Part shown: positions 1 through 64,000 of the stretch, piece after piece
Position numbering within the stretch: position 1 is the first letter of the stretch
Layout: every line of letters begins with the position of its first letter
Source of the DNA: Escherichia phage dhabil
Strand: one strand, 5' to 3'
Sequence record: MN850621.1
DNA length: 64,000 nt
The notes under the pieces: generated by a model
The model's input: the letters and a program-made list of their open reading frames with translations, nothing else
What the model was told of the DNA's origin: nothing
Database searches by the model: none
Translations under genes and position numbers: made by a program

Positions 1-709
1 TAGATTGAATTTCTTTACCTAATTCGTTAGTTGGTACTTTAATGGCCAGATTCTCAGTGAATTCTAATTTATTAAATTCACGATTGATTTCAGATTCTTC
101 ATGGGCCTTAGCCAGTTTCAATTTGTCACCGACATCAACTACAAAGTCTAGTTTACGTTCGGTCAAATAGACCATTGAATCCAGGTTATCAGCAAGGTCT
201 TCACCATAATTAGAACGGTCGAAACCTGTCCAGTTAGCCACCTGATACAAACCAACTACGCCACCACCAGTACCAATTTCACGTAAATATGGTTCTTCGA
301 ATGTAAAACGACAGTCGGTTCCATAGGTATAACAGTAGTCGTTACCCCATTCAACTTTATGACCGATAGGAATGATGTCACACCAGTTAAACAAGACATT
401 ATGGCCAATGATATCTTCGGCAATGCAATCGATAGCATGGGCCGAACCATTAGCAACATCAACGTTACGAATAGTGAATTTAGGCTTATCGCCAGTAATC
501 ATGTTAATGGATTTAATATAGCCTTTAACGAGGTCGTTAAATTTGCTGTGGATAACCAGAATAATTTCATCTGATTGGTTACTATACAAATCATACAAAT
601 GTTTTAATACAGTATGTTGTTTGTAGTTAACCAATACCTTCGGGATTTCGTTAGTAATTGGATACAACCGTGAGCCAAGACCTGCGCCTAAAATAACAAC
701 CTTTTTCAT
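1..709 (-). CDS. sugar-1-phosphate nucleotidyltransferase-like protein (3' end beyond window)
   Basis: ATG at 709-707 preceded by GAGGAA; N-terminus MKKVVILGAGLGSRLYPIT matches the G-x-G-x-R-L-x-P-x-T signature of RmlA/GlmU-type NTP transferases; later GSAHAID resembles the GTAHAV motif; no stop before window start. Confidence 0.5.
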   Translation of the reverse strand, partial: MKKVVILGAGLGSRLYPITNEIPKVLVNYKQHTVLKHLYDLYSNQSDEIILVIHSKFNDLVKGYIKSINMITGDKPKFTIRNVDVANGSAHAIDCIAEDIIGHNVLFNWCDIIPIGHKVEWGNDYCYTYGTDCRFTFEEPYLREIGTGGGVVGLYQVANWTGFDRSNYGEDLADNLDSMVYLTERKLDFVVDVGDKLKLAKAHEESEINREFNKLEFTENLAIKVPTNELGKEIQS

Positions 710-769
710 TATCTGTTCCTCAAGTGAATGTAGATACATTATACACTATTTTTAATAAATTTCTATTGC

Positions 770-1270
770 TTAAATCTTATCTTTACCGTATTCCATGCAC
801 TGTTCTACTGCAGCAGGCACTTTGGTCTTAAGCTTGTTGATTTGTTTCTTATAATCGCGCGCCTTATCGAAGCTCTCGGTTTCGAGCATTTCGTAATAAC
901 GGGCCTCGTGGACGGAAATCTGTAGATTGATATGGTTTACACACATCGCGTACAGTTTCTGCTTTTTGTACAAATCATCTTGGCGCTTCATTTCTGCCTG
1001 GTGTTTGGCTAGTACCGCTTCACGCTTAGACTCTTGTTCACGTTGGAATTCGATTTCCCTTTGAGCATATTTTGCACAGTTATTACCACATTGATTATTA
1101 GCTCGGGTATACACAAGTCCAGAACCAGCACGGAATTTCATTTCGCCGTCGAATTGTTTCTGTTCAGCTGCAATACGAGCTTTACCAACTTCATCAGCCG
1201 AAACTGCATCGCCGTATTGGACCGCGCAACCTGATAGGAGCATACTCATTGCGATAATTAACTTTTTCAT
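770..1270 (-). CDS. putative lipoprotein
   Basis: N-terminal signal peptide with lipobox LLSGC; SD GAGGA before ATG; position downstream of imm-like gene. Confidence 0.5.
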   Translation of the reverse strand: MKKLIIAMSMLLSGCAVQYGDAVSADEVGKARIAAEQKQFDGEMKFRAGSGLVYTRANNQCGNNCAKYAQREIEFQREQESKREAVLAKHQAEMKRQDDLYKKQKLYAMCVNHINLQISVHEARYYEMLETESFDKARDYKKQINKLKTKVPAAVEQCMEYGKDKI

Positions 1271-1411
1271 AATATCCTCAATTAAAACAGTTATACTTAA
1301 TTTGTGCTATAAGAATAATCCATCCCATGATTAATGTTGGAATCATTGGAGGAATTGCCACTGCCCAATAAATGGTAAAGGCAACCATTATAAGAAATAA
1401 AATAATTATCT

Positions 1412-1648
1412 TCATTGTTTAACGATAATGATTTGTGCGTTTGATTTACGTTCAGCGACGATAGCCCAGATTAAAGCCACTACCCAACCAATCATCGTCC
1501 ATCCTAACAGGAGATTAAGGAAGAAGATTCCGACATTGCTACGAGTGCCTCGCAGAAGAGCCAGAATCCATGGTAAAAAGTAACCAATGAACATAATAAC
1601 CAGAGAACCGAATCCTAAAACACCAGCACTAACGATTAAAGCTTCCAT
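1412..1648 (-). CDS. small two-helix membrane protein, positional equivalent of T4 imm
   Basis: 78 aa, two hydrophobic segments; immediately downstream of gene 43 as imm is in T4; early promoter cassette upstream. Confidence 0.45.
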   Translation of the reverse strand: MEALIVSAGVLGFGSLVIMFIGYFLPWILALLRGTRSNVGIFFLNLLLGWTMIGWVVALIWAIVAERKSNAQIIIVKQ

Positions 1649-1649
1649 T

Positions 1650-1708
1650 ATAATTTCCTCATGTAGTTGATAGGAAGGATACTACCACGTTCCATGTGGT
1701 ATGTAAAC
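1650..1708 (-). promoter_or_regulatory. early sigma70-type promoter (degenerate cassette copy)
   Basis: Minus strand GTTTAC, 18 nt, TAGTAT, then SD and ATG of imm-like gene. Confidence 0.5.
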
Positions 1709-1710
1709 AC

Positions 1711-4422
1711 TTAAAAGTCAAACATGTCAAATAATGTTGCTTTTTTCTCGTAGTCGATTTTAGCAGACTCAGTAAAACCGGTCAGAGGTTTGATAAAGGT
1801 CTTTTGGAACAGTACATTGTAGTCCATCCAACGGAGGACTTGGTCACGAATCTGAATCGGAAGTTCAATACCTGACGGCCATGCCATACAAGCTTCACCG
1901 AACGGGTTGCCTTCTTTAAGTGGCAGTACATATACCTTTTCACCATCAACGATACGAGGCATAGTCAAATCACCGGCAGAAGCACGCATGTAAGCTAAGC
2001 AACCTTTGATGTGGTACGGACATTTAGAACCAGGGAAACCGCCTTCATTATATTTCTCGATGTTGTTAGCACTGGATACTGCAGCAATGCTTACATAGTC
2101 TAGTTCGTTAAATTCCTTATTAAACTGTTTGAAATATTCTTGCAAAGAGGCCTCGCCTTCTTGAAGCATACGTCGGATACATTCTTTCAGAGCTTTCTGA
2201 ACCGCTTTAGGTGTACTTGATTTCTGGGTTTCGAGACCCATGATTTTCAAGTGTGGTTCGGCATAGCGAGTACCTTCCATGTCCCAAACGTTCAGTGCAT
2301 AACGTTTCTTGCCTGTCCAGAATCCACCAAGACCTTTAGAACCAAGTGGAGGACCAGCGATAGCTTCTCGGTCCATGAACATCAAGTGCTGTTTATTGTT
2401 CATGTATTCACACATCTCACGGAAGCCTGCATCAATAGCTGGTTCCATACGTTCACGTGCAAATTTATCTAAGAAGTCGACCCAGTGGTTGGTATCACGG
2501 AATTTGTCTTCGCCTACTTTATTGATGATTGCATCGGCCTTAACATAAATGGAGTCGGTATCACCATAGAGCACGAACTTCTGGTTTTCAGTCTTGCACA
2601 CACCATTCAGATATTCGTTAACCTTACGTTCAATCCATTGGAGGGCCATTTGACCAAACAATGTTATTGCAGTTGCGTTCCTGAGGTCATAGTAACGGAA
2701 CCATACGTTACCAAGTGCACCATAAAGGGAGTTGATAAGCAATTTACGGTTAATCTGAGCAGTCATACCTGCGACTTCAGTACGTTCGGCTTTGAACAAC
2801 ATTTCTTTTAAAGAAGAGGCTGACAATTTTTTAATCTGGGCTTTGACTTCGTCAGAGAAGTCGAAACGATAATCAACATCCAATGGACTATCAACAGACA
2901 GATTAGGATTTTCTAATGCTTCTTTAATTAACTCACCATTACGTTGAGCTGCAAGCATATAACCTTTATGTTCTTTACGTTGTAAGAACACCTTCGTGAT
3001 TTCTGTAGGAATCACACCATCACGGTCTTTATAGTACATCATGCCGTTAGGAGAGCAACTGTAGGTGTCGCTAGGACGCGGAGCAGTTCCGGCAATATAT
3101 TCATGTATCGGCGCGTTTGCGAATGTCCCTGCGATGGTCTCTGGGCTTATATTCACTTGTCGAATGATACTCGGGTACAGAGATGTAAGGTCGAAACTCA
3201 TTACATATTTGTACGCGTTAGGAATAGGTTCCTTAACGAAAGCGCCTGGATAAGGTTGAACCGCATGCGATTTGGCCTGAGGAATAACTTTACCCTGTTC
3301 TTTAAGGCTATTAAAGATAATAGCGTCCCAAGTCTTAATTGGACTGAACACCGACTGAATCTGCATCTTGGCATAGTAACCCATGTCCAGACTAAGAAGA
3401 ATGAACTGGCGTTTCATATCAATCTGCACAACACGATATACGTCGATAATGTTATAGGAAATATATCGTTGGTGGTTCGTCTCACGTAACTTGGAGATAG
3501 GACCATCATATTTCAACTTACCTACTTTCAATTCATATTCAGAAACGTAATCCAGAGAATAAGAAGGCTGGTTAGTAAAGCTGAATTTTTTATAAAGGTC
3601 GATATAATCCAGAACAGAGATACCGAACAGTGTAATAATTTCGCGAGCGCCGTACATGTTCTCGATAACTTTAACACGAGTCTTACGATGCGGGCTTAAT
3701 CGCTTAGCAGTGTTCTCACCAAACAGATTTTTCAGACGGTTATAAACGTATGGCACGTCAAATGATTCAACGTTCCATCCAGTCAAAATCACAGGAGTTT
3801 TCTGTTGCCAGAAATTAAGATACTCAAGCATCATTTCTTCTTCAGAATTAAACGGAAGATAAACGATTTTGTCAATGATTTCCTGTGGAACTTCGTCACC
3901 ACCTTCGTCTTGGAGTTTCTCAGCGATTTTAATCGACCACTCTTCGACCGTACCATAAGGTGAAACTAAAAGGTCGAATACATAGAATTTATCATCAATC
4001 GAGTCGTAGTGAGTAATGGCATCGATAGGATGTTTAGCCTGGGCAGGTTCAGGGAATCCATCAGGAGATGTTACCTCGATGTCGAAGTTAGCAATACGAA
4101 TCTTAGAAGAATCATACTTGATTTCTTTACGATAGGTATCAGACAAATAGGCTAATTTATAGTCATCCATACCAAGGGCTTCGAGACCCATATCGTCCAT
4201 GCGCTTCATCCACTGAGAAGCATCGCGCATTGAATCGAATTCTTTCTTAACACAGCCCTTACCGTAGATGTCAATATATTTTACGGCTTGCTCTGGGTTA
4301 GCATGCATAAACATTGTAGGCTTGTAAGGAACTTCACGACTACGTTCGTTACCATTTTTATCGATGTAACGTTCGAGAATATTATCACCGATTTGTTCGA
4401 CTGTCAAATAGAATTCTTGCAT
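1711..4422 (-). CDS. 43: DNA polymerase (family B), gp43
   Basis: Motifs FDIEV (exo I), DLTSLYPSII (pol A), KLLINSLYGALG (pol B), YGDTDS (pol C); about 903 aa from ATG at 4422 (track ORF starts 20 codons upstream at a non-ATG codon); SD AAGGAAA. Confidence 0.97.
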   Translation of the reverse strand: MQEFYLTVEQIGDNILERYIDKNGNERSREVPYKPTMFMHANPEQAVKYIDIYGKGCVKKEFDSMRDASQWMKRMDDMGLEALGMDDYKLAYLSDTYRKEIKYDSSKIRIANFDIEVTSPDGFPEPAQAKHPIDAITHYDSIDDKFYVFDLLVSPYGTVEEWSIKIAEKLQDEGGDEVPQEIIDKIVYLPFNSEEEMMLEYLNFWQQKTPVILTGWNVESFDVPYVYNRLKNLFGENTAKRLSPHRKTRVKVIENMYGAREIITLFGISVLDYIDLYKKFSFTNQPSYSLDYVSEYELKVGKLKYDGPISKLRETNHQRYISYNIIDVYRVVQIDMKRQFILLSLDMGYYAKMQIQSVFSPIKTWDAIIFNSLKEQGKVIPQAKSHAVQPYPGAFVKEPIPNAYKYVMSFDLTSLYPSIIRQVNISPETIAGTFANAPIHEYIAGTAPRPSDTYSCSPNGMMYYKDRDGVIPTEITKVFLQRKEHKGYMLAAQRNGELIKEALENPNLSVDSPLDVDYRFDFSDEVKAQIKKLSASSLKEMLFKAERTEVAGMTAQINRKLLINSLYGALGNVWFRYYDLRNATAITLFGQMALQWIERKVNEYLNGVCKTENQKFVLYGDTDSIYVKADAIINKVGEDKFRDTNHWVDFLDKFARERMEPAIDAGFREMCEYMNNKQHLMFMDREAIAGPPLGSKGLGGFWTGKKRYALNVWDMEGTRYAEPHLKIMGLETQKSSTPKAVQKALKECIRRMLQEGEASLQEYFKQFNKEFNELDYVSIAAVSSANNIEKYNEGGFPGSKCPYHIKGCLAYMRASAGDLTMPRIVDGEKVYVLPLKEGNPFGEACMAWPSGIELPIQIRDQVLRWMDYNVLFQKTFIKPLTGFTESAKIDYEKKATLFDMFDF

Positions 4423-4480
4423 TTCATTTCCTTTATAGACGAGTGATTGTCTTTTGTTTGTTGATGAATCATTATACTCC

Positions 4481-4503
4481 AAAAAAGGGACCGAAGTCCC
4501 TTT
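4481..4503 (-). terminator. intrinsic terminator (TTCG loop) upstream of gene 43 leader
   Basis: Minus GGGAC-TTCG-GTCCC followed by TTTTTT; then GGAGTATAAT and gene 43 SD. Confidence 0.6.
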
Positions 4504-4505
4504 GC

Positions 4506-4721
4506 TTAAATTTCTATTGTCAAACGTTTAATAGTCGGATTGCCATCTTCGCCTTTAGTTCTAATCATAGCCTGGAAGACTTGCTGACCTGGATGTAGTA
4601 ACTTATGGAGGTCCTTTTGAAATTCTATTTGGAGCTCTTCGGAAAGGTCAAAAACAGTTTGAGTTGGTGAAAGCCCGTACACCTCTTTAAGACGTTCACA
4701 CATTTCAATTTCAAGAATCAT
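4506..4721 (-). CDS. hypothetical small protein between regA and gene 43
   Basis: In-frame ATG (MILEIEM...) just after regA stop; 71 aa; start uncertain. Confidence 0.3.
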   Translation of the reverse strand: MILEIEMCERLKEVYGLSPTQTVFDLSEELQIEFQKDLHKLLHPGQQVFQAMIRTKGEDGNPTIKRLTIEI

Positions 4722-4722
4722 A

Positions 4723-5085
4723 TTAATTACCAATGGTATACTTAGACAATAGTTCCCAGTCATTTTTCTGTTTAAAGGAAATGACACGGAAATTATTAGT
4801 AATTTCGAACAATTCAGAATCGTCTACAATATCAATAAGTCCCCAATCCTTAAGAAGCTGGGCGATAGAATCGCGGCGTTGGTAGTCTTCACCATCGATA
4901 TCTACCTGGCGACCGTCCATACGCAACATCTCTTTAAAGTGGACAATATAATACCGTCCTTGCTTTTGCAAAATGTGGCAGGATTGATATAGTTTCTTTT
5001 CTTTATTATTAGCGATACCCATACGAGTCAGGGTCTCTTTCACTTTTAGGAAGTCTTCAGGTTGCTTCAGAGTAATTTCAATCAT
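4723..5085 (-). CDS. regA: translational repressor RegA
   Basis: 120 aa, MIEITLKQPEDFLKVKETLTRMGIANN... closely resembles T4 RegA; sits between gene 62 and gene 43 as in T4. Confidence 0.93.
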   Translation of the reverse strand: MIEITLKQPEDFLKVKETLTRMGIANNKEKKLYQSCHILQKQGRYYIVHFKEMLRMDGRQVDIDGEDYQRRDSIAQLLKDWGLIDIVDDSELFEITNNFRVISFKQKNDWELLSKYTIGN

Positions 5086-5091
5086 TTTAAT

Positions 5092-5664
5092 TTACCATTC
5101 CAATGCTTTCTTTTTCAAGTCTTTTTGTTCTTTCACATTTTTAGTTACGGATTTCAGGAACTCGTCCGTAACCAACCCTTTCATCTTCTTAAGCATCGCC
5201 GGAAGATGGCCTTTAATTTTATAAGTCTCGAGATAACGATAAGCGTCATCATTATTAATTGAATGGTATTTCATTAATAAACGAGTAATAAAAACTACAC
5301 TAACTTCATCATCATGGGCCTTAGCCCATTTACCAAATCTCTTACCCTTAGGAACAGCATGTAAAAGATAGTTGAAGTGGCTTTGGTCGTCAAGTTTAAG
5401 ACAGTTAACCATCGCGGCTTGCATAATGCAATCTACGTGTTGGCTCAAACTATTATCTAGCCAAAATTGATTATAGTTTTCTGATTGAGCCAGGTTACGT
5501 TGTTTTTTACCGTATGTGATATCGTTCATAATGGCAAACAATTCGTTTTCAGCCTTTTCTTTAAATGAATCGGCTAAGGCTTGAATAGCAGCGTCGTTAC
5601 GTTGTTTCCAAGCAACTTCATGTTCATTCAGTTCAACGTCATCATCAAAAAGACTTATAGCCAT
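5092..5664 (-). CDS. 62: clamp loader small subunit gp62
   Basis: 190 aa; T4 gp62-like sequence and position between gene 44 and regA; start overlaps gene 44 stop. Confidence 0.85.
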   Translation of the reverse strand: MAISLFDDDVELNEHEVAWKQRNDAAIQALADSFKEKAENELFAIMNDITYGKKQRNLAQSENYNQFWLDNSLSQHVDCIMQAAMVNCLKLDDQSHFNYLLHAVPKGKRFGKWAKAHDDEVSVVFITRLLMKYHSINNDDAYRYLETYKIKGHLPAMLKKMKGLVTDEFLKSVTKNVKEQKDLKKKALEW

Positions 5665-6614
5665 TGGAGCTCCAGAGCAAGTTGGATAAAAAGATAAGTC
5701 AGGTGAATTTCTGGGTTAGCAGCAATACCATGGTATTGGTTATTTTCACCGACGATTTCATACATTCTAACAATGCTTGGCCCAGGCAATTTACCATAGA
5801 GTTCGTTAGCCAATGTCATAATAAAGTTGGTATAATCATTGACATGACGTGGAGCTAATGCACGGAGTTCTTTAAAGTTTTTATCTTTCAGTGCAGCCAC
5901 TACTTCATCAATAGGCGAATTGGTATTCATTACAATACTCAAAATGCCTGTATCGATTTTACCACTTGAGGAATAACGGTCTAGTTGGTTAACTGTTTTA
6001 CGGAAGTCAGGGAAGTTTTGTTTAACTAAAGCAGCAATAACTTTAAGGTCTTCGACTTCGATATTTTCGTTTTTACAAATTGCTACTGCACGATGAATCA
6101 TTTCTTTCATCATGGTTGTTTGGTCAGCTGGAGTGGCTTCACCAAATTTAATTACGCGACAACGAGATTGAAGTGGACCGATAATACCGTCAATATTGTT
6201 TGCTGTAATAATTACAGAACAGTTTGAGGAATAGGCCTCTAAGAATGAACGAAGGTGGCGTTGAGCTTCAGCAACACCAGCACGGTCGAATTCGTCAATA
6301 ACAATTACCTTACGTTTACCTTCGATAGATTTAGAAGATGCAAAACGAGTAAGTTCGTTACGAACGAAATCAATACGACAGTCGGAACCGTTAACAAACA
6401 ACATGTCTGAATTTGTATCAGCACACAATGCTTTAGCCACGGTAGTTTTACCTGTGCCTGGTGAAGCAGAGACTAGGATAATGTTAGGGATTAGGCCCTT
6501 ATTAACAATGGCTTGGAGAGTTTCTTTATCATGAGCAGGCAGAATACATTCAGATAAAGTACCTGGACGATATTTCTGTTCCCACATGAATTCATTATTA
6601 TTTACTGTAAGCAT
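5655..6614 (-). CDS. 44: clamp loader ATPase gp44
   Basis: 319 aa; Walker A SPGTGKTT, Walker B VIVIDEFD, SRC motif (QSRCRV); T4 gp44-like. Confidence 0.95.
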   Translation of the reverse strand: MLTVNNNEFMWEQKYRPGTLSECILPAHDKETLQAIVNKGLIPNIILVSASPGTGKTTVAKALCADTNSDMLFVNGSDCRIDFVRNELTRFASSKSIEGKRKVIVIDEFDRAGVAEAQRHLRSFLEAYSSNCSVIITANNIDGIIGPLQSRCRVIKFGEATPADQTTMMKEMIHRAVAICKNENIEVEDLKVIAALVKQNFPDFRKTVNQLDRYSSSGKIDTGILSIVMNTNSPIDEVVAALKDKNFKELRALAPRHVNDYTNFIMTLANELYGKLPGPSIVRMYEIVGENNQYHGIAANPEIHLTYLFIQLALELQWL

Positions 6615-6651
6615 ATTAATTTCCTCAGGTTTGTTTTTACATTATACTCCA

Positions 6652-6670
6652 AGGGAGGAATTTCCTCCCT
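6652..6670 (-). other. perfect 20-bp palindrome between gene 45 and gene 44
   Basis: AGGGAGGAAATTTCCTCCCT, followed on minus strand by GGAGTATAAT. Confidence 0.45.
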
Positions 6671-6675
6671 ATGCT

Positions 6676-7374
6676 TTAGAACGAGTGGCTTGAGCCTGCT
6701 TCCATAGCTAATACATAAGAAGCTTGTGTACCTTCAAACTTAGCTGCAAATCGAGCATCCTGACCTTCACCACGAGCCCATAGCAATACATGATAATCGG
6801 CTGGCATCATTTTCATATTGGTTTTGTTAATGATGAACTTAAAGTCAGGACCGTCATGATCGGCTACTACCAAAGAATACAGTGGACGAGTTAATTCTTT
6901 ATCGTCGACTTGTTTATAACCGTTGATAACAATTTTACCATCGTCTACAGTGATTGCAAATGTATCAATACTCAGACCAGAGGACACACGCATCAACTGT
7001 TGATAATCTTCGGCTTTCAGGTCGAAAATAACTTCAGCCACAGGGAACGGGATAGCTTTACTTGGGAATGCGATTGTGCTTGGGTCAGCAATAGGCCACT
7101 TAATTGTTGAACGTTGGTCTTTAATAATTAATGTGGTTTGGTCTTCACTTACCGAAACTTCAGCACTTTCTGATACCAAAGACAGAATACTTAAGAAGCC
7201 ATTCAAATCATAGATTGCTGCTTCGATATCGAAGGTATCACTTACAGTAGCTTCACCATAACTTGCACCGGTAACAGATCGGGTCAGAATGGTGTTACCT
7301 GGTTTAAGCATAATGCCCGGGTTAATACCAGAGAAGTTTTTAAGAATGTTCAGGGTTTCTTTAGAGAATTTCAT
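6676..7374 (-). CDS. 45: sliding clamp gp45
   Basis: 232 aa; T4 gp45-like sequence and size; upstream of 44/62. Confidence 0.93.
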   Translation of the reverse strand: MKFSKETLNILKNFSGINPGIMLKPGNTILTRSVTGASYGEATVSDTFDIEAAIYDLNGFLSILSLVSESAEVSVSEDQTTLIIKDQRSTIKWPIADPSTIAFPSKAIPFPVAEVIFDLKAEDYQQLMRVSSGLSIDTFAITVDDGKIVINGYKQVDDKELTRPLYSLVVADHDGPDFKFIINKTNMKMMPADYHVLLWARGEGQDARFAAKFEGTQASYVLAMEAGSSHSF

Positions 7375-7396
7375 AATGTTTCCTTATCAAGTCAAA

Positions 7397-7816
7397 TTAA
7401 GCAATTACGATCATTTGTTTACGGATTGATTCAGGCAGAGATTCAATATACTCTGGAATCTGGGAAGCAACCATAGCACCGGCTTCAAGCAACTGCTCAT
7501 CAGGGTCGACGCAATAATCATCTTCTAAACGTTCAGAACCGTCGCGGTCGATAACAAGTTTAGCACCTGCGGCCAGTGAATCATTATAATGGCGACGCAT
7601 GATTTCTACCCACTTATCAGATACGTCGTTATCAATAATACCGTAGAGCATGAACTTAGTTTCTTGTGGAAGAGACTGCAGTCGACGGGCAGAGTTGGTA
7701 TCAATATTCAGCACCCATGATTTACGGATACGGTTCTGATTATGCGGGTTGGAATCAGTACGGATGGTTTTAACTTGGATATCTTTAACTGTAACGCCAT
7801 TAGAAGTAGCAAACAT
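7397..7816 (-). CDS. hypothetical protein at T4 rpbA position
   Basis: ORF between gene 45 and gene 46; start set to internal ATG (MFATSNG...); track ORF begins at an upstream TTG. Confidence 0.45.
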   Translation of the reverse strand: MFATSNGVTVKDIQVKTIRTDSNPHNQNRIRKSWVLNIDTNSARRLQSLPQETKFMLYGIIDNDVSDKWVEIMRRHYNDSLAAGAKLVIDRDGSERLEDDYCVDPDEQLLEAGAMVASQIPEYIESLPESIRKQMIVIA

Positions 7817-7872
7817 AATATTTTCTCTCATTTGGTTGGTAAATGTATTATAAATCAATATTTTAAAGCAAT

Positions 7873-8064
7873 TTAATCAAAGTACTCGTAGACAAACCAT
7901 GCTGGATTTCTATTTGACATGATTTTATCATATTCTGACTTAAAAGCATTTTGGAGATAATCTTCAGTAACAAGATGTTCGTCTCCAGAGAAGTTGTTAA
8001 CTAAAACATATCTCTTTATTTCCGGAACGGCCAACAAATGCTGGCCTGTTATAAAATCACTCAT
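7873..8064 (-). CDS. hypothetical small protein (45.2 position)
   Basis: 63 aa ORF, start overlaps gene 46 stop. Confidence 0.45.
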   Translation of the reverse strand: MSDFITGQHLLAVPEIKRYVLVNNFSGDEHLVTEDYLQNAFKSEYDKIMSNRNPAWFVYEYFD

Positions 8065-9743
8065 TCCATCACCGTGAATCGTCCAACTTTCTTCATTTGG
8101 AGATGTTGGCCATAAGCTTGTGGGTCATGGTCTCGGTGAGAGATAATGAACACGTTCGTATCCTCAAGGCTATTCAAGATGGTTGCAATGCTCTTAACGC
8201 CTTCAGCGTCAGTTGCACTGTCAAATACCTCATCAAGAATCAGTGTGGATATATTAACACCTGATACCCTAGAAGCAATATCACGCCATGTAAAAAGAAG
8301 TGCGATATCAATACGTGCTTTCTCACCCTGTGAAAATGAAGCATAACTAAAGTCTTCACGTCCACGTGATTTAATCGTCTCATTGAATTCTTCGTCTAGA
8401 GTAAAGACGTAGTCCGCTTCCATAATCTTCAAATAAGAATTAATCTGCTTATTAAAGATAGGAATGTATTTCTTAATAATGGAACCTTTAATACCGGTAT
8501 CCTTCAACATTTCTGTCAGAATTCCACGATGATATTTTTCCATTACCAAGGACGATTTGGTAGAGACGATTTTATCAAGCTCCGCTTGAAGCGTAGCAAT
8601 CTCTTCAGCATTACTTACGAACTCAGCTGCTGCCTGGTCAATTAATACCTTAACCTTTTTAGCTTTCTCTACAGCAGTAATGGCTTGCTGCTTATGAGTA
8701 GCTATCTGAGATTTAATAGCCAAAGCTTTATTGCGTTGTTCGGTTACTTGGTCTTTAATGAGCTTGAGTTCTTGGTATTGCTCATTAATCTTATCCAAAG
8801 ATTTTTGAAGCTCAAAGTTTTTATCCTTAATTTTAGTAAGGATATTACCATGCTCTTCTAACCCTTGCATACACGTAGGACAATGGCCACCGGTTTCGTA
8901 TAACTTAATTACCTTTGTAAAGGTTGCCATATCATTTTTGATTGCAAATCCTTTATTACTCAGGTCACTCATGGAGTTGCTAGGGTCATCATCTACGATA
9001 ACATTGAGTAATTCATCAGTCAGGGATTCTATGCTCGCCTTCGCAGTCCTGGCTTCTTTAACGAGCTCATCATACATTAATTGTAGACGGGCAGCGTTCT
9101 CGCCGGATAATTTACGTTGACGTTCTTCGTTGTCGTTATAAATTTTAATTTGTTGGGTAATAGAATCTTGCTTAACGTCTATTACTTGGATTTGGCTATT
9201 AGTCTCACGAATCAAAGATTTGTTCAACTTATCCATATCCGCTAATACAGAAACCTCTAAGAGGTCTTCGACGAGTTTTCTTCTTGCAGGAGTGGATAGG
9301 CCCATAAAAGGGGTATATCCAGCTGTGCCGAGTACGACAATTTGTTTAAAGCTTGCGTAGGACATTCCGATAAGCTGTTCAAATTCCGCTTGGAAGTCTT
9401 TACTGCTGGCAGATTCATCAAGACGTTCACCGTCACAAGAGATTTCAAAAACGTTGGGTTTTTGCCCGCGTTTGATATAGTATTCTTTGCCATCATATTC
9501 CATCCACAGTTCGACCAAAAGGTCTTTCTTGTTACTTGAGTTAATCAACTGCCCTTTCTTAACATCACGAAAAGGCTTACCAAACAGAGCAAATGTTACA
9601 GCTTCAAGGAATGTTGATTTCCCTGCACCATTTTTACCTGTGACTAAGGTCTTTTGGACCTTATCAAGTTGGATTGTAATAGGCTGCTGCCCTACCGACA
9701 TAATATTTTTATACGTTACTTTATTTAACTTAAACGTTTTCAT
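8061..9743 (-). CDS. 46: recombination endonuclease ATPase subunit gp46 (Rad50/SbcC-like)
   Basis: 560 aa; Walker A GKNGAGKST, central coiled coil with CPTC zinc hook, C-terminal LILDEVFD (Walker B); T4 gp46-like. Confidence 0.93.
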   Translation of the reverse strand: MKTFKLNKVTYKNIMSVGQQPITIQLDKVQKTLVTGKNGAGKSTFLEAVTFALFGKPFRDVKKGQLINSSNKKDLLVELWMEYDGKEYYIKRGQKPNVFEISCDGERLDESASSKDFQAEFEQLIGMSYASFKQIVVLGTAGYTPFMGLSTPARRKLVEDLLEVSVLADMDKLNKSLIRETNSQIQVIDVKQDSITQQIKIYNDNEERQRKLSGENAARLQLMYDELVKEARTAKASIESLTDELLNVIVDDDPSNSMSDLSNKGFAIKNDMATFTKVIKLYETGGHCPTCMQGLEEHGNILTKIKDKNFELQKSLDKINEQYQELKLIKDQVTEQRNKALAIKSQIATHKQQAITAVEKAKKVKVLIDQAAAEFVSNAEEIATLQAELDKIVSTKSSLVMEKYHRGILTEMLKDTGIKGSIIKKYIPIFNKQINSYLKIMEADYVFTLDEEFNETIKSRGREDFSYASFSQGEKARIDIALLFTWRDIASRVSGVNISTLILDEVFDSATDAEGVKSIATILNSLEDTNVFIISHRDHDPQAYGQHLQMKKVGRFTVME

Positions 9744-9955
9744 GTATTGTTCTCACGAATTGTTTGTTCAGCATATTCTAGCATTTCTTCGGAAGAAGCA
9801 AACACGTCGTCAAGTTCCATGGCCCATGAAACACCTTCAGAATATTCAGAAGTGACATACATAGTTCCGGTATACCAAGAACCATCCACGTCCCATTCTA
9901 CATTACCGAACCAGCCATCGCCAATATGAAAATCATGTTTATACATTTTCATCAT
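9740..9955 (-). CDS. hypothetical acidic protein
   Basis: ORF with SD AGGATG before internal ATG; start uncertain. Confidence 0.4.
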   Translation of the reverse strand: MMKMYKHDFHIGDGWFGNVEWDVDGSWYTGTMYVTSEYSEGVSWAMELDDVFASSEEMLEYAEQTIRENNT

Positions 9956-10202
9956 TATAAGCATCCTTGATGCATGATTCAGCCATATGAATTAATGCCT
10001 CTGGAGTATCATCTTCCATTACATTAAAACTAAATTCTACAGCCCAATCGGTAGCAACATAAACTTTAATAAGCTCGCCGGTATCACGAGTGCTCACGGC
10101 TTCAAACCAGAACTTAATTGTACTAGGTTGACCATCATCATCAATAACTATACAGTCGTGTTCCAGTTCAAGTCCCGATTTTTTGAATTCATCTAAAGTC
10201 AT
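9939..10202 (-). CDS. hypothetical protein
   Basis: 87 aa ORF, ATG overlaps gene 47 stop. Confidence 0.45.
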   Translation of the reverse strand: MTLDEFKKSGLELEHDCIVIDDDGQPSTIKFWFEAVSTRDTGELIKVYVATDWAVEFSFNVMEDDTPEALIHMAESCIKDAYNDENV

Positions 10203-11221
10203 CGTGTAACCTCATTATAAAGTTGTGCAGCCATAGTCTTAAGGGCTTTAACATCGGCTTCAGTGTGGCCATCAGGAAGGGCGTCGATATAATCATACAT
10301 CATATCCAAGAGAGATTTAACTTCATCTTCCTCTTCAGAATCATCGATATAAACACTATTATCTACCTTAGACACAATACGTAAAGAGTGAACAACCTTT
10401 TCAAGCTCTGATTCGAACTTAGTAAGGCCATCATCAATTTTATCGACTATAACACGAACTGCGATATTTGTAAAATCTTTGTAATCGATAGTCGCGTTAG
10501 GGTAATGAATCTTACGATGCCAACAGGTTTCATTAATGATGAAATCCATTTTATGAGTTTCGGTATCAAAAATCCAGAAACCACGGGGGTCGTTCTCATC
10601 ACCTGCAGTCAGGGTCCATGGAGTACCAATGTACTTAACGTTTGCTGCATCAGAAATAGTGTGGAAGTGACCAGACCAAACTTGCTTATACTTTTTAAGG
10701 AAATCAGGTTCTAAACCATGGGATTTCATTCCTTTATAGAAATAGAAACCATTTAATTCCCAATGACCAATACAGAAATCTGCTGTGGTATTTTTGATAT
10801 GGTCCATGATATCGGTCGTGTTTTCTTCACACATCCATGGAATCAAATCAATTTCGGTGCCATCAAAGTTAACCGTAGTAGGTTTTTCAATAACCTTGAT
10901 ATGGTCATATTTACCCAGAACTTCAGAAGCAGCATTAGGAGTTAAGGTATTTTTGTAGTGCATATCATGATTACCAACAACAGTATACATGGTAATGCCA
11001 TTAGCTTTAAGCAAATCAGAGATTTCGCGAGCGAATTCCATACACTTATGGGTAATTGCTTTACGAACGTCAAAGATATCACCATACTGAATCCATACAG
11101 TAATACCATTTGCTTTAGAATAATTGATGGCGTCTTTAATGCCCGACAATTGAATGTTTTGCACCCAAGGGTCGTCGTTCTTAACTCCAAGGTGCCAGTC
11201 ACCTGTGTTTAATATTTTCAT
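10199..11221 (-). CDS. 47: recombination nuclease subunit gp47 (Mre11/SbcD-like)
   Basis: 340 aa; phosphoesterase motifs GDWHLG, GDIFD, GNHD, GHWE; T4 gp47-like. Confidence 0.93.
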   Translation of the reverse strand: MKILNTGDWHLGVKNDDPWVQNIQLSGIKDAINYSKANGITVWIQYGDIFDVRKAITHKCMEFAREISDLLKANGITMYTVVGNHDMHYKNTLTPNAASEVLGKYDHIKVIEKPTTVNFDGTEIDLIPWMCEENTTDIMDHIKNTTADFCIGHWELNGFYFYKGMKSHGLEPDFLKKYKQVWSGHFHTISDAANVKYIGTPWTLTAGDENDPRGFWIFDTETHKMDFIINETCWHRKIHYPNATIDYKDFTNIAVRVIVDKIDDGLTKFESELEKVVHSLRIVSKVDNSVYIDDSEEEDEVKSLLDMMYDYIDALPDGHTEADVKALKTMAAQLYNEVTR

Positions 11222-11267
11222 AATATCCTCGCTTAATTAAACCTATTTTATCATCCATTCAGAAAGC

Positions 11268-11290
11268 AAAAAAGGAGCCTAAGCTCCTTT
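11268..11290 (-). terminator. intrinsic terminator upstream of gene 47
   Basis: Minus GGAGC-TTAG-GCTCC followed by TTTTTT. Confidence 0.55.
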
Positions 11291-11694
11291 ACCAATTAAT
11301 ACGCCATACAGAGGTTCATGAGAAGACCTGAACTTGATTTTCTTATAAGTAATAGTACCTTCATTTTCCGCTTTAATACGAGCAGCTTCAAATTTAAGTA
11401 TCATCTCATTTTTGTCAGATTTAATCTTATCAAAATCCATCGAATTCGTCATTCATAAAACCTCTTAAAAATCAGGATGTTCGTCTTTCATTAGCCACCT
11501 GTCCATGTTATCATCGTTGCCACCATTTCTTAAGTTGGTGCGAATCCACCCAAACCTTGGCTACAGGCTCAATCCGAAAAATTTCATCGGAATATTGCCC
11601 AACCATTTTATATTCGGTTTCAGTCTGCTTAATACAAATATTACCGTATGAGCGAAGTCTGAAGGCGGCTCCAATAAGAAGCCGTTTAAAGGGT

Positions 11695-12006
11695 TTATTT
11701 ACTAGCGCCATTGATAATTTCCCAAATCTGTTTACGCGTAGTTTCCCACATAACTCTAACGATTTCGTCAGTAGTTGGTTGACGGTAAATACCACGTAAT
11801 TTAATTATAGCATATTTGTAAGCTTCGAAATTGTTTTCGAGAACAGCGCCCTGAGCATGTGTATTAAGACGCTTAATTTCACGGGCATTCTTTTTAAGAA
11901 TTTTGGCAGCTTGAGAAGCGGCTTCTTTAGCATTATTCTCTTCTAAACGCTTCTGGGCTTCTTCAATTTGCTCTTCGGTCAATTGAGAAATGTCGGTGCT
12001 TTGCAT
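11695..12006 (-). CDS. hypothetical protein
   Basis: 103 aa ORF, charged/helical. Confidence 0.45.
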   Translation of the reverse strand: MQSTDISQLTEEQIEEAQKRLEENNAKEAASQAAKILKKNAREIKRLNTHAQGAVLENNFEAYKYAIIKLRGIYRQPTTDEIVRVMWETTRKQIWEIINGASK

Positions 12007-12007
12007 A

Positions 12008-12235
12008 TTAATCCTTGTAATTCAGTTTTATATAAAAATCTTCGTCGGTAACGTGATAGTTATAAGTTAATGTTCCTTTTTCAGCTTTAATTTCTACCGA
12101 ATCAGGGTGTTTTGGGTCTATTACAATAGGAAGCTTGGCAATATCCTTAAGATACATTTTAAGAACATAAGGAATTGCCGAATACTCTCCATCTACTTCT
12201 TCTAAAAGGCCTACCAGGTTAATCTTGAGTTCCAT
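12008..12235 (-). CDS. hypothetical protein
   Basis: ORF downstream of gene 55; start set to internal ATG (MELKIN...); track start is TTG. Confidence 0.4.
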
Positions 12236-12776
12236 ATAAAAAATCCAGCTCACCAACTTTAGATTCGGCGCTCTTATCAGACCCTGGCGCTTTAACTAAA
12301 GAGGTTTCATACTGAGTCATTTTGTCGTAAATATCCTGGATAAAAGTTTCATCTGCGATACCTACCATGTCGTCGTCATTAGCGTCATAAACGTTATGGA
12401 CGAAGTAGCTGTATTTCTTTGCCATTTCTTTGCGTTCTTTCTTGATACGCTGAACAAAGGCATTAAAACAAGCCATAGTGATATATGCATGTGGGTTGTC
12501 GTATTTTGTTTCGTCGAAGTTGTGAAGACCTTTAATAGAAGCTTCGATTCCATCAGCAATCATTTCTTGCTTCCAAGATTGGGTATACCCGGAGAAGTTG
12601 AAACGCTTAGAAAGGCCTTCAGCAATGAGCATAATAGCCAAGCCGATAACATCGTTCTGACGAACTATTTTATTAGGATCGGTATTTTCTCGGAGCTCTG
12701 TTTTCCACTGGGTAATGGCTTTCAGAAGCTCCTTATTATTTACATAGTTATTTTTAGTCAGTTTAATTTCGGTCAT
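12219..12776 (-). CDS. 55: late-transcription sigma factor gp55
   Basis: 185 aa; sequence (…[52 protein letters not shown]…) closely resembles T4 gp55. Confidence 0.95.
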
Positions 12777-12799
12777 TGTTACCTCAGATAACTCAAATC

Positions 12800-12840
12800 A
12801 TAGGTCTATTATATCATAGTATTTGAAGACCCGTTTAAAG
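12800..12840 (-). promoter_or_regulatory. promoter-like element upstream of gene 55
   Basis: Minus strand TATAAT followed by cassette core AGACCTAT; -35 unclear. Confidence 0.4.
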
Positions 12841-12842
12841 CA

Positions 12843-13106
12843 TCAACGGAGTAAGCAATAAGCCTGAAATACTGTTTCAAGAATTTTTTTGAACTCTTCG
12901 AAGGAAGGGGCTCCTTCAAATCCTTGGCTTTGAATATAAAGGCAGAATTGTTGGTAAAGGACTAAATATTCGGATTGGTTGTATTTGGAAATATGAGACT
13001 TCCACACTTCAGAAGTCTCTCCGCAAATAAACTCAACATTCATATAGTTATCTATTAAGAAAAATCCTAAGCCTTCATAAGCCAATGTTATGGATACAGG
13101 CGTCAT
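12843..13106 (-). CDS. hypothetical protein
   Basis: 87 aa ORF with ATG start. Confidence 0.45.
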   Translation of the reverse strand: MTPVSITLAYEGLGFFLIDNYMNVEFICGETSEVWKSHISKYNQSEYLVLYQQFCLYIQSQGFEGAPSFEEFKKILETVFQAYCLLR

Positions 13107-13369
13107 TGTAGGAATCGGGCTCCTTCTAGTGCATCATCAAGATTATCAAACTCGTCAACGTAATCAATACCGCCGACCTCATCTTTAGCGTATAGCCAGT
13201 ACCGTTTAAATTCATATTCGATAATAAAGTGGTCACCCTCAATCTGGAGAACCCCATCACTATTAAATTGAACTGCATAACCTGTAAAGCGGACATCATT
13301 CAAGAGTTCTTCTTTCATAGCAATCATTTCCAAGTTTTTATCGTAATTAGAGAGTTTTATTTTAATCAT
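13103..13369 (-). CDS. hypothetical protein
   Basis: 88 aa ORF, ATG overlaps downstream neighbour. Confidence 0.45.
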   Translation of the reverse strand: MIKIKLSNYDKNLEMIAMKEELLNDVRFTGYAVQFNSDGVLQIEGDHFIIEYEFKRYWLYAKDEVGGIDYVDEFDNLDDALEGARFLQ

Positions 13370-13610
13370 TTAAATAATCCTCAAATTCATTTAATGTCAT
13401 GCCTTCGTCCCAAGCTATTTTAGGATCGGGCATTTTCATATAAGTGGTCTTAGAGCTTATAGGAAATATCCTGAAATCGCGATGACTTCCACTTAACATA
13501 TTAGCCGCTTTTATAATAGTTTCACTATTATTCATCATAGGGGTACGTTGGAAACCGGCTAAAGATTTAAGGACTATTATAACCGATACATCTTCAGGCA
13601 AATTACTCAT
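13362..13610 (-). CDS. hypothetical protein
   Basis: 82 aa ORF, ATGA-type overlap with neighbours. Confidence 0.45.
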   Translation of the reverse strand: MSNLPEDVSVIIVLKSLAGFQRTPMMNNSETIIKAANMLSGSHRDFRIFPISSKTTYMKMPDPKIAWDEGMTLNEFEDYLND

Positions 13611-13936
13611 TTAGCAGCCTTAACAATTTTCAGGTCAACGAATTTTTTCTTACGTTGATTCTTCATACGACGGATGGTTTTGTCCGTGATTTCACCCGGG
13701 CACCAAGCTTTAGATTCGACACCAAAGGCGGCCACATCAAACTCGTCGAGAATATATTGAACCAGGATTTCACGAATACCGTTCTTACCAATTTTTTGGT
13801 CTTTAGAGTGCATGATTGGTAACAGTTCAGCAACCCATTGGTCAAGAACCTGAGGAGTTACAAAGCCGGTTTTCATCAGTTCGTTAACTTTATCGAAAGC
13901 GAAAGAGTTCAGTACGTTTTTAATAGCTTGTGACAT
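13607..13936 (-). CDS. hypothetical basic protein
   Basis: 109 aa; N-terminus MSQAI and 5' leader identical to gene at 20456-21301; promoter cassette upstream. Confidence 0.5.
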   Translation of the reverse strand: MSQAIKNVLNSFAFDKVNELMKTGFVTPQVLDQWVAELLPIMHSKDQKIGKNGIREILVQYILDEFDVAAFGVESKAWCPGEITDKTIRRMKNQRKKKFVDLKIVKAAK

Positions 13937-13967
13937 AATAATTTCCTCAGTTTAAAATTTATAATCC

Positions 13968-14005
13968 GTGGGACCATTATACTCTGGTCCCAAGAGTTTG
14001 TAAAC
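13968..14005 (-). promoter_or_regulatory. early promoter within inverted repeat
   Basis: Minus GTTTAC, 18 nt, TATAAT; -10 sits inside palindrome GGGACCA…TGGTCCC. Confidence 0.6.
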
Positions 14006-14205
14006 TATTTTTGTGCTAATGCACCTTTCCAACCTTCATACATCATCGCGGCCGATATTAATATTGCTCCTGAGCATTTTGAATATTTGTTATTCCAAAA
14101 CCAGTTTAGAAAAACTTCGTCATCAATACCTTGAGCTATCATATTTTCAAAGAACTGACGACGAGCTTCAGCAATTCGTTGTGATAATTTAGATTCAGGA
14201 TTCAT
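14005..14205 (-). CDS. hypothetical protein
   Basis: 66 aa ORF with ATG. Confidence 0.4.
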   Translation of the reverse strand: MNPESKLSQRIAEARRQFFENMIAQGIDDEVFLNWFWNNKYSKCSGAILISAAMMYEGWKGALAQK

Positions 14206-14344
14206 TTAAATTTTCCAGTTACCGTTTTCATCAATAAATTCAATCCAGTCATTTACTGACCACTTAGTCGTATCGCCTTTTGGAGCAACATTTAAAGTGT
14301 ATAATCCTTGTTTAAAAAGCATACGTTTGATATTCATACTTTCC

Positions 14345-14638
14345 TCAGCTGTAACGATAGCATTCGTTTGATTTACGTTTTGCAACTCGATGAGAAGTAT
14401 TGTAATCAGGTTCATCGTAGTTGTAAACATCTTTTTTCAGTTTTCTTACTTCTTTACGAAGTTGGCGGTTCATTTCATTCTTAACTTCAGAATCAACGCC
14501 ACGCATACGTTTCCACTTGTCAGATCGGAAGATATTTTCTTCAACTCGTTCCTGACTTACGCCATCTGGTGCTTTACGGCGTCCGGAATAATAAAAATCT
14601 TTTACAGACAATTCTTTACGACGGATAGTTTTACCCAT
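14345..14638 (-). CDS. hypothetical basic protein
   Basis: 97 aa, Lys/Arg-rich. Confidence 0.45.
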   Translation of the reverse strand: MGKTIRRKELSVKDFYYSGRRKAPDGVSQERVEENIFRSDKWKRMRGVDSEVKNEMNRQLRKEVRKLKKDVYNYDEPDYNTSHRVAKRKSNECYRYS

Positions 14639-14640
14639 AG

Positions 14641-14895
14641 TTACCTCAACAGTTTGTATCCAATAAGATTTTTAATATACTGGATATCTTTGATATCCAA
14701 ATCCAACTTAAGGTCTTTCAGACGGTCGGCCAGGGTCAAAAAGGTTACATGCTTCCAATTCTTCACTGGGCAGCAATAAGTCTTAGGACCATTTGCAATT
14801 TCAATATTCTTATCAGTGATGGTGAGAAAAATCAAACGTTCATCATCAAGATTAAGGGTGATGACATTTTTCATTGAATGCAATTTCAGGCTCAT
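14641..14895 (-). CDS. hypothetical protein
   Basis: 84 aa ORF with ATG. Confidence 0.45.
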   Translation of the reverse strand: MSLKLHSMKNVITLNLDDERLIFLTITDKNIEIANGPKTYCCPVKNWKHVTFLTLADRLKDLKLDLDIKDIQYIKNLIGYKLLR

Positions 14896-15074
14896 AATTT
14901 AATTTCCTTAGCTATCGAACAAAATACACCACGGTCACAAATCATTTTAATATTAAGGTCAATTATGGTATACCACACGTCCAGGCTAGATATTTCAGTT
15001 ACTAGAACAGCTTTGCCGTTGATTGAATAATACTGGTTGACTTTAATTTCTTTATCTTGGATAGTCATAATGTT

Positions 15075-15126
15075 CTCCTCATGTGTTGATAGGATAGACT
15101 ATAACACGTGAGGAGAGGAAGTAAAC
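15075..15126 (-). promoter_or_regulatory. early promoter cassette
   Basis: GTTTAC -35; cassette core flanked by 11-bp inverted repeat CTCCTCATGTG/CACGTGAGGAG. Confidence 0.55.
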
Positions 15127-15127
15127 A

Positions 15128-15445
15128 CTAATCTTCAATTAAATCTCGGTCATAGCCAAGCTCAATCAAAAGGGATTTGAAGGCAGGAATATTTTCTATT
15201 TTCTTATTATCAACAAAGATTACAGGATAGCGTATAGCTAAGCTCTTGAAGCCTGCACGTTTGGCCAATGATACTATAAGAGGCTTGTCATATACTGCGC
15301 CTGACGGCGTCTGATTAATCACAGGATAGAAAGTATGTGGGATAGAAAGGGAATTTAGGAGCGATAGAACTGCAATGCACCCTGGACAGCGCATGACTGT
15401 CTCAGGTATACCGTAAATCTCAATTTTAGTTAACTTTTGGTCCAC
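15128..15445 (-). CDS. glutaredoxin/NrdH-like redoxin
   Basis: CPGC active-site motif about 17 residues after a GTG start with AAGGAG upstream; thioredoxin-fold pattern; at T4 nrdH position. Confidence 0.45.
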   Translation of the reverse strand: MDQKLTKIEIYGIPETVMRCPGCIAVLSLLNSLSIPHTFYPVINQTPSGAVYDKPLIVSLAKRAGFKSLAIRYPVIFVDNKKIENIPAFKSLLIELGYDRDLIED

Positions 15446-15722
15446 AGGAAATAACTCCTTGGTAGTCCCAAGTTTTGATAACTTCGTCTTCATTAGTTCC
15501 ATATGGGATGTAAATCTGGATAAGGAACCCGGTATCATCAAAAGAGAAGTAGACCGTAGGTTTAATACCGTGAATCTCTGACAGAGCATAGATGTCCTTG
15601 AGGTCATCTTCCTTATCTTTAAAGAATTCTGGGTTCAGGTCACAGTCATGGAAGTACCATTCTTGGCCAAACTTGTCCCAAGCACCCCAATCAGTAGCTA
15701 CATATTCTTCAAAACGTTTCAT
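15426..15722 (-). CDS. hypothetical acidic protein
   Basis: 98 aa ORF with ATG. Confidence 0.45.
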   Translation of the reverse strand: MKRFEEYVATDWGAWDKFGQEWYFHDCDLNPEFFKDKEDDLKDIYALSEIHGIKPTVYFSFDDTGFLIQIYIPYGTNEDEVIKTWDYQGVISCGPKVN

Positions 15723-15934
15723 TCTTTAACCTTCATCATTTTAGAAATAACACTATGGACAGACTGGATTCGTTTTTCGAACTCAGACTCTTCAAGACCC
15801 TTTTCAGTACTCAGCGCACCAATCATCACAAACAGCAATCCGAATGGGATGACCAGGATTAAAAGACACACAATAAACAGGACAAATGTAATATTGGCCA
15901 GGATATCAGAAACAGCGTTACGAAATTTATTCAT
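15719..15934 (-). CDS. hypothetical membrane protein
   Basis: One long hydrophobic helix; start set to internal ATG (MNKFRN). Confidence 0.4.
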   Translation of the reverse strand: MNKFRNAVSDILANITFVLFIVCLLILVIPFGLLFVMIGALSTEKGLEESEFEKRIQSVHSVISKMMKVKE

Positions 15935-16055
15935 TAAAGAACCCACATATTAGTTACAACAAATAACCATTGAGCAGGATACTCAACACCCATAATACGC
16001 CCTGCATCGTTCAGAGATTCAACTAGAGCATAGAATGTGTAGCCATAAAAATTAA

Positions 16056-16529
16056 TCATTTAAGCGATTTCCTCAGTTGTTTTTTAAATGAATCAACCAT
16101 TTGTTTTTTGGTATCAGATTCATTATAAGTCATTCCGTGTGAAAGCATTTCAGCAATCATTTCTTCCTTACCTAATCTACTGAACTCTTTGGTTTTATCA
16201 GGAACGAAATTAGGATGGATATTGTTTTCGGTATAATCAGCTTTTAGATAGACCAGCAAATTCTCTAACCATTCGAGGTAGTCAACGTTTTGACCTTTAA
16301 GACCAGAACGGTTGAACTTATGCTTCATTTGTCCTTCTGCAGCATTGCACAGGTTACATAGTAAACCACGAACCTTACCGGCTTTTGGCCCGTTCAATTC
16401 ATGGTCGTGGTCAAGGTGGTTACTTTGAACATCAGGGTTTAATTCACGTTTACAAATCAAACACTTACCATGTTGTGCATCATAAAGTTTTTGTTTTTCT
16501 TCTTTGTATAGTTTGCCAGTCAACAACAT
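16056..16529 (-). CDS. 49: endonuclease VII (Holliday junction resolvase) gp49
   Basis: 157 aa; MLLTGKLYKEEKQKLYDAQHGKCLICKRELNPDVQSNHLDHDHELNGPKAGKVRGLLCNLCNAAEG is near-identical to T4 endo VII as I recall it. Confidence 0.96.
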   Translation of the reverse strand: MLLTGKLYKEEKQKLYDAQHGKCLICKRELNPDVQSNHLDHDHELNGPKAGKVRGLLCNLCNAAEGQMKHKFNRSGLKGQNVDYLEWLENLLVYLKADYTENNIHPNFVPDKTKEFSRLGKEEMIAEMLSHGMTYNESDTKKQMVDSFKKQLRKSLK

Positions 16530-17030
16530 AATAAACCCTTACCATTATTAGATAAGGGTATTTATTAAACGTTATAAAATGAGCGATGCAACCTTTTAAA
16601 TTGACGAATCATCTTTTTGGTAGGACGGGTATATAATCCTACACAAGTGGCCATAAACTGGTCAGTAGGACTTCCTTTGATAAGAAGTTTCCAGACCTTG
16701 TCACCATTTAACTTTTCGGTATAGACTAATTTAGTTTTCATCAGAAGACCTCGTCAGAAAAGCGGAGTTGCGCTTCAAGCCAATGGATATAATCGGCTGC
16801 AGCTTTAATCAAATCAGACTCTAGGTCAGGTAAAGAACCCGAATCCGATAACTCGTAAAGCGAATGTTCAATCAGACGGCCTTTATGACGGCCAATTTCA
16901 ATTTTGGTACTCATATCCAAACTCCATATCGATTAAATCATTGTTTGAAGGTTCATTATACTCTATTTCGGAATCGTTGTAAACCGGTTCCTCTGGCTCG
17001 GTAGTTTCCCACCGAGCGACATACCACGGC

Positions 17031-17339
17031 TTAACGGTCACACCACCAACTACTTACTTCAAAATCAGGCTCGCCGTTTTCCCAATACCAAGGGCCAACC
17101 GGATGCCAATCACCATGCTCATCTTCTTCAAATTCTTCGGATTCGAGCCCGACGTATTGCCATTGAACTTCATAAGCAGTGCCACCAATTACAACAGTAT
17201 TCTCACCATACGGATTAGCCACAGCAAAGTCAATACCTTCTGCTTTAGCCAACCAAACCATGTATTCATAGAGTTTATATTCTAGGTCGTCTTCGGTGCC
17301 ATCACCTAGAAAAATGGTTTGTTCGTTTAACCCAATCAT
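17031..17339 (-). CDS. hypothetical acidic protein
   Basis: 102 aa ORF. Confidence 0.45.
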   Translation of the reverse strand: MIGLNEQTIFLGDGTEDDLEYKLYEYMVWLAKAEGIDFAVANPYGENTVVIGGTAYEVQWQYVGLESEEFEEDEHGDWHPVGPWYWENGEPDFEVSSWWCDR

Positions 17340-17508
17340 AATTCCACCATAAATTCAAATAACTGGTCGCGTACACAAGTATCAGTCCAACCCCATTCGT
17401 TGGCTTCTTCTTTTAACCAATCCGGGAGATTTGCTAATACGGTTTCTTTACTAGGGGCAGGAGTATCAAACTCTCCTGCACAGGTTTTATAGGCCATATC
17501 AAATTTGG

Positions 17509-17772
17509 TCATTTGAAATACGCCCGCAGTTGGTCAAAGCCACCAATAGAAGTTCCATCAGGAGCAAATACCTGAGGCATAGTCAAACCTACTTGAGATT
17601 CACGACCAAGAGCAGTCAAGAGTTCAGCAATCTTCTCATCATCAAATACACCTTTTTCCGGCATCACGTTAATGAATTCGTAAGGTTGTTTCTTAACATC
17701 AAGTAGACGTTTGGCATTATCACAGAAAACACAACGGTGAATATTTGAATCGTAACCATAAACTTTAAACAT
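17509..17772 (-). CDS. nrdC: thioredoxin/glutaredoxin NrdC
   Basis: 87 aa; CVFC redox motif; sequence closely resembles T4 NrdC. Confidence 0.9.
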   Translation of the reverse strand: MFKVYGYDSNIHRCVFCDNAKRLLDVKKQPYEFINVMPEKGVFDDEKIAELLTALGRESQVGLTMPQVFAPDGTSIGGFDQLRAYFK

Positions 17773-17773
17773 T

Positions 17774-18010
17774 TTAAATTCCTAATACTTGTTTGAATGC
17801 TTCAGAACGGTCAAGTTCTGTTCCATATTTTTCGAGGTGTTCGTATTTTAAATCATAAACATCAGATAGTATATTATTATACGAACGAGTTAAAGCAGAT
17901 TTCAATACTGAATAACTGTCCGGGAATTTACCATGCTCTTTATAATAAGCCAAAGTAAGTTCGCGAACCGCCTTATCGGCGGCCTCTACATATTCTTTAC
18001 GCTTTGCCAT
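17774..18010 (-). CDS. hypothetical protein
   Basis: ORF downstream of nrdC; start set to ATG (MAKRKEY); track start is TTG. Confidence 0.45.
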
Positions 18011-18218
18011 TTTCGTCTCGCTCAAATTTGTGCTTACAATGACGGCATTTATACTGAAGCGGATTATGACGCCATTGAATCAACTGGACCTGTTCAGTTC
18101 CACATTCAGGACAATTTGGAACATTCTTAGAAGCTCGTTCGCGACGTTCGACAATTTTAATAATTTGATTCCAATCAGGAATAGTTTGGTCGATATCATC
18201 GGCTAATTGATATTTCAT
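17997..18218 (-). CDS. zinc-ribbon protein
   Basis: 73 aa; CPECG…CRHC four-cysteine pattern. Confidence 0.45.
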
Positions 18219-19225
18219 TTCAACAGCTCCAGAGCTTGTTCAAGACGGTCTAAACGATTGGTAGACTCTTCCCAAAGTTTCTTGGCAGCGGTATATTGGC
18301 CAGTCAGTTTTTTGTTAATAGCAAGGGCATCTTTATACGCTTTTTCTAAGGCAACGATTTCCGGTAACTTGGATTTAGTAATTGGTGTAGGAGCCATGAT
18401 AGGGCTATTCAAGTCATTAATCAAGTCTTCTAATGTAGCAGGCTCTTTATCGGTGTTCACAATTTCCTCACATTTTTCTTGGTAAATTTCAGCATCGGTT
18501 TTTGGAACAGGACATTTGATTTCGCGGACTTTTACTAAGACCTCGTATCCTTTCCAGCCATAGAAATGTTTTACTTCTTGAGTCTCATATTTCTCTACTG
18601 TATCCATAAAAGCTAAGGCTTGTTCGATAATATTCAAGGTGTCGTAAGCAATATCTTGATACTTTACAACTTCCGCGTCATCTTTAGGTTTCCTATTAGG
18701 TGACCAAATAACAGAAATAATAGCTTTTCCTTTATAACTATTTGTTTTAATCATGCAATTAGCCATAGGGTGAATAGTACGGGAATCACCAGAAACTATG
18801 GTTTTAGAGGCCGCTTTGAGAATTAATGCAGAGTTAGCCTTAAATTCGCTAGTCCAACGCTGTGGAAATAGACCACTAGGATCCATACCTTTCATTTTGA
18901 TATAGCTTTTTAAAACATCACCAAACCATTGGTAGCTAACAACGTGGCTGGAACCTGGGTGTTTCTCTTTGCCAAACTCTGAAAGGATATCCTTATTAAC
19001 CAGCCGCGAAAGCAGTCGAGAACCTTTAAATGTATCTATGATATCAGGGATAAACAAACGCCCTGCAATCTTTTCTATTTCAGATTTAAAATACAGCGAC
19101 AAATCTTCGTCAATTTGGTCTACCCATTTATTGATATTAGAAACTATCACCTCATATGGGGTTAATGGAGGGGTATTGTCAGTGATATACGTAGTAAAGG
19201 CATTGATGTATTCAGTACGGGTCAT
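18215..19225 (-). CDS. hypothetical protein (C-terminal coiled coil)
   Basis: 337 aa from ATG at 19225 (MTRTEY); SD GAGGAG; promoter cassette upstream. Confidence 0.55.
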   Translation of the reverse strand: MTRTEYINAFTTYITDNTPPLTPYEVIVSNINKWVDQIDEDLSLYFKSEIEKIAGRLFIPDIIDTFKGSRLLSRLVNKDILSEFGKEKHPGSSHVVSYQWFGDVLKSYIKMKGMDPSGLFPQRWTSEFKANSALILKAASKTIVSGDSRTIHPMANCMIKTNSYKGKAIISVIWSPNRKPKDDAEVVKYQDIAYDTLNIIEQALAFMDTVEKYETQEVKHFYGWKGYEVLVKVREIKCPVPKTDAEIYQEKCEEIVNTDKEPATLEDLINDLNSPIMAPTPITKSKLPEIVALEKAYKDALAINKKLTGQYTAAKKLWEESTNRLDRLEQALELLK

Positions 19226-19231
19226 GATATT

Positions 19232-19283
19232 CTCCTCAGTAGTTGATAAAAGGATTATACTCCATCCGTCCTTGGATGTAAAC
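19232..19283 (-). promoter_or_regulatory. early promoter cassette (degenerate)
   Basis: GTTTAC -35 directly after upstream stop; TTGATA core; SD GAGGAG and ATG at 19225. Confidence 0.5.
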
Positions 19284-19284
19284 A

Positions 19285-20178
19285 TTATTTTAGAGCTAAT
19301 AGTGCCGCGCGAAGCTTGTCACGCTGGTTTTCCATATTCTTGATGCGATTAAGAACGTCTTGAATACTCTTTTTCTCATCTTCAATCTGGCCATTTAAAC
19401 GATGGATTGATTCCTGGATGCTATCTGCATAATAGGTCTCAATAGGTTTCATCGTAGGGTTAGTAACAACCAAAGAATTATCGGGTTTAATTTTCCAATG
19501 ATACGGTTCGGAATTGAATGGACTGGGCACCGCGGTGGTTTTGAATTTGTCATAGGCTGCATACTGGCCTACGCTGTCACATGATACTGCAGAGATACGA
19601 CGTTCCATTTGTGGGTCCTTTTGTTGGGATTGATAAGGGGCATAAGATAAAAGATATTCGCGAGTTAGTTTAACTCTTATATACACTGCATCGGCTTGCC
19701 CTGAACAATCGGCATATTCATCGGTTGTAACTTTATACGATTCTACTGCCTTAATACGGGTCATTGCTTCCCTAAATAAGGTTTCGAATGCTTCACGAAG
19801 GGCCTTATTACCTTTTGAGGTAGGACGGAAACGAACTTGGATACCGTCAGCCAGAATATTAATGACCAGGTTACGAGCCGTAAAATTAATATTCTTGATA
19901 TTAACAGGAACCGTAGAAATACGTCCTGCGGTAGCCAAGAGGTCTTTGATATTAGCTCGTAATGTTGCACCAAACAGGTGGGCTGGGCGACGGCAATAAT
20001 CGTTCAAAGAAGAAATATAAGTTCCTTTACGACCTACGCCATAAGTATAATTACCATTACAAATATGACCAAAGTCAGCTAGCCGATCGATAGCGATACG
20101 ACGAGTCGTGTCATGGTCGTATATAGAGTATTCTTTACGTGTTTTAATATTCATATTAAAGTCCAAATAATTTTTCAT
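19285..20178 (-). CDS. hypothetical protein (C-terminal coiled coil)
   Basis: 297 aa ORF. Confidence 0.55.
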   Translation of the reverse strand: MKNYLDFNMNIKTRKEYSIYDHDTTRRIAIDRLADFGHICNGNYTYGVGRKGTYISSLNDYCRRPAHLFGATLRANIKDLLATAGRISTVPVNIKNINFTARNLVINILADGIQVRFRPTSKGNKALREAFETLFREAMTRIKAVESYKVTTDEYADCSGQADAVYIRVKLTREYLLSYAPYQSQQKDPQMERRISAVSCDSVGQYAAYDKFKTTAVPSPFNSEPYHWKIKPDNSLVVTNPTMKPIETYYADSIQESIHRLNGQIEDEKKSIQDVLNRIKNMENQRDKLRAALLALK

Positions 20179-20371
20179 AGAATTTAGCGATAGGCCAAAA
20201 CACCATCATAATGACCAAAACAACCCAAAGTAGGGGCCATACTAGTGTAATGAATACTGCATCATAGCTTGATTCAATTTCGATTGGATTCCAATCACCT
20301 GATTTATGAATGATAAAGGTCGTCATAAATCCTAGCACAAAGTAAAGGAGAATAAAACCTAAGATTTCCAT
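20156..20371 (-). CDS. hypothetical membrane protein
   Basis: 71 aa, two hydrophobic helices. Confidence 0.45.
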   Translation of the reverse strand: MEILGFILLYFVLGFMTTFIIHKSGDWNPIEIESSYDAVFITLVWPLLWVVLVIMMVFWPIAKFYEKLFGL

Positions 20372-20455
20372 ATTAACCTATAATGTTTGAGAAAATTAGC
20401 CACAGAACACCCGTGGCTACGATTACATATCCAAGAACAGCGAGCCATTCCATAA

Positions 20456-21301
20456 TTAATCCTTAAGAAGATTTAGGATATCGATATATTTCCGGCGTTC
20501 AGCCTTAGCTTTGGCATTCAGACCAGAGAGTCGGAAAATCTCATCATCTTGTTGTTGGATTGTAACATTCAAGCAAGTAAGCAAATTGCTAAAATACTCA
20601 ATCTGGGCTTGATGTTTCTCATTGCTGCGCACTGGTACAGGTTCCATTTTAGGAGCTTGTTCTGAATGCTCTTCAGCCAGGTCTTTAATTTTATAAAGTT
20701 TAATACGTTGGCCTACTCCAGTTTCAGCATCACCAAAACTAAGAACACCGTGTTGTTCTAATTCAGACAGGGCCAAGCGCAGATGGAACTTCCAGTTGTC
20801 ATATTGACAACCACTAAAAGTTGAAATGGTATACTCATTTTCATTTCCAGGGTGGTTAACAATATTAAAGATAATCCAATCACCTGAACCGTTAGTCTTA
20901 AATGTCATTTGTTTATCAAGACCTTTTGCAAGTCGAGCGCCAAGAGCCAGTAGACGTCGTTGGTTGGCATGAAGGTCTTGAACAACTTCACCAAATGACA
21001 TCGCCGGGATTAAACGACCATAAAGGTCGTAGCCTTTGTTATAATTTTTAAGAATAATTTTGGCATTAGCACGAGACAACATACCTGTTTTACGAAGAGT
21101 TTTCATGACCCGGTCTTCTAACGTAAACGAACCTTTAGTCTTGTCAAAGATTTTAATAAAGTCATCTTTAACAGTACAAACATTGAACTTGTCCCACATC
21201 ATATATAGGACCTTTTCAACCACTTCTTTAGAACTAGGAATACGACCAAATTTAACAACTTTTTTAACTTCAGAACGAATTTGATTAATTGCTTGTGACA
21301 T
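20456..21301 (-). CDS. hypothetical protein
   Basis: 281 aa; shares MSQAI N-terminus and leader with gene at 13607-13936. Confidence 0.55.
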   Translation of the reverse strand: MSQAINQIRSEVKKVVKFGRIPSSKEVVEKVLYMMWDKFNVCTVKDDFIKIFDKTKGSFTLEDRVMKTLRKTGMLSRANAKIILKNYNKGYDLYGRLIPAMSFGEVVQDLHANQRRLLALGARLAKGLDKQMTFKTNGSGDWIIFNIVNHPGNENEYTISTFSGCQYDNWKFHLRLALSELEQHGVLSFGDAETGVGQRIKLYKIKDLAEEHSEQAPKMEPVPVRSNEKHQAQIEYFSNLLTCLNVTIQQQDDEIFRLSGLNAKAKAERRKYIDILNLLKD

Positions 21302-21364
21302 AATAATTTCCTCAGTAAGTAATTAAGAACCTAGAACCATTATACCATCCTTGGTATAAAGCGT

Positions 21365-21889
21365 TTATGCGAGAACCGTCTTTAAACGCTCTTCAAATTT
21401 CTGAAGCAGAGCTTGGCGTTCAGCTCGTTGTGATTTGTACTGCTCGATACGACCTGAAGTGAGGGCGTACTGTTCGTTTACTGATTCCCGCATAAATTCA
21501 GGAATCTCTTTACAAGCTTTGATTTCGTCAAACTTATCAATAACCGCTTGTTGTTCGGCAATTAAGTTATCAAAATAAGCGATATCTGATTTAACGTTTG
21601 CCAGGTCAGATTCAGTAGGCATTAAACGTTTATTACGCTCAGCTTGATAAGCTTGGTTGGTTTCACGACTCCAGTGAAGAGTACGTTTTTTGTTGGTGTT
21701 TTTGTAGAGCTCTACAATACCAACTGAATCGATGACAGCAATCCAGTTCCAACGGCTTTTGTAAATCTCTCCTCCAGATACGGTAATCTCATTACCACAA
21801 GCAACGTCATTAAAGAACTTGCTTTGTTTTTCGGATTTGAAATTACCATTGTTAAAATTAATCAGTGAAAAAATATCTTTAGCGTTCAT
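21365..21889 (-). CDS. hypothetical protein
   Basis: 174 aa ORF; promoter cassette upstream. Confidence 0.5.
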   Translation of the reverse strand: MNAKDIFSLINFNNGNFKSEKQSKFFNDVACGNEITVSGGEIYKSRWNWIAVIDSVGIVELYKNTNKKRTLHWSRETNQAYQAERNKRLMPTESDLANVKSDIAYFDNLIAEQQAVIDKFDEIKACKEIPEFMRESVNEQYALTSGRIEQYKSQRAERQALLQKFEERLKTVLA

Positions 21890-21895
21890 GATAAC

Positions 21896-21944
21896 CTCCA
21901 GTAGTTGATAGGTCTATAGTATCATTTCTACTGGAGATGTAAAC
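21896..21944 (-). promoter_or_regulatory. early promoter cassette (canonical copy)
   Basis: Minus GTTTAC, 17 nt, TGATACTAT, AGACCTATCAA; flanked by 9-bp inverted repeat CTCCAGTAG/CTACTGGAG. Confidence 0.65.
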
Positions 21945-21946
21945 AA

Positions 21947-22288
21947 CTAATAAAAACTTTTTTCACCGGCTTGTCCACTAAACCATGCGGATTGGGTGTT
22001 CTCTTTCCGTTGATGTTTAATACGAATAAGGTATTCATTCCTGATGGCACAGAGTTCATCTCTGAAGTCGCCTGCCAACTTAACCTGCTTACGGTCTAGA
22101 TTTATTAAGGCTTGGGTCTTCGCTGCCAAGAGCAGTCTCTTGTAGTCTCCTTCTTCACAATCGGTTTTGTAAACCTTCTCAGCGAATTGGTGTTTAAATT
22201 CATTATCATAGTCTTCAATAGACTGTTTCATGGCATTAGAGTATTTCAACTCTGCTTTTATAAGGTCATAACTAAATTGTTCGAACAT
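21947..22288 (-). CDS. hypothetical protein
   Basis: 113 aa ORF. Confidence 0.45.
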   Translation of the reverse strand: MFEQFSYDLIKAELKYSNAMKQSIEDYDNEFKHQFAEKVYKTDCEEGDYKRLLLAAKTQALINLDRKQVKLAGDFRDELCAIRNEYLIRIKHQRKENTQSAWFSGQAGEKSFY

Positions 22289-22298
22289 AATTTCACCT

Positions 22299-23279
22299 TT
22301 ATTTCAGAAGTGTAACTTCAGCGATTTCGCTCCAGTCATTTTTATCGGTGGCAATGAAGTCCGCCAGGTAAAGAGCCGTGCGTAATGATACGTTACGAAG
22401 ACGAGATACATTGGCCTTCATCCATGCTAGAGCTTGATAAGTCTCAGCATCAGTCAGACCTCGGTTTTGCATCATATCAGTGGACAGGATAACGTCTTCA
22501 ACACGAACCATAATCTCTTCATTCGAGTGAACTCCGAGGTCTAAGTAAACCGAACGAGATACTAAAGCCTGGAGGTGTGGAGCAAGTTTAGTTCCACGCT
22601 CTAATTCACGGTCAATGTCAACGTTGGTGATGAACACGATGGTGCCTTCGTATTCGAATTCTTTATCGATATTTTTATCATCGAGATAAGAACTTGAAGT
22701 GCTCCAGCACACCTTACGTTTCTCACCGGTATCCAATGCGGCTTTAAGAAGGTTCAGGATATCCATGTCAGAGAATACATCAACATCATCAATAAGAAGA
22801 ACACTATTAGGGCCGCGGTTATTCCAAAGCTGCTCGTAAAGACCGATTCCACTAATCTTTCCGTTGATTGATTTATATTCGATAGTTTCATTTTCGTGGG
22901 CATTTTGTAATGCTTTATCTAAAGAGTAGGTTTTACCAATACCTGCGGCACCAGAGATGATAAGGGAACGAATTTTACCATCGATGATTCCGTTAGTCAT
23001 CATGTTCATTACTTTAAAACGTTTGTTGATGCGATGTTTCATTTCTTCAGAGGATTCGGTAACCATTACAGGAGCTTCAGCACCTTCCATTTCAACGTCA
23101 CATTTGAACACCCACACACCACGTTCAACACCATCAATCTGTACGAATACCTTGCCATCACCGAGGTGAGCTTCAGATTCATGAATTTTATTAGGGAACC
23201 AGGTTTTACCTGAACTCATGAACGTACCAGAGATTTCATTACCGCGATAGATACCTTTGTTGATTTTGATAGTTAACAT
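22299..23279 (-). CDS. P-loop NTPase (AAA-like)
   Basis: Walker A SGAAGIGKT and Walker B VLLIDDVD; start set to ATG (MLTIKINKG) after promoter cassette. Confidence 0.55.
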   Translation of the reverse strand: MLTIKINKGIYRGNEISGTFMSSGKTWFPNKIHESEAHLGDGKVFVQIDGVERGVWVFKCDVEMEGAEAPVMVTESSEEMKHRINKRFKVMNMMTNGIIDGKIRSLIISGAAGIGKTYSLDKALQNAHENETIEYKSINGKISGIGLYEQLWNNRGPNSVLLIDDVDVFSDMDILNLLKAALDTGEKRKVCWSTSSSYLDDKNIDKEFEYEGTIVFITNVDIDRELERGTKLAPHLQALVSRSVYLDLGVHSNEEIMVRVEDVILSTDMMQNRGLTDAETYQALAWMKANVSRLRNVSLRTALYLADFIATDKNDWSEIAEVTLLK

Positions 23280-23289
23280 TATATTCTCC

Positions 23290-23345
23290 GTTTCACTCAG
23301 TAGATTTGATAGGTCCATAATAACATGCTCTACGAGAGGGTAAAC
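23290..23345 (-). promoter_or_regulatory. early promoter cassette (variant)
   Basis: TTTACC -35, TTATTAT -10 region, core GGACCTATCAA; precedes ATPase gene. Confidence 0.5.
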
Positions 23346-23364
23346 TCTTTTTTGCACTAAACCC

Positions 23365-23386
23365 AAAAAAGGACCCCGAAGGGTCC
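23365..23386 (-). terminator. intrinsic terminator (TTCG loop)
   Basis: Minus GGACCC-TTCG-GGGTCC followed by TTTTTT, then promoter cassette. Confidence 0.6.
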
Positions 23387-23581
23387 TAAATTGCGCTCCA
23401 ATAATTATGGAAGCGGATATTATTGATAGCCCAGTTAATACACCGTCTTATCTGCTTAGACGTAGGCTTGCATACGTACTTGAAATTGATTCGTCTACCG
23501 GTTTCTCTACAAACTACTTCAAGATACCAACGACAGGTTTTATGAGGTCTTCCATATGACAGGAAAACCTTGATTTCTTCT

Positions 23582-24592
23582 TTAGCGGTAATAAGAGTTG
23601 TGGTTGTCAAGATACACCTCTTCGACGAACTTGTCCCAGAACTTCATGTCCACCTTCTCAGGTATACCGTTCTTATGAGCTTGTACAGCCAGGACTTCAA
23701 CTTCATCAACAATGTTTTCTAGCAGCCCTTGGACCACTTTAAAAGGCATATCACCTGCTTTTATTGCTTTAATAATAGAAGCATTTTTAAGTGGATAAAC
23801 CAAATCGCCTGTTTGATAGATTTCCTTCAACTGATATCCAGCACGATAAGCGTGGCTCAGAGCTTTCCAGTCAATACCTTCATTGGCTTCGGCCTTACGA
23901 GCACGTTCACCATATTCGGCATCAAGTTTATTCAGAGATTGCTTGAGCTCGATTAATGACAAAGTAGTTTGGTATTTACGACCGAGGACGGTATAGAACG
24001 TTTGAGGACCTGTTTTCTCGTGGTTATGAAATACCCATTCACAGAACTCATTTTCAGGGAGCCGGTGCTTAATATCTTCTACCTTAGTACGTCGTTGCTT
24101 AGTAGAACCATCTTCTTGATAATCAACCCACTGTTCAGGAATCTGGTTAACAATTGCCAGTACACCACGTAAAGCAGCCAGTCGAGAACCCTTAACACCA
24201 TATTTAGAAGCTTGCTTACGGACGTACCCTAAATAGGCTTTCATGTTGGTTGTATAGAAACGCGAACGGTTATCTTGGATAAATTTCCATACATCAGGTA
24301 AATCAGATTTAACCACCATTTCAGGCGGAGTGTGGAGCATATCCAGAGCAACGGTTTCGCCTTCAGCAGCCAGTTTAAAGAAATATTTCAGACTGTAAAG
24401 CTCATGGTCAACATCATCTTTAGTGTTTTTGGAAGCAGTGTTATTCGTGTTCAGGTTGGTATGGTTCATTGCCGTACCTAACAGAATATCACGCGGATGT
24501 GGAACAAAGATTTCTTTAAAATCGACATCAGATTCCGGAGTACTTGTTCCATAAAGGTGGCTACCGAAGTAGCCTTTCATAACTGTTCTCAT
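23582..24592 (-). CDS. nucleotidyltransferase-fold protein (Pol-beta superfamily)
   Basis: N-terminal GSHLYGTSTPESDVD fits the G[SG]-x(9-13)-D-x-[DE] motif; 336 aa. Confidence 0.5.
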   Translation of the reverse strand: MRTVMKGYFGSHLYGTSTPESDVDFKEIFVPHPRDILLGTAMNHTNLNTNNTASKNTKDDVDHELYSLKYFFKLAAEGETVALDMLHTPPEMVVKSDLPDVWKFIQDNRSRFYTTNMKAYLGYVRKQASKYGVKGSRLAALRGVLAIVNQIPEQWVDYQEDGSTKQRRTKVEDIKHRLPENEFCEWVFHNHEKTGPQTFYTVLGRKYQTTLSLIELKQSLNKLDAEYGERARKAEANEGIDWKALSHAYRAGYQLKEIYQTGDLVYPLKNASIIKAIKAGDMPFKVVQGLLENIVDEVEVLAVQAHKNGIPEKVDMKFWDKFVEEVYLDNHNSYYR

Positions 24593-25041
24593 TTCTTAGC
24601 CTCAAAATGGATTACCGGACACATCTTAGATTTACGAGCTTTAATATATTGAATGAAAACATTTTCTTTAATTTCCTTTCCTTCACGTTTAGCTTTAATG
24701 CGTTCCCATTCTTTTTCTTCTTTACGTAAATCGTACCGGGCCCATAAATTCATTAGACCATACACCAAACCAAAAGCTACCGCTAGAATAAGGGCTATTA
24801 TAATCAGTCCTAAAATAAAACCTAAACTTAAACCAACAGGAGTACTCAATACAAAGAACTGCTCCAATATACCGGCACCTGCAACAGTTAAGCCGAAAAT
24901 AGTACTACCTGCAAGCACAGAACACATAAAGCACACCCAAACCATTTTCCAGAAGTATGCGCATAATGATCGCGGACGCGAATAACTGGCATAAAAGCGG
25001 TCATGTAATTTAACATGCCAAGAGTTTTCATTGATAATCAT
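24589..25041 (-). CDS. hypothetical membrane protein
   Basis: 150 aa; two to three hydrophobic helices, Gly-rich. Confidence 0.45.
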   Translation of the reverse strand: MIINENSWHVKLHDRFYASYSRPRSLCAYFWKMVWVCFMCSVLAGSTIFGLTVAGAGILEQFFVLSTPVGLSLGFILGLIIIALILAVAFGLVYGLMNLWARYDLRKEEKEWERIKAKREGKEIKENVFIQYIKARKSKMCPVIHFEAKK

Positions 25042-25050
25042 AATATTTCC

Positions 25051-25611
25051 TTAAGAGTTCATAGTTGGGATAACAGAGTTCAGATAAGATACTAAAACTT
25101 TTAGCTCGTCCTTCGTAAATACAACTTCATTTTCACCGTCGTGTCTTTGGACCAAGGATAGCAAATCACGGCCCTGGTGTTGATACACGGTTAGTTCGGT
25201 ATCATAATCCATTTCTTCTTCATCACCTTCAAATGTTTCACTAGAACGAATTACGGCATCTTGACCAGGGACTTTCCATTCAACTTCCGGCTTGCATTCT
25301 TCCTGGAACAGTTTAAAAATACATTTAAAGAAATTACTAGAATCGCTAATGCTCAGACATTCTCCGTCTGTTTCCAAATTAAACCCTTTGTCATGGTTAT
25401 AAATCTGGGCCCATAAACCATCATTAATATCAAATACACCTCTAAATCTGCCATTAAGATATTCGTGTTTGTCCAAAACCTTTAAATCATAAAGCGGCTT
25501 GATATCTTGGATAGTCAGTACGATTTTATCGTCTTCTTGTGAAAGCACAATTGCATTATCAACTACTTCAGCAGTCAGGTCACCAAACAGCCCAGATGTT
25601 TCAATAATCAT
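25051..25611 (-). CDS. hypothetical acidic protein
   Basis: 186 aa ORF. Confidence 0.45.
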   Translation of the reverse strand: MIIETSGLFGDLTAEVVDNAIVLSQEDDKIVLTIQDIKPLYDLKVLDKHEYLNGRFRGVFDINDGLWAQIYNHDKGFNLETDGECLSISDSSNFFKCIFKLFQEECKPEVEWKVPGQDAVIRSSETFEGDEEEMDYDTELTVYQHQGRDLLSLVQRHDGENEVVFTKDELKVLVSYLNSVIPTMNS

Positions 25612-25621
25612 TTTCCGTTCC

Positions 25622-25804
25622 TCATTTCACATTTTGTTTAATAAAATTTAGCAATTCTTTAAGGGCTTTATCTTCTTCTTTAGAAAGCCTAGTACAATCA
25701 TCAACCGAGTAATGGTGACAAAATGCTGTTTCGAATCTGGCAACTGTACCAGCATAGGCCTCGATAAGCTCTTCAAGCTTTAAGTGCTTTTCTTTGGTTT
25801 TCAT
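25622..25804 (-). CDS. hypothetical protein
   Basis: 60 aa ORF. Confidence 0.35.
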   Translation of the reverse strand: MKTKEKHLKLEELIEAYAGTVARFETAFCHHYSVDDCTRLSKEEDKALKELLNFIKQNVK

Positions 25805-25807
25805 AAA

Positions 25808-26092
25808 TCACCGGTTATGTTTTAAAATACTATAAAGCTCTTCGACTTGGCTTGCATCCAGATAAATGACCTCGTCATCTTGTTCCAGGACAATTCCGCC
25901 TTTAATAAGATTCCACTCTACCACTTCAACAGTCATATCATCACCTGAACCTGCTAATGTTTCAGGTTTCAAAACAATAACACCATCTTCAGAATTACCA
26001 CTCGGGTCGTATAACATTACAGTTTCCTCGCTAACCGTGAAAAGAATAAACCTATTAAAACTGGACCAATAAGCATTGTAAGCCAAGCCCAA
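25808..26092 (-). CDS. hypothetical protein
   Basis: 94 aa ORF; start uncertain. Confidence 0.4.
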   Translation of the reverse strand: MGLAYNAYWSSFNRFILFTVSEETVMLYDPSGNSEDGVIVLKPETLAGSGDDMTVEVVEWNLIKGGIVLEQDDEVIYLDASQVEELYSILKHNR

Positions 26093-26108
26093 GGTTCAAG
26101 ATAGTAAA

Positions 26109-26366
26109 TCATCTCATGCTCCTATGCCAACAGTTACGTGGCTCACGTTTAAAAATTTCATCATGCATTGACTGACAACCTACACAGTATATCACACCCT
26201 TAATAGCTTGACGTCGTGCTTCAGGAATCTCTTCATCACAATCAAAACAATATTTAGCCGATTCACGTTCAACTGCTACTTGCTTACGGGCGTGTACTAT
26301 AGCGGCCTGTACGACCGCTTCCATTTCGAGCTGTTCGGCCCCGTCCTTAGCAAATCCAACGGCCAC
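26109..26366 (-). CDS. DksA/TraR-type C4 zinc-finger protein
   Basis: CFDCDEEIP…CVGCQ pattern typical of TraR/DksA C4 fingers; GTG start in track. Confidence 0.5.
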   Translation of the reverse strand: MAVGFAKDGAEQLEMEAVVQAAIVHARKQVAVERESAKYCFDCDEEIPEARRQAIKGVIYCVGCQSMHDEIFKREPRNCWHRSMR

Positions 26367-26548
26367 TATGCTTTCAACCCATTAAGATACTCAACCAAGG
26401 CTGCTTTAGAGTTAGCCAAATCTCGTTTACACTGCTCTATTCCGGAATACGAATAACCTTCACAATATTCAACAGCCAGGTCATTGGATGCGTTTTCAAT
26501 GTGCTGGGCGAGTTTGATAATTTTCTCAATCTGTTCGGTAGTTAACAT
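26366..26548 (-). CDS. hypothetical protein
   Basis: 60 aa ORF. Confidence 0.35.
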   Translation of the reverse strand: MLTTEQIEKIIKLAQHIENASNDLAVEYCEGYSYSGIEQCKRDLANSKAALVEYLNGLKA

Positions 26549-26561
26549 AATATTTTCCTCA

Positions 26562-26792
26562 TTAAATTTTTTCGAATAATGCCAAAGCTTTTTCGATAGC
26601 TACAGATTTAGTACCAATAACCATTTTAGGCTGTGATTGGAACTTAGTAGCTTCATAAACTTCTAAACCAGTTACTTTACCGTTTTGTTCGATAATAGCA
26701 AAGGTAGCGTTTTCAAAATCTTCAGCTTTAACTTTAAGTGCTTTAGAAGCTTTAGCGATATCGATAACTTTCAGGTTGGTGATGGTTTTCAT
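26562..26792 (-). CDS. hypothetical protein
   Basis: 76 aa; cassette-type leader (GGAGAATAAAATG) and promoter upstream. Confidence 0.5.
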   Translation of the reverse strand: MKTITNLKVIDIAKASKALKVKAEDFENATFAIIEQNGKVTGLEVYEATKFQSQPKMVIGTKSVAIEKALALFEKI

Positions 26793-26800
26793 TTTATTCT

Positions 26801-26849
26801 CCTCATTAGTTGATAGGTCTATAGTATCACGTTCCTAGAGGATGTAAAC
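26801..26849 (-). promoter_or_regulatory. early promoter cassette
   Basis: GTTTAC, 17 nt, TGATACTAT, AGACCTATCAA, then GGAGAATAAAATG. Confidence 0.65.
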
Positions 26850-26857
26850 ACTAAAAC

Positions 26858-26887
26858 GAAAAAAGGTCCCACCGAAGTGAGACCTTT
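26858..26887 (-). terminator. intrinsic terminator (TTCG loop)
   Basis: Minus GGTCTCAC-TTCG-GTGGGACC followed by TTTTT, then promoter cassette. Confidence 0.6.
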
Positions 26888-26889
26888 GA

Positions 26890-27276
26890 TTATTCTAACG
26901 TTAACAAATACTTAGTCTGGTAAAAGACACCAGTGATGTCGTCCAAAGTCGATTGGATGGCCTTAGGAAGATTTTTGTAGATTTTATCAGACGCTTTAAT
27001 AAGTTCATCAAGAAAATCTATGGGGTCTTTAGGCAGTTCTGAAGCAGACGGTAGTGATGCTTTATATTCTTTGCCACTAAATCCTAAATACTGTTCACTG
27101 AACTGGTCTAGTGGTCCTTGAACTTCTGTATAATAGAAGTCATATGCTTTGTGTCTTGCATAGCTTTTGGTTTCCAAATGGGCTGACTTAAAATAGGCTA
27201 AAGAAACCAACAGCCAGCCAATATAAGAATCTACTTCAGTCCCTCGACTAAGTACGAAATCATTGAATTTCATCAT
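26890..27276 (-). CDS. hypothetical protein
   Basis: 128 aa ORF. Confidence 0.45.
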   Translation of the reverse strand: MMKFNDFVLSRGTEVDSYIGWLLVSLAYFKSAHLETKSYARHKAYDFYYTEVQGPLDQFSEQYLGFSGKEYKASLPSASELPKDPIDFLDELIKASDKIYKNLPKAIQSTLDDITGVFYQTKYLLTLE

Positions 27277-27553
27277 CTACCTTCATTAGTTTAGCGTATC
27301 GTTCTCCGATAGCCCGACCTTCAATCGAGCAAGACTCTATTGTATTGCAATTTGAAATTTTCCAAGAAGCAGTTACATAAGCCCAGTAGTCTTCGGAAGC
27401 CTTTACACTAGGTTTACTCATTTGCGCATAAACTGGCATCGCACTACTAGCAAAGGCATCCATCAATTTAGGGTCGGATTTGTTTGCTAGTGAAGATGTC
27501 GGGCTTAAACATCCAATCATAAGGATACAAGCCACTGTACGGAAAATACCCAT
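27260..27553 (-). CDS. putative lipoprotein
   Basis: Signal peptide with lipobox MIGC. Confidence 0.45.
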   Translation of the reverse strand: MGIFRTVACILMIGCLSPTSSLANKSDPKLMDAFASSAMPVYAQMSKPSVKASEDYWAYVTASWKISNCNTIESCSIEGRAIGERYAKLMKVDDEIQ

Positions 27554-27646
27554 ACAAAAGTCCTTTGTTATTTTATACGAATTTGCCTTTCGGCCTTAAC
27601 CGATAGCGATTACCAAAAGCTAAAGCTCTACGGTTAGTATTACTAT

Positions 27647-27925
27647 TTATAGCTTTTTAAGCTTACGACAATAAGAATAGAACACGTCGTTAAAATTATA
27701 TTCAACCCAATTCCTCTGTATAGGCGAGGTAATGGAAAGCATATAATGCGCTTTAATTAAATCCATTCCATTTTTATTAGGACATTCTTTATTATTAGCA
27801 TTATACGTCGCTGCTACAACTTCTATCTCTCTTTTGTAAGCCACATCATCCATGATGGGCGAAAGAACAATATAAGAGATGGCCACAGCGAACGCTAGAA
27901 TTAAAATCTTTGAATTTAGGTCCAT
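27647..27925 (-). CDS. signal-anchored periplasmic protein, rI-like by position
   Basis: N-terminal hydrophobic anchor, Cys-containing; adjacent to tk as rI is in T4. Confidence 0.35.
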   Translation of the reverse strand: MDLNSKILILAFAVAISYIVLSPIMDDVAYKREIEVVAATYNANNKECPNKNGMDLIKAHYMLSITSPIQRNWVEYNFNDVFYSYCRKLKKL

Positions 27926-27932
27926 AGTACCC

Positions 27933-28505
27933 TCAACTCGTTATTTCTATCCAGTGCTTCCTGCACAATGACACGTAAGAATCGTTGCCACCTATAGAAA
28001 CTTGGGCTCCGTCCTTAATTGCGATACCATCTTGGACCCTAGCAGTCATAGTAGCTTTACGGCCGCAATGGCACACACCTTTGTACTCAACGAGTTTATC
28101 TGCTGTAGCGAGTAATTCAGCAGAACCAGGAAACAGTTTACCCTGAAAATCAGTTCTTAGCCCATAGCACATAACTGGAACATTATAATTGTCTACTATC
28201 TTTGCCAGTTGTTTTATCTGTGCAGGTTCTAAGAACTGTGCTTCATCCACAAACACACAGTGGATATCTTTTTGAGATTCAGCCCAACGATAGAACTCGT
28301 ATAGGTCCATATCCGGAGTCACTGCATTAGCCTCTTGACTAATCCCTATACGAGACGAAATGGTATGGCTTGATTCTCTATTGTCTATCGCAGGCTTTAA
28401 AAGGAGCACGCCCATACCACGTTCTTTGTAGTTATGAGCCGCTGTTAGCAATGAAGCGGTCTTACCTGAGTTCATTGCCGCATAGTGAAAATAAAGTTGA
28501 GCCAT
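27933..28505 (-). CDS. tk: thymidine kinase
   Basis: 190 aa; P-loop AAMNSGKT, CHCG zinc motif; closely resembles T4 Tk. Confidence 0.95.
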   Translation of the reverse strand: MAQLYFHYAAMNSGKTASLLTAAHNYKERGMGVLLLKPAIDNRESSHTISSRIGISQEANAVTPDMDLYEFYRWAESQKDIHCVFVDEAQFLEPAQIKQLAKIVDNYNVPVMCYGLRTDFQGKLFPGSAELLATADKLVEYKGVCHCGRKATMTARVQDGIAIKDGAQVSIGGNDSYVSLCRKHWIEITS

Positions 28506-28514
28506 ATTACCTTC

Positions 28515-28700
28515 TTAAAGACTATTCACATAAGCAATTAATTCGTTTTCTTTCGCATCAAATCTATTAGCAAATTCTTCCTGATGTTCGGCATCTATTG
28601 GGCCGTATTCATCGTAAAAAGCGTTTGCTTCTGTATGCTCATCCAAAAGCTCATGGATAAGCTCAAACAATCTACTTTTCTGACTAATACTTAAACTCAT
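28515..28700 (-). CDS. hypothetical protein
   Basis: 61 aa ORF. Confidence 0.35.
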   Translation of the reverse strand: MSLSISQKSRLFELIHELLDEHTEANAFYDEYGPIDAEHQEEFANRFDAKENELIAYVNSL

Positions 28701-28903
28701 TTAGGTTCACCATATCGCACAAATTTAGGATGTTCGCAATAACCAGAATGAAAACCTTCACCCTTATGATTAGAGCAGCCTTTATTAGAGCAATACCACC
28801 AGTAATCATATTCGCAATTCATTTCATCGTTGCATAAAGCTGCGATTACAGGCCATTCACATTTTTCACATTTGGCCGTTTTAAGAATTCGCACTTGACT
28901 CAT
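28697..28903 (-). CDS. Cys-rich small protein
   Basis: 68 aa with CEKCEW…CSNKGC…C pattern. Confidence 0.4.
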   Translation of the reverse strand: MSQVRILKTAKCEKCEWPVIAALCNDEMNCEYDYWWYCSNKGCSNHKGEGFHSGYCEHPKFVRYGEPK

Positions 28904-29354
28904 AATCCACCACTATTAAATCAATATCAGGAGTAAACATGTCGATTAATTTAGAAACCTTGTCCCAATCACCACCAGCAATACCACAACCTATGCGCGG
29001 AATATAAATTCTTGGTTTAAACAAAAGGTCATTTGCTTGTAGATTTAATTCTATCATACAGTTTACTAAAGCACCGTAATCAAGATTAGGGCCTGGTTCG
29101 TATTGGGTGTACAAATTATAACACATACCAAACCCAGTAGGCTTATGTTTAAAAACAATAGACATGTCACCTAATTTATCACGAGAACCATATTCAGTAG
29201 TGGTCTTATCAATTTCTAATATTTTAGGATAGGCCCTTGCTAATTGACCAGCCACCCCTGAACCCATAGTATGAAAACAGTTGCACCCGTGTGCAATAAT
29301 ATTACCTTGAAGAAACAGGGCGACGATATCGCCCTTAATATAATCAATAATCAT
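28881..29354 (-). CDS. macrodomain protein (ADP-ribose binding/processing)
   Basis: GDIV…HGCNC…GSGVAGQ…IGCGIAGGDW matches macrodomain signature blocks. Confidence 0.6.
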   Translation of the reverse strand: MIIDYIKGDIVALFLQGNIIAHGCNCFHTMGSGVAGQLARAYPKILEIDKTTTEYGSRDKLGDMSIVFKHKPTGFGMCYNLYTQYEPGPNLDYGALVNCMIELNLQANDLLFKPRIYIPRIGCGIAGGDWDKVSKLIDMFTPDIDLIVVDYESSANS

Positions 29355-29707
29355 TTAGAGTTTAGCCCTCGGTTGTAAGAGTCAACGAGTCTGTCTACCA
29401 TAGACGCGCACATTTCTTTGTACTTTTTATCAGACGGAACACATTCAGTAACGTTTAGACGTTGCTCGTATCTTTTAGAAAGAGTTTTCTCTTTCATTCG
29501 GCGATGCTCGACGTCGTTCTGTCCATCTTTAAAAGCAGCTGTTATTTTTGAACTGAATTCAATAACGCATTCAGTATTACTCGGATGACAATAATCTTTT
29601 GCTGTACGGGTGGCATACTCGACAATTGAATTATTTGTATCATCAACCTGTGATGCTAATACTCCCGGAGCAATCAACATAAGCGCTATAGTCATCTGTT
29701 TAATCAT
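29351..29707 (-). CDS. secreted protein
   Basis: 118 aa with N-terminal signal peptide (ALMLIAPGVLAS). Confidence 0.45.
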   Translation of the reverse strand: MIKQMTIALMLIAPGVLASQVDDTNNSIVEYATRTAKDYCHPSNTECVIEFSSKITAAFKDGQNDVEHRRMKEKTLSKRYEQRLNVTECVPSDKKYKEMCASMVDRLVDSYNRGLNSK

Positions 29708-30247
29708 TTAATATACCGCCTCAAACATCTTTTTAGATTTTAGGTAATTGGCCTTTTCTAGAACTTCGGAAGCATATTTACTGCCTGCTTTGACATTCCA
29801 GCCCGCATTATAAGAAGCAATCGCTTTTCTCAGGTCACCTTTGTGAACATCAATCCAATAAGACAGCTCAATGTAGGCCCAAGAGGCACTGTTCTGTCGT
29901 TTTTGGACCATGCGAATTATTTCTTTGTCTGACATCTTCCAACCTACCTGTTGAACACGACTTCTTAACGTAGGCAAGTAATTTTGGAACATGCCATAAG
30001 CATGGTGCTTATCTTTATTTAAACCTTGATTAATTCCAGCAGATGATTCCTGCCATAATAATCCGGCCATTATATATCCTAATCCTTTTTGATTAGGGTT
30101 TTCTTTGAACTTTCCCGACTTTTGGTATTGTTCACCGAAAGCATACGCATAATGTAAATTATCGAGTTGTTCATTACTGAAAGTAGGCTCTACGCTATAG
30201 GCAGACATACTAACTGTCAATAGTAAAGTGGCTAATACTTTTTTCAT
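29708..30247 (-). CDS. secreted lytic transglycosylase-like protein (SLT domain)
   Basis: Signal peptide; WQESS…AYGMFQ…SYNAG fits the SLT catalytic E-S…G-L-M-Q…A-Y-N-A-G pattern. Confidence 0.5.
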   Translation of the reverse strand: MKKVLATLLLTVSMSAYSVEPTFSNEQLDNLHYAYAFGEQYQKSGKFKENPNQKGLGYIMAGLLWQESSAGINQGLNKDKHHAYGMFQNYLPTLRSRVQQVGWKMSDKEIIRMVQKRQNSASWAYIELSYWIDVHKGDLRKAIASYNAGWNVKAGSKYASEVLEKANYLKSKKMFEAVY

Positions 30248-30259
30248 GAGACCTCATTA

Positions 30260-30718
30260 TTAAAGATAGATTACTTTCGTGCTGGTTTTACCTTCTAAAC
30301 GTTTAGAATTAACAAATGCCATACGACATTTTAATGAATATCCTTTATCAGGATGTTTACGATCTACGGTCATACCCAACCATAAGGTTTTATCGGTAAT
30401 CTCGAGACGCAGTGGACGATACACTTTACCTGGGACAATTTCAGATTCTATGTCAGGAAGAGGCTCCTGGATTAAAAATTCATGGATTTCTTTAACATGA
30501 TTGTGGAGCTTCTTGAACAAAGAGAAAACATATTTTTCGTCAATTTCACGTTGGATAGCACGGTCCAACAAGTGATTAGAGTACTTAATAAAGAAAGCTG
30601 GGACACCGCTCTTAATGGCGGCTTTTTTGATGGACGCGTTAAGTTCACGAAATTCGGTTTCGAACTGACGACGTAATTTGTTGCGGCGGATGAATACTTC
30701 TGAATTAATTTCTGACAT
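30260..30718 (-). CDS. regB: endoribonuclease RegB
   Basis: 152 aa; EVFIRRNKLRRQFETEFR…HLLDRAIQREIDE closely resembles T4 RegB. Confidence 0.92.
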   Translation of the reverse strand: MSEINSEVFIRRNKLRRQFETEFRELNASIKKAAIKSGVPAFFIKYSNHLLDRAIQREIDEKYVFSLFKKLHNHVKEIHEFLIQEPLPDIESEIVPGKVYRPLRLEITDKTLWLGMTVDRKHPDKGYSLKCRMAFVNSKRLEGKTSTKVIYL

Positions 30719-30726
30719 TTTGTAAT

Positions 30727-30775
30727 CTCCTGTAGTTGATAGGTCTATAGTACCACGTCTACAGGAGATGTAAAC
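30727..30775 (-). promoter_or_regulatory. early promoter cassette upstream of regB
   Basis: GTTTAC -35; core flanked by perfect inverted repeat CTCCTGTAG/CTACAGGAG. Confidence 0.65.
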
Positions 30776-30780
30776 TGCTT

Positions 30781-31059
30781 TTAGTATTTTTCCTCAGGTT
30801 GGAAAACGGAACGACAGGCCCACATGGATGCTTCTTTCAAGCGTTCGATTGCCGTACGAATCTGGGCGAGGCGTTCATGAGTAAGGTCGAATTCTTCATC
30901 ACTCATTTTATCAACACCGGAGCATGTAAAGGCTTCAACATATTCTTCTTCTAATGCTTTAAAGATTAAGCCCAATCGAACTTCAGCATCTTTAATGGCA
31001 TTCACTTTACCGATTTTATCGTCGGTATGTGGCTTGTAACCTTTGATGTCTTCAATCAT
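30781..31059 (-). CDS. hypothetical protein
   Basis: 92 aa ORF. Confidence 0.45.
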   Translation of the reverse strand: MIEDIKGYKPHTDDKIGKVNAIKDAEVRLGLIFKALEEEYVEAFTCSGVDKMSDEEFDLTHERLAQIRTAIERLKEASMWACRSVFQPEEKY

Positions 31060-31274
31060 TTCACTTCCTCGCCAGTTGCGATATCATATTCCACCAAACG
31101 AAGGCCTTCAGTCCAACCTTGCACGGAGATATAAGTAGTTGGGTAAACCACTTCTTTACCATTCCACTGACCACCGTCCCAGACTTCCAGAAAGTCTTGT
31201 TCACCCGGCCCATTAAACCATTCAACAAATCTCTTCAGAGCTTCATCAGAGCCTTCAATTGTCAATTTAGACAT
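31056..31274 (-). CDS. hypothetical protein
   Basis: 72 aa ORF. Confidence 0.4.
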   Translation of the reverse strand: MSKLTIEGSDEALKRFVEWFNGPGEQDFLEVWDGGQWNGKEVVYPTTYISVQGWTEGLRLVEYDIATGEEVK

Positions 31275-31563
31275 ATTTTTTCCAGTCAGAAATCATATGA
31301 ATCTCTTGGTCATACGTCAAGAGACTGCGAGTAATAATACCCTTACACGGCCCAGAGATGAACTCGAGAGTGAAGTAAGGAACCTGTTTCATTAATCGGA
31401 TGCTTGGGGCGTGGCATCTAAAACGAGAGCCCTTAAAGGGCCCTGACATGAATACATATTCTAATGGATAGAAATAAGCATATTCGAAATTTGTAGTAAG
31501 GTCCTCTCTTCGAACCTTACGTGAGAAATAACAGAACTCAAAAAGCTCTTCATCAGTCATCAT
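31267..31563 (-). CDS. hypothetical protein
   Basis: 98 aa ORF. Confidence 0.45.
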   Translation of the reverse strand: MMTDEELFEFCYFSRKVRREDLTTNFEYAYFYPLEYVFMSGPFKGSRFRCHAPSIRLMKQVPYFTLEFISGPCKGIITRSLLTYDQEIHMISDWKKYV

Positions 31564-32087
31564 TGCATTCCTATCACAAAGAACAGTGGCAGAGGTTTAG
31601 AACCCTGGCACATAAATTTATTCATCATTACCTGGTAAGCTTCATAGAACTTATCCATCGCTGGTAGGCGAATAGGCTCTTCAATAATAATCAATAATCG
31701 GGTAACAGACAGTCCACGATACTTATGGAAGTTATCTTCGTCTAAAAATGAACGCACGGTATCATACACAACAAACCCAGGACCTTCTACTTGAAGGTGT
31801 GGTTGGGCCTTAGAAACCCTTTTTATTATATTACAGATTTCTCGTGAGCGATGCGAAGAACTTGACATAACAATCACATCATTACCCTTGGAAACCCAAT
31901 CCGCCGCGAACTGGGCGATGGCACTTGTTTTACCTGTTTGACGCCCGCCGTCAAGTCGAAGAGTACCAAACTCTTGCATTCTTGAAGTAGGTTCATACCA
32001 GGTATATTGGTCTGAGTCTAAACGTTCAATGGCGCGTTCAGCGAAGGCGTGCATTAAGGTTAGATAAATGGGGGTTAAAAATTTCAT
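31560..32087 (-). CDS. hypothetical P-loop protein
   Basis: GGRQTGKTS Walker-A-like motif; 175 aa. Confidence 0.45.
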   Translation of the reverse strand: MKFLTPIYLTLMHAFAERAIERLDSDQYTWYEPTSRMQEFGTLRLDGGRQTGKTSAIAQFAADWVSKGNDVIVMSSSSHRSREICNIIKRVSKAQPHLQVEGPGFVVYDTVRSFLDEDNFHKYRGLSVTRLLIIIEEPIRLPAMDKFYEAYQVMMNKFMCQGSKPLPLFFVIGMQ

Positions 32088-32225
32088 AGTTGTCTCTTAG
32101 TTGTGGGCCGTTCCTTGGCACATTAATTCGTCCCTTTCTGCATTTACCCATTACCGCACTTGGGCTCGACCTTATTACAGGTTGGCGGGAGTCCCTCACA
32201 GAATTGTGAGGTCCAGGTTGCTCCC

Positions 32226-32642
32226 TTATGCGTAAATCGCCTTACCATAATGTTTGTACCAGGTAGGACGTTGTGCAATTTTTTCATCCAAACGGGCTTG
32301 TGAAATAGCGATAGAAGCTTCGTGAGGAACATAATCACCACGGAATTCCTGAGGAATATCACTAATGTCCTGGACTGTAGTATCCTTGATATTAAAGCCA
32401 CGTTTTAAACATTCAGCTATAAGCTCAATTTGACGCTTACGTAAAAATTCAAGCTTATCATAAAAGAATGTAACATGGCCTGTACCAAGGATAAAAGTAG
32501 GGCTGATTTTAAAATCACGAACACGTTTACCGTTAGCAACATGCTTACGAACTGCACCGAAAACACGTGGTAATTCACGGTATTCAGCCATAAGGTGTTG
32601 GTCGGCCAATTCAGATACTAAGGTAAGGTTGATACGAGTCAT
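32226..32642 (-). CDS. denV: endonuclease V (pyrimidine-dimer DNA glycosylase) DenV
   Basis: 138 aa; [34 protein letters not shown]… is near-identical to T4 DenV as I recall it. Confidence 0.96.
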
Positions 32643-32648
32643 TTTAAT

Positions 32649-32697
32649 CTCCTGTAGTTGATAGGTCTATAGTATCATGCCTACCGGAGATGTAAAC
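32649..32697 (-). promoter_or_regulatory. early promoter cassette upstream of denV
   Basis: GTTTAC -35; TGATACTATAGACCTATCAA core; imperfect inverted repeat. Confidence 0.6.
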
Positions 32698-32702
32698 TGC
32701 TT

Positions 32703-33191
32703 TTATCTATAAGCGGCCCAAGTACCTGTTTTAAAGGTGGCGATAACACGCTTGGCACGATTCGGGGTTTGCTTGTACCAACGAGACTGCGCCAGGTTAA
32801 CTGCGGCGTCATCCCAACGTTTTTGTTGGAGCATACGCAGAGAGTTGGTAAATCCCGCTACACCAGCTTCACCCATTTGGAAGACCATATTAATCAATGC
32901 ACAACGACGAACTTCGTCCAGCACATCATAAACCGGTTTCAATTTAGGATTGCGCATTATAGCTCTACGAGCATTTTCCACTGAACGATTAAAGAGTTGT
33001 TCAGCTTCAGCCATAGTAATACGACCATTACAAACTCGACCCATAAGCTTATCAAGTTCAGCGCGAGCAACATCTTTAGATGGGTTCTTGGTAACTAACT
33101 GGCCTATACCAATAGTCCAATAACCTTCGGTGTCTTTATAAAGATTTAAATCAAGACCTTCGTCTTGACGTAACATATCAAAAATATCCAT
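32703..33191 (-). CDS. e: endolysin (T4 lysozyme)
   Basis: 162 aa; [23 protein letters not shown] and [31 protein letters not shown] match T4 lysozyme. Confidence 0.96.
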
Positions 33192-33194
33192 AAT

Positions 33195-33214
33195 ACCTCC
33201 TGAGTATAGGAGGT
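33195..33214 (-). promoter_or_regulatory. RBS-sequestering hairpin in gene e leader
   Basis: Minus strand ACCTCCT-loop-AGGAGGT pairs the SD of e with an upstream complement; same arrangement as described for T4 gene e. Confidence 0.55.
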
Positions 33215-33221
33215 ATTTATA
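33214..33221 (-). promoter_or_regulatory. late promoter (TATAAATA) for gene e
   Basis: Minus-strand TATAAATA immediately 5' of the RBS hairpin of e. Confidence 0.6.
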
Positions 33222-33671
33222 TCAAAAGAGCGAATCTAAAACCTTAAACATCGACGGGCCCATGACATATTCCCATTGCGGACGTTTAATCAAGGCGAAG
33301 GCATCAAATTCAGGAATCGTACGACCATCAGGGAACGTGTGGTAAGCTGTACATTTGCAATTCTTGAACTGCTCGTGTTCGACAGGCACAGTATATAAGA
33401 ACAGGTGTAGATTCTTATTGCTAGAATATTTGAACTCACCTAGGTCTTTCAGGAACGCAGGATCGTATGCAGTGAATCCAATCTCTTCTTCAGTTTCACG
33501 CATTGCTGCTTGAATAGGCTCTTCACCCGGTTCGACATGACCTTTAGGGATGTCCCATTTATGACGCATATTCTCTGGATTACGAGAACCTGTTACACGA
33601 CCCATAACCAATTCTTTATCGGCGGTCATAAACAAAATACCGGCGGATAGTTCTTTAACTTTTTTACTCAT
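33222..33671 (-). CDS. nudE: Nudix hydrolase
   Basis: Nudix box GHVEPGEEPIQAAMRETEEEIG; directly next to e as in T4. Confidence 0.85.
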   Translation of the reverse strand: MSKKVKELSAGILFMTADKELVMGRVTGSRNPENMRHKWDIPKGHVEPGEEPIQAAMRETEEEIGFTAYDPAFLKDLGEFKYSSNKNLHLFLYTVPVEHEQFKNCKCTAYHTFPDGRTIPEFDAFALIKRPQWEYVMGPSMFKVLDSLF

Positions 33672-33900
33672 CGTCTCGTTTCCATGATTGGTTAAAAATG
33701 TCGCTCATTAAAATTTCAAGTCTATTTTCTAATGACGGACTTTCACTATCAGATATTTGGACCATATAATCAGAAATAGGTCGGAACATATCCAAGTCGC
33801 TTTCTAAATCTTCTTTGATTTTCTCTTCTGATGTTCCAGTGTCATAGGAATACAGATAAGAATCGCATGACTCAGATTTAATATAAATCGCAATACTCAT
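33664..33900 (-). CDS. hypothetical acidic protein
   Basis: 78 aa ORF. Confidence 0.4.
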   Translation of the reverse strand: MSIAIYIKSESCDSYLYSYDTGTSEEKIKEDLESDLDMFRPISDYMVQISDSESPSLENRLEILMSDIFNQSWKRDDE

Positions 33901-34484
33901 TTACGGCATTCCTCAATAAAAGAGTTTAATGTATTTTTCTTAGTGATATCGTCATATACCTTTTTAACTTTAGAAATACGAAAAGGTACTTCAATAACTG
34001 CAGTCCATAAAAATGATGCGATAAGTCCTAAGATAGCCGCAGACATCGCTGAAGCAAATAGCGTAATAGGCAGGTCATTATCCGTTGTCAGGAAAAACCC
34101 TAGGAGTGGGAAAAATAATATCCCCATCCAAACATAGAACCTAGAACTCACCAATTTGTCGTATTCATCACTCCATGTACGGAAGCCGTATTTTTTGCTA
34201 TAACAAATCAATGGGTCCGGCGTCTGTTCTTTATGGGGTTCCGGTTGCCAACCATTTACGATATAGCCCATTTTATATTCCTCAATTAAAAGTTGTTTCA
34301 TTTCAGCAGTACATCCTGACCAATCTACTGTACTGGCTGAAATTCCTTCATCAGCATCATCAATATTTCGCCAGGACTTTTTAATAATCATATTCTCACC
34401 ATTTGGGATAATGATTCCGGCATTTTCAGACCGACGGATGAAGTTTACATCAACACCCATGCAACCAGGTTCATAAAGGGCCAT
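33897..34484 (-). CDS. hypothetical membrane-anchored protein
   Basis: 195 aa; C-terminal hydrophobic segments. Confidence 0.45.
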   Translation of the reverse strand: MALYEPGCMGVDVNFIRRSENAGIIIPNGENMIIKKSWRNIDDADEGISASTVDWSGCTAEMKQLLIEEYKMGYIVNGWQPEPHKEQTPDPLICYSKKYGFRTWSDEYDKLVSSRFYVWMGILFFPLLGFFLTTDNDLPITLFASAMSAAILGLIASFLWTAVIEVPFRISKVKKVYDDITKKNTLNSFIEECRK

Positions 34485-35170
34485 TACCAGCCCTCCATAG
34501 GGAATTCCAGATATACTTGAGCATTAACGCGGATTTCATTTGTAATCTTTTTAACACGGTCGGTATTACGAGACACACGACCAAACCAGCGCCATCCGTT
34601 ACTTACTGCACGGGAACCTGTATGCCATGTCTGCCAATCAAACTGGAGCAATGTACGGTCAGGAGCATCCCACTTGGTTAATTCATTAGACTCAATTTTT
34701 TCCAGAACTTCTTTATGCCACTGGCGATAGATAAGTTCGCCATCAGGAATCTGGCTAAATTGTGCAGTTCCGGTTGCAAAATAAGTAGGACACACATCAG
34801 CGTTAACAAGACCAAGAATATGTTCAGAATGGTATCGAGGGTTATCATAATCAGGTTGCCCTGCAGTAATAAAGTGTTGACCAACCGGAATATCCGGGCG
34901 TGGTACATCATCATGGTGATAACCTGGGATAGCAGGATACCAACCAGGCATCAGCATATGAACCCGAGAATCAAATACAACCTGGTCGGTGTTCCAATCA
35001 TCCGGCAGACTCATTATAAAGCTACGAGTAATAGGGCCACCATTATCAAAAGCGAAAGCCAATGAGCTGTTGAAGAACATAGTTTCGTTTTTGATTTTAT
35101 CGTTAGAAATTTTACCAGCGAAACCGCCTACTGCACGAGCTTGAGAATTAAAAGTTTTTGGGCTGTTCAT
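34484..35170 (-). CDS. hypothetical protein, possible 2OG-Fe(II) oxygenase fold
   Basis: H85-x-D87, H183 and R198-x-S200 spaced as in 2OG-Fe(II) oxygenases; weak, motif-spacing only. Confidence 0.35.
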   Translation of the reverse strand: MNSPKTFNSQARAVGGFAGKISNDKIKNETMFFNSSLAFAFDNGGPITRSFIMSLPDDWNTDQVVFDSRVHMLMPGWYPAIPGYHHDDVPRPDIPVGQHFITAGQPDYDNPRYHSEHILGLVNADVCPTYFATGTAQFSQIPDGELIYRQWHKEVLEKIESNELTKWDAPDRTLLQFDWQTWHTGSRAVSNGWRWFGRVSRNTDRVKKITNEIRVNAQVYLEFPMEGW

Positions 35171-35180
35171 AATATTTTCC

Positions 35181-35411
35181 TCAGAAGCAAGTATTAACTT
35201 TACCAGTTGTGCTTACACATGTGTTACCGAGCTGAACACCTAAAGTACCATTAGGATTCATATGGAGATTATTACCGATCTTAACCGATGTACCATCTTT
35301 ACTGACAACGATTGAGGATTCAACTTGTGTTTCGTCTCCAACATCAACAATAAAAGGAACTGCAGCTAAAGCAACCAAGCTCAGGGCTAAAACACTCATG
35401 ATGGCTTTCAT
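35181..35411 (-). CDS. small secreted protein
   Basis: ATG (MKAIMS…) with signal peptide; GGAGAATAAA SD; promoter cassette upstream. Confidence 0.5.
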   Translation of the reverse strand: MKAIMSVLALSLVALAAVPFIVDVGDETQVESSIVVSKDGTSVKIGNNLHMNPNGTLGVQLGNTCVSTTGKVNTCF

Positions 35412-35417
35412 TTTATT

Positions 35418-35480
35418 CTCCAATTCACTCATTTGTTTTGATAGGTCTATAATAACATATCTTACGAGAATGTATATTAC
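35418..35480 (-). promoter_or_regulatory. early promoter cassette (variant)
   Basis: Core TTGATAGGTCTATAATAACAT with leader GGAGAATAAAATG; -35 degenerate. Confidence 0.45.
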
Positions 35481-35689
35481 TTTTTGTTGAAAAAGTACAT
35501 TTTACCTTTAGGGGATAAGGATACACGAAGTGCATTACCGATACCAACCGAACATTTAACCAGGTCAGCAGATTTCAATTCACCAAATGCTTGACGAAGG
35601 TCACCGTCACGAGTGTTAACCATCAGACATTTAGCACCAGCTGCACGAACTTCGTTTAACATGTTGATTGCTTGGTTAGAAAGTTTCAT
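35477..35689 (-). CDS. hypothetical protein
   Basis: ATG (MKLSNQ…) with cassette leader; 70 aa. Confidence 0.5.
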   Translation of the reverse strand: MKLSNQAINMLNEVRAAGAKCLMVNTRDGDLRQAFGELKSADLVKCSVGIGNALRVSLSPKGKMYFFNKK

Positions 35690-35696
35690 TTTATTC

Positions 35697-35757
35697 TCCA
35701 TTTCACTCTGTTGTTTTGATAGGTCTATAGTATCACACCTATAGACCTTGTACACTG
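35697..35757 (-). promoter_or_regulatory. early promoter cassette (variant)
   Basis: Core with internal inverted repeat GGTCTATAG…CTATAGACC; -35 region GTGTAC. Confidence 0.5.
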
Positions 35758-35767
35758 TTTTATGCAA

Positions 35768-36727
35768 TTATTTTTCGAAAGGACGAATTAAATGTTGATT
35801 ACGCTTAAACCGGTTGATGTAGTCACTTTCACCTAGGGTCCTATACATATTCACTACAGCTTGGTAGTTTTCCCAGGCATACTCACGGAACCAACCTGAA
35901 GTGATTGAGGTGCACACTTTCTCAAGAGCCATATAGAAACTTGTGGCCGCTGGGATATTAAAGTCATTAGGAACCTGCGAACGCTCTAGAGCAAGTACAC
36001 ATGCTTCTTCATAAACCCCTGCCAGTTTAATAGCTTCAGGCAAAGCTTCAAACTTCTCACGAGAGGTCATGACTTCAGAACCATCTTTCATATAAAAGGT
36101 ATACGCTGGGCGTCCGGCTAATGCCACAGCTTCATGAATAGAGTCGTGGTCTAATGTATAGATGGTATCATTAAAGAACGATGATTTGTTTACATCTAAT
36201 TTAGGATGAGAATAGCTCAACGTTTCTTTCTGACGTTGCAGCATGATTTCTTGGAGCTCTTCATTCAAGGTTACACCTTTATTACGAAGGTATTTGATGT
36301 GGGACATCGTCTTCAAAAAGAAAGGGTTGTTCTTCAAATAACGATGGCTCATTTTGATGGCCAGACAGATATCAGGCGTGGCCCAATAGAAACCCGTCAT
36401 CCGATCTTTCTTAATATGTGTTTTAGCATAATTCAGAAGGCGGTAGCTTGAGGTGAAATCCTCATCTTGGAGTTCGCCGGTAATTTCACGTACGTTAGTC
36501 AAGGCGCGGACGATATAAGCTTCAAAATAGGTTTCTTTACCGTTGTGCATGCATTTAAAAGCCTGGACGTCAGGGTTGTCTACGTGTACATGGGCGCCAA
36601 ACATCTGTGCTTTAAAATTATTCCATGACCCCTGGTCGGCAATAAAATCCCAATCAGAATTTTCGATATACTTACTTTCAATCAGACCAGCGTGGTGCAG
36701 TGCACGAGAACCAATAACTAGCATCAT
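35768..36727 (-). CDS. hypothetical protein
   Basis: 319 aa ORF, no motif recognised. Confidence 0.55.
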   Translation of the reverse strand: MMLVIGSRALHHAGLIESKYIENSDWDFIADQGSWNNFKAQMFGAHVHVDNPDVQAFKCMHNGKETYFEAYIVRALTNVREITGELQDEDFTSSYRLLNYAKTHIKKDRMTGFYWATPDICLAIKMSHRYLKNNPFFLKTMSHIKYLRNKGVTLNEELQEIMLQRQKETLSYSHPKLDVNKSSFFNDTIYTLDHDSIHEAVALAGRPAYTFYMKDGSEVMTSREKFEALPEAIKLAGVYEEACVLALERSQVPNDFNIPAATSFYMALEKVCTSITSGWFREYAWENYQAVVNMYRTLGESDYINRFKRNQHLIRPFEK

Positions 36728-36929
36728 AATATTTTCCTCATTAATAAAGACGAGTTACTTCATATTTACCCAGTTCAGATTTTTTTGCTTCAATACGCGT
36801 TGCGGCTAGATTAGCAGCCTCTAGTGAAGAAAATTGGACCACTTGGGAAGTATTCTGCCTTACGCCACCTTGTGGGTGAGTAACAAAAACAATAAGAACA
36901 TTATACATAATATTTTCCTCAGAGTAAAC

Positions 36930-37169
36930 TTAAATTTCAGCAACGTAATCGTTATGCAATTCCCACATATCATCAGAATTATTCTTAATGATAGGAATTA
37001 TCTCATTAGAGATTTCTTCGGCATAAGGGTCGTTGATACAGTGAGCGTCTTCAAAACGAACACCATAATCAGACTTCTTATAGGCAAAGCCATAAATCTT
37101 TTTAAACTTGGCACGACTAATGCGTACCGGCTCATCAGACTTATCAGACAGTGGAGAGTAATACCACAT
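36930..37169 (-). CDS. hypothetical protein
   Basis: 79 aa ORF. Confidence 0.4.
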   Translation of the reverse strand: MWYYSPLSDKSDEPVRISRAKFKKIYGFAYKKSDYGVRFEDAHCINDPYAEEISNEIIPIIKNNSDDMWELHNDYVAEI

Positions 37170-37213
37170 AATGTTCTCCTCATGTTTGTGTAAGGTAATA
37201 GTAACACAAGTTT

Positions 37214-37564
37214 TTAGAGTTGTACATCACTTCTGCAATATTCTAAAAATAATTTATCGCTGTCTACTGTATCCCAACGCCGCCAAGATGGATTCCAGAC
37301 CAGAGCGTTGTCACCACAATCATTGAGCTTAAAATGGTCGTAGTACATGGCTATGTGTCTAGTCTCGTCACCGGAGAACCCTAGTATAGGCTCGCCGTGG
37401 GTATGATACATATGATGGTGCATTGAGAGGTCGCACTTATAAAACATCTCACGTTTACCACGAACGAACAAGAAAGCTTGCCCATTCATATAGAATTCTT
37501 TATCTGTTTTCAAAAGATATTTGAATACTGAATCTTTGTGCATAAGTCCTCCTACCACATCCAT
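37214..37564 (-). CDS. hypothetical His-rich protein
   Basis: 116 aa; HHHMYHTH stretch. Confidence 0.45.
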   Translation of the reverse strand: MDVVGGLMHKDSVFKYLLKTDKEFYMNGQAFLFVRGKREMFYKCDLSMHHHMYHTHGEPILGFSGDETRHIAMYYDHFKLNDCGDNALVWNPSWRRWDTVDSDKLFLEYCRSDVQL

Positions 37565-37573
37565 GTGGCTAAA

Positions 37574-37801
37574 TTATTTTCCTAACGAAATACGAGTAGG
37601 TTTTTTACCAAAGTATTCTTCATAAGAACCATCTAAACGACCTGCTTTAGACCGGCAATATGAATCATACTTTTTATAATAGGCCATCTCAGTATTATAA
37701 CGTGGGTGTCTATCAGCCATAATAATACTTAACGGCCAACCTTTGGCATAATCGCGAAGACCGTTTATTTTATGAATGTATCTTTTCTTTAATTTTAGCA
37801 T
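37574..37801 (-). CDS. hypothetical basic protein
   Basis: 75 aa ORF. Confidence 0.4.
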   Translation of the reverse strand: MLKLKKRYIHKINGLRDYAKGWPLSIIMADRHPRYNTEMAYYKKYDSYCRSKAGRLDGSYEEYFGKKPTRISLGK

Positions 37802-38019
37802 GAGCTTGGGTACCAGATTTTACCATCGGAGCGAGCAACGAAGGTACGACCAGCTTCTTCACCATAACAAGAGCTATTCAGCCAATCTTCAAGACGAACT
37901 TCACCATCATAATCATCAAGCTCAACACCAAAATCCTGAGCAGAAGCCATATCTTTTACTTTCTTATACAGCGCAGCCAGTTCAAGAGCTGCTTTTTCTA
38001 ATTCATTAATATTAGACAT
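37795..38019 (-). CDS. small paralog family member 5 (C-terminal WYPSSC)
   Basis: 74 aa; ends in W-x-x-SS-C then TAA; member of five-gene tandem array. Confidence 0.55.
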   Translation of the reverse strand: MSNINELEKAALELAALYKKVKDMASAQDFGVELDDYDGEVRLEDWLNSSCYGEEAGRTFVARSDGKIWYPSSC

Positions 38020-38028
38020 TTTATCACC

Positions 38029-38241
38029 TTAGCAAGACATAGAGGATGTAAACCAGAAACCTTCACCATCTGGGATACCGTAATCATCACGGACCCATTC
38101 GTAATCATCATATTCCGGATTCTTTGGGGAAATGTATTGTCCACGGCCGGAAACATGGAACTCTTCACCTGTTTCGTCAGCCACGGACTGACCTTTACGT
38201 ACTAATTCACGGATTTGTTTTTCAATTTCATCAATAGTCAT
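38029..38241 (-). CDS. small paralog family member 4 (C-terminal WFTSSMSC)
   Basis: 70 aa; GRGQYISP loop and C-terminal W-x-x-SS-x-x-C. Confidence 0.55.
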   Translation of the reverse strand: MTIDEIEKQIRELVRKGQSVADETGEEFHVSGRGQYISPKNPEYDDYEWVRDDYGIPDGEGFWFTSSMSC

Positions 38242-38250
38242 TTTATTACC

Positions 38251-38448
38251 TTAGCATTCGTAAGAGGAGGACACCCAAGAGGTACCACTAATAGTAATAC
38301 AACCGTTATAAAGCGTTATATGTCGTTCTAAGTCACGAGCACCATCAATATAGATATCAGCTTCTTCGCGTTCTTCTTTACAAATTTGAATAACGTTTTC
38401 AATTGCCGCAGCGGCAGTTCGGATTGCACAATCTAATTCACGAGACAT
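38251..38448 (-). CDS. small paralog family member 3 (C-terminal WVSSSYEC)
   Basis: 65 aa; C-terminal WVSSSYEC then TAAGG. Confidence 0.55.
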   Translation of the reverse strand: MSRELDCAIRTAAAAIENVIQICKEEREEADIYIDGARDLERHITLYNGCITISGTSWVSSSYEC

Positions 38449-38457
38449 AATATTTCC

Positions 38458-38739
38458 TTAACATTCAGAAGAAGAGGACACCCAACCGCCAGTTGCGAGG
38501 TCAGTTGTATAGTCATGAGTATTAACAATAGCCCATTCAGGATGACCATCTTCTTCCCAATGGGCAAGGTCAGCTTTCAAGGCGCCAGGAGAATAATAGT
38601 CACCGCCCATACCGCGAGCAGGGTATATATTAAAATGAGTCTCATATTTGTCTGCAATTTCCTCGGCACGACGAATAGCTTCATGAATTTCTTTTACTGC
38701 GGCCAGAAGCTCTGGATGGTTATGATTATCATTCATCAT
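38458..38739 (-). CDS. small paralog family member 2 (C-terminal WVSSSSEC)
   Basis: 93 aa; EEIADKY…GGDYYSPG…WVSSSSEC. Confidence 0.6.
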   Translation of the reverse strand: MMNDNHNHPELLAAVKEIHEAIRRAEEIADKYETHFNIYPARGMGGDYYSPGALKADLAHWEEDGHPEWAIVNTHDYTTDLATGGWVSSSSEC

Positions 38740-38748
38740 AGCTTTTCC

Positions 38749-39039
38749 TTAGCACATTGCCGAAGAGGAGACCCAGGCACCAACTGTAACGACGCCATTT
38801 TCAACTTCACCGCCATTGTTTTCAATTTCATCTTTAAACCACTGGGAGCATTCATAACCAACAGGGTAGTAGGTACGTCCTGAGCCATAATCACCTGTTC
38901 CGAATTGAATACCGTACTTATCGGCAATAGCTTCACATTTGGATTCGATGATATCTACTTTACCGAGCAGGGCATAGATAGCTTTTTCTGCAGATTTCTC
39001 GTCGTTGTATTCAGGGATTTCAATTTCAATTTTATTCAT
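38749..39039 (-). CDS. small paralog family member 1 (C-terminal WVSSSAMC)
   Basis: 96 aa; EAIADKY…GSGRTYYPVG…WVSSSAMC. Confidence 0.6.
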   Translation of the reverse strand: MNKIEIEIPEYNDEKSAEKAIYALLGKVDIIESKCEAIADKYGIQFGTGDYGSGRTYYPVGYECSQWFKDEIENNGGEVENGVVTVGAWVSSSAMC

Positions 39040-39389
39040 GATTTACATTCCTTAATAAAGGTTTCAAGGTCATTACGTTTGGTTTGTTTTACATACTCAT
39101 TATAATTAGCCATCTCTAAAGCATATCTCTTACGGATGGGAGCATTCAAAGCATTTGTATGGCAAATATCATACACGAGAGGGATAAAATAAGCCACGAC
39201 AGCCGGAGCAATTATCATATAGAAACCCATCTCAATAGGCATGACTCCTTCGATTGCAGCCATAACTGTGGTCATTACCAGACCAACCAGACCGCCGAGC
39301 ATACCTGTGACAATTCCCGTGAATAAGGAAATAGCAATATCATATTCAGCCAATTGATAAACATGCGATGAAAGACTAGGCCGTTCCAT
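39036..39389 (-). CDS. hypothetical membrane protein
   Basis: Several hydrophobic helices; start set to internal ATG (MERPSL); uncertain. Confidence 0.4.
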   Translation of the reverse strand: MERPSLSSHVYQLAEYDIAISLFTGIVTGMLGGLVGLVMTTVMAAIEGVMPIEMGFYMIIAPAVVAYFIPLVYDICHTNALNAPIRKRYALEMANYNEYVKQTKRNDLETFIKECKS

Positions 39390-39918
39390 TTTGGACCTCT
39401 TTAGCGTATTCACGGCATTCAGCAATAAAGCGATTAAGCTTCCGTTGTTGTTTACGACTTTCTAATGTGTACTCAGCAGTTAAGATACCAAGCTCGGCTT
39501 TATCATAATTTTTAATATCAGTGTAAGATGGTCGACGGTCGACCATTCCAAATACATCACCATTTTCTAAAGCCACATAGCATACTAAATGGTAATCATC
39601 GTCTGCCATATTAAGAAGCACGCAATCATTGCTCTCATTTAAAGAATATACTGAATAACGTAGTCCAGCGAATTCCACTCGTTGAATAGCCAGATTTACG
39701 TCAATAATTTCCAAAGCATCTTCAAAAGAAAGGTCTTCAGCTAAAGCAAAAATAAAAGGTAATTTGGTAGTATCGCCACGGCTAGATGTTCTGCTTAAGA
39801 AATCGTTTGAATAGCCTAGGTCTTGGCGAATTCTATAAAGAACTGAATTGGTTTCATGGGAAAGACCACTATTTTTAAACCAATCAATATTTGATATAAG
39901 GTTATCATATAAACTCAT
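39376..39918 (-). CDS. hypothetical protein
   Basis: 180 aa ORF with strong SD GGAGGAGAGGAG. Confidence 0.5.
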   Translation of the reverse strand: MSLYDNLISNIDWFKNSGLSHETNSVLYRIRQDLGYSNDFLSRTSSRGDTTKLPFIFALAEDLSFEDALEIIDVNLAIQRVEFAGLRYSVYSLNESNDCVLLNMADDDYHLVCYVALENGDVFGMVDRRPSYTDIKNYDKAELGILTAEYTLESRKQQRKLNRFIAECREYAKEVQNGTA

Positions 39919-39941
39919 AATATTCTCCTCTCCTCCAAATA

Positions 39942-39959
39942 GGGAGACCGAAGTCTCCC
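39942..39959 (-). terminator. hairpin (TTCG loop), terminator-like
   Basis: Minus GGGAGAC-TTCG-GTCTCCC, weak T tract, then strong SD. Confidence 0.45.
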
Positions 39960-39966
39960 GGTAATA

Positions 39967-40560
39967 TTACTTAAGTGAATTAATGTAGTCTTCGATATCG
40001 GCTGAAGTCGTATCCATTCCAACTTGTGGGCCTTTAAACGTTTCTACACGCAGCAGGGTATCTTCAATATCAATCTTAGTCAATGCAGCGATTTCAACCA
40101 CATCATCGGCAGTAGCAATACCAAGGGCAGCCATATTACGAGTTTCACGAATGTACTCAAGCTTAACCGCTAGTTCCTGGCGAGAGTCATCAAGTTCCTT
40201 GACCTTCAGTTTAATTTCATTACGCATTTCGATATAATCGTCTGCTTTCTTACGAAGTTGATTAGCTGTACGACGATAAAGGAGGCCAAGTTTAGCATGC
40301 ACCTGGACATCGGCGCCTTCTTTAATCAGTTTACGAATTTCACGCTCTTTTGAAGCGGCGAGTTGGTCTTTTTCATTCGCTAACTCGCGAATACGTTTTT
40401 CTTCATTCACAGACTTAACATGAGCAGTCTGGAGTTCAGTAATTTTATCAATCAGGGTAGAAGCAGCTTTAGTATACTGGTCTTCGATTGACAGGTTCTG
40501 AGTCATTGCGGTACCCAGTTTAGAACGGATGAATTCAACGATTTTCTTTAAAGTGTTCAT
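39967..40560 (-). CDS. coiled-coil protein, possibly PspA/IM30-like
   Basis: ATG (MNTLKKIV…) with SD GAAGGAAA; long amphipathic helices; weak resemblance to PspA N-terminus. Confidence 0.4.
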
Positions 40561-40589
40561 AGTATTTCCTTCAGTCGGTTGATATTTTG

Positions 40590-40633
40590 TAATCCATGAG
40601 GACATTATACCCTGTCCTCTGAGGGTTGTAAAC
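40590..40633 (-). promoter_or_regulatory. early sigma70-type promoter
   Basis: Minus GTTTAC, 18 nt, TATAAT; -10 inside palindrome GGACA…TGTCC. Confidence 0.6.
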
Positions 40634-40636
40634 ATT

Positions 40637-41035
40637 TTATTTCATTTTTGCTAGGCAAATTTCATTGGCTTCCCATTGAGCTTGCTTAATAATAGCTTTG
40701 GATACAGGAACCCTTTGACCATAAGTTTTTGACGTTGAGAGAACAATATATTTGTTTGCCTCATTATGCCAACCTAGTGATTTTTCACCATGAGTACCTT
40801 TAACCACAGCTGACACCTCAACAGAGCAACCACCATCAGAAATCTTGGTTTCTACAATCCATTCATTTCTCTCGACAGCTTCAATTTCCGATCTCCTTTT
40901 TTCTTCATACATGGCGGCCCAATCAGTTTTTGCCAAGCTGAAAGTAAGAGCTTTCTCTAATTCTTTGGCAGCTTTTTGTTGTTCAGGCGTTAATGAATTA
41001 TACAACTCTTGCATTTCTTTATCTTCGATATTCAT
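40637..41035 (-). CDS. hypothetical protein
   Basis: 132 aa ORF. Confidence 0.45.
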
Positions 41036-41092
41036 TATGCTCTCCTCAAATTACGGGCTCATAATATCTCAATCATGAGCCCGTGTAAACAA

Positions 41093-41356
41093 TTATTTCA
41101 TATTATTGAAATAATCTTCCGCATCAAAATCGTTATCGTGATAAACTTTGGTAGACAATTTGACGTACCCTTCGGCAGCAAACATATTAACCACAACCTT
41201 TACGGTATACCACTGTCCATCGTCATTACCCATTACTGCGTAGGTTTCAAATATGGGATGGTCATCACCTATAACCTTAATATCGTTAACAGTAGCACCA
41301 AATTCTTCAGGAACGCATTTCATAAAGAAATTAAACAATTCACCATAATTATCCAT
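41093..41356 (-). CDS. hypothetical acidic protein
   Basis: ATG (MDNYGELF) after AAGGAGAGTAAA; promoter cassette upstream. Confidence 0.5.
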   Translation of the reverse strand: MDNYGELFNFFMKCVPEEFGATVNDIKVIGDDHPIFETYAVMGNDDGQWYTVKVVVNMFAAEGYVKLSTKVYHDNDFDAEDYFNNMK

Positions 41357-41370
41357 TTTACTCTCCTTCA

Positions 41371-41420
41371 CTCTGTTGTTTTGATAGGTCTATAGTATCA
41401 CGTTTAAAGGAGGTGTAAAC
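41371..41420 (-). promoter_or_regulatory. early promoter cassette
   Basis: GTTTAC -35; TGATACTATAGACCTATCAA core; follows a TTCG terminator. Confidence 0.6.
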
Positions 41421-41454
41421 AACTTTGTGAAATTATTTTTAGTTTAAACCCCCT

Positions 41455-41477
41455 AAAAGGAGACCGAAGTCTCCTTT
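41455..41477 (-). terminator. intrinsic terminator (TTCG loop) after IPIII-like gene
   Basis: Minus GGAGAC-TTCG-GTCTCC followed by TTTT. Confidence 0.6.
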
Positions 41478-41479
41478 CA

Positions 41480-42103
41480 TTATTTACGAGTCTTTTCGAA
41501 CTGAGCTGCGTCACCGGCCAGTCGGCGTGCTTGACGAAGTTTGTTGTCAATTTCTTCGCGCATAGGCTGGGTGTACTTAAGGCCTTCAACCGTCAGATAG
41601 AGACGATAAAGGTCTGGTGTGTCCAGGTTGTTAATGTGTTGACCGTTACGAAGAACATTGAATTCACGAACAAGGTGTTTAGTTTCGGATTCTATTTCAG
41701 AAACCAAAGAAGCCAGTTGGTTATATTTTTTAACAATAGTGCTGGTGTCGAACTTGATTTTAGGTTTAGGAGCTTCTTTTACAGGCTCTGCTTTAGGTGC
41801 TGCCGCAGGTTTAGGTGGTGCAACTTTGGTTGGGGCTGCAGGTTTAGCAACAGGAGCTTTAGCTGGTTTAGCAGGTTTAGTAGCGCCACCGGCTACGATA
41901 TCTTTAAAAGCTTTGGAAGCTTTGTAATATTCTTTCTGGTTACTAGTATCAAAACCATACATATCATAAACGTTTTTAAAGAACTCGGTAGTGGTTTTAG
42001 TCCCGGAAATTTTATCATAAGCAGCTTGCCACATATCTTTAGTCATGCGCACGCTGGCTTCAGTCAGAACGCTTTCGTTCAAAAATTCATTGTAAGTTTT
42101 CAT
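41480..42103 (-). CDS. capsid internal protein (IPIII-like)
   Basis: N-terminus MKTYNEFLNESVLTEA matches the T4 internal-protein capsid targeting sequence; Pro/Ala/Lys-rich linker; late promoter upstream. Confidence 0.6.
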   Translation of the reverse strand: MKTYNEFLNESVLTEASVRMTKDMWQAAYDKISGTKTTTEFFKNVYDMYGFDTSNQKEYYKASKAFKDIVAGGATKPAKPAKAPVAKPAAPTKVAPPKPAAAPKAEPVKEAPKPKIKFDTSTIVKKYNQLASLVSEIESETKHLVREFNVLRNGQHINNLDTPDLYRLYLTVEGLKYTQPMREEIDNKLRQARRLAGDAAQFEKTRK

Positions 42104-42132
42104 TATTGTTTCCTGTGTTAATTAACTTATCT

Positions 42133-42140
42133 ATTTATAC
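42133..42140 (-). promoter_or_regulatory. late promoter (TATAAATA)
   Basis: Minus-strand TATAAATA about 30 nt upstream of IPIII-like gene. Confidence 0.55.
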
Positions 42141-42170
42141 AAAAAAGGCCCAACCTTTCGGAAGGGCCTT
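42141..42170 (-). terminator. intrinsic terminator ending the tRNA transcription unit
   Basis: Minus GGCCC-loop-GGGCC hairpin followed by TTTTTT. Confidence 0.55.
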
Positions 42171-42171
42171 T

Positions 42172-42338
42172 AACCTAGGGTAACCTTGTCGGGGTTCCAC
42201 CTGCTAGGCAAGTGTTCGGTGCGCCGTTTCAGCTGTGAGATAAGGGACTTTAAGAGGAACTCATGTACGCCTTAAAGTCGGGTCTTATTCAGGGAACTTC
42301 AGTCCGACGACTTACCGGTAGCGACCCGGTTTCTTGTT
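42172..42338 (-). ncRNA. structured small RNA downstream of tRNA-Arg (possible T4 species 1/2-like stable RNA)
   Basis: About 165 nt non-coding segment between tRNA-Arg and the terminator with long hairpins (CGGGTC…GACCCG; GACTTTAAG…CTTAAAGTC); no tRNA T-loop. Confidence 0.3.
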
Positions 42339-42414
42339 TGGTCGAGACAGTAGGGATCGAACCTACGACCCAGGACTTAGAAGGTCCTTGCTCTTCCTTC
42401 TGAGCTATGCCTCG
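42339..42414 (-). tRNA. tRNA-Arg (anticodon TCT)
   Basis: Hand-folded cloverleaf: acceptor CGAGGCA/TGTCTCG, D-arm GCTC/GAGC, anticodon stem AGGAC/GTCCT with loop CTTCTAA, T-arm GTAGG-TTCGATC-CCTAC, CCA encoded. Confidence 0.8.
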
Positions 42415-42418
42415 TATT

Positions 42419-42493
42419 TGGCGGACATGCATGGATTCGAACCATGGACCAATTGATTAACAGTCAACTGCTCTACCACTGAGCTACACATCC
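42419..42493 (-). tRNA. tRNA-Asn (anticodon GTT)
   Basis: Hand-folded: D-arm GCTC-AGTGGTA-GAGC, anticodon loop CTGTTAA, T-arm CATGG-TTCGAAT-CCATG, CCA encoded; acceptor stem has two G-T pairs. Confidence 0.7.
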
Positions 42494-42497
42494 AAAT

Positions 42498-42571
42498 TGG
42501 TGGCCCTGGGTGGAATCGAACCACCATCCAGCGATTATGAGTCGCTCGCTTGACCGTCCAGCTACAGGGCC
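42498..42571 (-). tRNA. tRNA with CAT anticodon (Met, or Ile if lysidine-modified)
   Basis: Hand-folded: acceptor GGCCCTG/CAGGGCC, anticodon stem AGCGA/TCGCT with loop CTCATAA, T-arm GGTGG-TTCGATT-CCACC, CCA encoded. Confidence 0.75.
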
Positions 42572-42656
42572 TTAATTCTATTATGAAAGGCTCTTTGAGG
42601 GAAGAACCTTTGGTAATAGAGGGTATTAATGATAGAGTAATAATATCACATAATTC

Positions 42657-42941
42657 TTAAAGCATATTAATATAGTCAAGTTTAATAGAAGCAATCTTCA
42701 AAGGGTTTTTAAAGATGTCGTATTCGACCAATCCATTTTCAGTTGCGGTATAAAAAGTAAAGTTAACAGAATTATAGCGATGGCTGTTAACTTTGAGTTT
42801 AACATCGCTTGAACTACGGCCAATATTAACCTGTTGAACATCAAGCACGGCATCTTTGCCGTAATTTCGAATCAACAACTCGGCTGCAACCTGATCGGAT
42901 TTATAGCCATTCTCTGGATTAGTAACCTTAACGTATAACAT
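42657..42941 (-). CDS. hypothetical protein
   Basis: 94 aa ORF. Confidence 0.45.
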   Translation of the reverse strand: MLYVKVTNPENGYKSDQVAAELLIRNYGKDAVLDVQQVNIGRSSSDVKLKVNSHRYNSVNFTFYTATENGLVEYDIFKNPLKIASIKLDYINML

Positions 42942-43322
42942 TTAACCCTCGTCTACAATAGTGTGGGTATTGGCATTGACAATCTGCCACCAGTCAAAAC
43001 GATTGGAACCGTAACAAGGCTTATTCTCGTTTTCTTTAATGATATCGCGCAGTTCATCTTCAGTCGCGGCCTTTGCGATTAAGTCAGCATAACCGCCACG
43101 AGGATAATAGTTATCACCGGCAAAGAGCAAAAAGTTTGTTTTGATATTCTTGAATTCTTCAAGAGTAATAACTGTTCCACCCGGTTGAACAATATCTACA
43201 TAACTATATCCTAATTTCTGTGCTTCATTTACCGCTTCAAGCAGGGTGTCATGCGCCCACCCAATTTGGCAATCTGGTTTTTCAGATGGATTTGCTTGAT
43301 AATCCGCATACACTTTATACAT
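42942..43322 (-). CDS. hypothetical protein
   Basis: Start set to ATG (MYKVYADY) after AAAGGTGAGTAAA. Confidence 0.5.
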   Translation of the reverse strand: MYKVYADYQANPSEKPDCQIGWAHDTLLEAVNEAQKLGYSYVDIVQPGGTVITLEEFKNIKTNFLLFAGDNYYPRGGYADLIAKAATEDELRDIIKENENKPCYGSNRFDWWQIVNANTHTIVDEG

Positions 43323-43323
43323 T

Positions 43324-43509
43324 TTACTCACCTTTAGAGATTTTATCCATAACGAAAGAGATTGAACCAATTAAGAATGCCACTACTAAAGAGATTATAT
43401 TCTCGGAAGTTGTAAGCAAATCCAACATGAATCCTGCAAACATACTAAAGCCAAAAGCAGTAACGGCGGCCAGTGCAGTAACATTTCTAATTAATTCACA
43501 ACGTTTCAT
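43324..43509 (-). CDS. small membrane protein
   Basis: ATG (MKRCEL…) with cassette leader; one or two hydrophobic helices. Confidence 0.45.
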   Translation of the reverse strand: MKRCELIRNVTALAAVTAFGFSMFAGFMLDLLTTSENIISLVVAFLIGSISFVMDKISKGE

Positions 43510-43519
43510 TTTATTCTCC

Positions 43520-43575
43520 AATCACTCATTTGTTTTGATAGGGCTATAGTATCATCACTAGAGCCCGTTGTAAAT
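43520..43575 (-). promoter_or_regulatory. early promoter cassette (variant)
   Basis: ATTTAC -35; core TTGATAGGGCTATAGTATCA with inverted repeat GGGCTATAG…CTAGAGCCC. Confidence 0.5.
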
Positions 43576-43579
43576 AACT

Positions 43580-43858
43580 TTAAAGTGCTTTTTTCAAAAT
43601 ATCAAAGTGCTTGGTGGCGATGTAAACGGTTTTCATTACAGAAGATTCTTGAGCCGGGGAAATAACAATGCTCCCACCGTCTTTTTTAGCATGGTAACCG
43701 TCGCCCAGATAAACAGTACCTTTAAGTTCATCACCATTAAGACCGATAACCGGTTTACCTTCACGGCCTTTGTTTAGGGCTATAACTTCACTCATAACAC
43801 TGGCTTCAGTGATAGGAGCCACTTTTTGAGATTTACTAAATTCTTGATAAGTTTTCAT
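43580..43858 (-). CDS. capsid internal protein (IPI/IPII-like)
   Basis: N-terminus MKTYQEFSKS… is the T4 internal-protein targeting sequence; 92 aa. Confidence 0.55.
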   Translation of the reverse strand: MKTYQEFSKSQKVAPITEASVMSEVIALNKGREGKPVIGLNGDELKGTVYLGDGYHAKKDGGSIVISPAQESSVMKTVYIATKHFDILKKAL

Positions 43859-43880
43859 TTTGATTTCCATTTGGTTAGTT

Positions 43881-43926
43881 TGTTTTTGATAGGCCTATAG
43901 TATCATCACTAAAGCCCTTTGTAAAA
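43881..43926 (-). promoter_or_regulatory. early promoter cassette (variant) upstream of internal-protein gene
   Basis: TTTTAC -35; core TTGATAGGCCTATAGTATCA. Confidence 0.5.
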
Positions 43927-43936
43927 CATTTTTAAA

Positions 43937-44820
<884 letters not shown>

Positions 44821-44828
<8 letters not shown>

Positions 44829-45582
44829 TTTTATTTCCTAATAATTTATCAATAGTAGTGTATAGTTCAGAAAGAGTGCCGTTATTTTCAATAACAACGT
44901 CACCAGGTAAAATTGGTAGACCCGCTTCAGTGATGTGCGAGTCTTGTACTTGACCGGTTTCAGCGCGAACTACATGAATAATCGTAGCACCCATCGCTCT
45001 GAGCGAATCAATTTCGTGTGTTTGACGAACATCAGGTACGACATAGTATTTCGCATCAGAGTATATTTTATCAAAATAGTCTAAAGCGAACAACTTAACC
45101 CAATACATCTTATCAAATTGGTTAACAATAATATCAGTCCCAAGGGTCTGCATGAGACGACGTACTGACCAATTGTTATTTTTATTTATTACTTCAAATA
45201 GCTGGTCTTTTGTTTCTTCAGACAGATACTGGGCCGGGGTAAGACCATAATGATATGCGATACGAACATCAATTCCTGGAATAGGAAGGATATTATTCAG
45301 CTTAACAATAGCATGTTCAAAAATATCAACCACATCATACGGTTTTAAAGGAATTATTTCTTCACGGTCATAACCGATACCTTCAAAACAATTAAAATCT
45401 AATTTAGGCATATAGCTACGGTCGAATACAGGGTCATCAGATATGTATTCATAAGCTTCAGCCAGATACTTTTTAATAGGACCAGCGAGTTGGAATTTTA
45501 CGGAATCCATATTCTCAATTACATAGTTAGCAACGGTATCCTTACCGCTACGTTTGATTCCTACAATTGATATTAGTTTCAT
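44821..45582 (-). CDS. 1: deoxynucleoside monophosphate kinase gp1
   Basis: P-loop GIKRSGKDT; WSVRRLMQTLGTD and MYWVKLFALDY blocks as in T4 gp1. Confidence 0.9.
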
Positions 45583-46172
45583 TATTTTCTCATAGATGGA
45601 TGCATAGACATACGAGCCACACGTTGTTCGGCATACGAATCAATTTGTGGACGACCTGTAACTATTGTACCATCTATTTCTACAGCAAACGACTTGAAGT
45701 TGAATGTTGCCGTAGCGATTATAGCAGGGTCAGAATCTTCTTTATACGAGTATTGGATTTCCGATAAGTCGGATGGCCAACCGCCGTAGTAATGAATGCT
45801 CATTACGATTTTCTGTTTGTTGTTATCAAGGATATGGAGGGTAATCGCTTCAGGCAAGCCTTTAGGATGCCAGGCTTCGGATTCATGTGTTACATAGTTG
45901 TTTAATGATAGCATCCATTTATAAACGTCCATCCATGATTTCAGCTCACGGTCTACAAGAAAGTTTACAATCAAGGGGTCGAATTCTACTGTAGAACCTG
46001 GCAGCTTAGCACGATGTATGCCCTGGGTCGATCCGGGGACGTCTGAGATAGGAATATGGATACCCGGTAGTGTTACATCTTGTACGTTCAATTTGAATGA
46101 CTGCGTCATTCCTGAGTCACTAACCTCTAAGATAAAGTTGGTAGTGTTAGTTTGGTTAAATAAACCGTTCAT
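45582..46172 (-). CDS. 3: tail completion/sheath stabiliser gp3
   Basis: 196 aa; position between gene 1 and gene 2 as in T4. Confidence 0.75.
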   Translation of the reverse strand: MNGLFNQTNTTNFILEVSDSGMTQSFKLNVQDVTLPGIHIPISDVPGSTQGIHRAKLPGSTVEFDPLIVNFLVDRELKSWMDVYKWMLSLNNYVTHESEAWHPKGLPEAITLHILDNNKQKIVMSIHYYGGWPSDLSEIQYSYKEDSDPAIIATATFNFKSFAVEIDGTIVTGRPQIDSYAEQRVARMSMHPSMRK

Positions 46173-46254
46173 AGGATTCCTATATTGCTTAAGTCCCAGA
46201 CAGTGTATAATGGTCCTAGGTCTATTCCATTCAATAACTGGCTGGGATAATAGA

Positions 46255-46905
46255 TTATTTTATAAATTCACGTAATCTTACAGGTGTCATAAAAGGCCAT
46301 TTGGCTATAGTTGGTTTTATCCAGTATCTTTCATGACATGTAGCTTTAAACGCCCGAACCATATCCTTGGCCTCTTCTATAGTATCCACACCAAATTGTT
46401 CACAAGTTTTCTTTCTGGCTTTATCCCATCTCCGTTTAGCAAGCTCTGCTTGGAGGTCTTTATTGGCAAAATGGCCATTATTCCTGTTATGTGTGGTTCC
46501 TTTAGTAGGGCTCCATCCTCGTCCCTTTACAAATCCTTTAGGGACAGGTTCGTCTGGGAATAATTTAATACACTTATCACCGTTATTATAATAAACCTTT
46601 CCGGTTTGGGTAGCTGTAATATTCTCAGAATGTTTACGTTTAAGCCACCCATAAAGCTTATTAGAACGACGAGGACCTTGAGTCATTGTCATAGCTGCAA
46701 AAGTTAGTCCAGGATGGCCCGGATGTATTTTAACTAATAGTTGATGTGCCAAATAATGTTCTTCAGGGGTTAAATCAACTAGGTTTGTAGATTCATCACC
46801 TCCACCCATACATCTAGGTAAGATATGATGAGACTCTGTATAGCAGGATAGTGCTCGTCCTTGAGCACGTTTAATTAATGAAGAATATATTTTCTGGTAA
46901 TCCAT
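46255..46905 (-). CDS. HNH homing endonuclease (free-standing)
   Basis: ESHHILPRCMGGGDESTNLVDLTPEEHYLAH is a canonical HNH block; inserted between gene 2 and gene 3; ATG overlaps gene 2 stop. Confidence 0.75.
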   Translation of the reverse strand: MDYQKIYSSLIKRAQGRALSCYTESHHILPRCMGGGDESTNLVDLTPEEHYLAHQLLVKIHPGHPGLTFAAMTMTQGPRRSNKLYGWLKRKHSENITATQTGKVYYNNGDKCIKLFPDEPVPKGFVKGRGWSPTKGTTHNRNNGHFANKDLQAELAKRRWDKARKKTCEQFGVDTIEEAKDMVRAFKATCHERYWIKPTIAKWPFMTPVRLREFIK

Positions 46906-47741
46906 TATGCGTTCTTCCAAACTTTCTGAGCACTGTAACGCTTACCTTTAGACATAAACTGCTGAAGAGGAAGTAGGGTTACGTTAGCCCAATCAGAAGG
47001 TTTTATCTCTACTAAAGGTCCCTTGATATTTCCAGGGATATAAGCCTTAATCATCGCGTCAGCACCAGCAAATCCTTTTACCTTACTCCAATCAATTTTT
47101 AATTTGGTCGAGTTCGTAATGGTAGGCGTACTCGCGTATTGCTTCAGCAATTCTTCTAGAAATTGTTGGCGTGCTTTAGGCGGAATATAGTGTAAGTTCA
47201 ACCCATACATCAGATTATGCTTACCGAGCCCAAGATAAATGATTAAAGGATATTTGTCCCAGTAGGGTAATGTGTCCTTGTGTTTAGCATCATAGATATA
47301 AGCATAAAGCTTACCAGGAGATGGTTTAGATACCTGGTGTCCACGAATTCCTTTCTTTAATGTTTCTGTAAACCATTTAGCTGATTTATTGTTTACAGCA
47401 GCGCCTTCGTTAGCAATCTTATCACGAATACTCTTTCTAAAACTATTCACCAAAATTAATTGACGTTCGGCTTTGGTCAATTTATTGCCAGGTTTCTTCT
47501 GAAGTTTTTCGACCTGTACGGCAGTTTTAATTCGACTCGAGTATCGAGACATCGCAGATGTAAAGCTAGAATACTTAATGCCTTTATCTTCAGCGAATTT
47601 CTTAGACGAGACACCTTTGGCCTTAGCTTTGGCATATTCAACACCTAAAGCTATCCATTGTTGCTCTGAACGAGTAGGCTTAGAACCTTTTGTGGTTTCA
47701 GTGGCCTCATTGATGTAGGAAAATATACTCATCCTTTCCAT
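46905..47741 (-). CDS. 2: DNA end-protector gp2
   Basis: 278 aa; position between gene 4 and gene 3 as in T4. Confidence 0.8.
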
Positions 47742-48178
47742 CCTAATTTTTTCAGTGAATGTTCGGTAATCAATCTAAAGTTGATACCCATTTTATCTGC
47801 GGTAGCTTTAGCGGCTTTCCACTTGTCACTATTCACAGACCAAGTATAATGTTCGTTAATATATCTCTTTTTAGCGGCAGTGGTCATTTTTACCGGAATC
47901 GCTGGAGGGTGGGTCTCTTTAAAAGGTTTGACTTCAAAAAAGAATTGTTGACCATTATCAAACTTAACCCAGAAGTCCATATAATATCGACGTTTCTTTC
48001 CTTCAGCATTACAAAAATATGGAATCACAACCTCTTCTGAATTCCATTGGACTACATTAGGATGATTATCAAGCCATCTCATTAGCCATGCTTCCCAAGA
48101 GGAACGATATTGGATTTTCTTCCAGTCACCTTTATATTTTTGTAAGTTTGTAGGTTTAAATTTCCCTGAGTAAGCCAT
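47729..48178 (-). CDS. 4: head completion protein gp4
   Basis: 149 aa; divergent from gene 53 with late promoter upstream. Confidence 0.8.
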
Positions 48179-48189
48179 AGTTGCCTCCT

Positions 48190-48197
48190 TATAAATA
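48190..48197 (+). promoter_or_regulatory. late promoter (TATAAATA) for gene 53
   Basis: Plus-strand TATAAATA about 28 nt upstream of gene 53 ATG. Confidence 0.6.
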
Positions 48198-48204
48198 TTA
48201 ATAT

Positions 48205-48212
48205 TATTTATA
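48205..48212 (-). promoter_or_regulatory. late promoter (TATAAATA) for gene 4 operon
   Basis: Minus-strand TATAAATA in the 46-bp divergent region between gene 4 and gene 53. Confidence 0.6.
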
Positions 48213-48224
48213 CTCGGAGGCCCT

Positions 48225-48827
48225 ATGCTCTTCTCATTTTTCGATCCTATCGATTACGAATCAAAAACAGTCAAGCCGGATTCGGGCTCATTAACAAATG
48301 CCGATGTATTGAGCGTGCCGATGACTGATATATTTAGAAATTATAAAGAATATTTTGATAAAGTGGCTAAAAATTATACACTAAAGACTTATTATATCAA
48401 TGGGGCCCCTCGTCCAGAAGAATTGGCCCATCTTCTTTATGGCAATGTCCAATTATATTGGGTTCTACTTATGTGCAACAATATATATGACCCTTATTAT
48501 GGATGGATTACCGGGCAAGAAGCAGCATATCAAGCGGCAATCCAAAGATATTCTACCGACGGCGGAAACCAGGTCCTTTACCATGTAAACGAAAAAGGTG
48601 AGAAATTCTGGAATCTTGTCAACACACCGGAAAATCCGTATACTTGGTATGATAAAGGCGATACAGAAAAACGTTATCCTCAATACGAAGGTCCATTAGC
48701 CGCAGTAGATATTTACGAGGATGCCATTCGTAAAAATGAATATAAGCGCGAAATAAAGATTATTGACCCTAATGATATTGAGTCTTTTATTTCTGCCCTT
48801 ATTCGTGAAATGGAGAAAGCCCTCTAA
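48225..48827 (+). CDS. 53: baseplate wedge protein gp53
   Basis: 200 aa; MLFSFFDPIDYESKTV…YYGWITGQEAAYQA resembles T4 gp53; late promoter upstream. Confidence 0.88.
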   Translation: MLFSFFDPIDYESKTVKPDSGSLTNADVLSVPMTDIFRNYKEYFDKVAKNYTLKTYYINGAPRPEELAHLLYGNVQLYWVLLMCNNIYDPYYGWITGQEAAYQAAIQRYSTDGGNQVLYHVNEKGEKFWNLVNTPENPYTWYDKGDTEKRYPQYEGPLAAVDIYEDAIRKNEYKREIKIIDPNDIESFISALIREMEKAL

Positions 48828-50569
48828 TGATTAACATGTCTGATAACGTAAGTTGGTTCGTCGGTGTAGTTGAAGACCGAATGGACCCACTCCAACAAGG
48901 TCGTGTACGCGTACGCGTATGGGGTATGCACCCGTATGAAAAAGTACAGGGCCCTGTAAAAGGCCTTCGTACGGAAGATTTACCATGGATGTCGGTATTA
49001 ATGCCTACATCTTCTGCCTCTGTTTCCGGTATCCAAACCGCTATGACTGGTATGGTCCCTGGTACACAAGTTTATGGCCATTTTCTTGATAAGTGGAAAT
49101 TAAACGGGCTTGTCCTTGGTACGTACGGTTCAGCATCAAAACAAAAGGCAAATCCAAACGAAGGTTTTAGTGACCCTACAGGGCAGTATCCGCTTTATTT
49201 AGGTAATGATGCCGCTGCACTAAACCGAGGTGGTGAAGTTGGATATGATGCCACTTCTAACGTAATACAAGATGCAAACACTGATGTAGGTATTAATCCT
49301 GACGGTTTGGATTTAAGCCAAGTTAAGCCTGATGATAATCCTAATTTCACAATAGAAAACATGCTTCATCGTGATGAAGGGCTTAGACTGAAGGTATATT
49401 GGGACACCGAAGGATACCCTACTATTGGTATAGGCCACCTTATTACTCCACAACCTATTAGAGATATGACCCAGATAAACAAAATATTATCTAATCAAAT
49501 AGGTCGAGAAGTTAAAGGTAATCCAGGTGCAATATCAATGGACGAGGCTTCTAAGTTATTCCAGGAAGACCTTAAAAAAGTTCAAAACGATATAGGTAGG
49601 CATAGTGTTGTAGGTCCGGTTTACAATAAAGAAAACCGTTCAAGACAAATGGCTCTTGAAAACATGGCTTTCCAAATGGGTTTAGGTGGACTTGCTAAAT
49701 TCCGTGGTATGCTCAGTGCTATGTTAATAGGCGATTATAAAAAGGCATTTGAGGAAGCTCGTAATTCAGTATGGTTTAACCAAACTAAGGGACGTGCCTC
49801 AAGGGTATCAATGATTATCCTTACCGGTAATATGGAATCATACGGTATTATGGCCCCTAAAGAAAGAGAATTTAATGGCCGTTCTTATAGGATGATTCAA
49901 ACCTTTGCAGCCCCTACAAATTCAGACCCAGCCGACCCATGGACTCCAGAAGATACAAGGATTCTTTTTAAAGAGCCGGATTCCAGTTATAAAGGCGAAT
50001 ATCCATATGTCCAAACCATGCAAACTGAAGGTGGGCATATCCAAGAATTCGATAACACACCAGGGCAAGAACGTTACCGATTAATTCACCCTACAGGTAG
50101 TTATGAAGAAGTTGCTCCTGATGGACGTAAAACTTCTAAGACCGTAGCCGACGGATATTATATGACCCAAGGCGATTCTAATACTTATGTTGGCGGTAAT
50201 AATAAAGTCAATATAGGTGGTGATGAAACCTATTATAATATGGCAAACGTTCGACGTCAAACTGACGGTTCTGAAAGCATCCATATTCGTGGTAACGAAA
50301 CCAAAACGGTAGAAGGCGACGGAACCCTTATTGTTAAAGGAAATGTTACGGTTATTGTTGAAGGCAATGCTGATATAACTGTTAAAGGTGATGCAAAAAC
50401 ATTAGTTGAAGGCAACCATGATTATACAGTAAATGGAAACGTTAAATGGTCGGTAAACGGAAACGTTGATATGACCGTTGCTGGTAATTGGTCTGAAACT
50501 ATGTCGACTATGAGTTCTATTGCATCCGGTCAATATACTATTGATGGTTCGAGGATTGACATTGGCTAA
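48827..50569 (+). CDS. 5: baseplate hub / cell-puncturing lysozyme gp5
   Basis: 580 aa; N-terminal OB domain, lysozyme block DEGLRLKVYWDTEGYPTIGIGHLI, C-terminal VEGN/VKGN beta-helix repeats; T4 gp5-like. Confidence 0.95.
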   Translation: MINMSDNVSWFVGVVEDRMDPLQQGRVRVRVWGMHPYEKVQGPVKGLRTEDLPWMSVLMPTSSASVSGIQTAMTGMVPGTQVYGHFLDKWKLNGLVLGTYGSASKQKANPNEGFSDPTGQYPLYLGNDAAALNRGGEVGYDATSNVIQDANTDVGINPDGLDLSQVKPDDNPNFTIENMLHRDEGLRLKVYWDTEGYPTIGIGHLITPQPIRDMTQINKILSNQIGREVKGNPGAISMDEASKLFQEDLKKVQNDIGRHSVVGPVYNKENRSRQMALENMAFQMGLGGLAKFRGMLSAMLIGDYKKAFEEARNSVWFNQTKGRASRVSMIILTGNMESYGIMAPKEREFNGRSYRMIQTFAAPTNSDPADPWTPEDTRILFKEPDSSYKGEYPYVQTMQTEGGHIQEFDNTPGQERYRLIHPTGSYEEVAPDGRKTSKTVADGYYMTQGDSNTYVGGNNKVNIGGDETYYNMANVRRQTDGSESIHIRGNETKTVEGDGTLIVKGNVTVIVEGNADITVKGDAKTLVEGNHDYTVNGNVKWSVNGNVDMTVAGNWSETMSTMSSIASGQYTIDGSRIDIG

Positions 50570-50579
50570 TATTTTACCT

Positions 50580-51101
50580 ATGAGCACTGATTTAGGAGAC
50601 TCCATGGAAGGAGCCTCAATCGATGTTACGTTTACCGCTCAATTAGAAACAAACGAAACATTAGTTGAAATAAATATAACAGAATATGAGCCAACAGAAG
50701 GCATTATTGTCGATGGGGCTCGTTTATACGGAACCTATGAATCGGTATTTGGATTCTCTGAAGATGCGTTAAAATATCGATTAGGTGATGAATTTAAAAC
50801 AGCAGGTTCATGGAAAGATTTACCAGAGGACAAGAGCACTCAATTATACCTCTGGAAAGCCCCTGGTAATCTTCAGAAGACTTTTTCCTATACTGTCACA
50901 TTAATCTATGACTTTCAGGAAGAGTCATCAGGAGGTGATACAGGGAGCTCAGGAGGAAGTAATTCTAGAGCCGGTAGCGAAACCGACCCTCCTCCAGCAC
51001 CAGTAAGAAAAACCCTTACTAAGGTTTATACCAAGGTTATAGTGGGTAATTGGAGCAAATGGGCTAATCAACTCAGAGAATATGTATATGCGAGGCCATA
51101 A
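50580..51101 (+). CDS. 5.1: gp5.1-like protein
   Basis: ORF after gene 5; start set to first ATG downstream of gene 5 stop (MSTDLGD…). Confidence 0.55.
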
Positions 51102-51394
51102 TGTCGGGCTTAAGTTATAACCAATGCGTAACCGCAGGTCATGAAGCATGGCCTCCTACAGTAATAAATGCCACCCAGGGTAAAGTATTTACAGGCGGCA
51201 TTCCTGTATTAGTCGATGGGGACCCAATAACTCCTCATACAGAAATTAAAAAACCATATGAAACCCACGGTGGGGTAACCCAACCTAGAACATCAAAGGT
51301 ATATGTTACAGGCAAAAAGGCTGTCCAGATGGCAGACCCTATTTCGTGCGGTGATACAGTCGCACAAGCCTCATCTAAAGTATTCATAAAATAG
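51101..51394 (+). CDS. 5.4: PAAR-repeat spike tip protein gp5.4
   Basis: 97 aa, Gly/Pro-rich with His and Cys, same size and position as T4 gp5.4. Confidence 0.8.
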
Positions 51395-51402
51395 GAATTA
51401 AA

Positions 51403-53361
51403 ATGGCTACTCCTACGAATTACCAATTAACAAGAACCGTTAACGCTATCCCAAAAGTATTTGTGGGAGCTACGTTTGAAGAAATTAAAAAGAATATTAT
51501 AGACTGGCTTTCCAGCCAGGACGAATTTAAGGATTATGATTTCGTTGGTTCTCGAATGAATATCCTTATTGATATGCTTGCTTATAATACCCTTTATATG
51601 CAGCAATTTGCTAACACAGCTTTATACGAATCTTTTATAGGAACAGCAAACCTTCGTTCTTCTGTTGTCCAAGCTGCACAAGACAATGGATATCTCCCTA
51701 GTTCTAAGTCTGCAGCTAAAACTACGGTAATGCTCACATGCACGCAAGCCCTTAATGAAAAGAATATTCGTATCCCTAGAGGTACCAAATTCTTGGCTTA
51801 TGCACGTGATACATCAGCAGACCCATATTCTTTTGTGACAACTGATAACGTTATCGCAGTGCGAGACGTTAATAATCAGTATTGGCCTATTGTTTCTTTG
51901 GCCCAGGGACGTATTATTCGTACTGAACTTAAATATGACCCTAAAACTCCTATTCTTATTCGTGACCCTGATATTGATAGACAAGAAGTTAGACTTTACG
52001 TTGATGGCGCAGAATGGATTAACTGGACCAATAAATCAATGGTCCACGCTGGCAGTACTTCAACAATTTATTATATGCGTGAAACCGTAGATGGTAATAC
52101 AGAATTCTTCTTTGGTGAGGGTGAAGCCGAGAAATCTGTTGCGGGTGGAGTATTGGAAGCTAATTATATCGGCGGCCTAAAACCTGTTAAAGATTCTACT
52201 ATCGTCATCGAATATCTTCGTACAGATGGTGAAGTTGCTAACGGTGCGGTGGACTTCAGTTATGCTGACTCCTTGGCTTATATTACTGTAGAAAAAATTA
52301 CTGAAAACTATAACGACGACCCTGATTATGTGGGTGCTGATGGTGGTGGCGACCCTGAAGATATTGAACGAATCCGTGAATTGGCTGTAGTTAAGCGTGA
52401 AGCCCAGATGCGTGCTGTAACAGGAACCGACTACGATACATTCGTATCCGAACGTTTTGGTTCTATCGTGCAAGCAGTACAAACCTTTACAGACCCAAAT
52501 AAACCCGGTTATGCTTTTGTCACCATTAAACCTAAATCAGGGCTATATTTGACCGCGGTCCAACGTGAAGATATCCAAGACTATCTAAAAGAATTTAACT
52601 TAGCCCCTATTACCGCTTCTGTTATTTCTCCCGATTATTTGTTCTTAAAGCATAAAATTAAGGTATCGTATGCCTTGAATAAATTACAGGAATCTGAACA
52701 GTGGTTATCGGCCCAAATTCTTTCTCAGATAGACCGTTATTATATTAACGAAGTAGAAATTTTTAACCACGGATTCGCTAAGTCAAAAATGCTGACTTAT
52801 ATTGATAATGCTGACCATAGTATTTTAGGCTCCTCTGCTACCATAACAATGGTTCGTGAGGTATTGAACTTTTTCAAAACTCCTGAGTCAGGTATTAAAT
52901 ACTATAATCAATACACTAACCGTTCTGTGGTTTCTAGTGAATTTGAGTTTGTCCCTACTAACGTTTCTGAAGACCACCCGGCATATAATGTACGAATTGC
53001 CGCTACAGATAAAGACGAACGTGGTGATGGTAAAATGGTTATTGGGCCTTTCCGTCCAGGAGATGTAATTGAAAACCAATATATTAAACCATATACAGGA
53101 AATGACTTTGATAAAATGCCTGCTCCTGCAGACCAATCCGTTTATTACGTTATAGGTGAAATCGATTATTATTCAGATTTCATTTTCTGGGACATCGCGG
53201 CTATTGGTTTAACGTCCGACCGTTTTGAAGTTCAATCTATAGAACTTTATGCGGGACCTGACCAAGATAACATCTTTACAAAAGATGGTTCATTAATCGT
53301 ATTTGAAGATGACCTCCGCCCTCAATACACGACCATTGAATTAGAACCTATTACAATATAA
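51403..53361 (+). CDS. 6: baseplate wedge protein gp6
   Basis: 652 aa; NYQLTRTVNAIPKVFVG… and HAGSTSTIYYMRETVDGNTEF blocks as T4 gp6. Confidence 0.92.
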   Translation: MATPTNYQLTRTVNAIPKVFVGATFEEIKKNIIDWLSSQDEFKDYDFVGSRMNILIDMLAYNTLYMQQFANTALYESFIGTANLRSSVVQAAQDNGYLPSSKSAAKTTVMLTCTQALNEKNIRIPRGTKFLAYARDTSADPYSFVTTDNVIAVRDVNNQYWPIVSLAQGRIIRTELKYDPKTPILIRDPDIDRQEVRLYVDGAEWINWTNKSMVHAGSTSTIYYMRETVDGNTEFFFGEGEAEKSVAGGVLEANYIGGLKPVKDSTIVIEYLRTDGEVANGAVDFSYADSLAYITVEKITENYNDDPDYVGADGGGDPEDIERIRELAVVKREAQMRAVTGTDYDTFVSERFGSIVQAVQTFTDPNKPGYAFVTIKPKSGLYLTAVQREDIQDYLKEFNLAPITASVISPDYLFLKHKIKVSYALNKLQESEQWLSAQILSQIDRYYINEVEIFNHGFAKSKMLTYIDNADHSILGSSATITMVREVLNFFKTPESGIKYYNQYTNRSVVSSEFEFVPTNVSEDHPAYNVRIAATDKDERGDGKMVIGPFRPGDVIENQYIKPYTGNDFDKMPAPADQSVYYVIGEIDYYSDFIFWDIAAIGLTSDRFEVQSIELYAGPDQDNIFTKDGSLIVFEDDLRPQYTTIELEPITI

Positions 53362-53376
53362 GCCTCTTAGGAGGCT
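53361..53376 (+). other. hairpin between gene 6 and gene 7
   Basis: AGCCTC-TTAG-GAGGCT immediately before the SD of gene 7. Confidence 0.4.
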
Positions 53377-53389
53377 TTGAGGAGATTTA

Positions 53390-56300
53390 ATGTCTGTGCA
53401 AGCGCCTTCCGTTACTAGTTTGAGAATTGATAAACTCTCGGCTAACCATGTAAGTATTCTTTGGGATGACGTAGGCGCCAATTTCTATTATTTCGTAGAA
53501 CTGGCCCAAACCAAGGATGCGGGTGAATCTATACCCGATGATAAGTTATTTTGGAGAAATTTAGGTTACACCCCGAACAATAACTGGTTCGAAGAAAGAT
53601 TTATTTCTCCTAATTCGTTTTATAAAATGCGTGTCGCTGTAGCTGCTCAAGGATTTGAACAATCTGAATGGGTTTATACAGAAGAATTCGAGACATTTTC
53701 TACCAACGCATATACCTTCGAGCATATGCGAGAATTCACTTTATCCAATAAATTCATTGAAGAAAAATTTACCAAAAATAACCAGAATTACGTGGATTTT
53801 AATAGTGATGCCATTATGGCTTCTATGATGACAGAGGATTTTACTTGGACTCCATCGTATTCTCACCTTTCTTCAATTTCTAATTATGTATTAAAGGCTG
53901 ACCGCTTTCATGAGATTCAAGGAAGTATTCAAGCCGTATGTAAGGACCCTAATCGTTCCATTTTAATGGAGCTTGGTGGTGTACTTTATCTTTTAGAAAG
54001 ATTTCAGAACACTGCTAAGGTATCTAATGACAAAGCTCAAAACTGGCACTATATTCGTTTGTTTAATGACCGAGTAGGTAACCCGGTTTCACGTACGGCC
54101 CATTACCAAACGGACACCACAACTTATGTTTTAGGTTATGACCGTATATTTTACGGACGTAAATCGAGCGATATCAGATGGTCTGCTGACGATGTACGTT
54201 TTAGCTCACAAGACGTGACATTTGCTAAAATTGGTAGTGATATCGACCTTGATTTTGAAATTGAAATTTTTGGTTCTTATGCCCGTTTACCATTAGCTAT
54301 TTCTACTATAGCAGAGGCAATGTGTGCTTCGGATGATTTTATTTACGTGGCTGCTAGAGACAGAGTTTATAAAGCAAAAACCACCGATGCGCCTATTGAT
54401 ACCGACCCAGGTTCTCCTACTTATGGTGAAAAAATATTTGAAAGTGGATATTCGACCATAACCGGCAACCCTAAAGCAGTTTGTTATAAATTGGACTCTA
54501 TTCAAGGAAATACTTTTGCCTTAATTACGGGTGAAGTTAAAGAAGAAAGAATGGACCCTACTAAAGAAGAAAACGTGGTTGATTCTGAATCTAAAGGCGT
54601 TTATTGGTTGGATGCTGAAACTGATACATGGACCAGAGTATTTGGTAATACTGAAGAAGAGAGACGTCGTATTGAGCATGGTTATACCAGCATGTCTACA
54701 GACGGTGAAGAAATATTCTTTAGCTCAAGTAACTTCAAATACGAGGTGGAAGTTGACAACGAATTGCCTTTAGAATACCCTATCGTGGCTTCTGCCGTAA
54801 AATACGTTAAGGATGAGCAGTGGATTCATGATAAACATTATCTGATGATGAGCTTTAGAGCCAACAGTAAATCAGATTTTAAAGAATTCAAACCTGGCCG
54901 AATGGCTTATTACGCCGAACCATTCTTTAGTTGGTCTAGACGCGATGGAACCCGCTCTTGGATTACCACAAGTAATCATGCGATGGTAGTTTATAACGAT
55001 GCATTATATCAGAAAATTATTGATTTAAACAGTGGTTCTTCTCCAGAGCGTATTATCCGTGAAATTTGGGATAAAGGCTTTTGTACCGTAACATGCCCTA
55101 ACATTGAATTCAGCGGATTTAAAAAATATTCTTCAGGTATTATGATTCACAAATCATCAGGTGAATTGGTAGGATATTTCGAGTTCGATTATCGAGTTCG
55201 AGATGAAGTTAGAATAATTTGGAAGCCTAAAGAAATAATGTTTACCGCAGAGCTCCAAAACCAAGAGCATGAAATCCCATGGACCCCTAAAGAAGAAACA
55301 GGTGAACAAGACCCTGATTTGCGTCCTTTATTGGTTAAAATGGTCCCTGATAGTTATTTGCTTCAAGATTCTAACTTTGAAAAATTCTGCGAATATTATC
55401 TTCAGTTTATTAGTGATGGCTCTGGCACTCATTATAATAACCTATTAAATCTTATTCGTAACCAATATCCTCGTGAAGAAGACTCGTGGGAATATTTGTG
55501 GTCCGAAATCTATAAACGTAATATCTACCTGTCTAAAGAAAAGCGCGACGAAGTGGTTCGTTTCTTCCAGGCTCGTCAATCGGATTTCTGGTCTACAAAA
55601 GGTACCGAGGCTTCTTATAAGTTCCTGTTTAAATTGCTTTATAACGAAGATGTCGAAATTGATATAGAGTCTAAGAACTCTATTGAATATGATATCATTG
55701 TAGAATCCGATAACATCAGTGAAGATATTGTCGGCCAAACAATTTATACCCCTACAGGAAGAAGTAATGTTACTTATATAGAACGAAATTATAAAGATGG
55801 TAAATTGCAATGGCGTTTAACCATTCATAATCTTTTAGGTCGTTTTATAGTGGGTCAAGAGATTAAATCTGAACGCACATCATTTAAAGGTATGATAGTG
55901 CAGGGTGTACGCGGTAAAGAATTGTTAAGTAACAATATCGATTATATTAACCGCAACCGTTCTTATTATGTTATGACTATTAAATCCAACCTCCCTACTT
56001 CTCGATATCGTAATGATGTATTGAGATTTGTCCACCCTGTAGGATTTGGTTTTATAGGGATTACGTTGCTTTCTATGTTTGTTAACGTCGGTTTGACATT
56101 AAAGCACACGGAAACCATTATTAATATACTTAAGAACTATAAGTGGGACTCAGGTCTTCCATCTGAATGGTATGATAGAGTTGCTGTAATCGGATTTGAT
56201 GGTAATATAGAACGAGACCCTAGAACAGGGCTCCCGGTTTATAACGTTGGACCTAAAGCAGGTGAACCGTTTGATATTCCTGCTGATTATGACGCAGAAA

Positions 56301-56482
56301 ATGATTTCTCTGTATTCCAAGGCCAATTACCTCATGAACGTATTAAAAAGCATAGTCCTTTATTTGACCAAAGTGCAGTAACATTTTCAAAATGGCGTGC
56401 TTTAGTTGATGACAGACTTAAAGCTGATATAGGAAACCCTAGAGACCCGCAAGACCCAACTCAGGTAAAAATTGATGATTAA
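53390..56482 (+). CDS. 7: baseplate wedge protein gp7
   Basis: 1030 aa, size and position of T4 gp7. Confidence 0.88.
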   Translation: MSVQAPSVTSLRIDKLSANHVSILWDDVGANFYYFVELAQTKDAGESIPDDKLFWRNLGYTPNNNWFEERFISPNSFYKMRVAVAAQGFEQSEWVYTEEFETFSTNAYTFEHMREFTLSNKFIEEKFTKNNQNYVDFNSDAIMASMMTEDFTWTPSYSHLSSISNYVLKADRFHEIQGSIQAVCKDPNRSILMELGGVLYLLERFQNTAKVSNDKAQNWHYIRLFNDRVGNPVSRTAHYQTDTTTYVLGYDRIFYGRKSSDIRWSADDVRFSSQDVTFAKIGSDIDLDFEIEIFGSYARLPLAISTIAEAMCASDDFIYVAARDRVYKAKTTDAPIDTDPGSPTYGEKIFESGYSTITGNPKAVCYKLDSIQGNTFALITGEVKEERMDPTKEENVVDSESKGVYWLDAETDTWTRVFGNTEEERRRIEHGYTSMSTDGEEIFFSSSNFKYEVEVDNELPLEYPIVASAVKYVKDEQWIHDKHYLMMSFRANSKSDFKEFKPGRMAYYAEPFFSWSRRDGTRSWITTSNHAMVVYNDALYQKIIDLNSGSSPERIIREIWDKGFCTVTCPNIEFSGFKKYSSGIMIHKSSGELVGYFEFDYRVRDEVRIIWKPKEIMFTAELQNQEHEIPWTPKEETGEQDPDLRPLLVKMVPDSYLLQDSNFEKFCEYYLQFISDGSGTHYNNLLNLIRNQYPREEDSWEYLWSEIYKRNIYLSKEKRDEVVRFFQARQSDFWSTKGTEASYKFLFKLLYNEDVEIDIESKNSIEYDIIVESDNISEDIVGQTIYTPTGRSNVTYIERNYKDGKLQWRLTIHNLLGRFIVGQEIKSERTSFKGMIVQGVRGKELLSNNIDYINRNRSYYVMTIKSNLPTSRYRNDVLRFVHPVGFGFIGITLLSMFVNVGLTLKHTETIINILKNYKWDSGLPSEWYDRVAVIGFDGNIERDPRTGLPVYNVGPKAGEPFDIPADYDAENDFSVFQGQLPHERIKKHSPLFDQSAVTFSKWRALVDDRLKADIGNPRDPQDPTQVKIDD

Positions 56483-57479
56483 TTCAACAGTAATATATCG
56501 TTCTATTGTTACTTCTAAATTTAGAACGGAAAAGATGTACAACTTTTACAGAACAATCGGTGATGGTGAAGACCAGAACACGATGTATGTATCTTTCGGG
56601 AGAGCCCAACCATGGGCTCCTAACGAAAACGACCCAGGCTTTGCTCCACCGTATCCTGTAGATGATTCTGAGGGCGTAGAGGACGTCTGGACAAACATGA
56701 TGGGTTGTGTTAAGGTTTATAAGAGTATGTTGGATTGTGTTGTTCCTCGCAAAGACTGGGGCGATACCTCTTATCCTAATCCTTTCACATTCCAGATTGG
56801 TGAAATTGTAGTGGCGAATAGCCAGCCGCAAAACCGTACTGATGTTGGTGCAGGTTGGATGGTTTATCGTTGTGTGGATGTTCCTGAATCCGGAGCATGC
56901 TCTATTTTATCTCTTGATAATAAAACCGAGTGTATTAAACTTGGCGGTAAATGGACCGCAAACGTCCCTTCAGTTAAAGCTCCAGCAGGACAAGGCGATA
57001 CCGAAGGTATGGTTGATACCGGCGATGGGTATCTTTGGGAATATCTTTATGAGATTCCACCTGATGTAAGTATCAACCGTTGTACCAATGAATATATTGT
57101 AGTTCCATGGCCGGAAGAAATTGCTGAAGACCCTGAACGTTGGGGATACGAGAATAACCTCACTTGGCAACAAGACGATTACGGATTGATTTATCGTATT
57201 AAAGGCAATACTATTCGTTTTAAAGCATTCTTAGATTCAGTTTATTTCCCTGAATTTAGTTTGCCAGGGAATAAAGGATTTAGACAACTTTCAATAATTT
57301 CCAACCCATTGGAAGCTAAAGCCCACCCATCAGACCCGATCATTAAAGCCGAAAAAGAGTACTATGACGTTATAGACCTCTCCCGCCACTCCGGTGAAAT
57401 GATTTATATGGAAAACCGTCCTCCGGTTATTCGTTCCATGGACCAAACCGAAGAAATTAACATTATCTTCGAATTCTAA
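56472..57479 (+). CDS. 8: baseplate wedge protein gp8
   Basis: 335 aa, size and position of T4 gp8. Confidence 0.88.
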   Translation: MMINSTVIYRSIVTSKFRTEKMYNFYRTIGDGEDQNTMYVSFGRAQPWAPNENDPGFAPPYPVDDSEGVEDVWTNMMGCVKVYKSMLDCVVPRKDWGDTSYPNPFTFQIGEIVVANSQPQNRTDVGAGWMVYRCVDVPESGACSILSLDNKTECIKLGGKWTANVPSVKAPAGQGDTEGMVDTGDGYLWEYLYEIPPDVSINRCTNEYIVVPWPEEIAEDPERWGYENNLTWQQDDYGLIYRIKGNTIRFKAFLDSVYFPEFSLPGNKGFRQLSIISNPLEAKAHPSDPIIKAEKEYYDVIDLSRHSGEMIYMENRPPVIRSMDQTEEINIIFEF

Positions 57480-57480
57480 T

Positions 57481-57500
57481 AAAGGGCCGCAAGGCCCTTT
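57481..57500 (+). terminator. hairpin (GCAA loop) after gene 8
   Basis: GGGCC-GCAA-GGCCC followed by TTT; late promoter of gene 9 follows. Confidence 0.5.
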
Positions 57501-57506
57501 CGGGGG

Positions 57507-57514
57507 TATAAATA
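57507..57514 (+). promoter_or_regulatory. late promoter (TATAAATA) for gene 9
   Basis: Plus-strand TATAAATA about 27 nt upstream of gene 9 ATG, after a hairpin. Confidence 0.6.
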
Positions 57515-57540
57515 CATTATATCAATAATGAGGCATACCT

Positions 57541-58401
57541 ATGATTAAGCAAACTGGTAAATTACTAATTGACGTTGGTGAAATTGGTAATGCTAGCACC
57601 GGCGACATTCTTTATGACGGTGGTGTTAAACTAAACACCGACTTAAACAACATCTATAATACCTTTGGTGACCAACGTAAAACCGCTCTTACAGGCGAAA
57701 CTACCGGTCAGAAATTACATGCCACTGGATACTATCAAAAATTTGGCGATACCGACCAAGCAAGTTCTGTTGACCTTGGTTCTTTGGTTGATATTGATGC
57801 TTCTACAGGTTCTATAGTGTTAACCACGGTAAAAGGAGCCGTAGGTGAAGGTATTGAAATAATTAACTCTAATGGAAGTATTTCAGCTACCAACTATCTT
57901 GAAATCCGTATATTGGATTCGTTTTTAAACCATCCTACATCAACCCTAAGAATAGTAACTCCTTATACTAGAGTTCTATTATGGTGTGTAAGTGACATCA
58001 ACGGTATAGCTGTATGGGATTATTCTATTGAGAGCATGTTTGGTGATAAACGAGTGCCGTTAAATAGAACATATAACATTTCTAACGTACCTAGAGATAT
58101 ACCGGTGGTTTTTTCAGGTCAATATTCTTTGGTCAAGCTTTTAGTTACCGCAGTAAATGCTAATGAAACCATTTATAAAGCTTCTGAATATCTTTTGTTT
58201 ATGGATAACCAAGCTAAAAAAATATATTCCACCGAATATGCTGTTATCCGTCGTGGACAGACCACTGATGAAGACGAAATTTACAAACTCGATTTTAAAT
58301 TTGATACCTCTAACTATATAGTGGCTACGGCATCATCTGAAACCCCTATGAGATTAGCAATTAAAGTCGTAGATACCCAAACTATTGGAGTTCCATTATA
58401 A
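57541..58401 (+). CDS. 9: baseplate wedge / long tail fibre socket gp9
   Basis: 286 aa; late promoter TATAAATA upstream; size and position of T4 gp9. Confidence 0.88.
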   Translation: MIKQTGKLLIDVGEIGNASTGDILYDGGVKLNTDLNNIYNTFGDQRKTALTGETTGQKLHATGYYQKFGDTDQASSVDLGSLVDIDASTGSIVLTTVKGAVGEGIEIINSNGSISATNYLEIRILDSFLNHPTSTLRIVTPYTRVLLWCVSDINGIAVWDYSIESMFGDKRVPLNRTYNISNVPRDIPVVFSGQYSLVKLLVTAVNANETIYKASEYLLFMDNQAKKIYSTEYAVIRRGQTTDEDEIYKLDFKFDTSNYIVATASSETPMRLAIKVVDTQTIGVPL

Positions 58402-60212
58402 TGAAACAAGAATTAAAAATAGGCCAGGCCGTTGATGATGGCTCCGGAGATTACCTGCGCGCAGGTGGTCTAAAAATCAATAATAACTTTAACGAGTTAT
58501 ACTATCAATTAGGTGATGGAGATAATCCTCACGCTGCTGGTGCCTGGAAACAATATTCTACTGCAGATGGTCCTTTACTTAATGCTGTTATGGGTCATAG
58601 CTATACGTTGAATACCCAGGGTGGAAGGATTAACGTTCAACTTCCTAAAGGTACCCCTTCAGAATATAACTTTGTAATTCGTTTGCGTGACGTTTATTCT
58701 TCTTGGCAAGCTAACCCTGTAACAATTATACCTGCTCCAGGTGATACGATTAAAGGCTCTGCTGTACAGGTTGAAATAGCCCGTAACTTTGCTGACCTTG
58801 AACTTGTCTATTGTGCTCCGGGTCGCTGGGAATATGTTGAGAACAAGCAAGTTAACCGTATTCCAAATAACGACCTCGCTACTGTAGCAACCAAACAGTT
58901 TATTGCTACTGAAGGCCAAACCGATTTCTTGGATATTTTCCCAGGATTAACCTATAATATTTCTAGTCTTAGCGTAATTCAACGTGGTAACACCTTGTTT
59001 TATGGTGTAGATGATATATTTGATGAAGCCACTTCAGAGTTCGGTAGCCCAGGCGCTAACCCAGGCGAATTGGTTGAATTGAACGGTAAAGATATCCGTT
59101 TGAAATATCCATGTGAAGCCGGTGATACAGTAATCATTAAATCCTATAACGATGGATTGGCCCAATGGCGTAGTTCTTATAATCGTCGTGATATTACTAT
59201 TTTAGATAAAACCCTTACCCATGAAACCACAGTTAACGGTTCTAAAGTAGTATTAGACCTTTCTACCATACAGACTATTACCGCGGTGGAATTAAATGTT
59301 TCTCCTACAAGCCCTATTAACCCTAATGCTTGCCAGGTAATGCTTAACAGTACTTTATTGCACCAAGCTGGTACTGCAGGGTTCCCTGCTTTCTATTGTG
59401 AAGGTGTTGATACTGATGATGCAGCTCTTTGTGCTGATTCGGGTGGTGTATGGACACAATCTAAATCTGATTATATTTTGAATATTGCAGATGACGATAA
59501 AATCGAATCATTCGAATTTGGACGTAAATTAGAACATGGTGATATCCTTACCGTAATTTGGTATAATAATGATATTGGTACTACCATGACTATTGATGAG
59601 ATTTTGGATACTACAAATGATATCTACATTTCTCAAGGTCCTTCGGTGTCTTTAACCGGCCAGGTTCGTATTACTGATGTGGATAATCCATTTTCTCCTA
59701 ACTTTGAACCTGTTGCAGAATCCGAAGTTTCTATTAATACGGCTGCAGTGATGTTCGATTTGTTCCATCCAATAGGGACAATTTACGAGAACACGGTGAA
59801 CCCTAATAACCCTGCAACTTATATGGGTATGGGTAGTTGGAAACGTTTATCTGATAGTTTCCTTGTAGGTTGGTCGCCGGATGCAGATTCATTGTTCAAT
59901 GCGAACAATAACGATTTGGATTCTTCTGGTATTCCTAAATCTACCGCAGGTGGAACAGGTGGTTCTCATAATATTTCGATTAAATATGAAAATGTTCCTG
60001 AACTTAATACAGATGACAAGGTATTAGTTGCTGATGATAATGGCCCTATTGTTATCGGTGGATGTTTGGTAGACCCGGATGCACAAGGTCCTGCTTATAC
60101 CAAATATCGTGAAGATAAAGCTACAATAAACAAGCAGCAATCTACAACGCCTATTCCAATTAATACATTGCCTCCATATACAACCGTTTATCGCTGGGTG
60201 AGGATTGCGTAA
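58401..60212 (+). CDS. 10: baseplate wedge protein gp10
   Basis: 603 aa, size and position of T4 gp10. Confidence 0.88.
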   Translation: MKQELKIGQAVDDGSGDYLRAGGLKINNNFNELYYQLGDGDNPHAAGAWKQYSTADGPLLNAVMGHSYTLNTQGGRINVQLPKGTPSEYNFVIRLRDVYSSWQANPVTIIPAPGDTIKGSAVQVEIARNFADLELVYCAPGRWEYVENKQVNRIPNNDLATVATKQFIATEGQTDFLDIFPGLTYNISSLSVIQRGNTLFYGVDDIFDEATSEFGSPGANPGELVELNGKDIRLKYPCEAGDTVIIKSYNDGLAQWRSSYNRRDITILDKTLTHETTVNGSKVVLDLSTIQTITAVELNVSPTSPINPNACQVMLNSTLLHQAGTAGFPAFYCEGVDTDDAALCADSGGVWTQSKSDYILNIADDDKIESFEFGRKLEHGDILTVIWYNNDIGTTMTIDEILDTTNDIYISQGPSVSLTGQVRITDVDNPFSPNFEPVAESEVSINTAAVMFDLFHPIGTIYENTVNPNNPATYMGMGSWKRLSDSFLVGWSPDADSLFNANNNDLDSSGIPKSTAGGTGGSHNISIKYENVPELNTDDKVLVADDNGPIVIGGCLVDPDAQGPAYTKYREDKATINKQQSTTPIPINTLPPYTTVYRWVRIA

Positions 60213-60877
60213 TGACTTTAACAGAAATGAAAAGCGGGTTAAAATCCCGCCTTGCCGACTTTTTAGAATTTTCTTTTACAACTAATCAACCTGCCGCAGT
60301 GGCAGGTCAACGCCCTATTGGTGGTCCATCGGCAAACCAAACCCGAAAAGGCGTTTATTACCCTACAGTCCAAAGTGCTATTGATGATATTGCTTTCCGC
60401 GCAGAACTTCCTGTTAATGCGGTGGTAACTACTACCGAAAACAGAGCGCCTGGCTTTATCCAACAATCTGATAAATTAACTTTCTCTGGCTCCATTTCTT
60501 CTGGTGGCGAATTAGGCGATACGGTTATAATTAAGGTATTTGGTTTGCCTGTTGAAGTTATTGTGGGTGATTCTTCGGTTCTGGTTGCTTCTAAAGTTAA
60601 CGATGTTTTTATAAGCGCTATTGCTAATAGTTATATTTTAGCAGAAACCTCTATCGACCCTCTGGACCAATCTACTTTAAACATTAAATATAACGACTAC
60701 CAAAACCATATTTTTGAGCCATTTAAACAGGCTGGATGTACCATTTCCCAAACTATAGTCCAAGAGCCTCGTGCAGGTTATGGATACTGGGAATATTTAG
60801 GTTCTACTACAGAATCTATGACCGGTGGAACTATAAATGGAACTACAACTTTATATCACTATAAGCGAGTAAGTTAA
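60212..60877 (+). CDS. 11: baseplate wedge protein gp11
   Basis: 221 aa, size and position of T4 gp11. Confidence 0.88.
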   Translation: MTLTEMKSGLKSRLADFLEFSFTTNQPAAVAGQRPIGGPSANQTRKGVYYPTVQSAIDDIAFRAELPVNAVVTTTENRAPGFIQQSDKLTFSGSISSGGELGDTVIIKVFGLPVEVIVGDSSVLVASKVNDVFISAIANSYILAETSIDPLDQSTLNIKYNDYQNHIFEPFKQAGCTISQTIVQEPRAGYGYWEYLGSTTESMTGGTINGTTTLYHYKRVS

Positions 60878-62409
60878 TGTCTACAAATACACTAAAACAT
60901 ATAAGTGATAAATCGGAATTTAAAACATTCGACCCTACCGGGTCGAATTTTGACCCTAGTATTACCAACGTCCAAGACGCCTTATCATCCATTTCTGCTA
61001 TAGGTGTTACAGGTAATATTCCGGCCGCATCCGAAACAGAACAGGGTATTATTAGATTAGCCACCCAACAAGAAGTTATTGATGGCACTGATACTTTCTC
61101 TGCTGTGACCCCGGCTACTTTAAAAGGCCGCTTGGACATTCCTACTCAAGCAACTGAAACCTATGTAGGTATCACACGTTATGCTACTAATGATGAGGCC
61201 ATCGCTGGGACAGAGACCCAGGCTGCAATCGTAGCATCATCTTTGAAGGCTACTATAGATTATACATTCACCAATCGTTTAGCCACAGAGAACACTACAG
61301 GTGTACTCAAGATTTCAACCTTGCCAGCGGCTTTAGCGGGTACAGATGATACTACGGCTATGACGCCTCTTAAAACCGCACAGGCAATTGGAGCCGCTAC
61401 ATCGGCCTTACCAACTTATGCAAGTGCAACACAAACTACTGAAGGTATTGTTAGAATCGCGACAAATGCCGAAGTGGCAAATGGCACATTGACTAATGGC
61501 GTCGCAATTTCTCCATCAGGGCTTATTTCTTTAACTTCTAATACTTCTCGACGTGGACTGGTTCAATTAGCCACTGGAGCTGAAGTTTCGGCCGGAATTG
61601 ATGCAAATAAAGCTATTACGCCTCAAACCCTTTTGTCAAGAACGGGTAATACCGGTAGAATAGGCCTTCTTAAAACCACAACTACCGTGGGTTCTGGCGA
61701 TGGAAGTACAGCATTGGCATATAATGCTAACGTTATTTCTACCACCGGTGGTACTATTAATGGTACTTTAAACGTTAATGGTACTTTACGTCGTAATGGG
61801 CGTGATGTTGTTACTGTCGACCAATTAAAAGATTCTGTTCCTATTGGTACTATCGTTATGTGGGGAGGCCAAATTAACAATATCCCTGCAGGTTGGGCCG
61901 TTTGTGATGGTGGTAACTCTGGTGAGCAAGGATTCCGAAACGTAGTTGGTAGTAAATGGGGCTCAACTGGTGCTCGTCCTGACTTCCGTGGATTATATCC
62001 TAGAGGTGCAAACCAAACTAATGACGGTGGATTAAAAGAATGGGACGCCAACGTTAGAATTAGAGACGCCAAAGGTAACGACGCCAAAGGCAAACCAAAA
62101 TTAGGTGTAGGTTGTGGTTCATATGGACACGGTACAGTACAAGCTCAACAACTTCGGTTCCATAAACATGCAGGTGGTTTTGGTGAACATGATAACGCAG
62201 GTGCTTTTGGTAACACTGTTCGTTCCAACTTTGCCGGTACTCGTAAAGGATTAGACTGGGATAACCGTTCTTACTTTACAAACGAAGGATACGAAATTGA
62301 CGGTTCCGGTTCACGAGATTCAAGAACTACCCTAAACAGTGAAGGGTTAATTGGTAACGAAAACCGTCCTTGGACTATGTCCATCCTATTCATTATTAAA
62401 GTTGCTTAA
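60877..62409 (+). CDS. 12: short tail fibre gp12
   Basis: 510 aa; Thr/Ala/Gly-rich fibrous repeats; size and position of T4 gp12. Confidence 0.88.
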   Translation: MSTNTLKHISDKSEFKTFDPTGSNFDPSITNVQDALSSISAIGVTGNIPAASETEQGIIRLATQQEVIDGTDTFSAVTPATLKGRLDIPTQATETYVGITRYATNDEAIAGTETQAAIVASSLKATIDYTFTNRLATENTTGVLKISTLPAALAGTDDTTAMTPLKTAQAIGAATSALPTYASATQTTEGIVRIATNAEVANGTLTNGVAISPSGLISLTSNTSRRGLVQLATGAEVSAGIDANKAITPQTLLSRTGNTGRIGLLKTTTTVGSGDGSTALAYNANVISTTGGTINGTLNVNGTLRRNGRDVVTVDQLKDSVPIGTIVMWGGQINNIPAGWAVCDGGNSGEQGFRNVVGSKWGSTGARPDFRGLYPRGANQTNDGGLKEWDANVRIRDAKGNDAKGKPKLGVGCGSYGHGTVQAQQLRFHKHAGGFGEHDNAGAFGNTVRSNFAGTRKGLDWDNRSYFTNEGYEIDGSGSRDSRTTLNSEGLIGNENRPWTMSILFIIKVA

Positions 62410-62418
62410 GGAAATAAA

Positions 62419-64000
62419 ATGATTGACAAACTGAGTATTAAAGAACTTCCGTTTGTCGATGGTGTACCTGATGCATCCCAAGAGCGTATCCGTTGGATAC
62501 GCAATGGCGAATGTATTGAAGGAGCCACGACTAAATACGGTCACGACGGTAATTTGAATGCCCCTGCTTTAGGAGTACAAACTAACGTAGTTAGATTAGA
62601 AGAAAACAGCATAGCTTCTAAAGACAAAATTAACGAGCTTGTGGATAACGTTAATTTGATTAATGAAGCCCTTGATATTTCTACTGATACGGCTGTTATT
62701 CAGCAAATTGAAAAGAACCGTGTCGATATATTGGCTGTAGATGAAAAGGCTTCCGAGACTAAAAAGGACTTAGGCGACTTAACAGTTAATTTTAATTTTT
62801 TAGAAGAAGATGTCGGTTATTATGACCCGTCTTTAGATGGCCCGTATCTCACTGTTAGAGAAAATATAAATCTTCTTAAATCAGAAATTGGCCATTATGC
62901 AAACCAAGATATAAACAGCCAGCCGCTTCCTCCCGGTGAAACTTCTGAAGCCACCGGTATGAAACGTCGTATTATGGATAATACCAGTGCTATTGTCGAC
63001 CATTCGCAACGTATAGATACCCTTGAAAAGAATTATGAAGATTCTGATGTAGGTCAACTTGGGCTTAAACTTAACGAAATTCGTGAAGAACTTGGTCCAC
63101 ATATTGATACGGTAGGTAAACAACCTGCTTATACTAGAATTTCAGCTCTCGAAACGGCAGCCGTAAACTTTAATGAATCGATAGATTCTATCAAAACCAG
63201 TATAGGCTTTAATAAGGGCTCTATTGATACCAGAGTAACTACATTAGAAACTAAAACGTCTACTTTAGAAAACACTGTTAATAATGGATTGGTCCCTAGG
63301 GTTACTGCAGTAGAAACTGCCATCGGTACTGCCGATACCCCTACGTCTATTAACGGCAGATTGGGCGGCTTGCGTACTGATGTTAATGAGTTAAAAACCA
63401 TAGTTGGTGCTAGTTCATCTGAAGGGCTTCGTTTCCAGGTTTCTGATATAGACCGTAAAATCGGTGCGGATGTGAGTCCGGCAGCAGGAACAATCAATAA
63501 ACGTTTGAACGACCTTACAACTCAAGGCAATACTTCAGCCTCTACTATTCAGGATTTGCAGGCCGAAATTGGTAATAACCAAACAGGCATCAAAGGTTCT
63601 ATTCTTAAAATCACCAACCAAATTGAAGGAACCAACCCTAACGGTAGTACCGTAGAAGAACGAGGATTAATAAACTCGGTTAAAGGCCTTGAAGCTCAGA
63701 TGCCTACTAAATTGGGTGAAGCACCTACTGATGGTAAATTGTATGGACGTAAGGATTCGGCATGGACGGAAATCCTTGATGGTACTACAGAAATCGATGC
63801 AGTAAAAGCTTCTTTATTGGTTACTGATGGTAAGGTATCAGCCTTAACGGCTAGAGTCGATACTAATGACGCCTCCATTTCTTCTCTTGATACCAGAACT
63901 GGTGCTTTAAACACTTCAGTAGGAGAAATTAAAGCCGATGTTGTTTTGTTAAAATCCAAAGACACTGAGCAAGATAATCGTATTACTGCTTTGGAAGAAA
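62419..64000 (+). CDS. wac: fibritin (whisker) wac, 3' end beyond window
   Basis: ATG at 62419 after AAGGAAATAAA; MIDKLSIKELPFVDGVPDASQERIRWIRNGE… resembles T4 fibritin N-terminus; heptad-rich; open to window end. Confidence 0.85.
   Translation, partial: MIDKLSIKELPFVDGVPDASQERIRWIRNGECIEGATTKYGHDGNLNAPALGVQTNVVRLEENSIASKDKINELVDNVNLINEALDISTDTAVIQQIEKNRVDILAVDEKASETKKDLGDLTVNFNFLEEDVGYYDPSLDGPYLTVRENINLLKSEIGHYANQDINSQPLPPGETSEATGMKRRIMDNTSAIVDHSQRIDTLEKNYEDSDVGQLGLKLNEIREELGPHIDTVGKQPAYTRISALETAAVNFNESIDSIKTSIGFNKGSIDTRVTTLETKTSTLENTVNNGLVPRVTAVETAIGTADTPTSINGRLGGLRTDVNELKTIVGASSSEGLRFQVSDIDRKIGADVSPAAGTINKRLNDLTTQGNTSASTIQDLQAEIGNNQTGIKGSILKITNQIEGTNPNGSTVEERGLINSVKGLEAQMPTKLGEAPTDGKLYGRKDSAWTEILDGTTEIDAVKASLLVTDGKVSALTARVDTNDASISSLDTRTGALNTSVGEIKADVVLLKSKDTEQDNRITALEE

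Follow-up and report, generated by a model that had tools for sequence, protein, structure and literature searches.

Small phage proteins with a Cys-ended tail and a neighbouring nucleotidyltransferase-fold enzyme: probable halves of a conserved phage module

Five small genes in the DNA of Escherichia phage dhabil (MN850621.1), of which a stretch of 64,000 nucleotides (the window) was analysed, encode proteins that share one C-terminal tail, and together with the DUF7277-DUF7275 nucleotidyltransferase gene downstream of them they very probably represent, judging from gene order across phages, the two halves of a conserved, phage-specific two-gene module. This pair is widespread and is not described in the literature found; searches on phrog_899, DUF7275/7277 and the tail motif returned nothing relevant on the linkage, the motif or a function of the families. 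The tail has a little under an even chance of being a portable recognition tag for the downstream enzyme, probably its site of Ser-O-nucleotidylation. More tentatively, the phage nucleotidyltransferase may nucleotidylate, or load a nucleotide-derived group on, the tail Ser-Ser of a set of small, acidic proteins that serve as effectors or carriers, the modification giving the active form. This would constitute a previously unrecognised ‘tag-and-writer’ system and a new pathway of protein modification, widespread in large Proteobacteria phages.

Located between nudE and the tRNA genes, the array occupies positions 37795-39039 of the window and comprises five closely spaced genes on the minus strand, each encoding 65-96 aa; the initial annotation was right about both this location and the five open reading frames. 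The first gene, g1 (38749..39039, minus strand), encodes an acidic core-family protein of 96 aa (phrog_899, E 1.1e-22; pI 4.3; dN/dS about 0.1) with the tail AWVSSSAMC, predicted by its AF2 model (pLDDT 91) to be a well-folded domain. It is followed on the same strand by g2 (38458..38739; 93 aa, core family, phrog_899, E 1.3e-18; tail GWVSSSSEC; dN/dS 0.2-0.48), g3 (38251..38448; 65 aa, divergent body, phrog_4882, E 2.4e-36; tail SWVSSSYEC; dN/dS 0.02-0.2), g4 (38029..38241; 70 aa, core family, phrog_899, E 3.4e-14; tail FWFTSSMSC; dN/dS 0.09-0.5) and g5 (37795..38019; 74 aa, remote member, phrog_899, E 3.7e-10; zero-spacer tail IWYPSSC; dN/dS about 0.1). A second copy of the motif is found inside g5 (W46-L-N-S-S-C51, WLNSSC; 37867..37884, minus strand) and is kept in all g5-type orthologues shown. 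A 9-nt spacer of the same kind is present at all four junctions, and in it the TAA stop overlaps the Shine-Dalgarno sequence of the next gene (TAAGGA or TAAGGT). In CLB_P2 (OL770107; Dhakavirus), each of the five is labelled hypothetical. They are real genes, under purifying selection against their orthologues, with dN/dS values of 0.02-0.5 overall. Upstream of the array and the enzyme gene, a consensus scan identified a promoter-like site of the early sigma-70 type (TTTACA-17-TATAAT; 40604..40632, minus strand), and no minus-strand terminator-like site was detected by the same type of scan between it and the enzyme gene. Four unrelated, tail-less small ORFs (75, 116, 79 and 55 aa; 36741..37801, minus strand) separate the array from the enzyme gene in this phage lineage; in most other phages, the small genes adjoin the enzyme gene directly.

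The tail is the most conserved feature of the small proteins. All five array proteins end in W-x-x-S-S-(x-x)-C-stop, and the family was defined here by a protein C-terminus of W-x-x-S-S, zero to three residues and C, which g1-g5 all possess. Across the six frames of the whole 64-kb window, the pattern W..SS.{0,3}C-stop has five matches, all inside the array, whereas shuffled windows contain 0.11 on average and never more than 2, which bears out the shared Cys-ended tail noticed at the outset. The W, both S and the terminal C are invariant across 52 diverse sequences, and in 336 family clusters nearly all profile matches reach the last residue. In principle, the repeated 3′ ends could be nucleotide-level elements, for example signals for translational coupling or masking of the Shine-Dalgarno sequence, or repeats generated by recombination, the tail peptide being incidental, and the pyrimidine-rich TCCTCT serine codons located 10-20 nt before the TAAGGA Shine-Dalgarno sequence, together with the identical spacers, are in keeping with such elements. 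However, among 241 distinct tails the invariant serine positions use all six Ser codons, TCN and AGY freely, with both Cys codons and all three stop codons also in use; the tail serines of g5 itself are encoded by AGC TCA, and the tail is kept even where the next gene is not a member of the small family. Because the invariant serines use all six codons, the tail is conserved as protein and not as RNA, so that the RNA-level explanation, which the initial annotation had set against a protein-level one, is effectively refuted and retains almost no probability.

The bodies that carry the tail are far less uniform. The five genes had been described as clearly related, and this holds for g1, g2 and g4, which are clear homologues (phrog_899), the reported similarity of g1 and g2 in EAIADKY and G-x-G-x-x-YY-P being real. 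It extends remotely to g5, which forms a distinct subfamily of 27 sequences and matches the core family with an hhalign probability of 76% once the tails are removed; for g3, comparison of the body without its tail gave no statistically detectable resemblance to the other four (hhalign probability 1%). Membership of PHROGs follows the same lines, g1, g2, g4 and g5 matching phrog_899 (E 1e-22 to 4e-10) and g3 matching phrog_4882. In total, the small-protein family comprises at least 336 clusters at 50% identity. The tail is also found on bodies without detectable homology after tail removal, namely the g3 type, a 145-aa type and about 20 singletons, and therefore behaves like a tag; no known domains were found in the longer tail-bearing proteins. 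Homology searches with the five small proteins matched no function-bearing family in Pfam, NCBIfam, PADLOC or PHROGs, the only hits being function-less PHROGs, and no fold match was found in the PDB. Orthologues of each of the five paralogue types are kept across Dhakavirus, Gaprivervirus, Mosigvirus and phages of Klebsiella and Enterobacter, and since these orthologues span several genera under purifying selection, the five types are old and individually maintained, which does not bear out the earlier suggestion of tandem diversification in the sense of a recent local expansion. In the whole T4 genome, neither the small family nor an ORF ending in the tail nor the partner enzyme is represented, the only weak match being the tail-less tk.1 (E 0.02), in agreement with the view that this is not a characterised T4 family.

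The Ser-Ser...Cys-COOH layout of the tail is akin to lanthipeptide and AviCys C-termini, and several precursor-like genes stand beside one enzyme, so the small proteins might be RiPP-like precursors whose tail Ser and Cys become a lanthionine- or AviCys-type crosslink or a released peptide, the enzyme activating serine for elimination. We consider this very improbable: g1 is predicted to be a folded domain rather than a leader-plus-core peptide, and RiPP architecture was not recovered; neither a dehydratase, cyclase, decarboxylase, protease nor exporter is conserved nearby; and where the Cys directly follows SS, the ring would be implausibly small.

The partner enzyme (35768..36727, minus strand) is a protein of 319 aa consisting of DUF7277 and DUF7275 (phrog_2141), both recognised by Pfam above the gathering thresholds (96.5 and 262.8 bits against a cut-off of 27). 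These are its only Pfam matches at E<=0.01, the AbiEii/DUF1814 profile not being matched, and the PADLOC and NCBIfam scans returned no match for it. By the fold of its model, it can be confidently assigned to the Pol-beta nucleotidyltransferases, the nearest folds being MenT/AbiEii toxins and antibiotic nucleotidyltransferases. The GS...DxD...E catalytic motif is invariant: G6-S7 and D25-x-D27, corresponding to Pol-beta motifs I (hG[GS]) and II ([DE]h[DE]h), are invariant in 47 diverse homologues and in the actinophage forms, E69 is invariant as well, and a K125-x-x-H128-R-x-x-K stretch is conserved, at most a candidate for motif IV, one of the two C-terminal motifs (III and IV) specific to DUF1814. 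The enzyme is under strong constraint (dN/dS 0.05-0.07), and its C-terminal domain is larger than that of MenT and very highly conserved. The enzyme family comprises more than 2,000 sequence clusters and is present in 734 deposited phage genomes. In a scan of 185,579 species genomes, limited by its search pattern, five cellular matches were obtained, all on MAG contigs. Members of both the enzyme and the small-protein families are annotated as hypothetical only, or are misnamed. Homologues from actinophages are missing the central strands of the domain, and tail-bearing neighbours are missing there too.

The two families are linked in diverse phages with genomes of up to about 390 kb, where the gene for a DUF7277+DUF7275 protein of about 300 aa is immediately preceded, on its own strand, by one to six small genes bearing the tail; in the window, the enzyme gene is found about 1 kb downstream of g5, again on the same strand. 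Starting from the small proteins, the enzyme gene is downstream on the same strand in 39 of 41 IMG/VR loci, the other two contigs ending there, and the same linkage occurs in seven metagenome loci, in the window and in SP18. Starting from the enzyme, an upstream HMM match is present in 71 of 80 loci and a motif-only tail ORF in four more (about 75/80). When the enzymes are grouped into lineages at 60% identity, 42 of the 46 show the linkage, jumbo phages and Pseudomonas phages of about 100 kb being among the linked ones. When conserved neighbours are counted, the small family is found in 37 of the 46 lineages, 299 of its 301 copies being located upstream, and the next family in 8 of 46; no third conserved module gene was seen among the neighbouring families. 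Otherwise, what surrounds the enzyme gene is generic: replication or early genes, including those for a DnaB-like helicase, RecA/UvsX, NAMPT, a metallophosphatase and a gp31-like protein. An association with tRNA or RNA-repair genes was considered and rejected as too weak, as just 7 of 42 diverse loci have tRNA genes within ±6 kb and a few have RNA ligase genes nearby.

A host-takeover or anti-defence role of the small proteins is plausible given the early-type unit and their acidity (pI 4.3-4.8 across the array), and it could be imagined that they act as independent binders, for example as nucleic-acid mimics, using the tail for their own metal binding, disulfide oligomerisation or host docking, and that the enzyme merely shares their operon. 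Their small size, their position in the hyperplastic stretch from nudE to the tRNA genes, the faster evolution of g2 and g4 (dN/dS up to 0.5) and the four unrelated genes that intervene in this phage would suit such effectors. This explanation nevertheless appears improbable, since a same-strand, same-order linkage in so many lineages far exceeds what shared-operon drift would produce, no other neighbour is conserved, and T4 is without both halves together.

We favour instead the reading in which the enzyme writes on the tail. The Trp and the terminal Cys, through its free carboxylate and/or thiol, would dock the tail on the enzyme, and the GS...DxD...E active site would then move a nucleotide-derived group from an NTP to the hydroxyl of one of the two invariant tail serines, in parallel to the nucleotidyltransferase-class enzymes that load a prosthetic group on a serine of the ~10-kDa carriers CitD and MdcC. 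The one to six differently bodied acidic small proteins of each phage would be parallel substrates, made early in infection. This reading is favoured because the linkage is near-constant and the enzyme is the only conserved neighbour, because the tail is the most conserved feature and is selected at the protein level, and because it is carried by bodies without detectable homology. It is further favoured by a confident enzyme model with invariant catalytic residues under strong constraint, by the joint absence of central strands and tail-bearing neighbours in actinophages, by the lack of a terminator-like site between the array and the enzyme gene, and by the MdcG/MdcC precedent (PMC5534430). 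The initial proposal, in which the Cys tail serves for recognition or modification, gains strong indirect support from the near-obligate presence, just downstream, of a gene for an enzyme of nucleotidyltransferase fold, a neighbour that had gone unnoticed there.

The main rival explanation starts from the fold of the enzyme, whose best structural matches are the solved MenT1, TglT/MenT3 and MenT4. It may be a MenT/AbiEii-type toxin-like nucleotidyltransferase acting on host or phage tRNA, another RNA or a nucleotide, with the small proteins as antitoxin-like gates that control its timing or target, their tail plugging the active site as a pseudo-substrate. MenA1, a protein of 68 aa encoded upstream of MenT1, plugs the active sites via a long central helix (PMC10435456); the phage proteins are of similar layout, being 65-96 aa, encoded upstream and predicted to open with a long helix, and, as acidic proteins, they could fill an RNA-binding groove. 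Some enzyme homologues without small proteins also exist. The extreme C-terminus of MenA1 is dispensable (PMC10435456), whereas that of the phage proteins is the invariant element, and no similarity of the small proteins in sequence or fold to MenA1 or other solved antitoxins was found. The phage module differs further from MenA1-MenT1 and AbiEi-AbiEii in that its enzyme is not a member of those families by sequence, Pfam giving DUF7277/DUF7275 only, in that it has one to six small partners rather than one, and in that it is found only in phages. This explanation is a serious one, albeit rather unlikely.

As one obligate module with a sharply defined tag of 6-8 residues, two families so far catalogued as ‘unknown’ would yield a single hypothesis that can be tested directly. 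Modification of the tail would amount to a protein modification chemistry new among viruses and would provide a portable tag/writer pair; gating of a MenT-like enzyme by the small proteins would make the module the first representative of that toxin family carried by phages, controlled in a new way. Either outcome bears on early host takeover in RB69-, JS98- and many jumbo-type phages, compared with T4, which has no such module.

Among catalogued families, the window proteins are bona fide members of phrog_899, phrog_4882, phrog_2141, DUF7277 and DUF7275, all of which are function-less entries. In the type VII toxin-antitoxin system HepT-MntA, a minimal Pol-beta-fold nucleotidyltransferase AMPylates its neighbouring partner near the C-terminal region of the latter; in that system, it is a Tyr of a HEPN RNase toxin that becomes modified, and the nucleotidyltransferase itself is the small antitoxin. 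A Pfam scan found no HEPN domain in the phage small proteins. The best precedent is provided by CitD-CitX and MdcC-MdcG (phosphoribosyl-dephospho-CoA transferase), in which an enzyme of the nucleotidyltransferase class writes on the serine of a small protein: MdcC and CitD are acidic carriers of ~10 kDa whose conserved serine is modified via a phosphodiester by a nucleotidyltransferase-related enzyme (PMC5534430 and its ref. 14). No homology of CitD or MdcC to the phage small proteins was detected (no Pfam match), and the precursor synthase of the CitG/MdcB type that belongs to those systems is absent near the phage module, which has no third conserved gene. The site of modification would also differ, lying in a loop in CitD and MdcC and, as proposed here, in a Cys-ended C-terminal tail in the phage proteins.

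The five-gene array of Escherichia phage dhabil is best regarded as supplying the small-protein half of a phage-wide module, in which small proteins carrying a tag-like C-terminal tail, W-x-x-S-S-(x-x)-C-stop, are paired with a nucleotidyltransferase; no account of such a module was found in the literature searched, the coverage of which is incomplete. The genes lie on the minus strand at 37795-39039, exactly where the initial annotation had placed them, flanked by nudE and three tRNA genes, and all are annotated as hypothetical. From the upstream end, they are g1 (38749-39039, 96 aa, ending in WVSSSAMC), g2 (38458-38739, 93 aa, WVSSSSEC), g3 (38251-38448, 65 aa, WVSSSYEC), g4 (38029-38241, 70 aa, WFTSSMSC) and g5 (37795-38019, 74 aa, WYPSSC). 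The six frames of the 64-kb window contain the pattern W..SS.{0,3}C-stop five times, each time in one of these genes, against a mean of 0.11 in shuffled windows, which bears out the tail array as first observed. The four junctions share a 9-nt spacer, with the TAA stop overlapping a TAAGGA or TAAGGT ribosome-binding site, and the sequence matches OL770107 (Escherichia phage CLB_P2, a JS98-like member of Dhakavirus, Straboviridae) at 99.9% identity over this 2-kb region.

Judging from dN/dS against orthologues in related phages, about 0.1 for g1, g3 and g5 and 0.2-0.5 for the faster-evolving g2 and g4, all five genes are translated and constrained. That the tail might be conserved merely as an RNA element is effectively refuted by codon usage and retains next to no likelihood: in a set of 241 distinct tails gathered at related loci, every one of the six Ser codons (TCN and AGY) occurs at the two invariant serines, the Cys is TGC or TGT, and all three stop codons are present, while within the array the g5 serines are AGC TCA and those of its neighbours TCC TCT. 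The codons vary and the peptide is kept, so selection acts on the peptide.

None of the five proteins has a match in Pfam, NCBIfam or PADLOC; in PHROGs, g1, g2, g4 and g5 belong to phrog_899 and g3 to phrog_4882, neither of which has an assigned function. An exhaustive profile search gathers 336 clusters at 50% identity, with nearly all matches reaching the protein's final residue. Besides the initiator Met, the only invariant columns among 52 diverse members are the W, S, S and terminal C. Frequent but not universal features are a helix with A-E-x-I-A-D-E at its end, an F-x-F strand and a Y-G-M-G-G-T-Y-Y-P hairpin. W and SS are always the same distance apart, and the gap from SS to the terminal Cys is two residues in 193 tails, none in 39, three in eight and one in a single tail. 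Some tail ORFs at the comparison loci L089-L091, L116 and L128 (e.g. L089:4595-5035) carry one residue beyond the Cys (..SSSICW, ..SSTQECN, ..SSYNCS), so that a terminal Cys is very common, not absolute.

Once tails are removed, g5-type bodies are weakly similar to the core family (profile comparison, probability 76%), and no profile similarity to the core is detected for the g3 type, a 145-aa type or about twenty singletons; by eye, many tail-less bodies have a helix followed by A-[DE]-x-x-x-h-x-h. One family HMM included g3 and g5 themselves, which makes their detection with it circular. Calling the five clearly related is thus justified for g1, g2 and g4; for g5 the case is weak, and g3 is linked by its tail alone. 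Recent tandem diversification is not supported. Within g5, the motif WLNSSC (37867-37884) lies 23 residues before the terminal W-Y-P-S-S-C, and all g5-type orthologues seen in other genera keep this double-tail form, an arrangement suggestive of duplication within the gene, or of a site that cleavage would make C-terminal. That the small proteins are RiPP-like precursors is very improbable, because g1 is a predicted folded domain and no maturase is encoded nearby.

The first clue to a partner came from two unrelated metagenomic contexts, in which a family member lies just upstream of a protein of about 300 aa with DUF7277 and DUF7275 domains. The window encodes such a protein at 35768-36727 (E 1.5e-27 and 2.4e-78, respectively), on the strand of the array and some 1 kb downstream of g5. 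A search with the small family recovered 41 IMG/VR loci, and a same-strand downstream enzyme gene is present in all but two, whose contigs end at that point. Starting from the enzyme, 71 of 80 IMG/VR loci have an upstream match to the small-family HMM and a further four an upstream ORF ending in the motif. Loci were sampled through conserved peptide patterns and many come from related T4-like phages, for which lineage clustering is a partial correction; the arrangement is kept in 42/46 enzyme lineages at 60% identity and 50/54 at 70%. By the criteria of the lineage analysis, eight loci have no small gene, 30 have one, 40 two, 21 three, 11 four and 27 five, and individual loci reach six tail-bearing ORFs. 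A survey of the 46 lineages for every ORF family encoded on the enzyme's strand and no more than 3.5 kb from it found the small family in 37 (299 of 301 copies upstream), followed by a DnaB-like helicase in eight. The linkage is thus near-obligate and ordered, and the proposal that the small proteins are independent effectors, their synteny with the enzyme being coincidental, is hard to square with its retention in 42 of 46 lineages; we consider it improbable.

A small metagenomic lineage (L112, L113, L115, L123) has no upstream tail-bearing genes, and in L115 (5788-6711) the enzyme gene is split into ORFs of 55 and 209 aa, which may reflect decay of the enzyme where its partners are missing. 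In Salmonella phage Munch, gp114 (L140:3177-3743), a 189-aa ORF ending in Cys (..LEDTIC) without the W..SS motif, separates the single tail protein from the enzyme.

The enzyme family comprises 2,277 clusters and 734 phage records and is under strong constraint (dN/dS 0.05-0.07). Among 47 diverse members, the invariant G6, S7, D25, D27 and E69 match the hG[GS]...DxD...E signature of Pol-beta-type nucleotidyltransferases, and the C-terminal domain has many invariant residues, including K125, H128, D193-H-D195, H198, C243 and C272. A confident AF2 model (pLDDT 91.7) finds its best PDB match in MenT1 (9.6), followed by ANT(2'') (8.3), TglT/MenT3 (8.1), MenT4 (7.5), TM1012 (7.2), a JHP933-type NTase (7.1) and LnuA (6.8); these matches to the predicted structure place the enzyme among the nucleotidyltransferases, in the structural neighbourhood of MenT/AbiEii and the antibiotic NTases. 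It has no Pfam match to DUF1814 and so is not a sequence-level member of that family. Deposited names are inconsistent ('prohead assembly scaffold protein', 'putative antibiotic resistance protein', 'HNS-dependent protein') and probably wrong, 'putative nucleotidyltransferase' appearing in only one record. Several unrelated phages have RNA ligase genes or tRNA clusters within a few kb of the enzyme (L004:10055-10369; L137:2288-2947; L140:1-82; L138:5653-7780; L075:4615-5567), which weakly hints at a role connected with RNA ends and would suit the MenT-like fold; among 42 diverse loci, only 7 have tRNA genes near the enzyme.

Four unrelated small minus-strand ORFs (36741-37801; phrog_7065, phrog_9796, phrog_3723 and a 55-aa ORF) separate the array from the enzyme gene in Dhakavirus and Gaprivervirus, whereas most other phages have the small genes directly beside the enzyme gene. 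One of the four, 75 aa long, is strongly basic (pI 9.9), in contrast to the acidic array. Directly upstream of g1, a phrog_2330 gene for a predicted membrane protein with weak holin-like matches (39036-39425, minus strand) overlaps the g1 start codon by 4 nt (ATGA), which suggests translational coupling into the array. A consensus scan finds no minus-strand terminator-like site from about 41.5 kb to the enzyme gene and early-type promoter-like sites upstream of the unit, suggesting that array and enzyme gene are co-transcribed early in infection. A putative host-takeover or anti-defence role would be compatible with this predicted timing.

The module is present in T4-like phages of Escherichia, Klebsiella, Enterobacter, Serratia, Aeromonas and Acinetobacter, in Pseudomonas phages of about 100 kb (phiPsa347 has four tail proteins), in coliphages of about 150 kb and in jumbo phages of 350-390 kb, such as Munch. 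The complete T4 genome has neither half and no tail-ending ORF; T4 tk.1 (L144:10850-11050), with no tail and no partner enzyme, matches the small-family profile non-significantly (E 0.02), probably by chance. Across 185,579 species genomes, a pattern-limited scan located the enzyme on five MAG contigs only. In actinophage homologues (phrog_6944), whose C-terminal domain is about 30% identical, GS and DxD are retained and the central strands are missing; no tail-bearing gene lies nearby.

Alongside the fold, signature, linkage, motif and selection documented here, we infer both an interaction between the two halves and its nature. The tail would be a portable tag recognised by the partner enzyme, and one of its invariant serines would be O-nucleotidylated or receive a nucleotide-derived group. 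This reading, held tentatively and at slightly under an even chance, fits the tail being the sole invariant element, its presence on diverged bodies and the several paralogues per enzyme; the earlier idea of a recognition or modification site gains strength, with the enzyme as putative interactor. It also has a precedent in MdcG/CitX-type transferases, nucleotidyltransferase-related enzymes that attach a group to a Ser residue in a carrier protein of 10 kDa (PMC5534430). The main rival, an antitoxin-like arrangement, is unlikely if far from negligible: MenA1, a helix-rich protein of 68 aa encoded upstream of MenT1, blocks the MenT1 active sites (PMC10435456), but its C-terminus is dispensable, whereas in the small family the C-terminus is the conserved part.

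Follow-up and report, generated by a model that had tools for sequence, protein, structure and literature searches.

Knowledge of small stable RNAs of the rnaD kind goes back to the 1970s, and rnaC and rnaD count among the longest-known genes of bacteriophage T4 that are still uncharacterised. Transcription of the T4 tRNA cluster starts at a middle promoter immediately upstream of it, and the primary transcript covers the tRNAs together with both small RNAs, which are cut from the precursor (PMC2330249). A stable RNA of about 120 nt released from a tRNA precursor is known for T4 only (PMC9697503, PMC2330249). RNA-seq classed RNAC and RNAD as late RNAs, the northern probe described being one for RNAC, and both are listed with function unknown (PMC9697503, PMC3014915), as is still the case in reviews from 2010 to 2025 (PMC12685909, PMC9697503, PMC3014915). 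Adaptation to a semi-permissive host gave three phage lines that shared one and the same SNP, which the authors of the study place in rnaD (PMC12685909).

Here we analyse the end of the tRNA operon in Escherichia phage dhabil (MN850621.1), using a stretch of 64,000 nt that we call the window. By alignment with T4, the locus carries an ortholog of rnaD and lacks rnaC, and comparison with relatives supports a structural model in which a fixed base carries an exchangeable tip.

Organization of the tRNA operon

The features of the transcription unit, in the order of transcription, are as follows.

42640-42664, minus strand: candidate T4-type middle promoter (sequence reading)
42498-42571, minus strand: tRNA-Met(CAT) (ARAGORN and Rfam tRNA model)
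42419-42493, minus strand: tRNA-Asn(GTT) (ARAGORN and Rfam tRNA model)
42339-42414, minus strand: tRNA-Arg(TCT) (ARAGORN and Rfam tRNA model)
42218-42338, minus strand: rnaD homolog (T4 species 2 RNA), about 120 nt (alignment to rnaD of T4 X03016 and of RB5)
42172-42217, minus strand: conserved 3' trailer, 46 nt (the same sequence lies 3' of rnaC in T4 and RB5)
42141-42171, minus strand: intrinsic terminator AAAGGCCC..GAAA..GGGCCUUU followed by a U run (inverted repeat)

The three tRNA genes, all upstream of rnaD in the unit, score 62-73 bits with the Rfam tRNA model, and 167 nt of non-coding sequence (42338-42172, minus strand) separate tRNA-Arg from the terminator hairpin. The original prediction had placed a structured, non-coding segment of about 165 nt between the 3' end of tRNA-Arg and the terminator, within the tRNA transcription unit, and the coordinates and content of the locus are as it described. 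The 9-bp hairpin it had pointed out corresponds to an exact inverted repeat, GACTTTAAG/CTTAAAGTC, matching at 9/9 positions (42246-42254 and 42271-42279). Its statement that the segment holds no plausible open reading frame also stands, the ORFs touching the interval being all of at most 47 aa and the longer ones crossing the tRNA-Arg gene. The same is true of its failure to fold a tRNA: ARAGORN and the Rfam tRNA model (RF00005) returned no cloverleaf, T-loop or acceptor stem in 42172-42338, and Rfam 15 gave no match of any family within the segment, either at gathering thresholds or at E<=10. The rnaD and rnaC sequences of T4 and RB5 likewise had no Rfam match at E<=1. What did not survive is the idea of a single structured element, as the segment is structured but consists of a 121-nt RNA and a 46-nt trailer.

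An rnaD ortholog without rnaC

The region is 100% identical to the corresponding sequence of Escherichia phage dhaeg (Dhakavirus, Tevenvirinae), and a sensitive BLAST search with the 167 nt as the query matched 741 phage records. In T4-type genomes the match is split into two pieces about 300 nt apart, and the features beneath it, where annotated, are 'species 2 RNA' in T4 (X03016) and 'rnaD' and 'rnaC' in RB5 (KM606995). A three-way alignment of the window, T4 and RB5 (BLAST and MAFFT; X03016 4615-4734, KM606995) assigns the entire rnaD to 42338-42218, skips the 137-nt rnaC and resumes at the trailer AACACTTGCC..GGTGGAACCCCGACAAGGTT, whose place in T4 and RB5 is 3' of rnaC and ahead of the terminator. 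T4 rnaD has a length of 120 nt, its first base standing 2 nt past the CCA of tRNA-Arg and its 3' end reading ..GGCGCACCA; its counterpart in the window begins 1-2 nt past the CCA of tRNA-Arg, with the operon terminator (42171-42141) downstream on the same strand. On this alignment, the small stable RNA rnaD of T4 has its Dhakavirus ortholog at 42338-42218, after which come the 46-nt trailer and the operon's terminator, and we regard it as very probable that both the identity and the biogenesis of this RNA are those of T4 rnaD. The suggestion that the segment might correspond to the two small RNAs made together with the tRNAs in T4 is thus borne out for species 2, to which the first 121 nt align over the full length; it does not hold for species 1 (rnaC), which is precisely missing, and the last 46 nt or so are not part of rnaD.

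Against RB5, the 5' 49 nt and the 3' 25 nt of rnaD are each 92% identical; the core domains stand at 92%, the adjacent e.8 coding sequence at 83% and the apical cassette at 56%. We had also considered that the 5' domain of rnaD might be better conserved than tRNA-Arg, which proved wrong (98.7% for the tRNA and 92% for rnaD, versus RB5). A covariance model, R1, whose training set included the rnaD sequence of the window itself, found the rnaD segment as its sole match in the 64 kb, at 126 bits.

The absence of rnaC directly downstream of rnaD in the window concerns a usual feature of T4 and not one that defines rnaD. The junction without rnaC, ..GCACCGAA|CACTTGCC, occurs uninterrupted in about 31 phage records, among them JS98, JS10, IME08, dhaeg, CLB_P2, IME281, AnYang, VR5, MX01, IME341 and the Mosigvirus ESCO47. 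The Dhakaviruses VR25, PSD9, WG01 and QL01 retain rnaC, which accompanies rnaD at 31 of the 41 loci examined.

As a separate observation, two contigs (L004 and L035, from IMG/VR and a metagenome) have a different insert between rnaD and the trailer, at the usual place of rnaC; its start reads ..ACCTTTTTATGGAGT, and ..CGCGGATAAG stands before the trailer in each of the two contigs.

A fixed base and a replaceable tip

The predicted structure of rnaD in the window comprises the elements below, from the 5' end.

42338-42331, minus strand: A-rich leader ..AAGAA, preceding P1
42330-42314, minus strand: P1 hairpin, ACCGG (42330-42326), loop GUCGCUA (42325-42319), CCGGU (42318-42314), from RNAalifold
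42309-42305 and 42226-42222, minus strand: P2, CGUCG paired with CGGCG, invariant in 41/41 sequences
Within the basal core 42222-42309, minus strand: 6x4 internal loop between P2 and P3
42298-42295 and 42234-42231, minus strand: P3, AGUU paired with AGCU, with compensatory changes
42294-42292, minus strand: unpaired CCC of the basal core
42291-42284 and 42244-42236, minus strand: P4, with compensatory changes
42279-42271 and 42254-42246, minus strand: apical hairpin P5, GACUUUAAG paired with CUUAAAGUC, from the inverted repeat and the minimum-energy fold
42270-42255, minus strand: 16-nt loop of P5, containing GAGUUCCU

RNAalifold recovered P1 to P4 without guidance, with P1 as a 5-bp stem and 7-nt loop and P3 as [U/A]GUU/AGC[A/U], and the minimum-energy fold of the 121 nt of the window coincides with the consensus structure. 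A single sequence does not prove this structure, because the folding energy is not significantly better than that of shuffled sequence (z of -1.05 for the 167 nt and of -1.36 for the 121-nt RNA), and its support comes from comparison with relatives. We collected 36 distinct rnaD sequences from 41 loci of Tequatrovirus, Mosigvirus, Dhakavirus and Gaprivervirus, and the alignments gave the following agreement with the proposed pairs.

Alignment A2, 34 sequences: 98.2% of cells paired, 25-55% in slid registers, changes on both sides at 5 of 20 pairs
Alignment A3, 41 sequences, distant clade included: 98.4% paired, 26-58% in slid registers, changes on both sides at 10 of 20 pairs
Alignment A5, 6 divergent sequences: 97.6% paired, 30-44% in slid registers, changes on both sides at 7 of 21 pairs

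The covariation score of A3 was reached by 0 of 500 shuffles, A3 being fitted to the model and so biased towards the structure. The covariation that the original prediction had proposed to look for in related phages is thus present (98.4% paired cells in 41 sequences, with compensatory changes in 10 of the 20 pairs), with fewer independent compensatory events than the cell counts suggest, because the sequences are closely related and recombining. At the closing pair of P1 we counted AU 20 times, GC 13 times and GU 7 times, and its inner pairs show compensatory changes in the distant clade; P2, including its central U.G pair, did not vary in any of the 41 sequences.

Conservation is distributed unevenly along the RNA. 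Across the collected sequences there is hardly any variation in the 5' 44 nt and the 3' 25 nt, and a search with the 5' 44-mer found 737 phage records at 93% identity or more, one record at 80-90% and nothing else. The centre is occupied in relatives by at least three unrelated cassettes, each folding as a hairpin. Judged by these comparisons, rnaD is a short 5' hairpin (P1) followed by a long irregular stem, the base of which (P2, internal loop, P3 and CCC) is fixed while the tip is a replaceable cassette. Readings made by eye of a K-turn, of an acceptor-stem mimic and of a pseudoknot involving the P1 loop were dropped, as the loops differ in the distant clade.

A conserved trailer before the terminator

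The last 46 nt or so of the segment are, on the same alignments, a conserved trailer that stands before the terminator in all T-even-type relatives and lies outside rnaD. It divides into three parts.

42214-42198, minus strand: hairpin CACUUGC-CUA-GCAGGUG
42197-42183, minus strand: single strand GAACCCCGACAAGGU, invariant or nearly so among relatives
42182-42172, minus strand: variable linker, deletable in relatives

The 19-mer GGTGGAACCCCGACAAGGT of the trailer is exact in 32 loci, and one pair of its 7-bp hairpin changes from G-C to A-U in 4 of 18 distinct trailers. The trailer keeps its place beside the terminator whether rnaD, rnaC or another insert comes before it. The terminator stem, AAAGGCCC/GGGCCTTT, occupies 42144-42151 and 42164-42171, with the T run next to it on the minus strand; T4 (X03016) has a homologous feature under the name 'pot. 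terminator', and one pair of the stem changes from C-G to G-C in the type found in the window. A simple terminator scan missed it because of a UU/UU internal loop. A long-range pairing between the 5' domain of rnaD and the trailer, suggested by three 5-bp blocks seen by eye, was rejected, as it was no better than with shuffled trailers (p ~0.3).

Relatives in other genera and in another phage family

Model R1 also found a 103-nt relative in Enterobacter phage KMB19 (Karamvirus; 34 bits, E = 2e-6), and a further 103-nt relative in a Klebsiella Jiaodavirus scored 17 bits with R1 and 47 bits with the rebuilt model R2. Covariance model searches detected 103-nt relatives in five IMG/VR contigs as well. 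Each of these Karamvirus, Jiaodavirus and IMG/VR relatives starts 1-2 nt after the CCA of tRNA-Asn, on the strand of the tRNA. BLAST with the Karamvirus/Jiaodavirus type matched 178 records, mostly of Klebsiella and Enterobacter phages, none of which is annotated as RNA. These RNAs keep the leader ..AGAA and the elements AA(G/A)UCGUCGG, (U)CCCUG and ACGGCG; P3 and P4 differ from the T-even type by compensatory changes, and P1 has another sequence, with a 7-bp stem and a GACG loop. Their 20-nt apical loop, AGUUCCCUCAACGAUAAC.., does not vary between Karamvirus, Jiaodavirus and phage A5-4 while the stem that closes it covaries (CUGUG/CACAG, AUAUG/CAUAU, GUACG/CGUGC and CUACG/CGUAG), and the apical loop in the window has GAGUUCC-UC in common with it.

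At two loci of this type (L043 and L046) we observed that the RNA runs immediately into a hairpin, CCGAAAGU..ACUUUCGG, which overlaps its 3' tail (L043 12460-12480 and L046 9975-9995, minus strand), and that about 120 nt of non-coding sequence lie between this hairpin and the next tRNA.

Escherichia phage A5-4 (OP744025), a member of the Vequintavirinae, carries at 606-780 a T-even-like tRNA-Met with a copy of rnaD directly after it (93 bits). This copy is chimeric, joining a T-even-type base to a Karamvirus-type tip, and no other record fell within 80-90% identity in the 44-mer search. The A5-4 copy indicates, as judged from its sequence, that a tRNA-rnaD module has been transferred between phage families, apparently rarely. 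In Edwardsiella phage PEi20 there is a weak rnaD candidate (20.7 bits) with one P2 pair changed in a compensatory manner, and no match to the rnaD model was found in the Tegunavirus phiR1-RT; the region of Marfavirus F48 was incomplete in this search. The PEi20 candidate has upstream of it a sequence resembling the 5' half of a tRNA, GGTGCTTAGCTCAGTTGGTAGAGC (region 9632-9850, minus strand), which ARAGORN did not call and which may be a degenerate or interrupted tRNA.

A metagenome scan added only 12 further relatives, all close. As to an origin in the host or in plasmids, neither 5,426 E. coli genomes nor PLSDB gave a BLAST match or long complementarity. A GTDB motif scan followed by R2 yielded no convincing bacterial homolog among the matches listed, with 100 of 120 loci screened, the matches being weak (16-19 bits) and in GC-rich genomes. 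In total we count rnaD in about 900 sequenced phage genomes, from at least six genera of Tevenvirinae plus the one Vequintavirinae phage, almost always unannotated.

Biogenesis and possible roles of rnaD

Upstream of tRNA-Met, on the minus strand, TGCTTTA (42664-42658), a 12-nt spacer and TATTAT (42645-42640) form what we take to be a likeness of the MotA box consensus, and we infer that they are a candidate T4-type middle promoter of the tRNA-rnaD unit; a generic sigma-70 scan chose TTGACT/AATTAT at 42679-42650 instead. By homology with T4, tRNA-Met, tRNA-Asn, tRNA-Arg and rnaD would be co-transcribed as one precursor, from a promoter upstream of tRNA-Met to the terminator, and rnaD would be freed by the tRNA-processing machinery. 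Its 5' end would lie in the A-rich stretch 1-2 bases past the CCA of tRNA-Arg, and its 3' end just beyond helix P2; with the T4 annotation as a guide, the mature RNA would span about 42337 to about 42217. Once released, it would be expected to accumulate as a stable RNA, as in T4.

What such an RNA might do can be approached through its conservation. We tentatively propose, as a possibility that we hold to be doubtful, that the fixed base is the working part, binding a protein or RNA of the host or the phage and modulating infection in a host-dependent way, and that rnaD acts independently of rnaC. This reading fits the fixed base, the swappable tip, the retention of rnaD without rnaC and its horizontal spread. 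The SNP reported in rnaD hints at a host-dependent role (PMC12685909). A bolder version, to which we would give a low probability, sees in rnaD a mobile modular RNA gene whose base (the U.G pair of P2 and UCCCU) and apical loop AGUUCCCUC.. dock a host factor, acting as a decoy in host takeover or counter-defence, with the trailer being perhaps a separate 3'-derived regulatory RNA; it would explain the convergent rnaD SNP on host ECOR34.

The conserved features could also serve only in cis, for example as an RNase site for the 3' maturation of the tRNA or as a protection of the precursor's 3' end, the stable RNA being a by-product. The position directly after the CCA of a tRNA in Dhakavirus, T4, Karamvirus, Jiaodavirus and A5-4 speaks for such a role, as do the conserved A-rich ..AGAA leader, the constant placement of trailer and terminator at the operon end and the viability of T4 deletions that remove the rnaD region. 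However, adjacency to a tRNA is not required, since in the Mosigviruses RB69 and PhAPEC2 a 345-nt ORF lies between tRNA-Arg and rnaD; moreover, the invariance of a whole helix, its U.G pair included, and of a 20-nt loop on a covarying stem exceeds the needs of a spacer, and rnaD has moved between phage families, so that we find a role purely in cis rather unlikely. Improbable as well, in our estimate, is an RNA that base-pairs in trans in the manner of RsaE/RoxS, with its unpaired UCCC-type motifs (J3/4 GUUCCCUG and apical GAGUUCCU) directed at purine-rich ribosome-binding sites, or with the trailer and terminator forming a 3'-derived small RNA with the seed GAACCCCGACAAGGU. Both clades do keep UCCCUG as a conserved, unpaired motif, the apical loop AGUUCCCUCAACGAUAAC shows no variation among Karamvirus, Jiaodavirus and A5-4 and recurs in part (GAGUUCC-UC) in the window, and the trailer has the order hairpin, conserved single strand, terminator and U tail. 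Yet sites complementary to the apical loop are not enriched in the window (10 versus 6.35 expected), nor are those to the trailer seed (1 extra match versus 0.33 expected); the E. coli genomes gave no match, in a search by which short targets are undetectable, and the apical cassette of T4 itself lacks the motif.

Phage tRNAs counter tRNA-cleaving defences, and a tRNA mimic or degenerate tRNA, acting as a decoy for anticodon nucleases, the CCA-adding enzyme or similar, would suit the location inside a tRNA operon, the 3' ..CACCA encoded in T4 and RB5 and the shape of P1, with a 5-bp stem, a 7-nt loop and U at loop position 2. But ARAGORN and the Rfam tRNA model are empty even at E<=10, there is no T-loop, the RNA ends form no acceptor stem, the encoded CCA is not conserved and P1 in the distant clade is a tetraloop on a 7-bp stem, all of which makes this explanation very unlikely. 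Hardly credible is a protein gene on the plus strand, which would be an ORF of 46 aa (42263-42403) preceded by AAGAGGAA. A strong Shine-Dalgarno-like sequence stands 5 nt ahead of its ATG, and the 2-nt indel of IME281 and VR25 falls into the spacer; against it, the start lies in the replaceable cassette and is missing from T4-type and L007-type sequences, the ORF is absent in most relatives and runs antisense through tRNA-Arg, and the variation consists of compensatory base-pair changes and is not codon-wise. We note that the cassette, read on the plus strand as AAGAGGAACTCATG, opens this 46-codon frame through tRNA-Arg (42252-42403, antisense to rnaD); the frame is probably spurious, because its start is absent from T4-type relatives.

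The overall explanation that we prefer, and consider highly probable, is that of an rnaD ortholog released from the tRNA precursor as in T4, with a fixed base and a replaceable tip.

Neighbouring signals and annotation gaps

Just past the terminator, TATAAATA (42132-42139, minus strand), the T4 late-promoter consensus, is separated by about 30 nt from the downstream ATG (42103) of a gene for 207 aa (41480-42103, minus strand). This gene belongs to PHROG 2280 (unknown function), and its product has a long linker rich in Pro, Ala and Lys. On the plus strand, the complement of P1 together with TTCTTGTTTG (42314-42330) was flagged as terminator-like; the neighbouring annotated genes are all on the minus strand, with no obvious source of plus-strand readthrough.

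Several GenBank records call 'hypothetical protein' ORFs over rnaD and rnaC, or leave the RNAs unmarked, as in MZ234018 (L036, 527-822), OL770107 (CLB_P2), RB69 and PhAPEC2. Among the matches listed, rnaD and rnaC are marked nowhere but in RB5 and in the old T4 record X03016. The lesson for annotation is that hundreds of records leave rnaD unmarked or put ORFs over it.

Comparison with known systems

Beyond existing records and papers, our analysis adds the rnaD-only arrangement, a structural model backed by covariation, the modular tip and unannotated relatives in other genera and in the Vequintavirinae. This locus is a natural case of rnaD standing alone and shows that the RNA is retained in the absence of rnaC, and relatives in Klebsiella and Enterobacter phages and in an unrelated family of E. 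coli phages extend the comparison. Since this comparison draws a clear line between a fixed base and a replaceable tip, specific nucleotides can be singled out for mutation (the P2 U.G pair, the CCC and the apical loop), in phages that are tractable for functional tests.

Two classes of bacterial small RNA offer partial likenesses. RsaE/RoxS-type RNAs have in common with rnaD repeated unpaired UCCC-type motifs, which is a resemblance only, with no homology and no Rfam match. The trailer, in turn, has the layout of Hfq-type small RNAs derived from 3' ends, sharing with them a 5' hairpin, a conserved single-stranded stretch in the place of a seed, a terminator hairpin and a U tail; this likeness is one of sequence layout, and the seed search stayed at chance level.

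Much closer is T4 species 2 RNA, that is rnaD, also called band D RNA. The window shares with it full-length homology, the same strand, the same place after tRNA-Arg(UCU), the same predicted P1 and basal stem, and the same downstream trailer and terminator. The differences concern the tip, the 3' end and the neighbourhood. The apical cassette of the window is unrelated in sequence (the 56% identity with RB5 comes from a forced global alignment), whereas that of T4 is a variant of the RB5-type cassette. The window ends in CACCG where T4 encodes CACCA, and this encoded CCA is not conserved elsewhere either, other relatives having CACAG, CGCAG or CATTG. Unlike T4 (X03016), all Dhakavirus records among the matches listed leave rnaD without annotation. 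T4 species 1 RNA (rnaC), the usual neighbour of rnaD in the same transcript, has a tRNA-like T arm (GGGTTCGAATCCCGG), which rnaD lacks, and it is absent in the window; thus, while rnaD of T4 runs into rnaC, rnaD of the window runs straight into the trailer.

Follow-up and report, generated by a model that had tools for sequence, protein, structure and literature searches.

The small gene that overlaps the gene 2 stop codon of Escherichia phage dhabil is, with high probability, a functional, free-standing HNH homing endonuclease gene (hereafter HEG) of the T4 Mob family. By sequence comparison, the window (the whole stretch of 64,000 nucleotides that was analyzed, from record MN850621.1) is dhaeg-type DNA with a patch of approximately 730–750 bp from a donor of the type found in the metagenomic contigs L015 and L016, and this patch records homing in nature, with co-conversion of an asymmetric tract of 77–94 bp. 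The element as such is already known: The protein has been deposited as a homing endonuclease, its orthologue in RB32 has carried a mobB-like annotation for a long time, and the biology of Mob enzymes is established. The modest value of the present case lies in its being a clean natural example, with a near-isogenic pair (the window phage and dhaeg), a donor type and a short, one-sided tract.

The first-pass annotation had described an open reading frame (ORF) of 216 aa with the HNH block HHILPRCMGGGDESTNLVDLTPEEHYLAH between genes 2 and 3, its ATG overlapping the gene 2 stop as TAATG. Both statements are confirmed by the ORF list and the raw sequence, which also give the strand, left unstated by the annotation, as minus (table 1): The ORF extends from an ATG at 46905 to a TAA at 46257–46255, the HNH block corresponds to residues 26–54, and the minus strand at the junction reads AAG AAC GCA TAA TGG ATT, in which the TAA of gp2 (46907–46905) and the ATG of the HEG (46905–46903) have one base in common. 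An in-frame TTG is found upstream of this ATG, at 46920, and would give a protein of 221 aa if used; gene 2 also has an in-frame ATG at 47741, upstream of that at 47732. The identity of gp2 is further given by the Pfam assignment Phage_T4_gp2 in the L015 gene table and by the annotations of relatives. Megablast of the region leads to the genus Dhakavirus (JS98-like T4-type coliphages), with dhaeg and CLB_P2 as the nearest relatives at approximately 99% identity; dhabil and dhaeg are the two Dhakaviruses from a Danish wastewater survey (PMC7552041). The HEG protein is 100% identical to QHR72551.1, the homing endonuclease of Escherichia phage dhabil.

Table 1.— Features of the gene 2/gene 3 region discussed in the text (nucleotide positions in the window; residues of the HEG protein where indicated).
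Feature	Position	Strand	Basis or remark
gp1, dNMP kinase	44821–45582	minus	Pfam DNMK, 1.6e-89
Gene 3 (gp3), tail completion/sheath stabiliser	45582–46172	minus	PHROG 45, 3e-48; annotations of relatives
Intergenic region, 82 bp	46173–46254	minus	between HEG stop and gene 3 start
Insert, 650 bp	46254–46903		absent in HEG-less relatives; multiple alignment
Homing endonuclease gene (HEG), 216 aa	46255–46905	minus	ORF list; raw sequence; PHROG 655, 7.3e-55
N-terminal Mob-type HNH module	approximately residues 1–130
Lineage-specific helical C-terminal module	approximately residues 144–216
Co-converted tract, 3' end of gene 2	46904–46983	minus	15 substitutions versus dhaeg
Gene 2 (gp2), DNA end protector, 275 aa	46905–47732	minus	PHROG 429, 1.9e-80
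Shine-Dalgarno-like GGAAG	46914–46918	minus	8 nt upstream of the HEG ATG; putative role
Candidate recognition/nicking region and self-immunity patch	46953–46985	minus	gp2 codons N250–M260; putative
Gene 4 (gp4), head completion	47729–48178	minus	PHROG 218
T4-type late promoter motif TATAAATA	48205–48212	minus	upstream of gene 4; motif scans

By these measures the ORF is a real gene and not a chance reading frame, because its product matches PHROG 655 (homing endonuclease) in a profile search and has 1960 homologues at E<=1e-10, and because dN/dS between the window copy and the other Dhakavirus class is 0.05–0.08. The earlier reading of the product as an HNH homing endonuclease is supported by homology to T4 MobB and MobE, by matches to MobB and MobC models and by invariant HNH residues, and this evidence identifies the gene as a free-standing member of the T4 Mob family. 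Searched with tblastn, the T4 genome has five places that match the HEG protein; MobB is 47.7% identical over residues 1–99 (4e-21), and MobE of RB9 is 40.4% identical over 142 aa (residues 1–142; 8e-22). The description of the HNH block as canonical holds in part: In an alignment of 47 homologues, no variation occurs at H26, H27, N41, H50, or H54, whereas no Pfam model matches the protein even at E<=10. NCBIfam gave no usable family assignment for the protein, and a sequence search of the PDB returned only matches with E = 0.3–0.7.

The same alignment divides the protein in two. Residues 1 to approximately 130, the N-terminal module, are conserved across all 47 sequences, and residues from approximately 130 to 216 are conserved only in the lineage found at the gene 2/gene 3 junction. 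An HNH module joined to a distinct C-terminal region is the design described for the T4 mob genes (PMC2988022), and it is the architecture that the alignment indicates here, with a putative role in DNA binding for the C-terminal part. In the AlphaFold2 model of the protein (pLDDT 90.3), strands 24–27 and 42–45 and helix 47–60 form a predicted beta-beta-alpha unit that is followed by a helical C-terminal domain; taken with the alignment, the model provides the catalytic His, the structural Asn and the metal-binding His on the helix that are expected of the HNH superfamily. Among the predicted structures of BFVD, Foldseek matched the model to T4 MobB (3.4e-11) and MobC (5.8e-7), and many viral predicted structures labeled as HNH or homing endonuclease also match. 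Foldseek against the PDB gave no significant match, with HNH domains dominating the weak top matches. Further comparison with solved structures gave unspecific helical matches.

To characterize the insertion site, the gene 2/gene 3 junction was compared across relatives, as the first-pass annotation had proposed, and a presence/absence polymorphism was found. A multiple alignment of seven HEG-less sequences (dhaeg, CLB_P2, JS98, JS10, Bp7, IME08, and CUA3) and eight HEG-bearing ones (with the occupied-site relatives QL01, E33, ABTNLS3, LQ5, SHP1, 04086, and C6) shows a clean indel of 650 bp exactly at the gp2 stop, the boundary of which is ambiguous by 5 bp owing to an ATTAT at both edges. Most Dhakaviruses lack the HEG, including the two nearest relatives of the window: Only 10 of the 51 Dhakavirus records with at least 90% identity cover it, the rest giving a two-piece match that skips it. 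All nine Dhakavirus copies of the HEG are intact at 216 aa; a decay of the gene in SHP1 and C6, for which shorter coding sequences are annotated, was considered and rejected, as these are annotation artefacts of intact copies.

The HEG is not confined to the Dhakaviruses. Orthologues lie at the gene 2/gene 3 junction in RB32, RB33, HY03, Kosakonia phage 305, Serratia phage X20, and others, and an orthologue was found in 3 of approximately 44 T4-like loci of IMG/VR with adjacent gp2 and gp3. In a second genus, comparison of the contigs L055 (HEG-bearing) and L030 (HEG-less) gives the same nucleotide position for the insertion, the gp2 stop being followed by TCTATTATC. Mob genes occupy sites between conserved adjacent genes at which presence and absence are polymorphic, and such a site is what these comparisons reveal.

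The insert thus corresponds approximately to the ORF alone and lies between two genes, in agreement with the earlier description of the endonuclease as free-standing. No family was matched in Rfam at E<=1 over 45500–48300, which argues against a group I intron in this region; an intron- or intein-encoded homing endonuclease was ruled out on the basis of this result and of an insert that is ORF-sized and intergenic. Terminal repeats of at least 10 nt were absent from the insert edges, and a transposable element was ruled out by the lack of such flanking repeats, the ATTAT ambiguity being all that was found, and by the lack of homology to transposases. The intergenic region of 82 bp is common to both types of site and follows directly after gene 2 in HEG-less phages. 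It is 95–100% identical for most Dhakaviruses and 91% identical to L015/L016, with coding flanks at approximately 92%, and contains a predicted hairpin of −20.5 kcal/mol (z = −1.7).

The dN/dS of the HEG is in the same range as that of gp2, gp3, and gp4, which indicates that the gene is under purifying selection. The first-pass annotation had named universal presence at the junction, purifying selection and a lack of any mobility signature as the combination that would speak against a mobile endonuclease; the selection is there, whereas presence is far from universal and mobility signatures are found. Purifying selection also bears on a different explanation, namely that the nuclease is kept for a benefit to the phage, instead of or besides selfish spread. 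Such benefits could consist in excluding the markers of co-infecting phages while dragging along the adjacent gp2 allele, or in a role in recombination or anti-defence. A dN/dS as low as that of essential neighbors and nine intact Dhakavirus copies out of nine would fit this explanation, and the dS of approximately 0.33 between the two Dhakavirus classes of the HEG, similar to that of the flanking genes, suggests long residence; a beneficial side effect of a T-even homing endonuclease has been published for SegB, with anti-defence amplification (PMC13096335). However, most Dhakaviruses live without the gene, the two nearest relatives among them, a homing endonuclease gene can also stay intact simply by invading again and again, and the sequence indicates no second function. 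We therefore regard a maintained benefit as unlikely, if the strongest of the alternatives to a homing endonuclease gene spreading selfishly.

Strong evidence for mobility comes from the comparison of the window with dhaeg. Outside the insert and the 3' end of gene 2, the window flanks are 99.7–100% identical to dhaeg, with only two other differences in 46984–64000 (17 kb) and seven in 44000–46253 (2.3 kb, on the gene 3 side). Next to the insert, 15 substitutions are packed into 64 bp, from 46920 to 46983, a cluster that has a Poisson probability of approximately 5e-33 given this background, and the outer recombination breakpoint can be placed between 46984 and 46997. An exact search of IMG/VR for the window-specific tract gave no match. 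A look-up of the exact protein found the two metagenomic contigs of the donor type. Their HEG is 99.5% identical to that of the window at the DNA level, with three synonymous changes and an identical protein; they are identical to the window over the gene 2 tract 46904–46980, and at 14 of the 15 sites that differ from dhaeg, L015 and L016 have the base of the window. The flanking genes of both contigs are only approximately 91% identical to the window, and the contrast is seen equally in synonymous divergence from L015, with a dS of 0.02 for the HEG and 0.25–0.6 for the flanking genes.

Divergence between the two contigs and the window resumes at 46998, from which position the window is again dhaeg-type, and at 46243 on the opposite side. 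Besides the HEG, the patch hence includes 77–94 bp of gene 2, and it extends no more than 10 bp toward gene 3. Outside it, the window and dhaeg are sisters (seven differences) and CLB_P2 is an outgroup (27 and 32 differences). Because dhaeg and CLB_P2 are furthermore identical within the tract, a single gain of the HEG on the window branch is more parsimonious than two identical losses. Endonuclease-initiated gene conversion with co-converted flanking markers is expected to leave the same pattern (PMC2988022, PMC2790892), and spread with co-conversion, a further mark of Mob genes, is visible here in dhaeg-type flanks that enclose an L015-type patch. The earlier suggestion of a mobile element at a variable site is borne out by this match of the tract to a divergent donor lineage and by the absence of the gene from most of the genus. 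It is the only clean natural gain for which a donor type has been identified.

The substitutions also point to a candidate target. Ten of the 15 fall within 46971–46983 and change gp2 from N-V-V-M-M-P to N-V-T-L-L-P, and the other HEG class of the Dhakaviruses has N-V-I-G-L-P in this patch. In Dhakaviruses without the HEG, and in most HEG-less phages from other genera, the patch reads N-V-V-M-(M/L)-P-L-Q-Q-F-(M/V); according to codon tables, all six HEG-bearing lineages examined have at least one amino-acid replacement in this otherwise conserved patch, the alleles being TLL, IGL, TLM, VLL plus F-F, and Q-S-F-Y. Between −25 and −79 from the gp2 stop, the HEG-bearing L055 differs from the HEG-less L030 by 15 substitutions, with none for 200 bp beyond the HEG. 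Kosakonia phage 305 and the HEG-less L026 likewise differ in a dense cluster, from −9 to −75, the former having V-T-L-M and the latter V-V-M-M. In all three comparisons with a dense cluster the outer edge lies at −75 to −79. In RB32 and L032, both HEG-bearing, Q-S-F-(Y/Q) replaces Q-Q-F-(M/V).

We give roughly even chances to the proposal that the target of the HEG lies in gp2 codons 250–260 (46953–46985). The more specific proposal, that the target is the N-V-V-M-(M/L)-P-L-Q-Q-F-(M/V) segment and that carriage of the HEG forces its recoding, with different solutions per lineage, is put forward a shade more tentatively. The phage vB_EcoM_005 (L023) is HEG-less and has the I-G-L patch, returning to the HEG-less type between −45 and −16, a mosaic that conversion events beginning at the patch would leave if some of them were resolved short of the HEG. 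The patch allele is associated with HEG presence (Fisher P of approximately 1e-4), which is no independent evidence because the patch is physically linked to the insert at a distance of 50–80 bp. A nonconsensus patch is found in several HEG-less phages: vB_EcoM_005, T4_ev151, and L029, L034, and L046 (V-V-L-L). The target-site claim is limited by the comparison of RB32 (HEG-bearing) with T4_ev151 (HEG-less), which did not reproduce the dense cluster; besides reshaped last few codons, the two have only three differing sites between −72 and −18. The IMG/VR contigs L033–L038 were rejected as HEG-less comparators for RB32, being of other genera with approximately 30% mismatch. The junction comparison covered approximately 35 loci.

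Should the proposal be correct, a selfish nuclease would repeatedly drive change at the protein level in an essential virion protein and would leave "resistant empty" alleles in the population, as in vB_EcoM_005 and possibly T4. A polymorphic nick region for MobE in nrdB parallels this arrangement of the gp2 patch (PMC2790892).

It could be argued that the patch was moved by ordinary homologous recombination during co-infection, the nuclease being uninvolved and perhaps inactive. T4-type phages are very active recombiners, and the window has other small mosaic patches and indels relative to dhaeg, such as the substitution clusters near 11488 and at 39290–39500. We nevertheless consider this improbable: The exchanged segment is just the HEG with a one-sided tract of 77–94 bp, in two other genera the HEG likewise adjoins a dense cluster, with its outer edge again at approximately −75 to −79, and the purifying selection on the gene is strong. 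Even less probable is long vertical inheritance of an accessory gene that is no longer mobile and that most lineages have lost by deletion. Orthologues at the same junction in several genera, with a divergence that roughly tracks gp2 (76% HEG identity to a Kanagawavirus-like protein, 60% to the RB32 type and 50% to L032), agree with such a history, but a phage with a flank dS of 0.25–0.6 has a HEG 99.5% identical to that of the window, while the window's own flanks match those of a HEG-less phage at 99.7–100%. Vertical inheritance would require two losses, each restoring an identical tract, and the full congruence of HEG and genome trees that it predicts is already contradicted here. An HNH nuclease for head or tail morphogenesis or packaging, comparable to the HNH proteins that accompany the terminase in cos phages, is hardly credible despite the late transcription unit in which the gene lies and its place between gp3 and the DNA end protector gp2, as the HEG is absent in approximately 80% of Dhakavirus records and at this position in T4, its homology is to Mob homing endonucleases and not to packaging HNH proteins, and the naturally HEG-less relatives amount in effect to a viable knock-out.

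The first-pass annotation had placed the gene within the late structural operon. This is supported by motif scans, in which the nearest TATAAATA precedes gene 4 and no promoter motif occurs from there to gene 3. The copy at 48205–48212 is the only one upstream on the HEG strand, with a divergent partner at 48190; between 48203 and 46100 the minus strand holds no late-like motif (at most one mismatch to TATAAATA) and no MotA box. Matches to sigma70-like promoters are fewer than expected from shuffled sequences, and the minus strand has none in a suitable place. The HEG hence appears to be promoterless inside a late 4–2–HEG–3 unit, an arrangement that experiments have demonstrated for mobE (PMC2790892). 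The Shine-Dalgarno-like GGAAG is formed by the gp2 codons W272–K273, and a start/stop overlap with gene 2 is present in every lineage examined, as TAATG in the window and Kosakonia phage 305, TTGA in L055, and ATGA in L032 and RB32. This recurrence across lineages makes translational coupling to gene 2, which had been suggested earlier, a more plausible arrangement. Two further elements were considered and rejected: A hairpin of GGAAGAA with HEG codons 8–10 that could sequester the ribosome-binding site is no better than in shuffled sequences (z = +0.79), and a terminator-like hairpin inside the HEG (46723–46708) is at chance level (three found versus 2.2 ± 1.4 expected).

Together, these observations suggest the following model. 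The HEG would be transcribed with the late unit that runs from gene 4 through gene 2 to gene 3, and ribosomes ending at the gp2 UAA may restart at the overlapping AUG with the help of GGAAG, giving low-level, late expression. During co-infection the enzyme would bind the gene 2 of a HEG-less genome and nick or cut it approximately 50–80 bp upstream of the stop, presumably in the conserved N-V-V-M-M-P-L-Q-Q-F-M coding stretch; we infer cleavage as such, its position and its strand from the sequence patterns. After resection of the break, the HEG-carrying genome would serve as template for its repair, so that the 650-bp gene is copied along with the DNA from the break to the insertion site, and the dhaeg-like window with its L015-like patch has the composition expected of the product of such a repair. 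The carrier genome would be immune through its own recoded stretch, N-V-T-L-L in the window. In a wider sense, the case illustrates the local mosaicism and the nonsynonymous change that elements of this kind make in a structural gene, and an uncharacterized Mob lineage with a predicted target of approximately 33 bp in gene 2 offers a directly testable system.

Among the papers searched, none characterizes the lineage at the gene 2/gene 3 junction. Its members in RB32 (RB32ORF146c), RB33, HY03, Kosakonia phage 305, and Serratia phage X20 have in common with the window copy the junction, the full-length architecture and the start/stop overlap, and by these features the RB32ORF146c-type genes are an orthologous lineage of the HEG; they have 50–77% amino-acid identity to the window protein and differ in their gp2 patch alleles. 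RB32ORF146c is annotated as "similar to mobB; not conserved from T4 position," and MobB is indeed the best T4 match to the HEG both by sequence (4e-21) and by predicted structure (3.4e-11). In contrast to the HEG, MobB has 264 aa and lies between alpha-gt and alpha-gt.2, and the homology is limited to the N-terminal module.

Two systems outside the Mob family are similar in part. Like SegG and SegF of T4, which act by "intronless homing," the HEG is free-standing and would cut a neighboring conserved gene away from the insertion site, with co-conversion of the intervening markers and marker exclusion (PMC2988022); unlike the HEG, SegG and SegF belong to the unrelated GIY-YIG catalytic family, their sites are hundreds of base pairs away, and they make double-strand cuts. 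With I-HmuI of Bacillus phage SPO1, which is cited as a structural model for Mob enzymes (PMC2790892) and the homing of which is initiated by nicking, the HEG has in common an extended two-module design of an HNH part and a DNA-binding part (putative in the HEG), whereas I-HmuI is intron-encoded and the HEG protein gave no significant match to solved structures.

The closest parallel is MobE of T4, encoded between nrdA and nrdB. The mobE gene is promoterless and relies on upstream transcription, and MobE nicks nrdB at a site where mobE+ and mobE− phages differ in sequence; the gene spreads with co-conversion of flanking sequence (PMC2790892; reviewed in PMC2988022). The HEG resembles it in a homologous N-terminal HNH module, an intergenic position between conserved genes, the lack of a promoter of its own, a putative target in an adjacent gene that is polymorphic between carriers and noncarriers, and co-conversion. 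It differs in that its site and presumed target gene is gene 2 and not nrdB, in its C-terminal domain, and in a presumed target that lies upstream of the endonuclease gene and would be unusually close to the insertion point, at only approximately 50–80 bp. All features of the Mob family that sequence analysis can examine are present in the HEG, and it probably works like T4 MobE.

A dense cluster of substitutions was found in the last ~80 bp of gene 2, adjoining the orthologous endonuclease gene, in two genera besides Dhakavirus, with an outer edge at -75 to -79 from the gp2 stop in both comparisons (L055 against L030, and L078 against L026, the first of each pair encoding the endonuclease). 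Within the Dhakaviruses, vB_EcoM_005 lacks the free-standing HNH endonuclease gene (HEG); its gp2 patch (codons 250-260; gp2 3' end, about 3250-3328) nevertheless carries the HEG-linked I-G-L allele, and nearer the stop codon its sequence is of the HEG-less type. The gp2 3' end of vB_EcoM_005 may represent a "resistant empty site" or the product of an aborted homing event.

Features at and around the HEG locus; coordinates are those of the window unless a genome is named.
Feature	Coordinates	Strand	Basis or location
T4-type late promoter motifs (TATAAATA), divergent pair	48190 and 48205-48212	+ and -	between gene 4 and gene 53
gp4, head completion	47729-48178	minus	Pfam Tn7_TnsA-like_N (endonuclease fold), 2e-23
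82-bp region between gene 2 (or HEG) and gene 3	46173-46254	minus	sequence comparison
ORF orthologous to L015 gene 57B-position ORF	44143-44598	minus	position/orthology
Gene 2 substitution cluster, genus 1	L055 3247-3301		comparison with L030
Gene 2 substitution cluster, genus 2	L078 (Kosakonia phage 305)		comparison with L026

Across most Dhakaviruses the 82-bp region before gene 3 shows 95-100% identity, and 91% to L015 and L016 (metagenomic donor-type contigs), whereas its coding flanks reach only ~92%. The region can also be recognised in one genus beyond Dhakavirus. Within it a UCCCAG...CUGGGA hairpin is predicted (-20.5 kcal/mol, z = -1.7), and promoter motifs of the late and MotA types are absent; the divergent pair accounts for both of the late motifs found between 43000 and 50000. 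For the L015 ORF at the gene 57B position, the precomputed table lists Pfam Acb1.

Further small indels and mosaic patches separate the window from dhaeg, its near-isogenic HEG-less relative (9744-9947, 17340-17508, about 28909, 30781 and 39403), among them a 169-bp replacement. The window-only segment comprises 204 bp, and segments of about 200, 208 and 320 bp are present in dhaeg only, the ~320-bp one including dhaeg_126; substitution clusters lie near 11488 and at 39290-39500.

In Tequatrovirus, RB32, which encodes the endonuclease, and the HEG-less T4_ev151 have in common the unusual gp2 allele L-Q-S-F-Y, whereas teqskov has the consensus L-Q-Q-F-V. Given this distribution, T4 itself may hold a formerly HEG-linked gp2 allele without the gene.
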